In this document: one piece after another, positions 1-64,000 of the stretch
Position numbering within the stretch: position 1 is the stretch's first letter
How the letters are laid out: the number at the start of each line of letters is the position of its first letter
NCBI GenBank assembly: GCA_965649765.1
Contig: OZ287748.1
Span: 79,484,001 to 79,548,000 of the forward strand
Length of the DNA: 64,000 nucleotides
DNA from: Bispira polyomma
Lineage: Eukaryota
Direction: 5' to 3'
Notes under the pieces: model-generated
What the model saw: the letters and a program-made list of their open reading frames with translations, nothing else
The model's database searches: none
Told to the model about the DNA's origin: nothing
Made by a program: the position numbers and the translations under genes

Positions 1-3000
1 CTTTATTATCATTGATTTGCTCTCTCAGTCACTAGATTGCAATTAGAGCAAGAGGTGTTTCGGTTGGTTGAATTTTATTATTATTGTGTGGGTTCAATGT
101 TTAACTTGTGATTAATGTGATCTACTCATCAGTGGGGAAATGTGCAAATTGTTGTGGAATTAGTAACATTTATTATGTGTCAACAAAATTAGCAACAATT
201 ATTATATGTCAACAATATTACAAGAATACATTTGGTGGATATATATACCTGTTAAGCATTAAATAAAGATTTACATTAATAACATACATGTAAAAAAAGT
301 AATAGTTAATTAGTTACAGTACAGTGTGTTAACACTACAATGTCATTGATTACTATCACTTTTACTGATGGCTTTTGATGTCTCATCAGTGGCTTCTCTG
401 TCTTTTTTGTAACCAAGAAAAGGTGCCATTATCCCTAATTCCAAACACTTTAGGAAGTGCTCCCTTATTGCTTGCTGGTTTATTCTGTAGTCCTCAGGTT
501 TAAGTCCATGACATACACTTAATAGGAAAGAAGACATAATTTTTATTTATCACAGCTAATCCCAGTCTAAGCGATGTAGTTACATTTTTCAATTAAAAGG
601 TGAACATTTCTAGAAAGCAGCCACACTATTATTAATTAAACAGGAAGTCATCGATGTATGTTGATTTGTTTGATCCAACTTGATGTGTGATTAAGTAGCT
701 TACATAGGTTTAGTGATCATACCTACCCTTTGATAAATAGAATTAAATAGGAAGCCACAGCTCCAAATTGTATTGGTTTGATCTAACTGGATGTGTGATT
801 AAATAGCCCAACTGGCATTAGTGTTGGTTATGTCCACCAATAAAAAAGTGACTGAATGCTAAATATAACTTTAGAAGTAAGAGAAAGAATAGAATCTGGA
901 TTTTCTTGGAAAGCAGAGAGTAACGTAAAGCAGTGTAATTTACATTGTATATACAGTTGTTTTAAATATGTTAACAAAATATATACTTACTGGTTTATTG
1001 TGCAATTTATGTTTTCAAGAGCTGCTGGAGTAATTGAACTTAACAAAGTGTTTATTCCAGGAAAGTATCAACAGTTTCATGCAAATTTCTAACAGTGGTA
1101 AATAGCTTTTACATGTACAGTGTACTACTTCAGCTATTGATTTGGCACCAGTTAAAAGGGTAAAATCTAACTTTTTGGGATAGCATCCATTATCTAAAAG
1201 ATTCACAGAAAGTTCACCAAAGACATATTACCATGGGAACACTTTTTGTTGCTACTAAATGTCGCTACCATCATAACAATGCACATGTACTTATTGCTTA
1301 AAAAAAGAACCTGTATTTTATTACTTTTTAAAATTTTGCCCAGGCTTATAGGCTTGGTCTGAAAGGTTCAGTTATGGTGTAATCCCTTTGGGACACCAAT
1401 TGCGTATGGAAGTTATAACATATGTGCTCCTTAATTCCCTTGGGACACTATCCCTTGGGCTTTTATGTAGTTTACTGTGTATGATTATTTTTATTATCAT
1501 GTGTTTTAAGTTTTTATCTAGATTGTGTGTTACGATTGTATATACATATATATTCAGAATGATAATAATAATAAATTAGATGCTTCACATCCCTAGCCTT
1601 TTTCACTGACTTATTGACCTTGAACTATAGGGACTGTGGTCTCTAGGCATGAGGGTGCCTTGAGATTCAGTCACATCAAGGCAATATAGTTTCACGGCAC
1701 CCCTCTGGTTGGTGGTTTCTCTTTAGTGCTATCCCACATTTTTCTGTCTATTTTAGGATGACTAAAACGTCACATGTGACGTGGCCTAGTGGCTATTTGT
1801 TTTCTCATTAATATTTCAACCTTGGAGAAGTACACTTGGCAAAAGAAGAAATATTTTTTGGCTCCCTCCATCCCACCCTTAAGCAATTTTACCACTTACC
1901 AGTAGGGCAGCTGATGCTGGGTTCGAGCACAAGAGTGCGGCCATGTTAACCTAAGGCCTAAGTTTTTAAATACCTTGTTTTACCTTATTGTTATATAACC
2001 TATATCAGTAGTAGAAAAATGTTACTTGCTATAATGTTAAAACCTCGCGTGAGTCACGAGTTTTGTTGTGTTTATAGTCGTTATTTAATGTGACGTGGGT
2101 CACACGGATCATTGTATTTATATTGGTGATGTAATGTGACGTGGCTCACATGGTTGATTGTGTTTATATTGGTGACGTAACAAAACATGGGTCACCTGGT
2201 TTGTGGTGTTTCTATTTTCTGTGGTGTTTCTATTTGCAATGTTTGTATTGGTTATAACAATGTTATAAATTGGTTATTAAAATATATTGCAATGTTTGTA
2301 TTGGTTATAACAGAAGGTACTCATCTTATATTATCAGAGTCACTGCGAGACAATGAATCTTTATAATGATGACACTGCTATAATTAAAAGAATGGCTTGT
2401 CTTTTATTGCACTGATTTTCACAAGTCTGTGTCCTCCAGTCCTGTTGTTTTTAGTGTCAACCAGATCCCAGCACTAGGCACAGGAATCATCACTTTTGGA
2501 TTAAGTTTTAATGGCACCTAAAACAGAATAATGAAAGTGAAATTGGAAATATCAGCAGCCATATAAAGTCAGACCTTTTTGCACATCAGCAAATCAACTA
2601 GTATAACTTCGGAATCTAAAAAAAGCGTTTTTAAATTTGAAATTAGATACTAATTGTTTCCTTATTACTTAGCTTTACAAAACATTTACAGATGCATTTT
2701 GTTTAACGTCTATTATCCTCTGCTTTAATAAAGATATTTTTTCTAGTTCTTTGATAGTGGATTTTATTGTCTTTACAGATGCTAGGTCCCATCTAAAGCA
2801 CAATAACCAAATCGAAGGAAGAAGTTTTAAAAGATGCGACTCAAGTGTTCTCCAAATTTTAGGTAAAAATACCTGAAAGTCATTTTTAAAGTCAAAGTGT
2901 TTTCACGATATCCCAACTTATACAATGTTAACATCATATCTTTTGTATGAACACATGAACGACCTACTCAAACAGACAAAAACGGTGGGGATTTTGTTTT

Positions 3001-3929
3001 TCACAAACAAATGGACACACAGACCAAAATTATAATGCTGCTTTAAAATTCATTTTAAAGAGGACCATGCTACACTATATCAAATTGGACTCGGTTTCCG
3101 CAAGTAATGAAGACTTGTTACACATAGTAGTCAAAACAGCATCAGGGGTTGTATTTTAGAATCTTCTTTCAATTCGTTTACAGCATTTTGTTAAAACCCT
3201 TCCTTTCTTATGGTTATCCAATATGCCTGATATATTAAGAAAGAGGTAAAAGAATAGAAGAATGCTGGGAAAATTTATCATGACAAGGAATAGGTATAGT
3301 GAGTAGTGCTCAACAAACAGGAGACGAGATTTGGTAAAGTGACCTTATGGTAAGGCAGATGGACCAATGATGAGGGGATCCCTGGTAGAACTCCTGATAA
3401 CAGCAGGGATCAGATCCATCCTTATAGAACATACACAAGATTTGAACACGCAATATGTCCCTCCGAAGATGGTAACTAATGTTAAGTTTCAGGACACACA
3501 TTTTTAGGATAATAAAGGTCTTGAATAATGTCATAGTGTTATAGACTAGATATCAAAAACAAAAATATATGTTACATAGGATTAAATATAGACACAACTT
3601 TATTGTATATTTAGCCTTATAGTCGTCACAGACCTAAATATACTATACTAAATATACTAAATATACATGTCTTTCTTGTACCAACAGACATATTAAGATA
3701 TAAGTTTAAGATTACACTTGTACATATATGGTACCTCAATCAACTACTTAACAGATCTTTCAATTTTATAGATGACACAATGATTTGACGACCTCAGAGT
3801 TCAGCATAAGTCTGAAGTTAGGGTTACTTCAAACACACAATTTCAGGAAAAAAATCACTGTGATTGTGGAAATTTCCTTTATTTTATCATTTTAAACATC
3901 AACAATGCCAAAAATGCATATATATGTTA

Positions 3930-4060
3930 CAGGCCAAATTAAAATCTAGGCGAATTTTAAATCCGCCTAGGCCAAATAAAAATTCTAATCTCGCCTAGGC
4001 GAAACAAAGATTTTAATCTCGCCTAGGCAAATTTTGATTTTGACTAGGTGGAATTCAAAT
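3930..4060. repeat. ~30-bp repeats carrying the palindrome cgcctaggcg; probably a MITE remnant
   Basis: ctaggc core recurs about 5 times. Confidence 0.55.
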
Positions 4061-5666
4061 TTTCCAAGTTCATCTAGTAGAATTTTAGCTAAATATGGTG
4101 CATGCCTGGGTAGAATTTGAATATGACCACACCAATTACATTTTTTTGATTTCTCCACACCGCATTAAAATCCAATAACTTGCTCAATATGTATTATTAG
4201 TGTATTATCAGCGTAATAAAATAAAGTGTGTCAATGAAGTGAAAAATGTTAAAGAAGGTGTCAAAGGTGAAGTTGGGCATGCCTAAAAGATTCCCAGCTC
4301 ATAATTTCCTATAACTTGGTTTCACATATCAAACCTGTAGAAACTATAACTAGACCTATCACATCGGAGACCGGATGCCTATTGTATCTACCGGATGGAA
4401 AATTGGGTACGGTTCCTGATGAATGGAAATTTAATGAATAATTTTTAGGTCATCTTAAGCAGAGGATTTTGCTCACACATAAGGCTGTTGGTGTAGTAAT
4501 TTTAATGAATACTGAATAGGGTTGCTTTGCCTATGAAGTTGAATTAAGGGAAAAGACACTGGGGATGAGAAATCTGGCGACAAAGAAGAAGACCACTATT
4601 ATCACCAGTTTCTTGGTACCCGTTAGAGCATTGCTGGCTCTAGAAACTCCCCCTGATAAAGGCAGCTAGCCAGCCTGCATCTTTGGGGTGAAAGATTGCC
4701 TAAGAATGTTCCAGTGCTACCACTCACCTTGCCACCAGTGAAGGAAGTCGTGCAAAGCTGGCGTTTCTATGAGGATCTGGCGTCTGGTCATCCTGATCCA
4801 AAGAACCTAGAACTGTTGGATTTGACTCCTCTGAACAGGGGCGATTTGATCGGCTATAACTGACCCAAGATAAGATATTACAGTCTACTATTCCCCCATT
4901 TTCCATTTTATCGAAAGTAAGAATGTGGGGTGTACATGGAAGGAAGAGATGGAGTTTAAGACATCTTAAGTGAATGACAGCCACTTTAAGGTTAAACAAG
5001 ATCAGAATGGAGTGGTCCACCCGCCACACCTTAACCACTAGACCATGGGTGACCACACATGGATATAATGAGAGTTGAACCAGTGACCCTGTGACCACTG
5101 TTAAACTCTTTACCAATTGACCATGGAAGACCACACATAGAAATATTGGGGGTTCAACCCTCTGATTCCAAGGTGAAATCCTTAACCACTAGATCATGTG
5201 AGAACAGACATAGAAATAATAGGATTGGAACCAGGCATCTTCTAATCACCAGGTTAAACCCTTATGTGTTGCATGCATATTGTAATCTAAGCAAACAAAG
5301 AAGAAATGGTGACAGGTATGTCACTATTTTATATATTTTGAGATGTCTATATCTGAGTGAATATTGGATGGATTTTGATTATGTAAAAAGCTTCAAGTGT
5401 AATTATTACTCTTTCTGTGAATATATATCTTTTCAGGTAAGACAGCAGTGGATTGATATTCTTAAACTCGGAAACTGTGCTTATCCAAAGATGACATCTC
5501 ATTTCCTTATTTGGTAGCGGTAAATAATGCCTTGAAAGGGATCCCCAAAGTGTAATTAAAATGTTAGCATAGCAACAAATGAAAATGGCTTTTACTCCTC
5601 TATTTTTAGCTATATTTACATCAAATTATCAATAAAACATCACTGACACAGACTCCATATGTATGG

Positions 5667-5880
5667 CAAGATTCCCGTCATTACCAGAAGGCTACACATC
5701 CCTGCTAGTAATGCAATAAAAAACAGCGACAAGAGCTTTTTAAAACAGCTCAAGAGCAGTAGACTCGATTAATGTTTTAGGTATTTCCTTTGACTCAGGT
5801 TTGTAAAGATGTTTCTTTATTGTCTAAAAGATGGCAATTTTTAGTTTCATCTTGAGTTATACCCAAATGGCATGCGTGTT
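5667..5880 (+). repeat. ~210-bp dispersed direct repeat, copy 1
   Basis: Closely similar to 15595-15804 by eye; begins with hairpin cattaccag(a/c)agg..cctgctagtaatg. Confidence 0.85.
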
Positions 5881-6024
5881 CTTCTTCAAAATTGCAAAGA
5901 AGAATTTCACCTATGGTCACCCTAACCTAAAACTTAACTATCTTAAACTCAAGATAGGGTGACCTCAAACTCAGCTTAAGGTGACCTTTCACTTTTAGCT
6001 AAGGTAACCTTATGATGCCTTTAC

Positions 6025-6400
6025 ACTGAAGACCTGGCTCATGAAACCCTTCTCCAGGAGAGGGATAGACCCGAATGAGAGGATTTACAACTAGAGGATT
6101 TCCCGGGGGAGAAGGGTGGTAGAGAATTCCTTTGGGATCCTAGTACAGAGGTTCAGGGTTCTACTCTCTACCATGCAGAAAGAACCACCCGTGGTAGCCA
6201 CCATTACCCTAACCTGTGTTGTCCAACACAATATGATGAGAACCGTTACTATAAACCAGGAAATACTACACCAAAATCAAGATGACCCATCCATCCCACA
6301 GGAAGTACTTACAGGAGATAGTAACCCACTTGTCAAAAGTAATATTTGCAGGGCAGCCAAGGAACAGAGAGCGATTCTTAATCAGCTACTTTCTGAATGA
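6025..6400 (+). pseudogene. PIF/Harbinger transposase C-terminal remnant (DDE_Tnp_4/HARBI1-like)
   Basis: WLMKPFSRR..ERIYN*RISRGRRVVENSFGILVQRFRVL..CVVQHN; internal stop, 5' truncated. Confidence 0.85.
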
Positions 6401-6689
6401 GGGGCATCAACCAATGTGAGAATCAACCAAAAAAGGCCCTTTTCAGGGCCACCTAAAACTTTCAAAAACAATATCTAAGCTTTTGTTGTTGGTTACCAAA
6501 AAAAAATATTAAAAAGAAACCCCCCATGACAAGAAACAAACTGCCCCCACAAATGACTAAACTCACATACACAGAAACAAAAACTGCTTGCTCCCTAAGC
6601 TGTGGCTGGTGGTACACTAAGTGTCCTTGTTGCTGTGGTTGCTGTGGGATGCAGGAAGATGATACAAGGTAATAGGCTGTTAAAACGGT

Positions 6690-7410
6690 TGCGGTTGGAA
6701 GTGGGGCACCACATGTTGAGAAGCCCTCTTTTGAAGATTGCTGACCAGGTTGAATGCTTCTTCCCTCAATTGGGTAAAGTACTGGTCGGGAAGTTTCTCT
6801 GCTTCCAGAGTCAGTCAGTTCAGGAAAGCACCTCTGGGTCCCTTTGTCTTGGTGGCCTTCTTCAAAAAACCATGTGATGCTTTCCTCCCTGCGACCAATT
6901 CTGTCTCTTAGCTCTGTGGAATGCCAGCTTCTGGGGTAGGGAAAACGCCCATATGTGAAAGACTGCTTGGAGATTTTGCCAGGCAAAGTGATATTTATGG
7001 AATACTCCATCTTGACATCGACTTGGTCAGTGTCTGACTAAGATCCAGCTGGTTTCGGTGAAGACGCTAGAGCTCTCCTGCAGATGCTGATGGATTTGGT
7101 TTGAACCCAGCAGTCTTGTTAACATGGCTGATGATATGTGGCCTCAAAAAGTCAAATGTCCCTTTCAACCACTTCTGGCAGTGGGTCATATTAGGAGCTT
7201 GGCCAGACCCGAGTTGACTCAGTTTCCAGTAGATGGTATGCTGTGAGTGGAACCACTTCTTAACCTCATCTGCATCTAATCCCCTGGTGAAGCAGAAATC
7301 TTGCCAAAAGATGTTTTTCTTCTGTGTGTCCTTTTACAGTGCGTCTCTTGTTATACAGCCACTCGTGATCCTTGTGGAAATCCACCACCGCCTTAACAGA
7401 TGTAGATCTC
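6690..7410 (-). pseudogene. Harbinger Myb/MADF partner ORF remnant, convergent with the transposase
   Basis: Manual translation: VVDFHKDHEWLYNK, EVKKWFHSQHTIYWKLSQLGSGQ..KWLKGTFDFLRPHI (MADF-like), and a C-terminal AFLN*LTLEAEKLPDQYFTQLREEAFNLV helix; frameshifted. Confidence 0.7.
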
Positions 7411-7984
7411 GTAGGGATCCAAATTTGAATCCTGATAGTAATTAGATTTTGAACTGTTGTTAAAGCGAACTTTGACAACAGAAGTAGTGTAAGCCATGTG
7501 AATGTTGAACTGAACTCTAATGCTGAACATTCTGGTTATAATGGTAATGTTAATAATGCCCTTGCTTATACTGGTTGTGTTGATAAATCTAGTGCTATGT
7601 GTGCTACCATACATAAGGTTACTAGTATAAATACTGCAAAAAATATTAGTTTTATAGCTCAACTTGACTCTAGTGGGGGCAAGAACTTTAGGTCACTAGT
7701 TGAAGAATGCCACTCTTCCCCAATAATTGATTGTATTGTTAAATCTGGTGTGAAAAGGCTTCTGTGATGACTTTTTTTGTCCCCCTTGTCCTTAAACAAC
7801 TGATACACCCACTTGGGGTGAGGAACTAGAACGTATGAAAGTTGATTTGTTGCTTGAATTTGTTAAACTGACGGTCGCTGTTTATATGGAGAAAACATAG
7901 TTTTTGATAACAATCTGTTAGAATTAGATTCCAATCAGGTTGGTTAGTTTGGCTTTGTCCTTTATTTGTGAATAAGTATCAGAC

Positions 7985-8187
7985 TTAGAAATTTTATTCA
8001 TAAATTGTATTTTTATAAAATACATACTTACCCAGTGAAACTGTGTGCTTACCGGTAGTTCGCCTGCCGGTGACGACCAATCCCTAAGAGAAAAGGGGTT
8101 ATGTACTGGTCGCCTCCGACGAGAGTCGGTCCACCGGGGACCGGGACATCACGTGACCCTGCGCGAGAAGCTGCGCACCGACCATTC
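7985..8187 (-). repeat. DIRS 3' inverted terminal repeat including the AT-rich terminal extension
   Basis: Pairs with 14861-15020; the outer part 7985-8040 is complementary to the first half of the ICR. Confidence 0.95.
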
Positions 8188-8276
8188 TGATTTACTAGAG
8201 CCATTTTGAACCAATTAATTGAAATAACACTACCCTTTGGCGTTAACCGCGGGGCAGGTTGGGTGGGACTCTAACC

Positions 8277-8375
8277 GTTTCACTGGGTAAGTATGTATTT
8301 TATAAAAATACAATTTATGAATAAAATTTCTAATTTTATTGCAATACAATTACTTACCCAGTGAAACTGTGTGCT
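8277..8375 (-). repeat. DIRS internal complementary region (ICR)
   Basis: The + strand reads revcomp(left end: ...aaatttctaa) joined to revcomp(right end: ttttattgcaatac...), i.e. the predicted circular-intermediate junction. Confidence 0.93.
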
Positions 8376-9005
8376 GAATACCGTCACCAAGGAGGTGGGT
8401 AAACGCCACAGGGAAGCTGGTAGAACTCCTTTTCTCTGAAATAAACAAAGTTATTAGTGTTGATGGTGGTGATGCTGTCTCTTCCTGTCTGATCCTGCAA
8501 GGAAAGAAGGAATTCGTTTAGTGGGTAATAGTAGCTTACCATAGCATGAAGCTCTCTGTAGTTGAGACGACCACCTTTTCCATAGAGTACCAGAAACTTC
8601 CACACACTGTAAGACTTTTTGACCTAAAAAGGGTTAAAAATACACGCAATAATTAGATACCACTCTGGAACTAATATTGACAAGTATATGTATATATTTA
8701 TGTGAGAACAGATCGTAATCAGTTATCCCCCAGAATTACAGTATTAACATACTTCTATTTTTTGACAACCATGCTTACATGTGTGTTTTAAGATCAAAAA
8801 CAGAATAAGTCAAAATTTTTCTCTCACCATCGATACAGGTATCCTGCTGGCGTGTAGTACTACCGGTCCAGTAGTACCGGGTCCGGTTGACCGGTGAGGC
8901 ACTGGCAAGTGTCACGATCCGGTCGGCTCCCCCCCTGGTTTTCACAAGAGAGCAGCCGGGTCACAGGCACACACACTGAGGCAAATATCACATGTTGAGA
9001 GTAGT

Positions 9006-10925
9006 TCAGGAAGGTGAAGTATCCACAATCTGTTGAGCAGCTACAACAGGACCTAGGTAGAGGTAGTCTTTGTCTGCCCAGGCAAGGTCTTTTAAGTAAA
9101 AGTCTGTGAACGTGGAATGCGACTTCCAATGGCAGGCTGACATAATTTGATCGACCGAAACACCACCTTGGAAGGCTTTGGAGGCCGCGAAAGCTCTGAC
9201 GTCATGAGCTTTGACCTGTAGAAGGTCGAGAGAGTGATCATCAGTGAGAGTGTAACACAACTTAACTGTTTCTTTAATCCATGATGATATGGTTGACGCC
9301 TGTATTTCTTTGGTGTGGCCTTTCTTAAAGGACACAAACAAGAGCTTTCTACCTTTCCTGATGTCGGATACTTTATCCAAGTAGTATCTCAGGGCTCTGA
9401 CAGGACACAAAGATCTGTCTGCAACTAGGCTTCTGTCTAAGGCTGGAGCGAGAGCCGGGATGATCACCGGTGCGATACACTGTGGTCCTTCCCTGGCAAG
9501 TTGATTCTTGGCCAAAAAGGTCGGGGAGGCTGCTAAAGATATTTTCTCCCAGTGGCCCAGATTTCGCATGTATTCAAATATCCAATCGTGAATTTCGCTC
9601 CGACGTTTTCCTGATGCCAGAGCAAGTAAGAAGGCTGTCTTGTAGGTAAGATGCTTCAGTTCTGCTTTTCTTGACGGTTCAAAAGGAGGACAAGTAAGCT
9701 GATGTAGGACAACAGAGAGGTTCCACTTTGGTAAGGATCTGGCTGCCTTAGGCCTATCTCGATGAAAACTGGTCAACAAACGAGAGATATCCTGGTTGTG
9801 ACTAATATTCACTGTGGAACCGAGGGTATCCGCAATAGCCGTCCTGTAGCCTTCTATGGTAGAAGGTCTTAGGTTCTTGTCCGAGTAGAGGTGCATCAAG
9901 AAGTCTGCTACTTTATTTATAGGTGGGCATGTGAAGTCCACCTGCTTTTCCTCACACCATCGTTGAAAAACGGTCCACTTTGACTTGTAGACGGACCTTG
10001 TAGAGAGCCTCTGAGGTTGAGCAATCCTTTCTGCCACTGCAGGGGTGAAGCCTTGCTCTTGTAGTCCGGTACTCCTAGACACCAAGCGTGAAGGTTCAGG
10101 AATGCCGGATCCGGATGGAACCGGAGGTTCCACGGTTGTCTGAGTAAGTTGTGGCGTGGAGGTAGCAGTAGAGGGACTCGCAGTGATAGGTCCACGAGGT
10201 CCCAGAACCAGGGCATTCCCGGCCACCCTGGGGTTATGAGAAGTATCCTGCACCTGTGGGTGCGTACTTTGTTGATCACCTTGGTGATCAGAGCTGTCGG
10301 GGGATAACAGTAAACGTCTAGGTTGTCCCAAGATATGTTGAGAGCGTCCACTGCCCAGGCTTGCAGATCCGGGAGTGGAGAGACGTATATCGGTAGCTTG
10401 TAGTTCAAGTTTGTTGCAAACATGTCTACATGTGGGGTGTACCACTGGCGACACAGGTTTTTGAAGATCCGAGGGCAGAGTGACCACTCTGTCTGGATGA
10501 CTTGGTTCTTTCTGGAGAGAGCATCGGCGATGACGTTTCGACATCCGGGAATATGACGAGCTCTGAGAGTCATGGCTAACTTGTGACACAATGTTTGTAT
10601 CCTCCAGACTAGGGCACACATCTCCATTGAGTGTGTGCCTCCCTGTTTGTTTATGTAGGCTACCACAGATGAGTTGTCTGTTGACAGAAGGACTCTTTGA
10701 CCGGTGCACTGAACCTTGAAGGCCTGTAGAGCCAGATAAACGGCCTTGAGTTCTAGGACATTTATGTGTAGATCTTGTTCGGACACTGACCATCCGCCTC
10801 TTGCTGTGTGATAATCCAAGTGAGCGCCCCAACCTTCGTTTGAAGCGTCTGTAAAGAGCAATGTATTGTGCTCGAGAGGATGGAGGGAGTCTCCCACCAA
10901 CACGTTTCTTGGATCCAACCACCAT
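9006..10925 (-). CDS. DIRS tyrosine recombinase (core domain from ~10070; N-terminal part overlaps Pol)
   Basis: LALASGKRRSEIH (catalytic R), LCPVRAL, HDVRAFA (HxxR), CHWKSHSTFTDFYL (W and nucleophile Y). Confidence 0.93.
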   Translation of the reverse strand: MVVGSKKRVGGRLPPSSRAQYIALYRRFKRRLGRSLGLSHSKRRMVSVRTRSTHKCPRTQGRLSGSTGLQGSVHRSKSPSVNRQLICGSLHKQTGRHTLNGDVCPSLEDTNIVSQVSHDSQSSSYSRMSKRHRRCSLQKEPSHPDRVVTLPSDLQKPVSPVVHPTCRHVCNKLELQATDIRLSTPGSASLGSGRSQHILGQPRRLLLSPDSSDHQGDQQSTHPQVQDTSHNPRVAGNALVLGPRGPITASPSTATSTPQLTQTTVEPPVPSGSGIPEPSRLVSRSTGLQEQGFTPAVAERIAQPQRLSTRSVYKSKWTVFQRWCEEKQVDFTCPPINKVADFLMHLYSDKNLRPSTIEGYRTAIADTLGSTVNISHNQDISRLLTSFHRDRPKAARSLPKWNLSVVLHQLTCPPFEPSRKAELKHLTYKTAFLLALASGKRRSEIHDWIFEYMRNLGHWEKISLAASPTFLAKNQLAREGPQCIAPVIIPALAPALDRSLVADRSLCPVRALRYYLDKVSDIRKGRKLLFVSFKKGHTKEIQASTISSWIKETVKLCYTLTDDHSLDLLQVKAHDVRAFAASKAFQGGVSVDQIMSACHWKSHSTFTDFYLKDLAWADKDYLYLGPVVAAQQIVDTSPS

Positions 10926-12000
10926 TCGAGGTGAGCCTTAAGGAGCAGGTCCACTGGAATGAGTTTGTTTAAGGTTTCTGGGAACCTCCAGTGGTTCTTC
11001 AGGTGCCATTGTAGAGGTCGCATTTGAAGGCGACCCCCAGGTACTTGTTTTTCTGTTGACGCAAGGAGGCCGATAAGAGACATCCAGAGTCACACAGACA
11101 CCTGAGAGGTGATGAGTATCCGGTTGATCATATCCTGTAGCTTGCACAACCGGTCTGGTGTAGGTAGTACCAGTCCCCTCTGTAGATCGAACTGGTACCC
11201 GACGAAGGTAAAGTTCTGTGAGGGGATAAGTTCCGACTTTTTGTAATTGATGATCCAGCCCAAATCCGTGACGAGGGAGATCAAGGTCTCTGTGCTGGCC
11301 TGGCATTGAGCCGCTGAAGGTGCTCTGATGAGCCAGTCGTCCAAATACTGATGCATCCGAACTCCCAAAGAGAGGGCCATCAGTTTTACTTCCTTGACTA
11401 GTAGAGTGAACTCGTGAGGGGCTGTTGCTAGTCCAAATGGAAGAGCCCTGAACTGGTAGGACTTGCCTCTGTGGTGGAACCTGAGGTATTTTTCAGACCT
11501 GGGGTGAATAGGGATGTGTAGATAAGCATCCGTGAGGTCCAGTGAGGTGACCCATTCCCCCTGTTGTAGGGAGGCCCGGATAGATTCCGGGGTCTCCATG
11601 CGGAATTTGTGGACCTCGAGGTATTTGTTCATAGTACTGAGGTCTATGACCGGTCTCCACCGGTTGCCCGGTTTGGGTACGAGGAAAAGACGACTGGTGT
11701 ATCCCAACGAGTTTGTCTTTTGCACCGGTACGACTGCTTGTTTTGACAGAAGGTCCACCACACAGTTGTGTAAGGCTTAGTCTTTTTCTACTCCTGTGTA
11801 TCCGCTTATGATGTATGGGAACCGGGAGAGGGGAGGTTTTCTCCTGAATGGAAGGGAATATCCTAGTCTTATGATATCCAGTTCTCTTTGGATTATTCTT
11901 TTTGATGTCCATTCGGGCACAAAATGAAGCAAACGCGCCCCAACCCCTAAGGGCGTCTGCTCCGGTGGATTCTCATTTGGATGAGCCACCGCGGCCTCCA
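9917..12000 (-). pseudogene. DIRS Pol: reverse transcriptase, RNase H and adenine-methyltransferase-like domain, with two in-frame stops (11777-11779 TAA, 11090-11092 TGA)
   Basis: VGARL..GYSLPF, RPVIDL, SLDLTDAYLHIPI, ALPFGL, YLDD; RH motifs FTDAS, HINVLEL, TDN, NVIADALSR; MT motifs DMFAT, DAL..W, YCYPP, PGWP..PWF. The three ORF-track pieces share one frame. Confidence 0.93.
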
Positions 12001-14761
12001 CCGCGAGAGAAAGGCTTTTTGAAGCCTCCTCCTGATCCCTTGTCAGGTCCATTGCCACCACCGCCTCCACGGCCACCCCTATAGGAGTTGTTTCCCCGCT
12101 CCCGGGAAGACCGACCGCGTCCCCCCTGGTAATAGGGTGAGGACCGGTTGCCGCGGTATGAGCCCTTGGATGAGCTACTTTTGCTTTTGTAGTCCCCTGA
12201 GGAACTGCGGTTTGTGTTATAGCGTTTATCGCTCTTTATGGCCTCCTGGGCCTTGGTGACAATCGCAGGGTCGAATAGGTCAGTCGATTGGTATGGAGAT
12301 GACCTCAGGTCAGATTTTAAGTGACCTGGCCCAAATGGGTGCAGATTTGTTAACACAGCATCTCTTCTAAAGAGAATTGTGTTAGCCATCATTGTCATTA
12401 TGTCTGCGTGGAGGTGTCCCACGACCCGGGACATGCTAATCATGACCCTCTGTGCAACAGCTAGGTTTTCTTCTTTAAGAGCCGGGTCCTGTTCTTGACG
12501 GGCCTTGGTGACTGCTATTTCAGCAGCTCTAGAGAAGTGCGAGTAGTGGTTGAGCGCTGAGAGCCACTCCTTTTGTCTACCCTCCCACTGCCGCATTTGC
12601 TTTTGAGACACATGACAGGCCGGAGTCTGTCTGGGATTGTTCTGCTCTATATCCCGGAAATTGGAATTGAGCAGTTGAGGTGTAGATGACCACGCAGCGT
12701 CTTGGATGGGATAAAATTTCACATCCGACCTGGGCATTTTAAGAATTTCTCCTTGTTCAAGGCGCCTAGACTCTCCACCGGTAGGGTGAGCAGTTGTAGC
12801 GAGAGTAAGGGCCTGGAATTTTGAAGCCAAGTCTAAAGCCGGTAGCTTGAGAGATGGGGGCAATACGGAGTCCTCCGCTGAGGGCTGTGCCCGAAACAGT
12901 GACGTAGAAGAATCCTCCTTAGGAGTTTCTTTCGGTTCTGGGATGTCAAGTATTGTCCTAACAGCCTTCAAAGTTTCTACATATGTAGGGAAGTATGTAT
13001 ACTCGTCCCTAGTTGTGGTGGCGTTATCGTCCTCAGAAAAATTTTTGTGGGAACGTGAGGAATCCCGAGAGGTTCTTCCCGGTGTAGGAGAATTCAAAGA
13101 TTGGGCAATCTCCTTTGCCCTTTTCTTTGCAGCGATATACTCTGCAGAGTGTTCCTCCTCATTTTCATCTGAGACTTCGCCTGCCTCGCGTTCTGGGTCC
13201 CGTGCAGGGGGAGCCCCTAGAGAAGCTGAAGGTTTAGCTTTCTGTTTAGATTTAACCGGTTTTGCCGGTTCAGAGTCAGATGAGTCGCTTGAAGAGTCCG
13301 AGGACGACGAGTCTGGGGTTCTCTTCTTATGACGACTCTTTTTATCCTTTTTATACTTTTTCTTTTGTTCTTTCTTGAACTTCCGCTCATACCTGGCCAA
13401 GGTTTTAGGTGACATATATTCCATTTCCTGATCTGGGTCAGGGGTGGCTTTGTCCCATGATATTTCTGGCTGTGTATCCATAGGGGCCTTGGTATGGTGT
13501 AGGCCATAAGACCTATTCGGTTGTTCAAACAGAGGCTCATGGTAGCCCCTAGTATGAGCTTGTTGTTGGGTGGATGTTGATAAGACATCACCGTACTGGT
13601 CACGAGGCTGTTGAGCCGGAGTGAGGCCGCTAACTGGTGTGAGTGAGGAGACCGAGGCAAGGTCTCCGGGGGGCTGAGGCACCCTCTCACGAGTTTGGTT
13701 TTTAAGCGACGATAGTTCCTTCATGAGCGTTTGGAGTAGTAGATCAGACTTTGCCGCCTGCTGTTGGAGCAAATTGTCGGTACGCTGCTGTTGCAGGTCC
13801 ATTTTTCCGTGCAGAGTTCAGTGGTGAGCTGATTCCTCAAGTTATCTACGAGGGCACGCGACTGTGTCATCGGTGTAGCAGGGGGTAGTGAAGGTAGTGG
13901 CTGAATACCGGGCATACCCGGTGCCGGGCCTAATACTGTCACATTTTCCAACGGTATCTGTATATCTACCCTCTGAGGATAAGGTGGCTGAAAACCACTA
14001 GTTGAAGCCGTGGGCTGAGGTTGTTCAGCAGGTTCATCCAGGAGGACGTTGGCTTCAAAGTCTGAAACCTCCATGGCTTCTGCCCCGGTGTCGGTTAGAC
14101 CAGTAGCACCACCGGACCGGTTAGGAGAGTCTAGTAGGGTATCTTCTGGGGATGCCAGAGGGGCCCGTTTCTTTTCCTGCCGTTGTCGGTAGGTGACTCT
14201 TGATTTGATTTTTGCTCGTTGCTCATCTGTGAGGCTATCACAAAATTTGCAAAAATCTGAAGGATTCTTGGCACAAGGATCCTGTCCTTTTCCAGCCTGT
14301 CGGCAGGTAGGACACCACCCATGATCATCCCATGAGGCAAACAAATGGCCACAACGGCCCTGCTTTTGCCCAGATTTGGTGCCACTAGCTTGTCTAGGAG
14401 GCTTGGGAGGAGGGGTGGCAACACAGAAGACTAAAAGGGCAGCACATATCAGGGATATGGCCACAATCGTCAGGATAGCCAGGGGAGGAAGCTGTGGTGA
14501 GGTAGACTGTCCAGAGGCATTGGCTCTACACTCCACTGTGCTGAGTAAACTCAGCCATAAGAAGACCCAGAGAACTGAGCTTCTGCTTTCCCCTGAGGGT
14601 GAGAGTACCCCCACAAGATGCAACAAACTCGGAAACCGAGTAGCCATCTTGTATCCAAGGAAGATGAGGCCGGAGCTGAAAGCTCTGTAAAACCCCATAA
14701 ATCTTATCCAGGTGGGACTAAAAAAGTCCAGCATGATCCATATACAAAGAGCTAACTCCAT
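11973..14761 (-). pseudogene. DIRS Gag-like ORF1, split by one frameshift near 13800
   Basis: Cys/His cluster CGH..DDHGWCPTC..DPC..CKFC, low-complexity middle, RGG-rich C-terminus; ORFs 13721-14761 and 11973-13802 overlap in different frames. Confidence 0.8.
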
Positions 14762-14860
14762 GATAACAATTCACTTAAAAAAACCTGTAACAGTCTTTAA
14801 GAATATCCAAATAAAGTTCGTAATCTGAACACGATGTCTTCAAAATGGCGACCAGTAAAA

Positions 14861-15037
14861 GAATGATCGGTGCGCAGCTTCTCGCGCAGGGTCACGTGAT
14901 GTCCCGGTCCCCGGTGGACCGACTCTCGTCGGAGGCGACCAGTACATAACCCCTTTTCTCTTAGGGATTGGTCGTCACCGGCAGGCGAACTACCGGTAAG
15001 CACACAGTTTCACTGGGTAATTGTATTGCAATAAAAT
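14861..15037 (-). repeat. DIRS 5' (element-left) inverted terminal repeat
   Basis: 14861-15020 is the reverse complement of 8028-8187 with 1 mismatch in 160 bp. Confidence 0.95.
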
Positions 15038-15204
15038 GTGAATTGTGACACACAATGAGCAGCTTTTAAATCCAAATCTTCCAAAAGTCACTGAAACTTT
15101 CTGTAGTTGCGATACTTGTACTGTCATCGAGAACATGTACATGCTGCTTTCAGAATGACTTCATATAATACAAAGTCTTGGACATCGAGTCTATATTGTA
15201 TTTT

Positions 15205-15350
15205 TCATTTTTAACATGCCTTATTGATGCGAGGCATTTTCTAAACAGAATCAATTAATGAGAAGTCCAAAAAACATAGTCATGGAAGGATGTGGGGGTG
15301 TACAGGGAGGGAACCTAAGGGGGATAAGCGAGTTTGAAGGAATAGATTTT
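15205..15350 (-). mobile_element. Short L2 3' end
   Basis: Minus strand reads FKLAYPP* followed by the same 3' UTR as 32636-32780. Confidence 0.7.
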
Positions 15351-15594
15351 AATTTTTCTCCTAAACTAAGCTCAACTGGTAGACTATTACATCACATAGG
15401 TGCAGTAATTCAGAAAGCCCTGGATTTAGCCATCTTGGTGGTTTGAACAGAGGAAACAAGGGAATCAGCCAGAGTAATAGCAGTATCTATTGACAAGTGA
15501 TCTGATTATTTAAATATCACAACTGTGATAGTAACAGGAACAAGACATGCCACCGAGGTGCATATCAAAACAAGAAAGCAATCAACAGTAAAAC

Positions 15595-15804
15595 CAAGAT
15601 TCCCGTCATTACCAGCAGGCTACACATCCCTGCTAGTAATGTAATAAGAAACAGCGTCACAAGCTTTTTAAAACAGCTCAAGAGCAGCGGACTCGATTAA
15701 TGTTTTAGGTACTTCTTTTGACTCAGGTTTGTAAAGATGTTTATTGTCTAAAAGATGGATATTTTTAGTTTCATATTGAGTTATGCTCAAATGGTATGTG
15801 TGTT
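15595..15804 (+). repeat. ~210-bp dispersed direct repeat, copy 2
   Basis: Matches 5667-5880. Confidence 0.85.
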
Positions 15805-18800
15805 TATCTTTTATCTTTGTTTTACACTTTTTTTAGACAAAAATCTTTTATTTTGTTTCTTGAAGTATCTGCACAGACGTTGCAGAAGTTGCATTCTGCA
15901 TATGGTGAATAACTGCCTGTGTCATACAAGTTTAGGAAGCCAACACAAAGCAAGAAAAAACTTGTAAAATGCATAATATATTTTTATTATTTCATTAACT
16001 GAAATAAACATTCTTAATAATAAGCAATATTACTCCTAGCTTTGCATAATTCTAAAGAAATTACTATACAAGGCATTCAAATTAAAGTTATAGCAAACAT
16101 CATAAACTCTAAATCAAACACACATTTGTACAAGTAGCTTGGTAGGAATGGACTTGTTCCAAAATTCTCCACTGTTGAGGTAAGTTAAGTATACTCCTAC
16201 AAAATACACTAAATTATTGAGAACATTTTGGAGAAAAAACTACTAACAATAGCGAAGAAAGGGGATCAAAAAAATTAAGTAAAAATTTAGCTTATTACAA
16301 AATCCCTTTGTGGTGACATTTTAAGATCAGAGATTATTTTAAAATTTCTTTATTATGCTTTTTCAAATTTATACTATTTTATAATTCAACCTTATCGTAT
16401 ATAATTTACTATTGGTATTCATTACACTTGGAGAGATGCACAGAGATTATAAAAATTTTCACTGAACTTAAAAGTCTGCAAGTATATCACGGCTAGCCAA
16501 ACTGCCACAAGATGGTCCACTTTTCTGAATTGCAGCACATGCATAGTGTGTACACATAGTACAATACATGCTAGTTACTAAATATGTTTTGGACAGATGA
16601 ATTATACTTTCTGCCTAGTCTTTAATACTGCAAGTTTTGTAACTGTTACTAATCTTAACATTTTAAACACTTAATTTTTTTAGATGTCAGAAAGATACTT
16701 AACACTAAAAACAACAATAACGTAATATACATTATTATACATAATAATAACCTACTATTGATCTTAACCATTTACTATTCACCTAACCAATTATTTATAT
16801 TGACCTAATGCGAGATCTCCTGAAGATTTTTTTTTACTACCGTTGTAACTTAAAGTTGTTACTTGAAATACAGTTTTTAAGAGAAATCGGTGAAACTTTT
16901 AAAAATATATGAGATTGTGTGTTACAATTTGTTCAACCACATCACTGACATAGACACACTACCAAAACTTTACCTTGTATCTTAACATACATACCTAGAA
17001 CTGAGATTAACTCTAAGCTTGAACCCTTGGTGAATACAGTTCCTATAAATACTGTAATTGTTTTACTGTAAAGTGTTTAGACATAATGTACACAAACGAC
17101 TTAATACATGTATTTCACTTCAATGACTGGTACCCCTGCTTGCCTCAGGAATTTGGACGTTGTACATGTTAAGTTAAAACCTACTTAAGTTTAAATCGGT
17201 CAAGTTAAATATCAAACTTCATGTGGACATTAATTAAGATCCAAAGCAAACAGTTATTGGTAGTACCTTTGACTGATTCCTTAATATTTAACTTAGCAGA
17301 GTTCAACTCTGCATCTATCTACAATTACATTTTGTACTGTCTTACTGAATGAAGCATGTCTGTAAACAAACTAGGAACAAAATGAAAACTCATTAATATA
17401 TTTCCATAAAATACATATACATCTATGAAAACAAATATGGCAATTTGTTCTTTGTTTAAAAACAATAAATATCTACTAAAAATCTCATAAAAACTCTGCT
17501 TTAAAATCTCTTAACAAAGTCCTGCTTTGCCAGTTTATTAACGTAAGTGTTCACACGGCTGTCAATCCGTTAACACTCTACTCTAATCTTCCAATTTTTC
17601 TGTTACTCATATTTTACACTATTTTTAAGGGAACTACAAACACAACTCATTGCTAGTATTCAATTGATGATTTCTGTAAAGCACCTTTTTTTATATCTGC
17701 GTACAGCACAATTTACTGAATTTTGTAGCTTCAAACAAATACAATTTCGTTAAATTAGCGATAATATGCAAAGCCAAGACAAACAGCCAATCAGATTGCA
17801 GCAATCCCTTAAGCACAACATGTTCACAAGATTTTTTGCGTAAAGTTTTGCTTAACAAAAATGTTCAAAGTGGCTTATCAATTAGAAAATGTGCTCAACG
17901 GCTGAAAATAATGTTCAACACCTTGCCACTCGAATACTCCTATTGGCTCGACAGATTAGGATTCCTCTGTGTCTTTTGAATCCAAATTTGAAGAATATAT
18001 TGAATATTTAAGCCAGCCTTAGAGTAGATAATAAAGAATTGACAGCCATTTGGTGAGTCCCTCAAATCATTCACACAATAGTGCTATGTGACAATAAAAT
18101 GGTAATATTAAATACATATATGTCTTTACAAAAATAAAAGTCTTTTAAAACTATACATTAATAATGCATACAGATTTATATATAAAACTATGCAGCAGAT
18201 TATATACTACATTAAAACGTTAATAGTTATTGTTAAAGCAATTTGAAGATTCTGCTAGTTACAAAGTAGTAAGCTTAAATCATCACAGTTTCAGCAGTCA
18301 GCAATATACAATACAAAAACAAACAATACTACCCGCTTTCAAGGGAATTAATTCATTCATCGCAACTGTGATTTCAATTCCAAAATGCTTTAAAAATGGC
18401 TAAATAACCACTTAAAAATATGAAATAACTACTAGATAACTAATTGTAAAAATTATATACATAATTAACATTAACTCACTTTCAGAAACATTATATAACT
18501 TAGTAACACATTTAAAAACTTACAAGTAACTTCTACACTAAAAAAAAACAAAACATACATTAATTACTTCTTACCAGAGTTCATGGGAACGGAATTTTGA
18601 TCTTGATACGATTGATACATTTAGACGCAAACTTGCAAAGAAGCTAAATGAAAAGCATTACTGTAAGAAAACAGATTTAACAGAATTATATTAATAATTA
18701 ATTTAGAAAATCATAACTCATGAAGCAGAAATCCTTAAAGCTGTGCTACCTAATGCTCAGAATAAATAAATTTGAAGACCATCATTAGATTTGTCAGAAG

Positions 18801-18902
18801 ATTTAGCCAACCAGTAACCTACAATGAAAATATGAACACATAGAAGTTTTAACTGCACTTAATTGTTTTGAAACTTTTTTTTGCATAGTCTCTGATGGTG
18901 TG

Positions 18903-19130
18903 GAGTAAGGAATCTAAAATTTGCCACTGTATCTGAAATTAGCCACCTAGAAAATTTTGTGTTTTGGTTGAATTGTGGGTAAAATTTACTAAAATTTGAG
19001 ATCTTTGTGACTATTTTGCATTACTTACTTAAATTCAGGGTTTTTTTCGCCTAGTTTTTATTGATTTGGCTTAAATTATAGATTTAAATTATAGAATTTC
19101 AGATAGTGGCGAATGTTGGATTCCTAACTC
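18903..19130. mobile_element. ~230-bp MITE, copy A
   Basis: TIR agtaaggaatc..gattcctaact; inverted homologue of 20040-20272. Confidence 0.8.
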
Positions 19131-20039
19131 TATTTATAAAAACTCTATCAGTTTAAGATCATATACATGGAATACACATATAAAACTACCAGTGTCCATG
19201 TTCTCCACAAAATATAAAGTTCAACTCTGACTCAAGCTCAAATCTTGTTCTCTATGTGTCTCCATGTTGCAGATTTTTATTTAGTAGTGGTGGCAGACCA
19301 GTTGTCACCTGTGTATCAATTAACGCCCACCCTAATTGAAACAGTGGAATATTTATTTCAAATATCATTTTTATAATCGAAACATTATAACACTAATCAA
19401 TTTCACACCATAATTGCTTGTGTTTAGTCTATTGTTGGAAGTTATTTTTGCAACAATTTATCAGGCTGGCATTGATTGGTACACGGCCATTACACTGGTC
19501 TGCCACCATTAGTAGATAGCCTTCTGCGAGTTGTGACTGAGTTTGTGAGCATATTGGTACAAAAATTATCAGTATAACTGAAAAAAAAAATATACAAAAA
19601 TAGCTCCGAGAAAGGAAATTTAGTACTTAACAAAATCGGACAAGAAACAAAAGTAGCATTCAAATCCATGTCAACTGTTTTGATATTTGACTCCAAATCA
19701 ACCATTTTTAAAATAACCTGTGTTACTTGATTTTAATTTAAAGCTCTACTTGTATAGTTACACAATAAAAGTATATCAGGTAAAATACAGACTTTTGTCT
19801 TCAGTAACAACACAACTATGATTTTTAAAAGATGGCACACAAATGTAAAGACATGAAACATATAGAGAAAAATATTTACTTGTAAAAAAAGGCGAGATTC
19901 TAACCCACTATAGAAAATAGAACATGTAATTCTGTATAAAAGTACATCTCCACATTAACATATCTGTGCATATAATACACCTGTAAAGCTTTCAGTGCAT
20001 TCTTACAAAAGACAACATGAGTATTACGTAGACCTCATA

Positions 20040-20272
20040 CAGTAAGGAATCCAAAATTCACCACTGAATCTGAATTTCTGAATTTCGCCACGCCTTAAAT
20101 TTAAGCCAAATTAATAAAAAATGGTCGAAAAATAACTGGAATTTAGGCAAGTAAGGCACAATAGTCACAATAATTAAAATTTTAGCAAATATTACCCAAA
20201 ATTCTACCAAAAACACAACATTTTCTAGGTGGTGAATTTCAGATACAGTGGCAAATTTTAGATTCCTTACTG
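20040..20272. mobile_element. ~230-bp MITE, copy B (TA-flanked)
   Basis: ta|cagtaaggaatc...gattccttactg|ta; ~35-bp imperfect TIRs. Confidence 0.85.
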
Positions 20273-21030
20273 TAACATGATATGATTTTCAAACATAGAC
20301 AAAAACAAAGCCTTCTTCAAATGCACACAGGCACTTAGTAGTACGGTTGCACTAAAAAAAACATATCGGATACTTTCTGACAACATCACTGGAAAGTCGA
20401 CATTAAGGCACATCATTAAAAGATGCAGTCTGAACACAAAGAGTTACCCAGAAAATCTTACTTTTATTTACCTAATATTTTCTTGCAACCCAAAGTTTCT
20501 TTACAATTATTTATAAAGCAATGGCTTACCTTTAGTATCTTTTCATGGTCTATTTTACAAAGCAAAAAAAAAAATATATATCAAACAATTTAAAATAAGT
20601 TATACTTTGGTTTTGATTTTCCATCTAAATTTAGAGACTTAGAAAAAGCTTTTGACATGTTGAATCCTTTCAAAATGTAGGTACCCACAATTATGGATCT
20701 GCTGTATAAGTGTATTAACCTTAAAAGTAAAGTTACATTTTTTTTCATCGTATAAATGCCGCAAACGTGTGTTACACAGTGTTATTTTAGTAGATAACTA
20801 GATTTGAGAAAAGAAATTTTAAACCAAACCAACAAACCACAACCTTTAACTCTATCATCGCTGCATAAAGTGTGCTGTACATGTCTCCCAGTCAGCTTAA
20901 TATAAATACAGTTCAGCACCAATATTTTAACTTGGCACATCTTCATAACAAATTTACCCATAGTTGTCCGTTTAGTCACCACACAACCTTGACCGCCATA
21001 GGTGGGTGACTCTCTATATTCTCTATGCAG

Positions 21031-23526
21031 TTATATCCGGAACTCCTGTTCTGAACCTGAAGAGGCTGGATGAGTGATACTGCCACTGGTTCGCCGAGAT
21101 CTGTGCTGAGCGATACCGTTCTGATGATGATGTGCGAGTAGATTGTGAGGTGTATTCTGGCCTGAACTGCTACTGCCCAGACCCTTGGGGGTGACGATAG
21201 GGCTAAAGGATGGGCTTCTGTGCTGTAGAGGGGAGAGAGAGTTCTCAAACTCTGGGGATAGAGGAGTGGTTGTAAAAGAAGACTCGTAACTCATGGGGGA
21301 TTTAGGAAGACTTGCCATAGAGGTCAGTTGGCTGGTCCGCGCCGAGTTCACAGTTTGATTTGAATTGGACGAGCTTGAGTCTCTGCGTTCTCGCACTTGA
21401 TTGTTTATAACTGGCTTGTGCTGACTAGAAAACATGGGCCGGGCGCGGGGCGGGGCGTCTGTAATGATGGGTGGAGGAAATGCCATGGGCCGCATCTGCT
21501 GCTGGGACGTGTGAAAACCATTCGTATTCTGTGAAACAATTTTGGTGGGTACCTTCTTGGGTTTAATACTGTCGTCTTTAAGTCTTGCTATCTCGGTAAA
21601 CACATCAGCTAGGGGCTGATACTGAGGACCCCAGTCTAATAAGTAGTCCCAGTTATAGGAGCCGCTAAACTCCTCCTCACTGTTGATCACACTGGACAGG
21701 GAGCCAGCGGTGGACTGATCTTGCTCGTGGAAGTTGAACTGGTTGGAGGTTTCTATCACTGGGGCAGCCGTCTCCTCACCCCCTCCTCCTCCTCCTCCTC
21801 CCTCCTGATTATACCCGATGTCCAGCCCGTCACCTTCACCGCCACCCTCATCTGAAAACTGGTGCATGCTCTCCACACTAGCGTTTATATTCTTACCTTC
21901 TGTACCCCCTTTCAGTTTGCTTGCGTCGATACCGAGCCGTGCAAGATACTCTTGATGGTTCTGAGCGGAACGTTCTGATATTGCATCATCGTCTTGCTGA
22001 ATGCCCGAGTCTGGTAAGCGAAGTTCCTGGTGATCCAGCGGAGTGGCATTGATCATCCTGATCTCTTCATCCTCTGGGATATCTATGTCTGCTGATCCCC
22101 GCCCACTGGACATGGAGGTTGAATGTTCCGACATAGAAGATCCGACCATCTGGCCGGGCAGGTGGTGCGGATACATGTGAGCCGCATCGTTGTAAGACGG
22201 CGGTCCGTAGCCTTGAGGGGTGACATGGTCCATGCTGCTATTGAAGGAGCTTTCAAACTGTGCCGGATTGTCCCGTTTATGCTTCCACTTCTCTCTACCT
22301 CTGAGGAACATGACCACAATGGCTACAACTAAGATGGCTGCAATTAGTAAGAAGACTATGACCAGGATGAGTGGCGTGCCTGATAGACCTCCACCTTCTT
22401 GAGGGCTAGCATCTGTGGTGAAAGCACATCCTTCACAGGCACGATCTACTCTTAGGCTCACCACAGTGGTGTCCTGAATACTCTCTGGATACCCTACACT
22501 GGCCACGACAGTCAATACCACCTCATCCTCAGTCAATGCACGGCGCGATCGATTTCTGCTCGATCTTCTCTTGCGAGCAGAATTGTCGGAATTTTGCAAA
22601 TCTTTCTTCACAGATATGATACCGTACATACCGGTAGATGAAGCCCCAATAGCGAAGTACTTATTGGGAGTATCAAAACTAAACTGTACTACGCCGATAA
22701 GATCACTTAAACTGACATCAGATGAGGCACCAGTTATGTCAGCATTCTCCACATCAATAAAGCCCACTTCGTCTCCTTTCTTAGCATTACCCTTAACAGT
22801 GAACTGAAAGTCTGTGTCCACAAACCGGGGTATAAACAGTGGTTCCACTTTGACAACTGCTGGTACTTTGGTGAACCGGCCTCCCGCGTCACTTGCCTTG
22901 ACAAAGAACTGATACTGGGAAGCGTTTCTGTACTCCAACTGTCTAGTAGTGGTAACAAAGCCTGTCCTCGCATCCACCCCAAAAGCACCTTTAGCTTCCA
23001 AAAGCTCATATGTCACAACACCAAACATCCCAGAGTCATCGTCGTTAGCGTGAGCAGAGAACACATAGGTTCCAGCGCCTAGTTTCTCCCGCACTTTCTC
23101 CCAGTACATCATGACGGGGAACCTTGGTGCAAACTCGTTCACATCGGTCACATTGACAATGACTGTGGCAAAGGCCGACTGTTTTGGGTAGAGGATGCTT
23201 GAGTCCATGGCAATCACTGTGAGCCTGTGGCTCTGGTGAGTTTCGTGATCCAGACTGGTACGGAGTTTGATCCAGCCCGTGTCGGAATCAATTTCAAAGT
23301 TATTGTCATCGTTTCCCGAGGCTATCCTGTACTGTACTTTACCGTTGACATTGATGTCTGCATCTGTGGCAATTACTTGTACTATGTGTTCTCCTTTCAG
23401 GTTGTCCTCAGATATGGAGGTGGCGTATTCTTTGGCCTCAAACACTGGTGGGTTATCATTCACATCGGTTACTGTAATACTGACTATAGCCTGAGACTTC
23501 ATTGGGGGAATGCCGCGATCTGACGC
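21031..23526 (-). CDS. ds: dachsous terminal coding exon: last cadherin repeats, TM helix, cytoplasmic tail ending EQEFRI
   Basis: tcttccag acceptor at 23527; ORF track 21031..23616; Ds-specific tail motifs. Confidence 0.95.
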   Translation of the reverse strand, partial: ASDRGIPPMKSQAIVSITVTDVNDNPPVFEAKEYATSISEDNLKGEHIVQVIATDADINVNGKVQYRIASGNDDNNFEIDSDTGWIKLRTSLDHETHQSHRLTVIAMDSSILYPKQSAFATVIVNVTDVNEFAPRFPVMMYWEKVREKLGAGTYVFSAHANDDDSGMFGVVTYELLEAKGAFGVDARTGFVTTTRQLEYRNASQYQFFVKASDAGGRFTKVPAVVKVEPLFIPRFVDTDFQFTVKGNAKKGDEVGFIDVENADITGASSDVSLSDLIGVVQFSFDTPNKYFAIGASSTGMYGIISVKKDLQNSDNSARKRRSSRNRSRRALTEDEVVLTVVASVGYPESIQDTTVVSLRVDRACEGCAFTTDASPQEGGGLSGTPLILVIVFLLIAAILVVAIVVMFLRGREKWKHKRDNPAQFESSFNSSMDHVTPQGYGPPSYNDAAHMYPHHLPGQMVGSSMSEHSTSMSSGRGSADIDIPEDEEIRMINATPLDHQELRLPDSGIQQDDDAISERSAQNHQEYLARLGIDASKLKGGTEGKNINASVESMHQFSDEGGGEGDGLDIGYNQEGGGGGGGGEETAAPVIETSNQFNFHEQDQSTAGSLSSVINSEEEFSGSYNWDYLLDWGPQYQPLADVFTEIARLKDDSIKPKKVPTKIVSQNTNGFHTSQQQMRPMAFPPPIITDAPPRARPMFSSQHKPVINNQVRERRDSSSSNSNQTVNSARTSQLTSMASLPKSPMSYESSFTTTPLSPEFENSLSPLQHRSPSFSPIVTPKGLGSSSSGQNTPHNLLAHHHQNGIAQHRSRRTSGSITHPASSGSEQEFRI

Positions 23527-26500
23527 CTGGAAGACAATATAAAAAGATAGTTGTACAAAATACAAAATGTACATGTATTCACTCAGTAGAATGGTTATAC
23601 CTCCACTAGGCTTCACACTGCCCCAAAAGCGTAAGCCTGCAGAAATGTTTCTTACACTTTTGGGGCATAGCTATGCACTCCAAGAACATTCAATATGTTC
23701 GGCCTTGGCCAATGCCCTATCCGTCCCAAGTTTGGTCAAAATTGGTTCAGTAACTCTTGCCCTTTCCAGCAGGAATTTTTTTTCGACTTTTGGCCCAGCA
23801 ATGCATTGGCAGAGGTATGCACTCTACTATAATGTATTGGGTTTTTTCTTGGTCAATGCCCTAGGCCAAATTTTTTCAAAATTACTTCAGTAGTTTTTTT
23901 TTGTAATCCTATTAACAAACCGCCTCACAAACAGACAAATGTGAAAATGGAGGTAATAACTCAATTACAGCCCAATTACAAAGTATTAATGAATGGTCCT
24001 TGGTTGGGTTTCAACTGTTTCACAGTTTTTAAGACAAATTTTTAAAACTGTAAATCTTTTGAAATTTTTCTATGATATAATCTACTAATAATTGAAACAA
24101 GACACAAAAAGTCTACTCACTTTAATAGCAAGCGTGTACCGAGGTAGAGTTTCCCTGTCTAGACTGCCAATCAACACAAGGTCCCCAGTACTAGAGGAGA
24201 TCTGGAACATGCCGTGTTCATTCCCCGTCACAATACTGTACACCACTTTACTGTTGTCATGTGTGGTGTCTTCATCATGGGCGCGGGCCTGGACAACAGT
24301 GTAACCGGGATGTTCATCTTCACTGATCTCCTCACTGAAAAGATGTATAGAGAGAACTCATTAACAAAAGAGAGACTCTATCAGTAACAGTAAGGCCCCA
24401 GACAACAATGATTATTTTTACTGATTCCCTCACTAAATAGATATAAACAGAGTATTGATGTCTTACCTGGATATACTTTTGGTGAGCTGAGGGGCGTGGT
24501 TATTGATGTCTTACCTGTATGTACTTTTGGTGAACTGAGGGCTGTGGTTATTGATGTCTTACCTGTATGTACCTTTGGTGAACTGAGGGCTGTGGTTATT
24601 GATGTCTTACCTGTATGTACTTTTGGTGAGCTGAGGGACGTGGTTATTGATGTCTTACCTGTATGTACTTTCAGTGAACTGAGGGCTGTGGTTATTGATG
24701 TCTTACCTGTATGTACTTTTGGTGAACTGAGGGGCATGGTTATTGATGTCTTACCTGTATGTACTTTTGGTGAACTGAGGGGCGTGGTTATTGATGTCTT
24801 ACCTATATGTACTTTCAGTGAACTGAGGGCTGTGGTTATTGATGTCTTACCTGTATGTACTTTTGGTGAACTGAGGGGCATGGTTATTGATGTCTTACCT
24901 GTATGTACTTTTGGTGAATTGAGGGGTGTGGTTATTGATGTCTTACCTGTATGTACTTTTGGTGAACTGAGGGGCATGGTTATTGATGTCTTACCTGTAT
25001 GTATTTTTGGTGAACTGAGAGGTGTGGTTATTGATGTCTTACCTGTATGTACTTTTGGTGAACTGAGGGGTGTGGTTATTGATGTCTTACCTGTATGTAC
25101 TTTTGGTGAACTGAGGGGTGTGGTTATTAATATCTTACCTGTATGTACTTTTGGTGAACTGAGGGGGTGTGGTTATTGATGTCTTACCTGTATGTACTTT
25201 TGGTGAACTGAGGGGCGTGGTTATTGATGTCCACCACTTGTACCCTGACCACCTCTACTGCTGACAATGACGGTACTCCTCTGTCCCGGGCTGTCACCAC
25301 TAGGTCTATACTGGGGTTACTGGGGTTGTAACGCACTGTCTGGTTGGTGTAAATCACTCCTGGAAAAACAGGGTCGGTCAAAATCAAAGGCGTTAAACTT
25401 GAGTCACTCATCATTAATCACATGCTATTAAACACTTCTCGACAGAACTTTAAAATAAAACTCTCACAAAAGTATTACGTTACTATTTATATTTTAATGT
25501 TCCAAATATACAAAAATTAATGTAGACAGATAAAGTGAAAATAGCTCAGCATAAAATATTATCTCTAATAAATAAATACACATGTTATATCAATATCTGT
25601 AATCAGCAAAAACACAACCATATCAGTCGATATGCATATTGATAGAATAATTTCAACAACTATGTCTATTACCTGACCAAATAAGCAAGACAATAACTAT
25701 TTAAATCAGAAGTAAATATTGATATATTGGTGAAGCATTTATTTTTCAATAATCATTTAACATCTCTACCTGTCAGATCATCAATGTAGAAGCCTTGTGT
25801 AGATATCATACTGTAACGAACATCTGCATTCTCCCCATCATCAGCATCTGAAGCTGTTACCGTGGTAACCTCAACTTCTCCTGCAGTATCCTCATCTATT
25901 GATACCTAGCAATACAACAGGTATATCTTGGATCACACATTTATCGATATATGATGTCTTGCTTACACCAAAAAGAATGTTATAAATAAAAGTCCCAAAT
26001 CAAATTTATCACCCAACTGCAATATTCCAAGTGGCAAGTTAATAAACAACCTTGTGGACATGGCTGTGTGGACATCTTCAAGCTTTGCTCCTCAATTAGA
26101 AGAATGGCAGGTTAGTGGTGTGTGATAATCACTGCTTGTTTGCTGTACTTGGGCAGTCAAGAGAAGGTAAACTAGTGCTTTGAATAGTCTAAAGCCTCTA
26201 CCGTCCAAACTTTTATCACTCAAAGTTTTAATTTAGGAACTTCTGTTTTGTATTTATTCGCCTCTTCTATTTTATGGATTTCTATTATCTGAACAAAATC
26301 ATGCTCTCCTAACATGTTTTCGATAATGGAGGTTCTACTACACCAGACAATGGTAGATAAATGTACTGAATATAAATTTAAATACAAACACAAATAAAAT
26401 GGAGATAAGCTGATAAGATTGGCCAGTAAACACTGGTGGGTTTAAATTTTAAAAATTCAAAATATTTAAAATAATCCCAATGAACGTTATAGCTAATTGA

Positions 26501-29500
26501 AATCGAGAATAGCTGACATTAGAATTTTACCTGATAAGACTGCTGAGTAAACACAGGTGGGTTGTCGTTCTCATCAGTGACATTGAGGATGACCTCAGTA
26601 CTAACCGTGTGGTTCTTGTCAAACACCTGTACTTTCAGTTTATAAGCCTGTGTGACCTCGTAGTCCAGAGCCTTGGCCACAGAGATCTTACCACTGTATG
26701 GGTCAATACTGAACTGGTCATTGTAGTTACCACCCGGTGAGAAGTCATACTGTAACACTGGGTCCAGGTCCTCATCTGTGGCGGTTACTTGGAGGACAAA
26801 CGTACCGGGCTCTGTGCCTAGAGTGAACACAAGCAGTGTAGTATTGGCATCAACTTGTAACATAGACAGTGTAGTACTGGATTGACTTGTAGCATAAACA
26901 GTGTAGTACTGGCATATACTTGTAACATAGACAGTGTAGTACTGGATTGACTTGTAGTATAAACAGTGTAGTACTGGCATCAACTTGTAACATGGACAGT
27001 GTAGTACTGGCATTAACTTGTAACATGGACAGTGTAGTACTGGATTGACTTGTAACATGGATAGTGTAGTACTGGCATTAACTTGTAACATGGACAGTGT
27101 AGTACTGGCATTAACGTGTAACATAGACAGTGTAGTACTGGCATCAACTTGTAACATAGACAGTGTAGTACTGGATTAACTTGTAACATAAACAGTGTAG
27201 TACTGGATTGACTTGTAACATGGACAGTGTAGTACTGGCATTAACTTGTAACATGGACAGTGTAGTACTGGCATTAACTTGTAACATGGACAGTGTAGTA
27301 CTGGCATTAACTTGTAACATGGACAGTGTAGTACTGGCATTAACTTGTAACAGACAGTGTAGTACTGGCATTAACTTGTAACATAGACAGTGTAGTACTG
27401 GATTAACTTGTAACATAGACAGTGTAGTACTGGATTGACTTGTAACATGGACAGTGTAGTACTGGCATTAACTTGTAACATGGACAGTGTAGTACTGGCA
27501 TTAACTTGTAACATGGACAGTGTAGTACTGGCATTAACTTGTAACATGGACAGTGTAGTACTGGCATTAACTTGTAACATGGACAGTGTAGTACTGGCAT
27601 TAACTTGTAACATAGACAGTGTAGTACTGGATTGACTTGTAACATAAACAGTGTAGTACTGGATTGACTTGTAACATAGACAGTGTAGTACTGGATTGAC
27701 TTGTAACATAGACAGTGTAGTACTGGATTGACTTGTAACATAGACAGTGTAGTACTGGCACTAAGTTGTAACATAGACAGAGTGTTGTATTAGTATCTGT
27801 ACTCAATTTAGGCAAACAATACTGGCATTGTACTCAATGTACGTAAACAGTGCAGTACTGGCATTGTATTTAATGGAGGTAATCAGTGTAATACTATCAT
27901 GGACTTGTACCTAATGGAGGTAAAAAGTACTAGCATTGATTTATGACATAAACAATGAAGTACTAGCATAAATTTGTACTTCATTAAGTTGAATATTATC
28001 ATTAATGTTTAATAATTAAAAATTACATTGTAAGATAAAACAATGTCACTATAATAGAACAGGAATTATAAAATAAAATTCTAGGAAGATGAATTTTTTT
28101 TTTCAACTCAAATATACAGGCAACAGAAGTCAATATTAAAAGACATTTATTTACATTTATCTACACAAGTACAATATCTTCCTGAAAATGTAATCCACAA
28201 TCGTATTAATTAGTATTAATAGATTATATGTAAAACATATACAAGCCAGACGATTCCAAATAACAAGGCTATCAAATAGATAAGAAGTTATTTGATGATA
28301 AATAAAGTGCATGACTTACTTTCTTTTACTGGGACTGGATCATATATTTGGAAAAATGGTTCGTGATCATTGACATCAATGACTTGAATCTTTAACAAAC
28401 AGGTCCCAGTCATTGGAGGTATTCCTGAATCTATCGCTTCAATCTGTGCAACAAATATAACACAATAGTTGTGGATATGTGGTAAATATTGCAAAGAACA
28501 TGAGAATTAATTTGTTTTTTAGTGAAAGGACACACAAAATTTTATATTAACGGAAAGGAACAGCCGTAAAATTCAAATTAAAACGGCTTTAAAACTGATC
28601 TAAAAGTAAGAACATACACATGTGTTTTAATATTATCTGGCTTTATTTTAAGTATGCTCACACCTGAGGTGCTACTGTTTTAAAATATATCAAATCAGGC
28701 CAAAGTATCATACCTCCAGCTTCCATGAGCTGACAATCTCTCTGTCCAAGATGATATTGGTCTTAATGATGCTTGTATTGTTATGGAACACAAAAGCTGG
28801 TTTGGCCAGTCCAATGGTGGCCCCACTTTTAATACTGTAGGTAATTCTCCCGTTCAGTCCAGAGTCAAGGTCAGTGGCACTCACTTGAGTTACGTATGTG
28901 TTCTTGTTGTTACCTAAACAAAATAAAATTTGAATTTATTTGGGTTTTACGTCGCTTTTAACAGCATTGGTCATATTGCAAATTAGTGGTGGGGGAAACC
29001 ACCGAACTGGGGCAAGTACCTTACAAACTTTCTCACATGAAGATTCGATCCCTAGAGGTGAGAGGCCATTATATTGACAATCCCAAAGTAATGGTAAAAC
29101 TACAATTAGTTGTTAAAATAAACACGATAAATTTCTTTCATAAACAAAACGTTATACCACATTAGAGTTTGAACCTACATTTTTACGGTGAATACTTTCA
29201 CATTTAAGTTTATACTTTTTTTCTGCCCTTTAGTACTGTCACAAGATTTCAATAAATGTATTTCATCACCTCAGCCAAGGAAGAAATTGTTTGTTTTTTT
29301 TTGTTTTTTTTTTTTGGTTTGCTTATCACCTGGATTACACATAAAGTACTGAACCAATTTTATGAAATTTGGACCCAGGTAGGATTTTTATTTTACTTTG
29401 TGGCATCTTGGCAGGGATATGCACTCTACTGCTCGCTCTTCTAGTTAGAATTAGTTACTACAAACCTTCCCAGACTGCAGACACGTATCTATCCTGGCTG

Positions 29501-32500
29501 AACCTGGGTGCGTTGTCGTTGACATCTGTCAGATGTACCCACACAGTACAGTAAGCCTTGGCACTTCCAGCCTGTGCCATCACCGTCAACCGCAGCTCAC
29601 GTTTAGTCTCGTAATCCAGTTTATCTTTATCGTTTACAGTAATCAGCCCTGTGTTTTCATGGATGTTAAATTTCTCATCTTCATTGCCACTGGCGAAGCT
29701 GTATCTGACACTACTAGGGGAGGAGGAGACTGCTGTCACAGTAACCACTTCTAAACCAGGGGCTGAACCTTCTGCGATAGACTGGTTGTAATGTGGTCTA
29801 GAGAACTCTGGGGTATCCCCCGACACAGCATTCCCTACAGTGATCTCAACCACACCTGGAAACAAGAGGTTTTGTTGGGTTTGATGGTGCTTTTTAACAT
29901 ATTACAATTGTCAGATTTAATAGTGGAAGAAACCTAGTGCTGAAGCCACTGAGAAACATTGACGTACGGCAAGTATCTTACCAACTTTCCCACACATGAA
30001 AGAACAAACAGGATTCAAACCCACACTGGTGAGAGAGACCAGTGAGTATAAACACACGCTTCTAACCACTATGTCATAAGGTAGAGGGGAATATTCAGAA
30101 CTGTGTTACATTAATAATCACTGCACTACACACACATATAGTTTACCTACTAAAGTGTACTCAAATAATTTACTGTACAAATGTACTCTGCACCTTTGAT
30201 ACATTTATTATCAATTTATGTAATTTACTGCAGCATATCTAAGGCTGAGTTTCAAATTAGGTACATGTACTTTCCTTTTGCACTAAATTGAAATTTAATG
30301 GTGTTAAATGTATTAACTGCTTCATAACAAACAACTGTCATATTGCAAGTTTAACCTAAATTTTATATCTAACGAAAATAGAGGCCTTCCAAATATATTA
30401 CAGTAGAACCTTTAGTAGAACTTATATCATTATCCAAATATTCTAAATTATAAACTTACTTCTACTATCCAAAATTTATATTTTCCTACTGTATGCTAAC
30501 GATAATTGTTAATAGTTCCTATTTCTCTTCATGGGCTTAGTATAATGATCGTCTCTGCTATAATATCATACATTTTAATTTACATTCCCCAGACCTTAGA
30601 TTCACACTTCCCTGTAGTCATCCTGGGCTTAGTACAATGGTCCTCTGCTATAATATCATACATTTTCTTTCACATTCCCCAGACCCTAGATTTACACTAA
30701 CCTGTAGTCTTCCTGGGCTTATTACCATGGTCCTCTGCTATAATATCATACATTTTCATTCACATTCCCCACACCCTAGATTTACACTAACCTGTAGTTT
30801 TTCTAGGCTTAGTACCACGGTCCTCTGCTATAATATCAAACTGGTATTTCTTGGTTTGTAGTGATCCCTTGGTGCTGATCACCCCATCTGTGTCTCCGAT
30901 CTCAAAGAAATCGTTTGATTTAGCAAGTGAATACCTCACTTCAGCATTAACACCAGTGTCCTTGTCTGTGGCTAACACCTGGATTACACAAAGATTACAA
31001 TTATCTGAAGGCCCAAATCTTTCAGTACTTGCTGTAAATAAACACAGGCTAAGATGATCATAACTTAATATTCACAAACAACAAAGACATTGACATACTT
31101 AAACACCTTAAAACCATTTTCTTTCATGATATATATAATAGCATTTCCAGTTCTCTTAAAATCAATTAATTCAAATGTCAAATTTAAATCTATGTAGCAG
31201 ATATCTTTCCATATATATCCGAGTATAAGACCGTCACAAGAAGTTGGCCCTAAGGTTACGAAATCCATGAGCTATTGTCTAGCTTAGTATGATCTAATTC
31301 TTTAATGCATCCCACTCTGTATTCAGGTCAAACTTAAACCCCGTTATACACCACAGTGTATGTAGTGATTAACCCAAAAAACATTGTGAATGTAATGAAT
31401 TCAGTATACAAAATCTTTGTCCATTGTCTTTAGGTCTGGTCAATAATGTGTGACCAAGTTCATCCCACTAATTGGGCTGATAGTAGTACCCTTTTGTAAT
31501 AATGAGATAAGATGATAAATATAGTGACTCAGTCCATCATTACACTGAATACTAACCGTAAGTACACTTGTACCCTGCCCTGTATTCTGTGGAATTTCCT
31601 TGATGTATGGAATCTGTTCAAACACTGGACTGTTATCATTGACATCAGTGATCACAATTTCCACCTCTACTCTCTCAGATCTTGGCCCATATAACCCGCC
31701 GTCTGTGGCGTACACCTCAAAGTAGTAAGTAGCCACTTGCTCTCTGTCAAATAACCTGTAAACAACAATCTTATGTTAATACCATCTGTGGCGTATTCCT
31801 CAAAGTAGTAAGTAGCCACTTGATCTCTGTCAAATAACCTGTAAAGAACAATCTTGTGTTATGCTCTCGGCAAATAATCTATATTTTATACAATGGACAA
31901 CATTAACTTTTTCACATACTGGCCGGCCATCTGATATAGGATAAGCAAGCCAAAATTTGTGCTGTAATGAGCAAAAATTTCAGATATCTAAATCTTGTCC
32001 TTTTTTCAGATATCTAAATTGGCTAACATTAAAACATATATTCCAACCAAGATATACCATATCTTAATCTGGAAATGAAGAAAATTAACTAAACTTTTCT
32101 AAAACATGTACAACATTCCAATAAATGATCACGTTAACAGTACAAGTACAGTACAAGATCTATAAGATGGGTAACCTGATGCTAGCCAGTGTCTAACAAG
32201 AGAACTACTGACCCTGTTGTATTGATCACCCCAGTGGTATTGTCTATAGCAAACAGACCACCAGCATTGTCGTCGATGGAGTAGGCACTGAGAGAATTGA
32301 TTCCTTCGTCTTTATCTGTGGCCTCCATCTGTACTACAGTGGTCCCTGCAGGGTCGTCCTCAGACAGATAAAACTTGTACTCCATCTCCTTGAATACTGG
32401 GTCATTGTCATTGTCATCCAGGACCTGTTAATACAGACAATAGAATGTGTAAACTGTACAAAAAGAACCACTCAAACTTGCAGAGACAAGGATAAATATT

Positions 32501-35500
32501 TCTACTTAAGCAGGATTTCAACTTAATATTGTAAGACTACCTCTATATAAAAGACTACCTATATAAAAGACTACCTCTAAAAAAAAGGGAAATGGAATTA
32601 ACAGCGTTCTACCTAAATGTATTTCATTGTAAATACTACCCCCCTTAGTTCCCTCCCTGTACACCCCGTCATCCTTCCTTATGACCATGGCTATGATTTT
32701 CGGACATCTCTATTTGTTAACTAATTCTGTTGTTGCACTTTGGAAGATTCCTTGCATCAATAAGGAGCATTAAAAATCTACAATACAACACACAACAACC
32801 TGTACATTCCAACTTTAACTAAAGTGTTAATAGAACTACTTACCCTGATATAAACCTGTGTATCTGTAAAGCGTGGGGGATTCCCCCCATCCTGGGCTCT
32901 AAGAGAGAGGTTATAGGAAGCTTTTTTCTCCCTGTCCAGTGGTATACATGCCAGCTTCCCGATGTCTTGGTCAATGCTGAAGTGGCCATCTTCATTACCC
33001 GCTGTACAATACAGTTAACACAGAGTTCATCATATGTGCACGTTATTTTTATCAGGCACAGCCCAATATTGTTTTCATCATAAAAAGGGTGCCACCATCT
33101 TAAAAATATGTAAGGCTTCTATGGATTGGTTGGAAGCAATTGACCCGGCCAAACTGAGGAGTGTCAAATTTATTGTTATCAAGCACAACTCTGAGTTTAT
33201 AGTGGCCATATCAAGGTTAGTTTATTTCACACTGTGCACAGACGTCCTTTTTTAAAAGACAATTATTGTTTACAAAAGTTTATTTTCTTTATTATCATCA
33301 CCATTTGTTATGGGTAATTACATTGTGATATACATTGCATTACAACCTAATGAGAGACAACGCTGTGTGATGCAAAATACATTAAAATTTCATTACTATT
33401 TCAGAATTAATACTTGTAACAAGCCATACCAGTGATGTAATAGGTGATCTTTCCATTCAAGCCTGCGTCTAAGTCCAGGGCTAACATATTGTAGACTGAG
33501 GTCATGCGTGTGTTCTCGGGCACCTCCAACTCACTCACAGTCTCCTTAAACACAGGAGTGTTGTCATTCTGATCTCCAACGGTAACCACAATGGTGCATG
33601 TGTCATACAGGGCAGGAAAGCCACTGTCTCGTACATAAGCTACAAAGAGACACTGCACAACTTAGTGACCCTAAAGCATGTGTTATCATTGTTAGTAGTA
33701 ATCTGTGTCACACAGCTTTGAAACCTCTCAAAGTTTTTTTTTCAAAGAACATTTATTACATTTTACAATTCTGTTACCTGTCACTTTATTTACCTACCTC
33801 TTTCTGGTACAGAAATAAATTTTGCCACAAAACATAAGTCTCATCATACCATAGAAGTATCTAACATGCTTTGTTAAAATTTGTTCTACCTTACTCTCTA
33901 TATAAATCAAATACCAATATCAACTAGAGTACTGCTTTGCAAATGAAAGGAAATTGTTTTTGCAGAGCAAAAACAAAGCGTCCCAATAAGACATTGAGCA
34001 ATTTTCTGCATATACCCTCCGAGCCCAAAATTCTGCCGAAATTGCTCTATCTGGCACCGTTTCCGAGATAAACGCAGAAATTCAAGTTGGCAGCCAAAAA
34101 TGTGGAGAGAGCGATTTTTTTAAAAATTAAAAAAAAAATATTCCCCCAAAAAAAAAAAAAAAATATTCTGAAAATGTCAAAATTTCTCACCATTTCTGAG
34201 ATATTAAGGATTTTTCATTTCCTTTGTTGAGATTGAGGACTTTTGCAAAATTTTGAAAATTTTTAAAAACATTTTATACCCTGTGGGCCCAAAATTCAGC
34301 CCAAATCGCTCTATCTCTCACCGTTTCTGAGATATTAAGGATTTTTCGTTTTCTTTGTTAAGATGGAGGACTTTTGCAAAATTTTGAAAATTTTAACATT
34401 TTTAAAAAATTTTTATACCCTGTGGGCCCAAAATTCAGCCCAAATCACTCTATCTCTCACCGTTTCTGAGATATTAAGAATTTTTCGTTTTCTTTGTTAA
34501 GATGGAGGACTTTTGCAAAATTTTGAAAATTTTAACATTTTTAAAAAATTTTTATACCCTGTGGGCCCAAAATTCAGCCCAAATCACTATCTCTCACCGT
34601 TTCTGAGATATTAAGGATTTTTCGTTTGTTAAGATGGAGGACTTTCACAAAATTTTGACTTTTTTAAAAATTTTGATTTTTTTAAATTTTTTAAAAATTT
34701 TGACTTTTTTAAAAAGTTTTTAAATTTTTTAATTTTTTAATACTGAGTATATCCTCTGGGCCCAAAATTCAGCCGAAATCGCTCTATCTCGCACCGTTTC
34801 CGAGATATTAAGGATTTTTCATTTTCTTTGTTGAGATTAGGATTTTTCCAAAATTTTGACTTTTTTAAAAAAAATTTAAATTTTTTGAAAAATTTTGACT
34901 TTTTAAAAATATTTTGACTTTTTTAAAAAGATTTTTTTAAATTTTCAAAATTTGCCCAAGGTCTACTAGATATATGCCACAAATTTGAAGAGAATCCGCC
35001 CAGTGGTTGCTGAGCTATAGCCAATAGAAAAGGCGGGAGCCGGTGGCCCCTTCCGCGTGAATTGTCTCCTGTATACAACATAAGGGAAATTTTTTTAGTC
35101 ACGCATTTTCAATTGGCTGTAACTCAGCAACCACTGGATGGATTCTCTTCAAATTTGGCACATGTATCCAGTAGACCTTGGGCAAATTTTCAATATACAG
35201 TAGACTCTGTGTAAGTCAATTCACTGTTATTCGATTTTTGGTACATTTCGAACCGAATCTCGTGCACCAACTTTCCTCACTATAAAATCACGGTCTAACT
35301 CGAAAGTTCGAAGCTTATTTTGTGCATAAATCGAACCTAATTTGCTGCCCCAAGTGTGTATTTTACACTAAAAACTAAAGAGATAATTTGAACCAAGCCA
35401 AAAACCTTTGGCAAATATTTGAAAAGGGATTATGACCACGTTTTTTGGAGCCATATTTTATCAATGCGGTCAAAGTTAAACAACAGATTACAGGGCTTTG

Positions 35501-38500
35501 TGTCACACATAAATCAACAGTTACACTAACCTGACCACTGTTTTATCCATCAAAGCCCTTAATTTCCTTTTAAAATCCACCTTTTAGTCATTGTTTTGTG
35601 GATTACATGGGCGCGGCCATGTTTGATCTTGTTGGTGTGATTAACATACGGTATAGCATCCATTATTCTCCCCGTTTCAAATTCAAACGATTGCAATTAA
35701 GGTAAACGACAACTTTCTTTGTTCTTATCATCACAGACTTTACACTTACCAAATATTTGCACATCTGAAGAAACTATTGTTAATCAATGGGATTACCTCA
35801 AATCCAATTAAAAATCACCAGTGTGTATAAAAAGAGGGTAAAAATAAGTCTAAAGTCATTGAGTCTTATAATTTCTATCTGCACTCATCTTTATGATAAC
35901 ATGGCAACTAAAAGGAAAGTGACATCTAAACCAGAAATATCAGGCACTGTTAGAAGTGGAAGGGGGAGGGAAAAAAAAGGATATTGCTGAAAAATATGGA
36001 GTACCACTCAATACTCTCAGCACTTGGATAAAAAATCAAGACAAAATTAAACAGACCTTTCAAAGTGGTCATCAAAACCTATCTAGAAAGAGAGTGAAAA
36101 TCGGAAAATTTGAAGATGTCAGTGCTGCTCTTTTCAAATGGTTTTCAAATAAAATGGAACAGGGTGCTGCTATAAGTGGTCCTCTAATGATAGAGAAGGC
36201 CCAGAAATTTGCTGACGACCTAGGCATTGAGGACTTTAAGTCTTCTCAGGGATGGCTGACCAGTTTTAAGGAGAGGTATAACATCAGGATCAGATCCATC
36301 CAAGGGGAAGAGAGGGCTGTGAAGATACAGGATGTAGATGCCTGGCACCAGACAGTGTGGACGGAAATATTACAGGAGTATCAAGCCAGACACATCTACA
36401 ACTGTGATGAGTCTGGCTTGTTCTACAAGATCCTTCCAAACAGAACACTGGCTTTCAAGGGCCAGAAATGTTCTGGAGGGAAGTTGTCTAAGGATAGGAT
36501 AACTATACTTTTTTGTTCCAATATGGATGGCTCTGATAAGGTGCCACTTCTATGCATTGGGAAATCTAAGAAACCAAGGGCATTCAGAGGTCATCTTACT
36601 CTTCCTACAGAGTACAAAGCCAATGCTAGGGCTTGGATGACCGCTGACTTGTTTAAAGAGTGGCTACAAAAGCTAGACAGTAAGATGGGCCTCCAGCAGA
36701 GAAAGATAGCCCTCTTAATGGACAATTGTGCTGCCCACCCCAAATCTGGGGGCCTGAAGAATATAAAGATGTTTTTCCTGCCTCCTACTTGCACCAGCAT
36801 CCTCCAGCCTATGGACCAGGGAATCATTAGGTGTTTCAAGCATTATTACAGAGCCTCAATCAATAAGAGACAGATTGAGGCTTTAGACAATGGCTCTGCC
36901 TTTAGCCTGACAATGCTGGATGCTCTAAGAGAGTCCCAGCTTGCTTGGGCTAAAGTTTCACAAGAGACCATTGCTAACTGTTGGCTCCATATGGCTTTCA
37001 GGGAACACGAATCACCTAGTGAATTTATCCCACCAAGTGATTCTCTGGTGTCAGGAATATCCAATGAGGACTTCAATGAATATGCAAATATGGACAATGA
37101 GCTGATCACCAGTGATATGCCCACAGATGAGGACATCGTTAAGGATGTAAAAGGACCCGAGGATGAGGAGGACAATGATGAGGATGAGGAGCCCATAGAA
37201 GAGCCTATCCCTTCTCATGATGAAGTAGAGAAGATGTGTCACAAGATGAGAAGATACATTGAGTCTGCAGAGAATGCTAGACAAGAGCTGGACTGTCTAA
37301 CAAAAATTGAGATTTTAGTGACCAAAACGAAAAATAGTTCAAAGAAACAGAGCTCTATATCTGATTTCTTTAAGCATATGTAAAACTGTGACCTCTGTAT
37401 GTTTTCTTAATTTTTTTAAAATTTGTCCACTTTAAACAAAAATGAGCTGTCGACCTTAATTTTAAATATGTAGATTAGAGTAGGGATTCAATTTTGCGTA
37501 AGAGGTATGTTCATAATATGTAAAAGTGCTTGTATAAAGATGTTTTCAGTTGTTTTAGGTGTCCTTTAATGTTTATATGTTGAAACACAATAAAAGTAAT
37601 GATTTGTATGATAAAGTTTATTTTATTTTGCTTTTATTGTTGAGTTTTGCGATAAATCACCTATTATCGCCCATTCACCTACAATCTCCGACGGACTTGA
37701 CACAAAGCCCACGAAAATTATTATTCGAATTTAGCGTAATTCGAACCAATTACCTCGAATTTTTGTGATTCAACTTACACAGAGTCTACTGTAGTGTCAT
37801 TACATTTCGACCAATCAAATAAGTCTTATGACCGAAAATGCGTAAATTTACCTCCTATATACAAACAAGCGCCCTCACGGGATGCTTAATAAGACTTGAT
37901 CTACTGTTAACTTCTACTCAGTTAAACTTAGTATTTAGAATGTTGAGACAAATTGGTCCTTTTTACAAAGAAATTCAACTTATATTGGTTCTAGCAACAG
38001 AGGAGCTACTGTAAACAGATTAAAATGGTTTGGGGAATAGTAGATTTGTGTCCAATTTTACACTGCTTACTGTATGTTTTGAGAATACTTTACCTGTAAT
38101 AATGTACTGCTTCTGTTCTTCTCTGTCTAACGAGACTCTAGCTTTAAGTTCTCCACTATCTGTGTCCAGACTAAACTTGTTGTCCAGCACTCCATCTGGG
38201 ATCAAGTACTTCAGCACAGCGCCATCACCTACATGAATATACAACATACAGAGTACTGTGGTCGGCTGTGGTCAACTAGGTACAGTTCTTCAGGATCCAT
38301 CTTTTCAGATGATCTCCACTTGGACTCAAATCTGAAATACCAAAGAGAAGTTCCAAGACCAATGTTACTACATACAAAGCTGTAAACCTTTGTCAGCCCC
38401 CATATCTGGCCTCACTGTTGTCTTTCAGCAGGCTTACCACGGGAAACAGAATTTCATTATCTTATACCGGGACTAGTAAAACGGATTGGATCCTATGCCT

Positions 38501-41500
38501 TCTCTGTTGCAGCACCTACACTATGGAATAATTTACCAACCAATATATGATCCCAGGAATTCCTATCTGGCTTTAGAATTGACTTTAGGACCCATCTCTT
38601 CACCCTCGCTTACCCTTCATGGAGATCTTTGTCCTCCATTTGACCCTGATAACGAATTTGCTTTGGAAACGGACTATGATTTCTACAACTCTGTCAATGA
38701 TATTGCGCTTTAAAAGATGCCTGGCATCAATTAGGCGTGTCAAAAATCCATCATATCATAATAAAGTTAAGCAAAATCTAATATTTGAATTTAGCACTAA
38801 AAGCTGTATTAAAATTAATGGTTACAAGTATAGGTTACTTCAATGTACAAGAAGCCCTCATTTGAGTAGAGTTTGACCTTGAGTTTTTTAATGGAATAAG
38901 GGCCCAGACATACAAAAATAGTAATGGAATAGATCAAAGGTTCAATGGAAACAACATACATTTCAAAAGAAATATGTTAAAAAATGAGTTTAGTTTTGTT
39001 TGGGTTTAACGTAACAATGCATACAACACACACCTATATCTCGGTCTGATGCCTCGAGAGTAGTTATCAATGAGTCACTGTCTTTATTCTCCATGATTGT
39101 GGCTTCGTACAGTGATTTCACAAACCGCGGGGAGTTGTCATTGACGTCAGCAATATGTGCCTCTAATAGTATGTAGGAGGTCCTTCTTGGTACTCCATTG
39201 TCTCTAGCACTCACGTTTAGCTTGTACACATCAATAGTCTCACGGTCAAGTGGTCTTGCAATGGTCAACAGACCTAAAACATCAAATGGAACAGGGAGCA
39301 TTAGGTACACTCTCTGATATAATTAAGTCAGAATGTTATATTAATGTTTTTACTGCAATAGCGCCTCAATCAATGACCCCGAATAAACATCTGAACTCTG
39401 CAAACCTCAATGGGGGGACATTAACTCGAACTTTAAAAAACTAGGAATGGGATCTTATAAGAAAGTTGTCTTCAGATTAAAATAATCAGGAATATATATT
39501 TAAAGAAAACTTTGGGTGGGCTGTTATGAAAGGATGGGCCTTTCCAGCTTCCAAGAGAGTTTCTTGTATGTTATATATATTTATTCTAAACCTAAACATA
39601 AGCTGAAGCACAATATATCCCCATATCTCAAAACACACATATAAATCAGTACTTCCTTAAAAAGTAACTTCTGTCCTCATTTGTGATTAATACAAAATTA
39701 AGGAATCTTCAGTTTAATTTTTTGAGCTTGCTACATATTTTAAGCTTACTGTAGTGAAATTTTAAGTTTTTTTTCTTTCATCTTTGCCATTAAACATATA
39801 AAATATGAAACTTACTACCGAGTGTATGGATACTTTTTTGATAGCGAGATCAAATCTTACCCATTTTTGGAGATTCAGCACTTTAGAGAAATTTTGTCAA
39901 TTTGCCGCTTTATAACTATGCTTCTATGAGAACAATTAGAAAACATGTACACTAAGAAAAACAGAGTTCATTCTACCTGTGTTTGTTTGCAGACTGAAGT
40001 GTCCCAAATCATTTCCAGACACAATAATGTACGAGATAGCCCCATTTTCACCCGAATCTCTATCAGTAGCAATCACATTCAGCACAGGGAAATGTAGGGG
40101 TTCATCTTCTAATATGTCAACACGACTCATTTCCTGGAACATTGGGCTGTTGTCATTACGATCTTCAATCTCCACTAAAGTCGTGACAGTAGAAGCGCGC
40201 ATCTGAGCCGGATCCCCAGGCTGGTCAGATGCTTTGATCACTAGACTAATTAATCTGATTTCCTCAAAGTCAAGAGGATGGAGAGTGATTAAGTCACCGG
40301 TAATTCTATCAATTTTAAACCAGGCTTCATTCGGCGACTGGGAAAGGATCTCATAATGAACTTGTCCAAAGCTTCCACTGTCCAGATCTGTGGCACTGAA
40401 TGTGTGAACGATGGTATTATTAGGAACATTCTCTCTGACTGTGAAAATCACTGGATCGTGTTCAAATATTGGCGTATTGTCATTGACGTCGGTTATGGTG
40501 ATATTTACATTGATGATGCTACTTTTGGGGTTAGTTGGATTGCTGTCTAGAGCCCGAATCTGTAGTGAATGGTGGGCACTCTCCTCATAATCCACAGGTC
40601 GTGCTATAACTATGGCTCCCGTCGTGGAATTGACAAGAAATACTGCAAACTTATTCCCTCCGATGATGTAGTAGGTCACTGTGTCACTGCTGTCCCCATC
40701 ATTAGCTTTTACATGGGCCACTGTGCTGTGAACAGACATGTCTTCTCGGATAGTTAACGACAAGTGGGCATCCTCAAACGTGGGTTCGCTTTCATTCTCA
40801 TCGTTAACAGAGACGATCACCGTGGTACCCGCTTGTAGAGGTACAACTCCCTGATCACGAACAACCACGTCAATTTCAAACGTTGACCTCTTCTCATAGT
40901 CAAGGACATCCCTTGTAGTGATCTTGCCCGTACTAGGATGGATATAGAAGTTTTCAAACACGTTTTCTTCATTGGTGTCATCAAAGATGAAGCTCAATGT
41001 AGCATTTTCTCCCTTATCAGGGTCTGATGCCGACACCGTGACCACTTCAGTCCCTTTGGCCTGGTTCTCGTCTATGTCCACCGCATAGTTACCGTTACGG
41101 TCAAACGTGGGATTGTTGTCATTCACGTCCAGAACTTGTACAACGACCTTGACCTCCGAAGCTCTGGATGGACTTCCTGAGTCGACGGCTCTAACTGTAA
41201 GTATGTGTACTTCTATGCTCTCTCTGTCCAAAGGCATCTTTGTGTGGATAATACCACTACTGCCCGCGACACGGAAGTAATCGCTATGAACAGACAGGCT
41301 GTACTGTATGCTATCGGACTCATCGCGATCGGAAGCAGACACTGTTCCCACGATACTTGACCCGTCCAAGTTTTCAGCTATGTAAAACAGATATTCATCT
41401 TCCACAAATATGGGACTGTTGTCATTGATGTCTAAGACTGTGATCACTACGGAAGCTGAGGATGATTTGGAGGGGACCCCTCCATCTACAGCTACCACCT

Positions 41501-44500
41501 CTAAAGTGTAAGAATCCTGGTTCTCTCTGTCTAGTTCCACCTTATTGTAGATACAGCCGTCATTAGGGAAGATACCAAACGTATTGGAATAGGCCCCAGC
41601 CGTCAATTTGTAAGTAAGTCTTGCATTGTTTCCCAAGTCAGCATCAGAGGCGCTGATGTTTGCAAATTTTGTGTTCACATCTGCAGATTCCGCAACACTA
41701 GCATAATATATGTCTTGACGAAACAAGGGTTTGTTATCATTCACATCTTGAACTTGAATATTCACCAATACCTCGGAGGTTTTCTGCGGACTTCCTTTAT
41801 CTTTGGCTCTGACTGTTATCACATGGGTCGCTTCACTTTCGTAATCCAGAAACTTTTTGAGGGAAAGTTCGCCTGAGATGGAATCCACCTGAAATGTGCT
41901 GGAGGTGGGCACCAGTTCATACAGGACCACGCCATTGTTTCCACTGTCTCTGTCATCAGCATGGAGTGTGTAGATGGGGATAAATGGGCCCACATCTTCC
42001 TTGACAGGGATGGTCAGTGGGTTGAGAGGAAACTCTGGAGAGTTGTCATTAACATCGTCAATAGTCACATTGACCTATCGAGAGATACAATATACATGTT
42101 TATTTATACTTGATTCCTTTCAGTTTTACTTTGTTTATTACCCATTGAAATATTTCATTTCTTATAATAAGATGAAGATTCAATTTCACCCATCACTGTG
42201 CAAAAAAAGAAGACATTTACAAAAGCAAGAAAGTCATGCTTTTTTATGATTCACATACTTTTTTTCTGATCAGTGGTCTAGGTTTATCAACAATAAAAAC
42301 AAAACAACCACACAATTAACACACTAAAAGTTTCTTCACACAAAAAAAGTAAAAGAGACGCTGTTATTGCAACATTTTTTACCTTTAACATTAGGTTTTG
42401 TACAACGTAGAGAATGAATATTAAAATATGAGCTATTTAGTAGATATTGAAGTAGCTAATACAAAACCTCTATTATCTAAACATGTTGGGAGAGCAAGAT
42501 TTTGTTGGGATAATAGAATGTTCGTAAAAAACAGAGGTATTTTAGTATAGAAAATAAAATTTGGAAGAGTAAAACTCTGTTCATAAAATTGAATATTAGG
42601 AAAATAGAAGTTCAGTTGATAAAGGTTTTTAATTTTTGTAAACAGATTTTCACATTTTAACAGACTGACTACTCACATGAGCGAATCCATAGTACAAGAA
42701 ATCAGAAGGCTGAGCTTGAATATTGAGCAACACAAATGGTGTAGTGTCGTGATCTAGTGCCTTGACAACCTTTATCTCTCCACTTGATGTAATACTAAAA
42801 TATGCATCTGGATCCCCTGATTCTATGCTATACGTCATAGCACTTGATGCTGAAAGTAATGGACATTTCATATAAACTACAGTCAAGTCTGTGTATGCAA
42901 CCATCTCTCTATTAAACTACAATGGAAAAGTCCCTAATCTACGTTTGATTTATTCTAATGCTCTATTCAAACATGTATGACAAGAATTTCACAAGTTTTG
43001 GTGTTATAACAAAGCTAACATTCTCTTACCATTTTGATAGTCACACAGTATACTTATTACAGATTGAATTTAAGAAAGAAATATTTCACTTTTTATTTAC
43101 CACTAAACTCTCCCTATAAAATCCCAAGGGTTTAAGAATGTAGTTTTTAGTTCAAAAGTTTAGGTCACATGAGTGTACAGAAAAATTGTGGGTGGGTTTA
43201 TTGAGAATGCATGAGGTAGTTTTCTTTAGGGCACCAAATTGGAAAATTATGAGGAAAACGTAATTAGACCAAAGTTATTGTTTTGATGAAGTGAATTAGT
43301 ATTATAGGGGATAATGCAAGATTTTAACTACAAACTGAATCGCTAGTTTCCCTTTTAAAACAAATTCAGCTCAAATTTGAGCAACCAGGAGTTTTGACAC
43401 ACCCCTAATTTTCTTACAAACTGTTAAAAGATTACTTACAGCCAGAGTAGTGAGCCAATACTGTGCCCACTGTACTGTCTACAGATCGATCCTCATCCAC
43501 TCTGAATTCGTACAACTGCTGGGTAAAGATGGGACGAGCCTGGGAGGGGTCAGCCACATTGACCTGAACCATGGCATTGCTTAAACTGGTCAAACCTCCT
43601 CCATCTTCTGCACTGACCGTCAGAGTAAAGCTAGTATCTGAGGAACTAAATGTACCAATCAGCTTCACTAAACCTAATAAATACACGTAATAACCACTAG
43701 TTGAAGATAACAGTTATAATCACAAGTAAATACATCAGAAGAGTGCCCATTTGACAAACTTCAAATCTGCTGAAACATTTAAAGATAATGGTTGATTCAG
43801 CCTTTTCGTTCGATACTCATATTACCACCATCTGTCGCTCTTGCTATTACCACATACGCGACATCAAAATAATCAGAAACCACCTGTCCATGGACACAGC
43901 GATAACTGTGGCAAATGCCCTTGTGAGTAGCCGCTTCGACTACTGCAACTCTCTTGTACGGAGCAACAAGTCACACATTAAAAAGCTCCAGTCCATCCAA
44001 AACTAACTATGTAGGGTCATTTTTCGCCTGGGTTGTCGCACAGACGTCACTCCTTACCTCAAAAAATTACCCTGGCTGCCCATTAACTCTCGCATTTTGT
44101 TCAAGATTCACGTTACTACATTTAAGGCTGTAGTCACTCAACAGCCCCCCTACCTTGCCTCCCTTCTTTCCTTCAGTAATGGCAAGAGAGGCAACAGACT
44201 CTCCGTCACTTCGGTCAGACCAATCAGAAAGGCGGGATTCAGAGCGTTCTCCACAGCAGCTCCACGGTTATGGAACAGTCTCATAATCAACCTCAGATCA
44301 GTTGACACACGTATCGGTTTTAGGAAAAAGCTTAAAACCTATCTTTTTAATCTTGCCTACCCTCCTTAGCTTCCCTCGTGCACGCTCCCACTTCCTTCCT
44401 TACGACTTTGCAATGTCCATGAACTTAATGATTGGACCAATGATTCTGCTGTTGCGCTTTAGAAGATGCCTAGCATCAATAAAGCGCGTTTAAAATTTAT

Positions 44501-46606
44501 AATAATAATAATATTATATGATAAGTGATTATCATTGGATACATTTGTTAACTAGCTAAGACAGGTAAACATTAACTTGCGTAGGTTCAGCTTAAAGAAA
44601 ATAATCTCTTTTGTCTTGAACTGATGATATATTTAGTAGCTGACAATAAGAGTATTATCTTATTAAATACTTTGTGAGCTAGTTGTGTGGACAGCCTAAA
44701 ATAATGAAAAAAATAACATGATATGAGACCAAGTACTTGTATTTGGCAACTTGTATTTGACTCCAGGCCTGACAGACTAGTACTGAAACCAGTGGCTCTG
44801 TAAAATAACTGTAAAAAGTGTCAAACTGCAAACCTTCCTGCCATGTATGAAAATATCACATGTGCAGCAGAAATAGAAACTCTATCATCTGAACATGTAC
44901 AGAGAGAGAGTAAGGTTTGTTTTAGTTAATAAGAAGTTAACAGAATATAAGAGGCAACTTAATATAAAACTTAAAATTATAAATTTAAAAGAACAGAATA
45001 GAGTTCAAACAAGACGTGACAATATAAAACTTAAAATTATAAATTTAAAAGAACAGAATAGAGTTTAAACAAGACGTGACCATTTGGATAATAGAAGTTC
45101 AGATAATAGAGGTTCTTCTGTAGTTGTGCGCATACCTAGATCTTAGTGTGAATATTGAAGTTTTCATAAATAACGGCTGAGTCCCTAACCTTTTAATTTC
45201 AATGGAGCTATGCATGCTTTACCAAACTAAAGAGGTTCTTATAAAAAAAGCCTTCTTATATTATACACCTTTTATAAATATTTTCATAAAATTGAATAAA
45301 TAGAAAATAGAAGTTCAGATAATAGTGGCTTATAAAAGGGCCTTCTTACATACTACACACATGTATCAATATTTACAATTGTCTAAACACTTTGTTGGTA
45401 GATGTTTTACCTGTATCTTCATTGATATGAAAGATTTGGCGACCGTTTCCGCTGGCGATGCTGTACTGAACCTCTCCATACGTTCCACTATCGGCGTCTG
45501 TTGCCCTAATGACTGCCACTTCATGGTTCACCTGGGCATTACGTGCCAGGGTACGGGTGTATTGGTTAGGATAGAATACTGGCCTGTTGTCATTCACATC
45601 TCCCACATTGACCTTAACAACAGTAGTCGAGGACAATCCTCCTACAATAGGATACACAAAAAAGATTTTTTCATGATGCTACACTTTTCAAATACAGTAG
45701 AATCTCTATTATCTAAACATAATAGGAGACCAAAATTTTGTTTGTTTGGATAATAGCAGGTTCATAAAATAGAAGAGGGATTTCTGTATAAAACAATAGA
45801 AAAATATGATTTTGGGAGAGTGAAACAGAGTTTATCAAATCATAAATACGGATAATCAAAGTTGGATAATAGAGGTTCACCTCACCTTGGCTTTGGCAGA
45901 CAAGGAAATCAGAACTCAGCTTTCACTGTGATTTAATTAGGAGTTACAACTTACAACGGCATAAAGTTAGCCTATTTTTAATTTTCCAGTTAACTTCTTA
46001 AACTTACATTGTTTCTGTTTATGAAAATACCCAACTTCAAGACTAATTTATAATAAAACGGTTTGACAAGAGTATGTTTGTGGACAGGTAGAAATTGGCC
46101 AGTTTCTGTAAGACAGAATTAACAATTTTTGCAACAAATTATGAAACCTCCACATATGTCATCATATATAAATGACTGGTGTAGCAGTAATAACCTGTTT
46201 AATTGAGTAACAGATGACATCATACATGCACTTAGCAATGCCTTTTGACTACAAATCTTTTTATATTACTGGTCTAGGGAATTTTGGTTTCTAGGACACC
46301 AAACTTTGACCCTTTCTTGGTTAATTCAAACAGGGTTACAAACTGAAAGGACCTGTATAAATAGCGAAAAAGTAATAGTTTTTCTCATTTTACCAAACAA
46401 ATATTGAAGAGAAGTTTACCTTGGTCAGTAGCAGCCACAGTGAAGTCATATGTTGTGCGGGTCTCATGATTCAGCCTGGACAGAATGCACAGTTCTCCCG
46501 TGTCTGATTTAACCTCTAACTCTGTTGGATACTGAAGGCCAAGGTCATCAGGAAAACTGTAGGTCAAACCTGAAGACTCTTCACAGTCAGGATCAGTGGC
46601 AATAAG
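21031..46606 (-). CDS. ds: Dachsous-like giant protocadherin, 3' 20 coding exons (~2760 aa); N-terminal exon(s) outside the window
   Basis: Many cadherin repeats (DxNDNxPxF, LDRE/LDYE, AxDxD) and one TM helix (LILVIVFLLIAAILVVAIVVMFL). The cytoplasmic tail has Dachsous-family motifs SSGRGSA..EDEEIRMIN and GSLSSVINSEEEFSGSYNWDYLLDWGPQYQPLADVFTEIARLKD. All junctions are GT-AG with compatible phases; summed exon length is 8283 nt, divisible by 3. Confidence 0.95.
24121..24334 (-). CDS. ds: dachsous exon SEEISED...LAIK (not in ORF track)
   Basis: AHDED and LDRETL by manual translation; phase 2 to 0. Confidence 0.9.
24452..25231 (-). repeat. 48-bp minisatellite (~16 copies) made of the last 44 exon nt plus GTAA of the donor site
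   Basis: cttacct recurs every 48 nt from 24462 to 25134, then at 25183; the unit equals exon sequence DINNHAPQFTKSTY. Confidence 0.95.
25188..25359 (-). CDS. ds: dachsous exon GVIYTN...KSTY
   Basis: ARDRG, DINNHAPQF; phase 1 to 2. Confidence 0.9.
25770..25905 (-). CDS. ds: dachsous exon VSIDEDT...DLT (not in ORF track)
   Basis: ASDADDGENADVRY by manual translation; phase 0 to 1. Confidence 0.9.
26531..26817 (-). CDS. ds: dachsous exon STEPGTF...SYQ
   Basis: ATDEDL, LDYE, DENDNPPVF; phase 1 to 0. Confidence 0.92.
26834..27780. repeat. 32/33-bp minisatellite (~29 copies, two interleaved unit variants)
   Basis: Unit acagtgtagtactggcattaacttgtaacatgg and the shorter ggattgac variant; degenerates towards ~27970. 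Confidence 0.95.
28320..28443 (-). CDS. ds: dachsous exon IEAIDSG...VKE
   Basis: DVNDHEPFF; phase 0 to 1. Confidence 0.9.
28714..28913 (-). CDS. ds: dachsous exon GNNKNTYVTQV...KLE (not in ORF track)
   Basis: SATDLDSGLNGRITY and ILDRE by manual translation; phase 1 to 0. Confidence 0.9.
28935..29075 (-). mobile_element. SINE fragment (related copy at ~29870-30075)
   Basis: Shared block ggcaagta.cttac.aacttt..cac, and reverse B-box gattc(g/a)a.ccc. Confidence 0.55.
29262..29446. mobile_element. HINE-like non-autonomous fragment (related sequence at ~23595-23960)
   Basis: acctc.gccaagg start and ggcag.g.tatgcactctact...ttctagtt end, typical of Helentron-derived elements. Confidence 0.5.
29466..29855 (-). 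CDS. ds: dachsous exon GVVEIT...VWE
   Basis: LDYE, DVNDNAPRF; phase 1 to 1. Confidence 0.92.
30525..30838 (-). repeat. 90-bp tandem repeat (~3.5 copies) spanning an exon end, donor and intron start
   Basis: (tc)ctctgctataatatca recurs at 30551, 30641, 30731, 30821. Confidence 0.9.
30792..30978 (-). CDS. ds: dachsous exon VLATDKD...KTT
   Basis: ATDKDTGVNAEVRY; phase 0 to 1. Confidence 0.9.
31557..31755 (-). CDS. ds: dachsous exon GLFDREQ...VLT
   Basis: ATDGG, DVNDNSPVF; phase 2 to 0. Confidence 0.9.
31698..31862 (-). repeat. 83-bp tandem duplication of an acceptor plus exon start
   Basis: tctctgtcaaataacctgtaaa at 31741 and 31824. Confidence 0.9.
32213..32424 (-). CDS. ds: dachsous exon VLDDNDNDPVF...NTT
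   Basis: Cadherin linker motif; phase 0 to 2. Confidence 0.9.
32636..32780 (+). mobile_element. Short L2 3' end
   Basis: tacccccct tag (YPP*) plus a 3' UTR similar to the other L2 copies. Confidence 0.65.
32844..33001 (-). CDS. ds: dachsous exon AGNEDGHF...VYIR (not in ORF track)
   Basis: Manual translation gives LDREKKASYNLSLRAQDGG; phase 1 to 0. Confidence 0.9.
33430..33639 (-). CDS. ds: dachsous exon AYVRDSG...YYIT
   Basis: DQNDNTPVF; phase 1 to 1. Confidence 0.9.
35198..37791 (+). mobile_element. Tigger/pogo DNA transposon, full length, antisense in a dachsous intron
   Basis: TIRs cagtagactctgtgtaagt (19 bp perfect, ~27 bp imperfect), TA duplication on both sides, internal transposase. 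Confidence 0.95.
35901..37383 (+). CDS. pogo/Tigger (CENP-B-like HTH + DDE_1) transposase with one N-terminal frameshift near 35931
   Basis: HTH_psq/CENP-B HTH, YNCDESGL, LMDNCAAH, QPMDQGII (DD30D), C-terminal QSSISDFF PIP-box-like motif; the ATG at 35901 is out of frame with the 475-aa ORF. Confidence 0.9.
38094..38228 (-). CDS. ds: dachsous exon GDGAVLKY...YIIT
   Basis: LDREEQ motif; phase 1 to 1. Confidence 0.9.
38390..38765 (+). mobile_element. Degraded L2 3' fragment
   Basis: AFSVAAPTLWNNLP-like frame; 3' UTR ttgcgcttt..aagatgcct.gcatcaat shared with the 44450-44490 copy. Confidence 0.75.
39034..39273 (-). CDS. ds: dachsous exon GLLTIARPLDRE...DRDI
   Basis: Cadherin motifs; GT-AG; phase 1 to 1. 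Confidence 0.92.
39977..42074 (-). CDS. ds: dachsous large internal exon (~6.5 cadherin repeats)
   Basis: Open frame of 699 codons with repeated DVNDNxPxF/LDRE motifs; phase 0 to 1. Confidence 0.95.
42677..42849 (-). CDS. ds: dachsous exon SSSAMTY...GFAH
   Basis: YSIESGD..F.I..SGEI..LDHD motif; phase 1 to 0. Confidence 0.88.
43440..43673 (-). CDS. ds: dachsous exon GLVKLIG...HYSG
   Basis: AEDGGGL cadherin motif; GT-AG; phase 1 to 1. Confidence 0.9.
43785..44515 (+). mobile_element. L2-clade LINE 3' fragment (RT C-terminus, 3' UTR, (AAT)n tail)
   Basis: HITTICRSCYYHIRDI..ALVSSRFDYCNSL..KLQSIQN..WLPI..RILFKI..APRLWNSL..FRKKLKTYLFNLAYPP*. Confidence 0.9.
44961..45080. repeat. 60-bp tandem duplication
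   Basis: Two copies with 1 mismatch. Confidence 0.9.
45411..45641 (-). CDS. ds: dachsous exon GGLSSTT...NEDT
   Basis: DVNDNRPVF motif; GT-AG; phase 1 to 1. Confidence 0.9.
46420..46606 (-). CDS. ds: dachsous exon (first in window) LIATDPDC...ATDQ
   Basis: ttttccag acceptor, gtaaac donor; phase 0 to 1. Confidence 0.9.
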
Positions 46607-49600
46607 CTGGAAAAACAAAATAATAAAACAGGAATATTAATAAGACAGGAACACATACGTGTGTGTAATATGTGAATATCTATCTGACCCTACATATAAT
46701 CAGAAATATACCCTAAACTCCCTCTGTTAAGCCTATGGGCTTTTAATTTGACCTGAAGAAAAAGTAGAGAACAGGCTCTTATGCAAATGAAGTTTTCAGT
46801 ACATCTTATAACTCTACATTCACTCATTACAGTGTACTTAATGAGTGATAGTGACCAGGTTCCAAGTCTCGACCAATGCTACAACCTTAAATCACACAAA
46901 AATAATCTTTCAAGTCCTTTTTTATTTAGTTCTGCTTCCATCGCTTTGTTTCTAAAATTGTAACGTTGGGTTAACAATATACTGAAAAGCCATTTTCACA
47001 ATCCATGCCACAGCCTCGCAAAGAAAAAAGTGAATACCAAGTTAGCCATAAAAAGACACACCTATACAACTTTTCGTGCTGACACCTATAGTTTTCCATT
47101 AATGACTGGAAACCTTTTTTAATATAGCAATTGTGGTGGCCATTTTGAGTACACTATTGACATAACACATCTCTATAAACAAGTTGTTAATGACATCTTT
47201 TATAGTTTTACAGCAAATAGTGTCTTCAAATAACACATTTAAACTTTCAATAAAGACTTTCCATAGAATCAGATGGAAATGTTTTCTTTCATTGTTTCGC
47301 ACTAAATGCTAATGTATCATGGCAATGTCACTTCATTTTCTTCTGCAAAAGTTTTAACCACCAGCTCAAGCATTAATGATAACACTATATGTATATATAT
47401 TTTCCTCATATACAGAACTCTATGATTCTTGACAATTAATCTTAGTTAACCACTGATGACATTTCACTAATATAGCACTATTAGCTGTATTTACTTTATG
47501 GAAGGATGTTATGTTGGTTTCTTTTATCTTCCATGACATTAAGCATCTTAACTCAATTCTTACACATCATTAACTTTCCTGGCTTTGTAAAATAATACAC
47601 ACACAAAACTTCACATCCAAAGCCTGAAAAACAATAACCAACATACTTAGTGAAATAGGATGTTTGTTGAACTGGTATAAAATATATTTTACATATAAAG
47701 TCCCTTTAAACTGGAATGCAAGTTATTTTCTTACCAGTGATTCTAATTTTTTTTATGTTGAACTGGTATAAAATGTAAAACAAATTAATATAAAGTCATT
47801 TGCAAGTAAATGGGTGTATTTTTATCTCAAACTACAAAACATAATTTTAATAATTTTGATTTTAGAGGCCCTAAGCCATATCTCACCTACTTTTTCTAAC
47901 CTCAGTGTAAAATAAAACTAACAAAAAAAATTATGCTGTAAAATGATTACCAGTTCAAATAAAGCCAGGTTGACTTTCTGAGAACGGTTCAACCTGTGAT
48001 AATTAAAAGGGTGGTTATTTCCAGCAGTCCCTGGACTCTATACATCAGTATTGTGTTGTATGTTTTAAATACTCCTCATCAATCTCTCCACAGTCTTTGT
48101 CATTAAACACTTCCACCACTAACATTTTTCTCCTCTTACAAAACATATTGTATTTAGAGGGTCTTTACATTTTTATAAGACTCCCTTTTCATAAACTTTC
48201 ATCATAAAAAAAACATTAAAAAAAATCAGTAAAATAATCACAAAGTTACAAAACCTTAATATAGTGCTAAACGTTATGAAATTTGACTTATGGCATTTAA
48301 TATATTTAATATACACAAGAGAGAGACTTTAAAATACGAGACTTTGATTAAGTTAAAGCACTGGGAACCTTCATAAAAAAAAAACACCTTCAATTTTTCC
48401 CACACAGAAAATCTAGAAAAGGAGAGCGGGTGGAGATTGTGTTACCCTTTTAAATTGGTTATAATTACAAGATTGAAGATTCACGCTGAGCCATAATTTA
48501 ACTTGATTGTCTTTTTTTTCTTTCCATTTTATACTTTGCTCTAAAAAAACACATATATTCTGTTTATAGTTTATATACAATTGCTTAGGTGATGTGGAAA
48601 CAATAACAATTATGTAACTAAGTTCACTTCAAATGCACAGTTCTGAATTGTATCTTTTAGCACAATCTTTTTCTGATGAAAAAGGGGGGGGGGGCACATA
48701 ACAGGTAAACAGTTGGTACATTTCAAAGGGCAAACTGCATGTGTTTAAATATACCTACACTGATTACAGCTTGGCTTAAGTCATGCGTGAGCTCAAATTA
48801 TGGGACTGGAATGACTTTAACAAAAACTACTATTATCCAAGGCAGATTTTAACAGTACAAAACTGTTGGCACTGAATTCACTTGGCCACTTTAGAAATCC
48901 TCTCCAGTACACAGTCCAGTGCACACCATTTACAATACCAGTCCCACATGTTCATTTAAAAGAGTCCGGCGGTAACAGTTTGCCCTCCTCACCTTATGAC
49001 AATTCCTTCAATCTTTCACCCACACAAATACATACAGATTACCCCTTGTTGTAAGCTTTGCTACTTTAACATTACAATAACATAACACACAACACTTACA
49101 CGACTGTAATGTATAAGTCTGCTAGTAACTTTTTTTAATGTAAAAACAACAATTTTGTAGCTTTCGATTTTTGTTTTTCTTCAATAATTCAAATTTGAAA
49201 AGGTAGTTATTCTATAGCGATTGTCAGGACTCTAGAACAGAAACTTGTGGCCTGTAATACTAATAGATGAAACATAAGAATAAGGATTATACTTTTAGTG
49301 CACTAAAGTTGTTTTGCACCTTTAGTACACTTTACATGTATTTGCACTTTTGGGTCATGTTAGATTTTTGGCTTTCTTTCTTTTTGTAATAATTGGGACA
49401 TAAAAAAATATACACTCGAATACCTTTAAGTATAATTTAGGTTAATTTCACTTTTATGTGATGGAAACATATCTGTAGTCCCCAAAAACTATTTCCTTGT
49501 AAAATTTACCGTGTTAAACATAAATCCTGCTTTAGTAGAGGTATTTCTTCTGGTCCCTTGAGGTTTGAGTTAAAGGGTTTCAACTGTTTTGTCCAATTAA

Positions 49601-52600
49601 ATTAACCACTTGCAGAAGTTTCAAGATCAATCAAAATTACGTTGCTGATAACATTATATTCTGGTCCTCCATTTCCCTAATGAAGCATGATTAACCTTGA
49701 CATTCTTTAATGTACTTTCTGCTTTCTTTAAATAATGTACAAATTTCCTTCTCTATAGTTCTCCACAATATTATCTGTGAAGTGATTTACAATGCAGACG
49801 GTTTATTAAAGGGCTTTTTTACCTCCCTATAACCCACCAGCTAAGGACTAAAGTTCTCTCAAAACACTAATGCACCCAAGTTGAATTGGGAAATCTTTAA
49901 TGAAAGGACCTTTACTATAACTTACAAGTAGTGACTTTTACATATGTGGTAAGTCTTCTAAAGATGGTCAATAGTGAATTCTTAATGTCAGTGTTGCCTG
50001 TGGGTATTCGCCTATTTACCACTAATTTACAAGTCTGTTTGAGGCTATTCACAAGCCTCTGTCTGTCTTCTTTAGAGCAGCTGTGTTCATTTGCATCAAA
50101 TGATGTAACAATATACATGGTATTTATGGTTAATGACTCAAATTATGGCCAAATACGTCACAGTATGTGGTGTAGGCTTATCAAGTTACCATATGTTATG
50201 TTGTATGACTTCCCATAATACCCTACAGAGTTTTATGTTCAATGAATTATTTTGTGATAATGTAATTTACGACTTTATAGAGAAGGAAATACTATCCATA
50301 AAAAATAAATGTTCAGTGGCTATTTTAGCAAATGCGCTTGTAAAAACTTTAAATTTGTACTAATCTTTTAAACTAATATTGCACACCAGTGGAAATTAAT
50401 TCCACAAGTTTCTTAAAATACTTAATTTGGTCTAAATAATGTATTACAAAATGTCTCATTTCAACTTTTATTATTTAAGTCTTAGAAAAAGCACAGTAAG
50501 TATTACAGCAACGATTAATCAATCTTGAAGAAATATAGCCTACTGGCTACTTGTATTTGGTCTTAAGTAAGTCTTTATCGATAATATCTATATTGTGAAC
50601 GATGAGTTAGTCAACTGTTTTTAATTGAAGGCACTGCATGTACCTGAGACAATGACCTATCACAAACCTTACATATCACTTAACTATTAGTTCACATCCA
50701 ATAATACCTTTCCTTGAACTACCAGTTTTACAAAAAAATACACTAGACATGGTAATTCTATTCTATCAATACTCTTATTCTAAAACTGAATTTCAGGTAA
50801 CGAGAGTTAAATTAATATAAAATAATAAAATTGACAAAAAAAATTGTTTACATTATTATGATCATAAAAATACCATCAAGTATAAATAATTTTTGCGTTT
50901 TTAATTAGAAAACTACTTAAATCCTCTAAACAGGAGCAACAAAAAAAAGCCCCCGAACAAAACCTATCTCATAACTTCTTTGCGTTGGTACTGTTGGTAC
51001 ATGTACATCAATTATCAGGTGAAAAAAACGGAGGCCAAAATGGTATCATGGCGAGAGGCTTGAAAACCTCCCATTTCAACCTTCATTCCGTCTATAGGCA
51101 CATATTTCACATAAAACCTTCATGCCTTCTATCTATAGCTACATATTTCAAATAAAACCCCTTTGTTTAACAGATTCTGTCACAGATAAAACGTGTATAA
51201 GTAAAATCTGCCCTGATATTATGAATATTCTGATGTATATGGTGGGGGTAAATCAAGACAAGATAGACACAAGATAGCTGTTGATTCATGACCCTGGTCT
51301 TATAACACCCAGCGTTTTTTGTGTGTCCCACAATGTCTTCATAACTTAAGGTACTTAAAAACAGTAAAAAAAAAAAAAAAAACAGAGTTAACTTCTAATG
51401 TACACCATGACACCGTTTTTACAGCATTTTTATACTTCTATCATAGATTCGGGAGTACAATTACGTAATAGAAAATCTGAAAATTCAAAAGGGCTTGCAG
51501 AAGTTTTAAGAAGACCAACTGTTTCCTCTGGTGTTAAATTTGGCCCTTTTTTGTACTTAAGGTCAACTAGATTTGCCTTGTGTCTGCCAGTCACTGCCTG
51601 GCTTCAAGTAGACACCCCTAAAGAATGTTTATATAGCAACTCTCAGAGGTCTCCACACATGGCTGAGTCCTTCTTGTTTGTTGGCTACACTACAAAAGCC
51701 ATAGCACACAAATAAAGCATTAAGTAAGACCCGATCTGTAGGCCTGATAACCACTTCATGTCAAGTCTGCATTGATGTGTCTTTGGAAAGCAAACCTTCA
51801 TGTAACACTGTATACACACTCTGATAAAGAAAATCTCTTTAACTTCAGGCTGATTTTGGTTTGTAGGAATTTATGTGATTCATAAGTTGGACTGAGCACA
51901 AAATGGAAGCCCGCAATCAAGTATATTCATTATGTCATACTAAATGGAGACTTAAACCTTCTAAATAAGATGTTCTAAGCATTCTAATATAAATATACAG
52001 AAAAATGATTTTGTAAAGAAAAGGATTCACATAAGAATATTTGGTTTTATACATTATCAAGTCGATAGTTATGGCTTACTATTAAATAATTTCATAACTG
52101 GACAATCATTCCATCTCTTTGTTTAAATAAAGGTTTATTTCCTACACTGGGATCTTACAAGACCTTTTCTTAAACATTAATCTTTACAGCACAAGGCTGT
52201 CCAAAATGACTTGAGAAACATAAAGAAATCAAATTTCCCTTCTTGAAGTCACATTTCCTCAAGTACTGGTATTTATCAGATCCATGTATTTTAGTATATT
52301 ATTCTATTAAGTTTTCATAAATTTCACAAAAACAATCTGTTACACTACGAGGTGTTTTTATTGATTTATAGAATCAAGATTTTAGCTGGTAAAGGCTGAA
52401 TAAAGAACAATCCTCAACTCGAGTTTTTTTTTACAACTCCAAAGATAACACACTACTACATTATTGTACATTTTCAGTAGCCGCACAGAGACATACTGTT
52501 TGATTCATTATCCCCACTATTTGTTCTTTACATGTCAACATGGGGAGTTTGTGGTGGGGGTTAAAATGTTCTATTCATTTTCATAACCCTGTAGACATAC

Positions 52601-52934
52601 ACCACTTCACCATTTATACCAGAGGTACTCACATTTCTCTCTATAACTCGGCTGAAAACTACCCCACAAATGTTGAAATTTTACAAACACACACGCTATA
52701 TTTCTGATACTCTGGGGTTCAGGCAAATATTTGTATATAAGTAAACTAGAATTTAACACTTTTGGATCATAAGAATATGACTGGTAACCAAGACGTATTT
52801 TATGTTATTTCAGCGAGAATTTTCCTTTTTATGATCTTCTTTTTTACTGTCTTTTATACACATTTATAATCAGTGCATTTATCTACCTTTCATTTGGTAT
52901 TCAAATTGCTAATTAACCTTTTCTAGGCTGCCCA

Positions 52935-53152
52935 AATACAGCAAACCAGCACCAGTTATTGTCATTCCTCAAACTGAAGAGAAAGCCTTGAGGATGACCA
53001 ATTTAAGGTTCATTAGCCTGCCACTCCATTTTAAGTGCTCAGTCAAGCCACTTTGTATCTGCCTGTAATTGGTTGCCCCAATCTGGAATCGAACCCAGGT
53101 CCTCTGTTTTTGTTTAAGCATGTGTTTTACCCATCTAGGTCACAGCGGGAGC
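52935..53152 (-). mobile_element. tRNA-derived SINE
   Basis: The minus strand has an A-box-like gtgacctagatgg and a B-box ggttcgattcc, followed by a non-tRNA body. Confidence 0.6.
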
Positions 53153-56100
53153 TAACTATTTAGTATCACTTAAAGACTTAAAAACACTGCTAATCTTTAT
53201 TTTGGGATGCAATTGTTCGAATATTTCAGTGAACCCATATCATATATTTACAGTGAATGAAGCTATTTCTTACTTCATAACACACTAGCATAGAAATCTT
53301 ACGATTTTCTTAACAATTCCTGACACCTGTAAAAAACTATGAATCAATGGTGGGCTTAAGTTAAAAATTATGTTTTGGATGTGATATTTACCTACACTCA
53401 CTACTTTCACAGACCTAACATCACCACAAACTATAATCCCTAAAAACAAACACACACAAGACATATTAACCAACAGTATACAATTCACCTAGTTGTAACC
53501 TTTTTGATCATGAAAGTAAATTGAAGTTACATGTACTAATAAGTCACATGATTGTAAGTTGTAACTTATCTACAAGCATAAACCATGGAAACAAATACAC
53601 TGGAACTCTAGTGAGCAAGAGCAACACAAGCAAAAGCATCCAGATAAATTTTTCAGAATCAGGTTACCAAATGGAAAATATATTTCAATAAAAGAGTTTC
53701 CCCAGTGGCCATTTACAAAAGATCCACGTACAAACCCCATCCTTCTATCTGATAATGTTTTGGAGGAACTCCCATTTAATTTCCTCTGGGCCCTGATATA
53801 TGACACCTTTACTAAACAGGAAATTTAGTATTTTATGAGGTAGTGTACACAAACTCATGGCATGCAGGCCTTCTGACTGACAATACATTTACAATTTTAT
53901 GACACCAATCTACATCAGAGTGCCCAATATCTTTATACAAAGGTTGAACCTGTTTCTTTTGATAAGCCTTTATAGCTCATTGGCACCTATTTGATACTCA
54001 ATCATACACAGCATTCTAAGATCACACAGCAGGACCCTTTAGAAAAGTTACCCTCCCGGGGAAGAGTTCTTTAACAATGTTTATAAATAGTACAAAAACT
54101 GCGATTTACATACACACATTTGATAATATAGAAAATATAATAATTGTAATTAACACATTCCTGGGGGGGTATGTTTTATCTGTACTCTTTTGGCTATAGA
54201 GCTGAAGATGTTAACATTTTAATTTACCAGGGTTCTATTCAAAACAATATTTTGAATTTCTTTTTCAAGTGTAAACAAAATTTTTTGTCTAGTTTTGTGC
54301 AGTCAGAAATTGTTTGTAAATTGTCTACAACTTTAAACAGGTGCTGTTACAAACTTTAAACTTATTTTAAATTGACCTTATTATGATAATAGAAAAGTTA
54401 GAAAACTGCTTAAAACAGAGCTTTTTTATGTATGGACAATCAATAAGAAATATTAAACTTAATTCCTCATTGCTTTGAATCATTCTACACTGTTCAAAAG
54501 TTTTTGTACCCACATTAAAACAAAGTAGAAGTGTATTTATTAATAGAATACATGTACTTAGCCCTAAAATAGGACTGTATAGTGAAATCGCGTATTGCTA
54601 AAAAGTCATACGGTGGTATCTTACGGCTTACGGTATCTTCAACTGTATTTATAGAAAATTATGAAAGCATGGCTCTGTGAGAGTTTCCTGTATACACCAA
54701 TCCATAATATGCATGAACTTGGCCTAATTTAAATTTTCTTTCCAAACAAAAAATCAGCAGGCCTTTTACTTGATCAAAAGTCAGGAAACTTTAATAAAGC
54801 AGTCCATTATATACCACCACAGTAGCTAGCAGCCATCTCCTATCTTACCATCATCAGGGGAGGAAGTTAAAAATAGTGTAAATATTTAGAGAGATCACAA
54901 AGCTGGCCTTTAGGCCCAGTGTCTGAACAAGTAGGTAGTGAACTGTTCCCCAGCAGCTGACATCCCCCACTATCCAGATTTGTAAACAGATCTTAACTGA
55001 TCTCACTTAACCAATCACAGGGGCAGGTCTAATATGAAACTTGCTCCTGGGATAAAAGGTTACCATGTGGTAAGTTCAATCAACAGTAACAAAACGTACA
55101 GTGTACATCCTGCCTTAAATTATATTTCCATTTGCATTGTCATTTAAGTATATGTTTTCCACACAAATATGTAGTAAAAGTGTAAAACATTGCAAAATTT
55201 CGAATAACTTCCCAAAGAATACTAAAACTGGGTGTGCAGGACAAAATGTAACAAGACAAAACATACTAGAACAAAACGTACCAGGACAAAATTTACCAAG
55301 ATAACATGTACTGCATTTAGGACAAAATGTACTAAAACGTGCATGTTGCCCAAGTTAGCATCAAGTGTTTTACTCAATAAATTTACACCTCAGGAAAGGC
55401 TACTCATTAATGTGAGAAAAAAAGGTTTCTTTCTTTTTAATTGTGGAAATCGTACTTAATAATATCTTTCTTTAGACTCATATTTTTTTCATATTTTACA
55501 TGTTTACTATTTCTAACACTAACTGAGGGGAACCAGAAAATGATTCGATCAAATTAGTTTGCTGAACAGATGAAATGTTAGGTAGCATGGCTATTTGATG
55601 TTATCATTCCATCTCAATAATATGCTGCTCACACACATATTGAACACAGGTGATAAGGAAGAGAGGGCTGTACTTTATGAAGGTGAGTTTAGGTGTTACT
55701 CTATTGCAATAATCTGGCCGGGGTGACATGCAACTTGGCAATAAATCACCACCTAATGTTTACCTGGCACAGTAAAACAACAGAAAGTCTCACCCAACAT
55801 GAATAGAATCAGAAACCCCCCTTGAGCCGCAATTTGATGTCCCTTTTATAAAAGGTGACAGAGGATGGTAGGTGTATTGAAAGAGGACATAGGCCTACTT
55901 GTGGTGTAACACTATGATGGAGGGTATTTAATGGTAAAACATTCAATACATCCCACAATGTACTACAATGTATATAAGGCTTGAGCCATTTCTTTAAAAC
56001 TCTGAGTAATAATGGTCATACATTACATGTGCTGACAATTTCAAGGCAAAAGTTTAATTGATAAAAAACTCATCCATTACTCTGTACTGGCATGGCTGAA

Positions 56101-56332
56101 GATTCATCCAGGGGTATAAATTGACTTCCATTAAAATAAAATTTGCTTTTCACCACAAAATATGTTTGCTGGGAAACAAGAAAGGCCTTGATGCTAACAC
56201 ACAAATCATTCAGTAAAATTTATGTGATGTAAGAGACATTCTAGAAATAGCAGCAACATATAGACCATCACTCACAGAAGTATAACCTGTACAATTTTAT
56301 TAACTTAGAATATATCTAAATTTTAGAACTTA

Positions 56333-56776
56333 GTGAGCGTTTCCATGCAGGCAACTTTCTGAGGCGACCAGCCGACGTTTAACAGGCAATTTTCAATTTT
56401 TATGTTTCTATACAATTATTTGAGAAAAATAGATACCTGTATTTAAACCTGAACATCTTAGCCATTTCTCAACCAATTTTGATGCAACAAAAGGCACAAT
56501 ATACTGCATAAAATAAGCTTCCTCACCATATTTTCATGAAATTTATACCTTAAGTAATTTTTGAGTTATTACAAAAAAATCGGCAATGTTTACAAGGCGA
56601 CAGCAATGCCAGGCGATTTTTTTCGCTCCTAGTAGCAAAAAAATCTCATGGTATTGCCTGTCGCCTATCGGCGTTGCTCACATGGAAACACTTGGTTTTA
56701 AATCAATGAAACTGATAGAATCGCCGTCGGCCGTCGCCTGATCGCCTTAAAAAGTTGCCTGCATGGAAACGCTCAC
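56333..56776. mobile_element. 444-bp MITE with long TIRs
   Basis: gtgagcgtttccatgcaggcaacttt ... aaagttgcctgcatggaaacgctcac (26 bp perfect), flanked by TA on both sides. Confidence 0.88.
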
Positions 56777-59700
56777 TAAGTGTCTGTGTAACAAAGTTTA
56801 AAATGTTGTTTCTACGGAAAATGAATTGGTTTTTGTAAATTAAAATCTGTGACATTAAAGGAAAAAGTAAAGTAAAGAAGTACAAGCCCAGAAGATTTCC
56901 ATGTACCTTACTGCCTAATAATATTACCAGTACATGCTCAAATTCAAACCTAATTTTTCATGGTACTTTATTATTCGTCCAATACTAGTTTAAACTAAAA
57001 ATGAAAATATATTAAAAATTCTCATTTAATAAAAAAAGAGAAGCATGACAATCAGGATTGACCAAATAAGTACACTGTATTCTATAATTTAAACAACTTA
57101 CTGCTGGCTCACTATTTTGAAATTTTCCCAAACTCCCATATGGTCGTAACTCGTAAGTCTCCATTCAAAGGTTTCAACAGGGATTAGGTCACTTATGTGA
57201 TATTACTCAAGTACCTAGACTTCAAATAGTAAGCAAGATTTGCACATTGAACAAGTCTATTCTGCATAAATATACCTGGAGTTCTTGAAAAGATTGTGTC
57301 ATTTCCTGCTAATTGTTTTAAAATGCATAAAATGAGCTGAACTGTTGCAAAACCTTAATCACAAACAAATTGTTTTCTTATCATTTCCTGATGTCTTGTA
57401 AATGAAGTGTTAATGTTTATCACAATCGCAAATAGTGGGGTTGTGTATTTGGAGACCAACAGACATAATTGATAAATTGGAAATAAATTGCACTAGCAAA
57501 ATGGCCGAGTCTGATATAGTCCAGATCGTAATTGGCAAGACATGCAGTGAAAGTAAAACTCAAAATAATATTCAACTATTAAAACATAAATCACATTTAT
57601 CGAATATTCTCAAAACAATCTGATCACATACTAATAACTGTCCAGCCCAGACAGACTCAAAAATTCTACCAAGAACATATATCTAAATCAATCAGATTAT
57701 TGTCAGGTTATGTCAAAACACTGTCCAAACTTTTGTGTTCTTATTTACATGTGCCTAATAAAAAGAAATTTCTTTAATTAATTCCCAAGCTGGCACAGTT
57801 AGATGATTGATTTGCCATATGGAGAAAAATCAACATCCCTATCTCTTCTTTTAGAATTTCCACCTGAGAAAAACTCACCCTGTTGGTCAGCTGTCCAAAC
57901 AAAGAAACATCAAAGGCAATAAAAAAAGTGGGTACCCAGTATTCAGATCCTACAAATGGTGTCAATTTTATCAGGCTCAGCCTGGTGTTGTTTTTATTCT
58001 GCAAAAGGCACCACCATTTTATAATTATTATGTAAGATCTTTATGGATTGGTTGCAAGCAATCGACCTGTCCAAACTGAGGGGTTGTCAGATTTAATGTT
58101 ATCAGGAGCAGCCTGGGGACTGAGTATATATATAGTGACCATATCAAAGTTGTGTGCCTGTGTTTTTGTTAAAAGACAAACCCTTGTTAGCTTATCTTGT
58201 AAAGAGGGAAAAAAATCCATCAGACAAGTTCCATAGATTTTTAAGTAGAAGCCATATTCATATTGTATTTAATGAACACAAAACAAAATGGTCTGAGGCA
58301 TAACAACAGAAAACAAACAAGTGAACAACAACTGCATCATTAGAGAGAATATTCTTTGATACACAGGTACTCTTCTACACAAGGCATGAGTCTCTTGACA
58401 TTTCTGACACAATAAACTGTATCTGGAGAGATTTTTCCCTCAATTGATCATCACCCTTGTTTGCTATTCCTGCTTGAGTTTGGGTTATCAACTAGAGGTT
58501 ACTGTGGAAACAGCTGATAAAGAACACAGTTTTTTCCCAACCTTCATCTAAAAATTGGTATCAAGTTTCACAGTGCCATGTTTTCAATTTATTTACCTGC
58601 TGAGATTACCTGAATGACATATTTATCATTATTGTGCAGTTTCAGATGAATTGGAAATGTTTTTGATGACACGTTGCATGAAGCCCTATTTTTTGGCCAG
58701 AATTCTCTATTTTTTGACAGTCATGTCATTTTAATGGGTTATATTATATGTGCTACATACCGTCTCAGTATTTTTTTATACACATCAAAATGCATTATTA
58801 TACCGGGGTCATGTGGCAATTATAATACATAGATTGATCATATAAACTAATACTGGTGTCAAACCTAAACATGTGACTAATATATAGAACATGTTAAACA
58901 GCTTTCTTTGTGCAATCTACAGTGCTTTTATCTCTTGAAGCTTTCTCTGGTTTTGTAAGATTGATTACTGGTACTGGGAGTTATACATATTTACATCACC
59001 CACCCAAATATTTTTACAAAGAAACAACATCCCTTTTCTACTTTAAACCTGTTTTCAAATATATCATTGTTAATTTTTTTATATTAATATAAATTTTTAA
59101 TTCTTAAGATTACCTTGCGTTCTTATTGATTTGTTATATATTCTTCTTTTCATTTCCTATTCTTGTTCTCATTTGTCAATAAGAGGCTTGTTTTTTTGTT
59201 TAACAACCAGGTGTTTTTCTTGTCACCCATAACAATCTTTGGGTTAGAGAACTAAGCCACTGAAGGGGGTATAGTATTAGTACACACAGCCATATTTACC
59301 TTCAGTCCCTTTCCCATCCAATTGATGTCTTTTCTATGAAGTCTTTTTACATCTAATGGTCGTGCTATTCAAGTGTTTGATAGTGTTTAGATTCACTCAA
59401 CAATAGCAATGTAACTTCTTGCTTTGTGTACCCTTACAATAACCTTATCCTAATGAAACCTACCAATTATCACCAACACTGGGGATGGTCTTGAAAGTCC
59501 ACAGGGTTGCTTGTATTCAACCTTTAGTTTTTAAGCTAGACTCAAACTCAACCTTAATTACGGTATATGCAAAACTACCCCAGTAAAAACTTCAAAATAA
59601 AAACAAGTGAAATCAAGTTAACATACTTTAGATAAATTTATAGAAATTAAATTATGGGGGACAAACGAAAGATGACTTTATTAAATATTTCCCTCAAACG

Positions 59701-60084
59701 AAGTGGACTCACCAGCAATGTTTTGAATTTACTGTACATTTAGGTTTGAGATTGGTACAAAGCTTGCCCACTGGTTTCCCTCCTTATAAGATTGATTGCA
59801 AAATGATGGCTCTTTTCTTACCTGACATCTATCAAATTGTCATTAATACCACCATCCCTCACCTATGTATATGATAAATGCCTTTATAAAATTCTTGTCT
59901 AGCTGAAGATTTCAAGGAGTTTTCTTTCTTTTTTTTTTAAGTTTTAAACTGTTACTTTAATTATTACTCTATAACCTCAGGGGATCTTGCCTGAATTGGT
60001 CACAGAATAAATTTGAAGGTAAATCTACATAAAGAATGTGAATATAAAATATTATTATTGAAGGTCTTTTTAAAAAAATAATGG

Positions 60085-60262
60085 TACTGCCCACATTTCG
60101 TAGTATTACCCACCTTTTGCAGTATTACCCACCCCTTTTGGAGTATTGCCCACCTTTAGGAGTATTGCCCAGTATTGCCCACTTAGGGGTATTGCCCAGT
60201 ACGGGTTAATCCGGATTTTCCCGGGTGGGTAATACCGGGGCAGGTTTGTCATCTCAACCCTG
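60085..60262. repeat. Cluster of agtatt(g/a)cccac motifs ending in caaccctg; probably a DNA-transposon end
   Basis: ~7 short direct repeats plus one inverted copy (gtgggtaatac). Confidence 0.55.
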
Positions 60263-60369
60263 ACTTCCTAAATATTAAATATACACAAAGTATAAGGAGC
60301 ATAACCGTAAACAATTAAACAAATTGTGTACATAATTTTTACATATTTCGGCAATTTTATATCTATATA

Positions 60370-60520
60370 CAGCGAAACCTGGAATTACCTGTTAAGTAGA
60401 ATTTATTATAAGGTCCCATTATTATATTTCTAATTAAAATGCACCCTGTTAAGTAAAAGTTCTGTTAAGTAGAACAAATATTTATGTTCCTTTGTGATTC
60501 GACTTAACAGGCTTCTACTG
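60370..60520. mobile_element. Tc1/pogo-type MITE (related copy at 63542-63693; similar CAGT-ended remnants at 45694-45880 and 42465-42630)
   Basis: ta|cag....ctactg|ta termini; shared internal ttaagtagaa..aaggtccc..aattaaaat blocks. Confidence 0.7.
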
Positions 60521-63500
60521 TACATGTAGTTACATTGTATTTTGTTATGATGCGGATACATAGCTGATGAGTTTATGACTATTTTATGATTGCATTATAA
60601 GTTGATGGTTGTACAATGATTATAGGTTGTCCTTTTCAAAGATGTGCACAAAATCTAAAAACATTTCGTTAGTAAGTCACTATGTTACACTTTGTTTTCT
60701 GTTATTTTATCCTCTACTGAATATCTTACCACAATTTATATTACTGTATACCACTATTACTATTATTACTACCATACATGTAACATTTGTAGTTCTCTGA
60801 CAAAGTGTTAAGAAACGAAAACTGAATTTAGCCTTGAGAACGGAAAGTAAAACCCGTGCTGATTTAATAACACAGAGAAAACAATCTGCATTGCCACCAG
60901 AGCCCATCTTGCTAATTCCCTGCTATGCTTATAACCATTTTTGTACTTCTATATGTATAATACAAGGTTAAATTTATAAACTAATTTACAGCCAGCAAAC
61001 AAAGAGCTGATAAGAGAAGCACTTTGTAAAGCCTGTTGTTTTGTTCTCTCTGCCCCAGACCTTTGATGGAAACAATGATGACCTTTATTTAACAAATCAG
61101 CCACAAATGGACTTTTAATCTTTTAATATCCCCATTGTGTAGGCATTTTTTGCCTCACTGTATTGGGTTATTTGCACATTTAAGTACAGGTTTTAGTGTT
61201 AGTTGCAAAAACCTGACTACATGGTAAATAGCAACTATTAAAACAGTAATTTCATCTTGAGATAACAACCTTTCCTAAATTTATTTAGCAATTTCATATT
61301 CAAAAACAACACATATTATTTACTTCGAACTAAAACACAATAAAAGTAAACTAAGTTAACTTAAATATCTTCGAACTTAACCAAGTACTTTGACCTCGGG
61401 GAAATCAAAGGAAAGCACAAACTGAATGTACAATAACCGGATATATATTTGTCATACCTGTAGTCGAAAAACATGGCCTTATATGAAATTGTGGTTTGGA
61501 AAGAAAGTTTACTGTTGTTCAAATGAATAAAAATACCATCAGACTACAATTATTTCATTTTAGCGCTCACCAGGTATACAGTATAACGCAAGTAAATATA
61601 GGAATATAAAAGGGACATCAAACTTAGCTAATAAATCCAGTAAAAAATATATGTCTTTGTTAGTATTTGTTTTCCATTTTACACACATTACTAGACCACC
61701 CAAACCATCGGGCCCTTAAATCACTAGAACTGCCAAGTTCATTCAATGAACAAATTCCATACACTAAAATTGATCAGCATTATATATTTTTTTTCTGCTC
61801 ATAAAAGTGCCAAATGAAAGCAGAAAAATAAATAAATGCTCGACAAAGCCACGCAAAATGGATCCTTTATTCTGAGGTATAAACACGTTTCTTATTGACA
61901 TAATGGCTGCTCAATGGGTAAATATTCCTGCGCCAGTGAGTTGTGTCATTTGGCTGGATTTTGTCAAATAAGCCTCTCCCCCCCCCCCCCCCCCCAAACT
62001 GTCTGTTTTAAAAGTTCCAACACATTAGTATTTCTCTTGGCTAGAAATCACTTACTCTTCACCTAATATCAATGTCAATATTTATGCCAACAAATGCTAT
62101 AAATATCTACACTCAAAATCACAGCAACCTTTTTTTTCCTTAATCATAACGCACATTTCATTAAAAAAAATTCTACAAAAGGAGTGAAGATATATAACAT
62201 TTTTATTACATCAGTAATATAACACACTTGGACCTTGGCTATTCGATTTGTATACCTGACTTAGCATAAAATCGGAAAAACTTAAATTTGGTTGAGTAAA
62301 CATGATGTTCATAAAATTGAATCTTCGTAACATAAGTTCAGATAATAGAGGTTCTACAATTTCTTAATACATAAACAAAGTGTACAACTATTATTCATTC
62401 TAAATATCACAATTTAACAGAACATACAAAGTTTCTGGTTATGTATTTAGTAGCCAATATAACAGTTCAATTTTTTATTATCTTCACAAAAGTTTACAGA
62501 TATTTAAGAGAATCTTCCTGTAATTTTGTCTTATTTGAATCCTGTGGTAATTACTTGTATGTCTATAACCTCAGACTTGGATTGCTTGTGTTTTTGTGGT
62601 GGTACACCAGGATAGGATCTCTTGATAGTTTTAGCTGGCTCTCTGTGGAGTGATGAGTGAGCCTTGTTCATCTCCTGGACACCTTATGCCATTCATCTTA
62701 GGACTTAAATCACCTCCCATGCTGAGAGTAGCAGATCTCAATCTGACTTTAACCTCTGATTTCTAGGATTACAATTGGAGAACAATAAAAACTACTTCTA
62801 TCATCTATACATATCTGACTTAGTGAAGTTCCAATAGTCTCTTTATACATATACAATTTGTTTTTTTTTGGGGGGGAGGCTTAATAAGTTTATATGCTCC
62901 CGTTTCTACTTCAGAAGTTCAACTAAAACAAAATTCTCGAAACTTAACTGTTACTAGCAATTTACATCAGCAAAGAACACCCCAAATCATTTTTCGTTGC
63001 TCGTTTGAGTTATCTTTCAACCCAGTATAAACTTACGGCTGCTCGTGCCAATGATTTCCCCATCAAGTTACCTTAGTGTTTGACTTTTAGCTCACTCCCT
63101 GCCCACTGAAGCAGTCATCCACATCCCTGGCTGTACCTCTACCCCCACAACTAACTGACCACATTTTTCATCATTTTCTTACTCGCCCTACTGCTCTCCT
63201 CTTTATCATAATAATTGTTTCATTAACTATAAAGAATGGACCCTTAAAAGAAAAAACCTCACCTGCACATTACTAAGGACTAAACTATGCAGTCACTAAA
63301 CATTGCACTGCCTACCATGGAAACTAAGTAAAAAATTGCACTGACTACCAATGGATACTAAATTTTTGTACCTAAATGTATGTATGACATAGTAAATGCT
63401 AAAAATAACTTTTCGAATATATATGTGTAACAAAAGTACCATAATAAATTCCTGATTACAATGAAATATATTCCTTTTTTAAATCCTTATGATGTTCCAC

Positions 63501-64000
63501 GACATCAGTTGTGCATATAATGCTAAATTTAGAATAAAATACAGTCAAACCCCTTTAAGTAGAACTCTGATAAGTGGAATTATCTGTTAAGTAGAAGTTA
63601 TATCAAGGTCCCACTGCTATATTTTCAATTAAAATTAAACTTGTTAAGTAGAACATATTTTTTTGGTCCCTTGAGATTCGACAGGGTTCCAATGTCATGA
63701 TGTTGTACTGTACACTTATTTTTACAAAACAATATGCTGGATACTTTATGTCCCATATGATAACTCTTTTCTCAAACACAAGACAGAATTCCAATGTCAA
63801 AAGCATCATCATTTTCAGATCTATGGGAGCAATAACTTTGTAACCAAAAATCCTATTAGCAATTTTGCCAACATATTTAGCAGCTTTTTATGACAACAAA
63901 TAATGTCAGTAGGTTGTATAACAATTTCTCATTTCTCAACCGACTATGCAGTAAAACTCCTAGGGGGCACACCAATACATCAATGATGTTTATAACCACA

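Follow-up and report, generated by a model that had tools for sequence, protein, structure and literature searches.

A DIRS1-like retrotransposon lineage of Bispira polyomma with a conserved ORF1 extension that likely anchors Gag to internal membranes

A lineage of DIRS1-like retrotransposons in Bispira polyomma carries an in-frame extension of ORF1 ahead of the Cys/His finger of Gag. The extension has conserved starts, is under purifying selection, is followed by no downstream start codon and follows a layout that recurs in relatives. It comprises a signal-peptide-like stretch and a predicted membrane helix, which likely pin Gag to internal membranes. The anchored layout is real, selected and found beyond one genome, with a topology that is likely. 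We describe it from one copy in the window, which here means the whole 64,000-nt stretch of contig OZ287748.1 that was analysed (positions 79,484,001 to 79,548,000), and from its relatives in the same genome and in other samples. The element spans ~7 kb on the minus strand (~15036 to 7985), with the extension at its 5′ end. Its features are as follows (KD19 = best 19-residue Kyte-Doolittle mean; A, B and C = subfamilies of copies, see below).

14860..15036, minus strand: 5′ inverted terminal repeat; 14860-15020 is complementary to 8028-8188, and other copies align from ~15036
14648..14761, minus strand: ORF1 codons 1-38, hydrophobic leader from the first to the second conserved ATG; ATG and frame kept in A, B and C
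14528..14647, minus strand: ORF1 codons 39-78, from the second conserved ATG (14647) through the core (14575-14534) to V-E-C; predicted signal peptide, from its V-x-small motif
14483..14527, minus strand: 15-residue polar loop, predicted luminal from hydropathy, which holds an NAS sequon by position
14417..14482, minus strand: 22-residue predicted transmembrane helix (KD19 3.03, uncharged)
14354..14416, minus strand: Pro/Lys/Arg tract after the helix, a positive-inside signal by charge counts
14240..14353, minus strand: Cys/His finger C137-C174, presumed zinc-binding from its pattern (409 relatives at E ≤ 0.001)
11973..13817, minus strand: ORF1 remainder past a frameshift near 13,810, with low-complexity linker, basic tract, helical C-terminal core and RGG-rich tail
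9917..12235, minus strand: pol, with reverse transcriptase, RNase H and methylase-like end (Pfam RVT_1, E = 8e-22; RT_RNaseH, E = 1e-5; motifs); two stops in this copy
9006..11972, minus strand: tyrosine recombinase frame, which overlaps pol and shares the reading frame of ORF1 (Phage_integrase, E = 7e-6; layout of the frames in other copies); interrupted here by two stops
8274..8370, minus strand: internal complementary region, complementary to both outer element ends
7985..8188, minus strand: 3′ inverted terminal repeat, from complementarity and the alignment of other copies

By every structural test with a clear outcome, the element is DIRS1-like. The inverted terminal repeats have 161-nt arms with 99% complementarity, and reverse transcriptase (RT), RNase H and tyrosine recombinase are all present, with the recombinase ORF overlapping pol according to Pfam, motifs and frame layout. 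The end of pol holds DMFA and YCYPP, which we take to be the DIRS methylase motifs; Pfam returned no methyltransferase match. No protease was found in the element. The window copy itself is broken by the ORF1 frameshift and by the stops in pol and in the recombinase frame. The ORF of 346 aa on which the first-pass annotation had built is an artefact of that frameshift, as uninterrupted copies have an ORF1 of 915-933 codons from the first ATG. DIRS1-like elements are described, in the available parts of three sources, as having inverted terminal repeats, an internal complementary region, ORF1, a pol with RT, RNase H and methylase-like domains, and an overlapping recombinase ORF (PMC3266345, PMC7192593, PMC9210276). 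The window lineage shares this layout, the methylase-like end of its pol being putative, but differs in the start of its ORF1, a predicted signal peptide and membrane helix.

ORF1 of the window copy has in-frame ATGs at 14761, 14734, 14698 and 14647. From the first of these it runs for 136 codons ahead of the finger, whose first Cys is codon 137, and no in-frame ATG lies between 14647 and the finger. The first hydrophobic stretch, VLWVFLWLSLLSTV (14575-14534), is separated by a loop with an NAS sequon (14521-14513) from the second (14482-14417), a 22-residue helix with zero charged residues, past which lies the basic/proline tract PPPKPPR. All coordinates given in the first pass were verified. 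The two hydrophobic stretches had been taken for two helices, which is also our prediction for the second; the first looks like a cleavable signal peptide. Charges around the helix are unequally placed, with three K/R and zero D/E in the 18 residues past it, against zero K/R in the 15 before it; the three (K, R, K) fall among the 15 residues past the helix. Cleavage by signal peptidase after codon 78 is predicted from the V-x-small motif. In A, B and C the core is preceded by a lengthy leader with some hydrophobic character (KD19 up to 1.4). An AlphaFold model of the N-terminus, poor in quality (pLDDT 49), was helical over both segments, with a helix at 93-115 and three N-terminal helical stretches in total.

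The genome searched for copies (1.04 Gb, 75 contigs) contained 446 candidates, 40 of which were scored. Among the 30 best DNA matches, the window included, the frame was open to the finger from the ATG at 14647 in 28 and from the ATG at 14761 in 27. Adding 40 further stretches resolved the subfamilies A, B1 and B2 as well as C, which is older and ~83% identical in RT. Because the copies were picked by likeness to the window, the following counts do not represent a random sample: in 68 of 83 distinct insertions (A, B and C) the frame was open over at least 100 codons and included a helix of KD19 ≥ 2.7, the remaining 15 had early stops or deletions (many being C copies, and one reflecting an anchoring slip), and a Met in the last 25 codons ahead of the finger was present in a single insertion. 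Both ATGs, 14761 and 14647, are conserved across A, B and C in a context with a purine at −3 and a G at +4. Between subfamilies, indels inside the extension are multiples of three, and the leader upstream of it has single-base indels. No family-wide ATG before PPPKPPR, stop or frameshift was found, any of which would speak against an extended Gag. A copy-specific loss of such an ATG was ruled out by the 30 best matches and the 83 insertions.

Purifying selection on codons 1-115 was evident in all six subfamily pairs (dN/dS 0.43-0.54; bootstrap upper bounds 0.64-0.99). The helix gave 0.19-0.42 in the five of six pairs that were estimable, the loop 0.5-1.7, i.e. about 1, the finger 0.08-0.09 and the C-terminal core 0.05-0.07. 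For codons 1-38 alone, values of 0.34-0.78 had intervals that include 1 and were not significant, and selection on that piece by itself is therefore not demonstrated. Single copy pairs yielded Fisher p values of 0.0001-0.047 in seven of seven cases. In the three pairs tried, the other two frames showed ratios of 0.82-0.96 and 1.66-3.06 and contained 3-13 stops; conservation caused by another frame was rejected, purifying selection being confined to the Gag frame. When a real copy was left to drift neutrally (20,000 runs per divergence level), an open frame, a helix and the lack of charge were jointly kept in 0.49% of runs at 0.25 substitutions per site, in 0.04% at 0.4 and in at most 0.005% at 0.6 or more. 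Given the Gag-frame purifying selection and these neutral runs, the extension is read as protein in the Gag frame, under a looser constraint as expected of signal and membrane segments. All 45 insertions with the sequon belong to subfamily A; none of 17 B and eight evaluable C insertions has it. With a loop dN/dS of ~1, we rejected a functional glycan in what had been suggested to be a glycosylated loop.

Between 15020 and 11000, five donor-like sites are conserved in A and B, three of them in the terminal repeat and none inside the extension. No ATG upstream of 14761 is conserved among the 13 readable copies of 21, and the window ATG at 14947 is not common to other copies; if the extension were spliced over, the finger would therefore lack a start codon. 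GT-AG ends were absent from all deletions of at least 8 bases in 70 loci. Contigs from two runs of unknown kind held no joint across the extension, a result that is uninformative on splicing. A splice from Gag to the recombinase was likewise unsupported, as no donor-like site is conserved across A/B, C and the further family D.

A profile of the first 205 residues, searched against 1.84 billion proteins, gave 409 matches at E ≤ 0.001. Among the best 150 of these, 141 could be anchored on the finger, and 127 had a Met within 27 residues ahead of it. Leaving aside P0008, where this Met lies inside the helix, 126 of the 141 start with an ordinary Met right ahead of the finger. An upstream KD19 of at least 2.5 was seen among the 141 only in P0002 and P0008, with P0122 borderline (2.04). 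P0151 is a longer member of the P0002 cluster. All four are known as gene-caller proteins alone; P0002/P0151 and P0008 come from other samples and carry the same layout as the window family.

Forty further loci of the same genome contained three copies of a family D1, and D2 copies were found afterwards. D1 has the same terminal repeat start, and family D the same layout, with an extension unrelated in sequence and an RT that is 62% identical over 66 residues. The extension of D1 against D2 gave a dN/dS of 0.54, which was not significant (p = 0.11); the corresponding finger comparison was left out owing to a frameshift in the D2 copy used. At least 14 of the other 37 loci have a Met about ten codons ahead of the finger, and none has an open hydrophobic extension. 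Since most relatives begin at the finger, the predicted anchor is the mark of a minority lineage, which at least two other samples also contain. For the same reason, i.e. most relatives do without it, the anchor is dispensable for DIRS replication in general. As a separate observation, the anchored families comprise many young copies with 96-100% identity, and the unanchored copies fetched were decayed.

The anchored sequences show little likeness to each other beyond a common order of hydrophobic core, V-x-small motif, loop of 15-20 residues, helix, basic tract and finger. Nine of ten sequences compared have an 11-residue hydrophobic core (11-14 across the set), a V-x-small motif (VEC, VEG, VEA, VYA, VQA, VES or VET), a loop of ~15-20 residues and a helix of KD19 2.4-3.4; P0122 lacks the motif. 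Across the sequences compared, 2-6 K/R lie past the helix and 0-2 ahead of it. Ordinary signal peptides follow an n-h-c pattern. In D1, P0151 and P0008, a Met 17-23 residues ahead of the V-x-small site corresponds to ordinary signal peptide length; subfamilies A, B and C would have a longer one, of 40 residues if counted from the second ATG and 78 if counted from the first. As a putative cleavage site, V-x-small is suggestive only, because it was chosen after seeing the alignment and is frequent in shuffles (15-43% per sequence); the sequences compared are, moreover, homologous. The loop sequon is absent from D1, D2, P0151 and P0008.

A finger tree (146 sequences, 75 columns, quick search) was built after leaving out 5 of 151 proteins and 4 of 14 loci, in which the anchor motif or sufficient length was lacking. 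The anchored state needs three changes on this tree, none forced by strong branches, so that a single origin is neither supported nor contradicted; the unanchored P0115 and P0134 group with families A-D. A post-finger profile ranked P0008 first of 46 (E = 1e-5) and P0151 only sixth. Word-indexed protein searches found no relatives or P0122 only, and an Atlas search with the N-terminus gave no usable match. Scans of metagenome and viral contigs with the finger alignment, and of viral contigs with RT, found no relative. The RT scan of metagenomes returned one distant element (35% identity) at two loci, and no hydrophobic stretch opens its ORF1.

The remainder of ORF1 comprises ~260 low-complexity residues followed by a basic tract at residues 463-487 and, beyond it, the helical core and the RGG-rich tail. 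According to the available text of PMC4495291, the LAP2alpha dimerisation domain derives from DIRS ORF1. Pfam gave no match to a LAP2alpha-type domain in ORF1, and in Foldseek this domain (2v0x) ranked second and fifth with E values of 0.85 and 1.3, which are not significant, from a model of pLDDT 57. Fold searches with the C-terminal core yielded only generic helical hairpins (best Z 7.8), Foldseek no match at E ≤ 0.001, and the core had no sequence match among solved structures. A scan of one full ORF1 for PTAP, PPxY and YPxL motifs found none. The recombinase frame continues the reading frame of Gag: starting immediately after the TGA, it contains no stop in four of six A/B copies besides the window. 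A Met of its own lies at codon 21 in copies of A, B, C and D.

In the openly available full-text literature searched, we found no description of a DIRS ORF1 with a signal peptide or membrane helix. The available text of PMC3266345 and PMC9210276 mentions neither membrane nor hydrophobic, and the accessible parts of these two and of PMC7192593, PMC4157794 and PMC6681497 contain no such ORF1. The first-pass annotation had likened the protein to glyco-Gag of gammaretroviruses. In both, Gag gains a membrane helix through an in-frame extension of its N-terminus. As far as the available part of PMC12530543 describes it, translation of MLV glycoGag begins at a CUG ahead of ordinary Gag; the protein is made besides the latter and is mainly regarded as a type II protein with three N-glycans on extracellular Gag, although a type I form is also cited. 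The window lineage, in contrast, has an AUG start, no second soluble start (a Met beside the finger in 1 of 83 insertions) and a sequon restricted to subfamily A, and its charge bias suggests the reverse orientation, a type I protein with Gag in the cytosol. The label was therefore dropped.

Small membrane proteins encoded by other retroelements offer further comparisons, each drawn from the available parts of the source. The sORF2/FAST-like proteins of MDG1-group LTR retrotransposons are separate, ~60-110 residues long and often myristoylated, and are recognised by being encoded in their own ORF of 60-210 residues, with fewer than 150 in the cytoplasmic part, by an MGxxxS/T motif and by at least three K/R within 15 residues past the helix (10.1101/2025.03.14.642691). 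They resemble the window protein in having a single helix, predicted N-out and C-in, a short ectodomain and basic residues past the helix, in an element without env; in the window lineage, however, the helix is fused to a Gag of ~930 residues and lies behind a signal-like segment. Neither the two conserved starts of A, B and C nor the D1 starts show MGxxxS/T, and the internal MGQLSW of P0008 does not fit it. ORF1 of the window is neither an sORF2/FAST protein nor glycoGag. An ALOG-bearing DIRS-class element of Ectocarpus, which has direct repeats, also encodes a predicted membrane protein at its 5′ end, but as a separate seven-helix ORF and not as a single anchor fused to Gag (PMC3537659). Bdelloid LTR elements carry small membrane ORFs as ORF3 (PMC5408684).

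The closest functional model is Ty1, with co-translational ER targeting of retrotransposon RNA and Gag as the seed of assembly. Ty1 RNA is taken to the ER by the signal recognition particle, which nucleates assembly sites, as reported in the available part of PMC3945221. The precedent is loose, because in Ty1 Gag neither a signal nor a helix can be discerned, and the protein passes into the lumen and back (PMC3945221); Ty1 is, in addition, an LTR element with protease and integrase.

The extension is very probably translated and inserted into a membrane, and a type I topology with a cleaved signal is probable from hydropathy windows and charge counts. On balance, we lean towards a DIRS1-like lineage in which the selected extension makes Gag a type I protein of the ER that faces the cytosol and would there collect element RNA at an assembly site bound to the membrane. 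The signal recognition particle would take the ribosome to the ER and signal peptidase would cut past V-x-small, leaving a stub of 15-20 residues in the lumen; the helix would stop transfer, and the basic tract would keep the finger, and with it the remaining ~800 residues, cytosolic. As the mRNA doubles as genomic RNA, it would be translated on ER-bound ribosomes beside anchored Gag, which, by analogy, may bind it via finger and RGG tail and oligomerise via the helical core. The element has no protease that we could find, so release of Gag from the membrane would depend on a host protease. Assembly on the ER surface, drawn from analogy, has about an even chance of being the purpose of the anchor. 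Overall, the initial interpretation is partly supported: the selected extension and the charge bias argue for an N-terminal membrane anchor with a cytosolic finger, in a predicted topology.

Other readings concern whether the extension is made at all, how it sits in the membrane and what it serves. It is very improbable that it is a 5′ untranslated or spliced-out leader, T-rich and so seemingly hydrophobic, with Gag starting downstream. Several unanchored relatives do have AT-rich leaders that translate to mildly hydrophobic stretches (KD19 up to ~2.1), but selection here acts on the Gag frame alone, T falls mainly at codon position 2 (13-16 of 22 codons), 82 of 83 insertions lack a downstream ATG, and the deletions of at least 8 bases in 70 loci lack GT-AG ends. 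Improbable, too, is a first core that remains uncleaved, giving a helical hairpin (or three helices with the leader), or a host intramembrane protease that clips the protein and thereby releases soluble Gag or limits its amount. The long, partly hydrophobic leader of A, B and C and the low-confidence model with three N-terminal helical stretches may hint at this; against it stand the short core of 11-14 residues, the V-x-small motif behind it in nine of ten sequences, and the signal of ordinary length in three lineages.

Two further readings accept the anchor and give it another role. ER-inserted Gag might slide via the pore membrane to the inner nuclear membrane and bring an RNA-protein complex, perhaps with the recombinase, to chromatin, which we regard as unlikely. 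Yeast inner nuclear membrane proteins have a helix-linker-NLS layout, which the basic tract at 463-487 behind ~260 low-complexity residues resembles; a small luminal stub suits transport to the inner nuclear membrane, and the predicted stub is tiny. Because the recombinase frame is stop-free behind the Gag TGA in four of six A/B copies, readthrough would give an anchored recombinase. However, this frame has its own Met at codon 21 in all four families, no conserved splice donor joins Gag to it across families, and ~800 cytosolic residues together with oligomerisation would hinder passage. Rather less likely is a secretory route to the plasma membrane or multivesicular bodies, with RNA leaving in vesicles or to neighbouring cells without an envelope protein. 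The predicted N-out, C-in helix, the short ectodomain and three K/R within 15 residues agree with some of the sORF2/FAST characters in the available part of that source (10.1101/2025.03.14.642691), and the anchored families are young (96-100% identity) in comparison with the decayed unanchored copies fetched. Yet the protein has no MGxxxS/T motif and is not a small separate ORF, its ectodomain of ~15 residues evolves near-neutrally, PTAP, PPxY and YPxL are lacking in the one full ORF1 scanned, and young copy number is uninformative on cell-to-cell transfer. Taken as one proposal, that a signal peptide directs a type I anchored Gag which ferries the RNA complex over the ER, either to the inner nuclear membrane, perhaps joined to the recombinase by readthrough, or out in vesicles, is possible but doubtful.

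For DIRS elements, the site and mode of assembly are open, as is the question of whether ORF1 is a capsid protein at all; DIRS ORF1 has no clear homology to retroviral Gag according to the available text of PMC4495291. As its ORF1 has a predicted membrane anchor and no second start codon, this lineage is a direct handle on both: the anchor can be tagged, removed or swapped, with unanchored relatives in the same genome. Should the anchor serve nuclear delivery or cell exit instead, it would represent a new use of host membranes by a retroelement without envelope or protease, and if Gag does travel along membranes, this would be the first retroelement with an integral membrane protein as its sole Gag.

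In the window copy of the DIRS1-like element, the recombinase frame begins immediately behind the TGA that terminates Gag (the anchored ORF1 product, with a predicted signal peptide and membrane helix ahead of its Cys/His finger), in the same frame as Gag, with the junction at 11972-11975. Comparison of this layout at six further loci carrying copies of subfamilies A and B (L175-L179 and L193) revealed a recombinase frame of ~980-1020 codons, spanning all of pol, in four of the six. Readthrough of the Gag stop would yield an anchored Gag-recombinase fusion. Initiation at the Met at codon 21 is a simpler explanation for the recombinase start than readthrough. The end of ORF1 and the pol frame overlap by ~260 bases (window 12235-11777), and a pol Met near 12050 is present in subfamilies A and B and absent from subfamily C.

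The copy is located downstream of the last exon of a large cadherin gene, presumably Dachsous-like, and shares the window with these other features:

5667-5886 and 15595-15810, two copies of a ~220-base repeat (87-93% alike)
6095-6400, DDE_Tnp_4 (Harbinger-type) transposase fragment (E 0.001)
21031-23670, 26519-27175 and 39936-42074, minus strand, cadherin-gene exons (repeats, membrane helix, cytoplasmic tail)
24309-25280, tandem array of a 48-base unit with two frames open, in a cadherin-gene intron
35923-37383, plus strand, open frame of 486 codons, within a cadherin-gene intron

The 486-codon frame has what we take to be a resemblance to Tigger/pogo-type transposases. The two ~220-base copies flank the DIRS element, one per side and apart from its ends, and probably represent a separate repeat family.

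In the distant family D, which has the same anchored layout in the same genome, the position of the first ATG in D1 reads ATA in the D2 copies (L185-L188), and ~26 additional, basic residues precede the hydrophobic core in D2. The segment preceding the signal core thus varies freely. Alongside these anchored families, the genome also harbors a decayed DIRS family of ordinary layout at loci L104-L138, with a Met directly before the finger. This ordinary-layout family constitutes a natural control.

Follow-up and report, generated by a model that had tools for sequence, protein, structure and literature searches.

Boundary-spanning duplications in a dachsous gene, including a 16-copy array of splice donors at the end of exon 18

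Minisatellite-like tandem duplications that span exon boundaries have been described in amphioxus, where they are called mirages (Adh3, the globins BflGb6 and BflGb9, TnC, and PGBD5; PMC3087553 and PMC3902484, in the portions available). Their units measure 10 to 160 nt, donors as well as acceptors are hit, several cases occur per genome, and many units keep the AG or GT. They are reported to vary between haplotypes and to leave normal splicing undisturbed. The amphioxus evidence comes from RT-PCR; the precedents in which splice-site selection was addressed by experiments are all mammalian. In the 37-bp minisatellite of F7 IVS7, the first unit spans the donor and identical pseudo-sites follow downstream, which raises the question of how the upstream site is chosen. 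According to the available part of PMC1557585, only the authentic donor is used in F7 IVS7, LMNB2 (100-nt unit), and PDGF (81-nt unit). F7 minigenes with 1 to 12 monomers used the first donor only, the choice remaining unchanged throughout, and only downstream sites with a perfect consensus competed. In two further cases from the same source, 6-16 (25 pseudo-sites) and CBS (15–20 units), two pseudo-sites, namely the next two, are used besides the authentic donor. The CBS repeat is the 31-bp VNTR of intron 13, c.1444_1467+7(16_21), present in 16–21 copies, and a second CBS variant, 844ins68, duplicates an intron/exon junction while the mRNA stays normal (PMC2630376, as excerpted). In HeLa assays, two strong donors at least 45 nt apart gave ~100% splicing to the downstream one (PMC3413131, as excerpted), and the length of the intronic VNTR of ABCA7 is reported to track splicing and expression (PMC6660495). 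An earthworm gene is described as carrying whole-exon duplications that are absent from its transcripts (PMC12783039), and the part of PMC10078293 available to us does not discuss boundary-spanning units. Beyond chordates, our targeted literature searches returned no annelid mirage under that name; most subscription journals lay outside their coverage, and absence from print is not claimed.

The dachsous gene and its surroundings

The window, that is, the whole stretch of DNA analyzed here, is 64,000 nt long. A tblastn search with the Dachsous (Ds) proteins of Lingula and Mercenaria placed colinear exons between 46.6 kb and 21.0 kb, in descending order. Fixing the GT-AG sites yielded 20 exons and a single 2,760-aa open frame with one terminal stop, with exon 18 spliced at the first of its donors (donor 1). 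The model is 35–46% identical to 16 Ds homologues over nearly its whole length, with the best matches in Owenia and Lingula, and contains a colinear cadherin-repeat ectodomain, a transmembrane helix, and a Ds-type cytoplasmic tail. These results agree with the first-pass annotation, which had identified the gene as dachsous (ds). Among the Dachsous/DCHS protocadherins, the protein itself is ordinary, and the distinctive feature of the locus is noncoding. The elements of the window on which the description draws are as follows.

21031..46606, minus strand: dachsous gene, 3' 20 exons, 2,760 aa, from tblastn and the open-frame model; its 5' part was not found in the window
25188..25359, minus strand: exon 18, 172 nt, from the open 20-exon model and tblastn to Lingula Ds 2391-2447; its last 44 nt form the first unit of the array
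24121..24334, minus strand: exon 19, with the real acceptor CAG at 24337-24335
21031..23526, minus strand: last exon, encoding the final cadherin repeats, transmembrane helix, and Dachsous cytoplasmic tail
9009-13817, minus strand: retroelement with Pfam matches to reverse transcriptase (11093-11776), RNase H (9920-11089), and tyrosine recombinase (9009-10937) in separate frames
35923-37383, plus strand: 486-aa frame with CENP-B_N, HTH_Tnp_Tc5, and DDE_1, inside dachsous intron 7 on the opposite strand

In a quick tree of 19 rows, the model groups with Owenia, the sole annelid included (SH-aLRT 98), and the host lineage is probably annelid. When the opening 620 residues of six full-length Ds homologues were compared with the region between 46651 and 64000, nothing matched; either the 5' exons are separated from the rest by an intron longer than 17 kb and fall outside the window, or they escaped detection. 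The alignment to the 16 homologues runs across the exon 18/19 junction of the model without requiring a gap. Thirteen of the 16 homologue rows are gap-free over the columns shown around it, and in two the gaps come later. In the Ds of Mya arenaria (P0006), a 17-residue gap begins exactly past the junction, which hints, from this one gene model, at an intron in the corresponding place in bivalves. No same-species transcript-derived protein across the junction was found, the best match among longer proteins being 48% identical. One 816-aa protein (P0121), about as long as the last exon would encode by itself, shares 87% identity with the product of that exon, and thus the assembly of a close relative exists.

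In the retroelement, whose layout, we presume, resembles that of DIRS-type retrotransposons, the Pfam-matching frames come after a 614-aa frame without a Pfam match. The 486-aa frame is one that we take to be a pogo/Tigger-like transposase. Intron 7 also harbors repeats with 139-nt and 264-nt periods (34008-34945), and a repeat of comparable period (140–144) lies in intron 19 (23726-23896).

The array of donors at the end of exon 18

TRF detected a boundary-spanning minisatellite at 24453-25231 on the minus strand (period 48, 16.2 copies, 93% matches). Its unit consists of the last 44 nt of exon 18 (25231-25188) plus GTAA, and we located 16 GTAAG donors on the minus strand, the first G of the first lying at 25187 and that of the last at 24466. 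The earlier proposal of 16 tandem splice donors built from an exon end was thus confirmed, as was the claim that each copy regenerates the donor: 15 of the 16 read CAG/GTAAGA and unit 9 reads TAG/GTAAGA (the slash marks the exon–intron boundary).

25187, 25138, 25090, 25042, 24994, 24946, 24898, 24850, 24802, 24754, 24706, 24658, 24610, 24562, 24514, 24466, minus strand: G positions of the donors
24453-24462, minus strand: 10-nt partial unit GACATCAATA, a pre-existing microhomology or the stump of a 17th unit

The array belongs to the known class of boundary-spanning minisatellites by three structural features. It is a head-to-tail repeat whose first unit straddles the exon-18 donor with 44 exon and 4 intron nt; its 48-nt unit falls within the size range of the amphioxus cases; and AG/GTAAGA is present in all 16 units, so the copies reiterate the splice signal. 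Compared with the amphioxus mirages, the gene here is a lophotrochozoan dachsous with five affected boundaries, while the length polymorphism and normal splicing are those of the amphioxus reports (PMC3087553, PMC3902484, as available). The CBS VNTR likewise combines an exon end with the first intron bases and carries a donor in each copy; it differs in being polymorphic and in the use of two pseudo-sites, whereas the dachsous unit is 48 nt long and has a stop inside the donor itself (PMC2630376 and PMC1557585, in part). The contrast with F7 concerns both composition and strength. Intron sequence makes up most of the F7 unit, which includes 4 exon nt, and its weak donors (consensus value 74) follow one another at 37 nt (PMC1557585, in part), whereas the dachsous unit is mostly exon and its near-consensus donors are 48 nt apart. 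With 8 of 9 consensus positions matched, each of the latter shares the top rank among the 19 donors of the gene.

The 16 units comprise 13 distinct sequences with a mean identity of 93%. Relative to the exon copy, we counted 16 distinct substitutions, 14 of which are transitions, and the two commonest (found in 3 and 9 units) are both decay products of a single CpG. Several variants are common to nonadjacent units (9 and 12; 6, 8, and 11; 13 and 16). The outermost unit 16 has two private changes, and the internal unit 9 is equally divergent. Unit 2 measures 49 nt owing to one extra C. The array is known from one haplotype in one assembly. This, together with the position of the extra C in a homopolymer, leaves some room for an assembly artifact, and the exact copy number could be off. 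The 13 distinct units, the transition bias, the variants in nonadjacent units, and the decayed sister copies nearby (see below) nevertheless make an artifact hardly credible. Because distinct units and a transition bias are unlike a simple assembly duplication, the array looks like an aged biological minisatellite rather than an assembly echo.

We also considered whether the array is coding. Long open frames at 24381-25172 (minus) and 24412-25179 (plus) differ from the exon frame, and the array was rejected as coding sequence or alternative exon. The minus frame had no match among 8000 candidates scored in protein collections. The plus frame had 100 matches (E up to 0.001, 15–58% identity, none below 1e-30), which, read from the match table alone, appear to be generic repeat matches. 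Neither an orthologous array nor a matching repeat frame was found in the protein collections searched, a point of little weight.

Sister duplications and the origin of the array

Copies of splice boundaries are not confined to exon 18, a point that the first-pass annotation had not raised. In the union of two scans, 5 of the 38 exon boundaries have an adjacent copy, on donor and acceptor sides both. The exon-end query flagged four (the exon-11 acceptor and the exon-12, exon-16, and exon-18 donors); the ungapped boundary-spanning scan also flagged four, with the exon-19 acceptor in place of the exon-16 donor.

30526..30838, minus strand: exon-12 donor sister array, 90 nt x 3.5; of its donors, the second is preserved (30701) and the third has GG for GT (30611); terminal stump
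31702..31861, minus strand: exon-11 acceptor sister duplication, 83 nt x 1.9; the upstream copy of the acceptor is intact, and its use would give a frameshift
26380..26442, minus strand: exon-16 end copied at period 121 and decayed; duplicated donor gone through an 18-nt deletion
24394..24459, minus strand: exon-19 acceptor and beginning of the exon, copied at period 98 and decayed; identity 49 of 66 aligned nt, with one gap of 11 nt

The copy of the exon-16 end is not matched in score by any of 3646 window stretches, nor is that of the exon-19 acceptor by any of 5000 shuffles or 2656 window stretches. Both acceptor copies (exons 11 and 19) keep their AG, and their use would yield stops. CBS 844ins68, in which a junction is duplicated and the mRNA is normal, offers a model for them, with the difference that it is a two-copy human polymorphism without an expanded array (PMC2630376, as excerpted). 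Two of the five boundary duplications have lost a copied donor, namely the third donor of exon 12 and that of exon 16. As the exon-18 array is the largest of five boundary copies, a recurring mutational process is favored over a device special to exon 18.

Enrichment at boundaries is borderline. Of nine short duplications counted in the gene, five cross a boundary, compared to ~1.8 expected (P=0.016, or P=0.061 when the focal array is left out), values that rest on rough ancestral intron lengths and on a census from which an internal cluster of exon 5 was left out, being attributed to cadherin paralogy, and in which one cluster was entered as two events. Per position, a score of at least 18 was reached at 4 of 38 boundaries versus 22% of 400 intron-interior positions, so there is no enrichment over intron interiors when arrays are counted; outside arrays, 2.9% of 310 such positions reached this score. 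A separate minisatellite (33 nt x 29; 26834-27780) ends 16 nt before the exon-16 acceptor, with a decayed flank to ~27979. We rejected it as an exon-derived repeat, the similarity not being significant (z=-0.1).

As for the origin of the exon-18 array, GACATCAATA opens the unit within the exon, where it covers the DIN codons (25231), and recurs past the outermost donor (24462-24453). The first-pass annotation had reported both occurrences, which we found in place, and had explained the array by slippage between them. This part stands less firmly. A pre-existing 10-nt microhomology could have allowed slippage, but a decayed exon-19 acceptor copy adjoins the array, and so the 10 nt may instead be the deletion stump of a 17th unit, like the ~45-nt stump that ends the exon-12 array. 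The exon-11 duplication has no comparable overlap. Without its 15 extra units, intron 18 is 132 nt long, of which 24459-24394 is the decayed acceptor copy abutting the array edge; after removal of the 98-nt duplication as well, 34 nt remain, compared to 270–4454 nt in the other 18 introns. From this difference, most of the original start of intron 18 seems to have been deleted. The birth of the intron itself from a duplication (AG/GT model) was rejected, since the spliced junction reads AG/TG and the real acceptor comes with a pyrimidine tract of its own.

Together, these observations point to a history in which a short tandem duplication would have straddled the exon-18 donor, the first copy leaving the exon whole and the extra copy landing in the intron, where it would have escaped purifying selection because of its placement. 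Unequal exchange or slippage, suggested by the shared variants, may then have grown the unit to 16 copies, followed by drift with CpG decay, and the same duplication process would have struck four other boundaries of dachsous.

Choice among the donors and its consequences

With AG/GTAAGA in 16 of 16 units, the cell does face 16 near-identical donors, as had been suggested. Only donor 1 keeps the full-length 2,760-aa frame.

25184..25186, minus strand: in-frame TAA within donor 1 (AG/G TAA), retained by use of any downstream donor

The first-pass annotation had predicted that donors other than the first retain AGG TAA in frame and truncate the protein before the last cadherin repeats and the transmembrane helix, and the translations bear this out: the products of donors 2, 3, and 16 each end at model residue 1858, and those of the remaining downstream donors do so too because the TAA precedes all of them. 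Beyond that residue, the full-length model has another three or four cadherin repeats, the membrane-spanning helix at ~residue 2315, and the tail, all of them missing from these products. The distance from the stop to the last junction ranges from 259 nt with donor 2 up to 931 nt with donor 16. A stop at such a distance is the standard configuration for nonsense-mediated decay (NMD). By position, transcripts from donors 2–16 should trigger NMD, in line with one of the two outcomes originally proposed.

The other outcome, a secreted ectodomain, fared worse. Intron 18 was searched for AATAAA and ATTAAA, and both are absent; its poly(A)-like variants are AATAAC in 15 units, a single AGTAAA, and a single AATACA. 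Intronic polyadenylation was rejected on this ground, and a stable secreted form is left without support by the combination of absent signals and an NMD-type stop. The stop does come just past a cadherin linker, so the fragment could fold, and GT is kept in all 15 extra donors, as a selected knob for ds dose would have it. This retention is, however, within chance: sparing of the donor 9-mer (P=0.15) and of the GT columns (P=0.47) was not significant in these low-power tests. The sister copies in dachsous are decaying, the protein collections held no matching repeat frame (a weak argument), and our literature search for a secreted Ds isoform gave nothing evidently relevant. We therefore consider a selected knob, or a secreted ectodomain ending at residue 1858, very improbable. 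The units behave like freely drifting sequence: six of the 16 substitutions are synonymous in the exon frame, compared to 14 of the 42 transitions that are possible, and there is no sign of selection on the donors at this low power.

On balance, the array is probably a tolerated and essentially neutral mirage. By the precedents of F7, LMNB2, PDGF, and amphioxus, the spliceosome would take the most upstream donor; donor 1 is the first to be transcribed, would define the 172-nt exon together with the upstream acceptor, and is presumably the one used in vivo. Any leak to donors 2–3 would carry a stop at least 259 nt before the last junction and be destroyed by NMD. The strong donors at 48-nt spacing, the 15 of 15 intact extra GTs, and the lack of a fold that hides the copies speak against this reading. 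RNA structure masking the donors was rejected, as 84 of 100 shuffles fold as well (z=+1.07). Since the array combines strong donors with a spacing of at least 45 nt, as in the HeLa assays, a small leak into NMD is plausible.

A larger leak would make the array an unselected splicing QTL: U1 would sit on several strong donors simultaneously, a sizeable share of transcripts would be spliced downstream and degraded, and longer alleles would give less full-length ds as a by-product, as with the CBS VNTR. The latter is said to have been linked to CBS activity by Lievers in 2001. The spacing and strength of the donors satisfy the condition for downstream preference (PMC3413131), CBS shows the same anatomy (24 exon plus 7 intron nt, 16–21 copies; PMC2630376) with two pseudo-sites used, and ABCA7 VNTR length tracks expression and exon skipping (PMC6660495), each as far as the source is available. 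Against this stand the F7 minigenes, in which site choice was the same from 1 to 12 monomers (PMC1557585, in part), and the persistence of the array for long enough to reach a mean unit identity of 93%. The reported leak, moreover, reaches the nearest two sites only, and copy number beyond three should thus matter little. Taken together, we judge such a QTL unlikely.

Two further mechanisms were weighed. In one, which appears quite improbable, the element is neutral and the copies are silenced as latent 5' sites by reading-frame surveillance instead of by position; stress, for example heat shock, would then activate them. Such suppression at latent sites has been proposed for mammals and is not known from annelids. 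Here, the TAA at 25186-25184 precedes the consensus donors 2–16, so all 15 copies correspond to the definition of latent sites (PMC3510495, in part), but F7 pseudo-sites that keep the frame open are likewise unused (PMC1557585, in part). In the other, each CAG/GTAAG would act as acceptor and then as donor, and the array would be removed stepwise to give the same mRNA. Every unit does offer AG/GT with a strong donor. The 20 nt before the AG are, however, only 45–50% pyrimidine in the three units checked, compared to a range of 50–80% for the 19 real acceptors, and the AG comes after two others within the unit; the units checked lack the strong polypyrimidine acceptor that a recursive site combines with a donor. 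Recursive splicing or resplicing is accordingly a most improbable explanation.

The principle of tuning by repeats is not new, as CBS and ABCA7 are human precedents. In the human F7 array, moreover, the outcome that the first-pass annotation had named as contrary to its proposal, use of the first donor whatever the copy number, was obtained with 1 to 12 monomers (PMC1557585, in part). A joint reading, which we regard as a long shot, would combine a real bias that creates or keeps splice-site duplications, extending mirages to an annelid-like lineage, with an exon-18 array that leaks according to copy number, so that the VNTR would set Dachsous dose heritably through NMD; alternatively, the leak would be fully suppressed in a setting where the downstream site wins in HeLa assays, which would expose a position-first rule of donor choice. 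The array is a natural substrate for asking how the spliceosome chooses among equally strong donors, as their strength and spacing fall where two rules disagree: the most upstream donor according to F7, and the most downstream one according to the HeLa two-site assays at 45 nt or more. Because decoy donors and acceptors lie beside the real ones, the locus is also a warning for gene annotation. If copy number changed ds output, the array would be a heritable dial on a gene of planar polarity and growth; if the neutral reading is true, it would be an ordinary tolerated repeat, one more mirage in a lineage for which our targeted searches returned none under that name.
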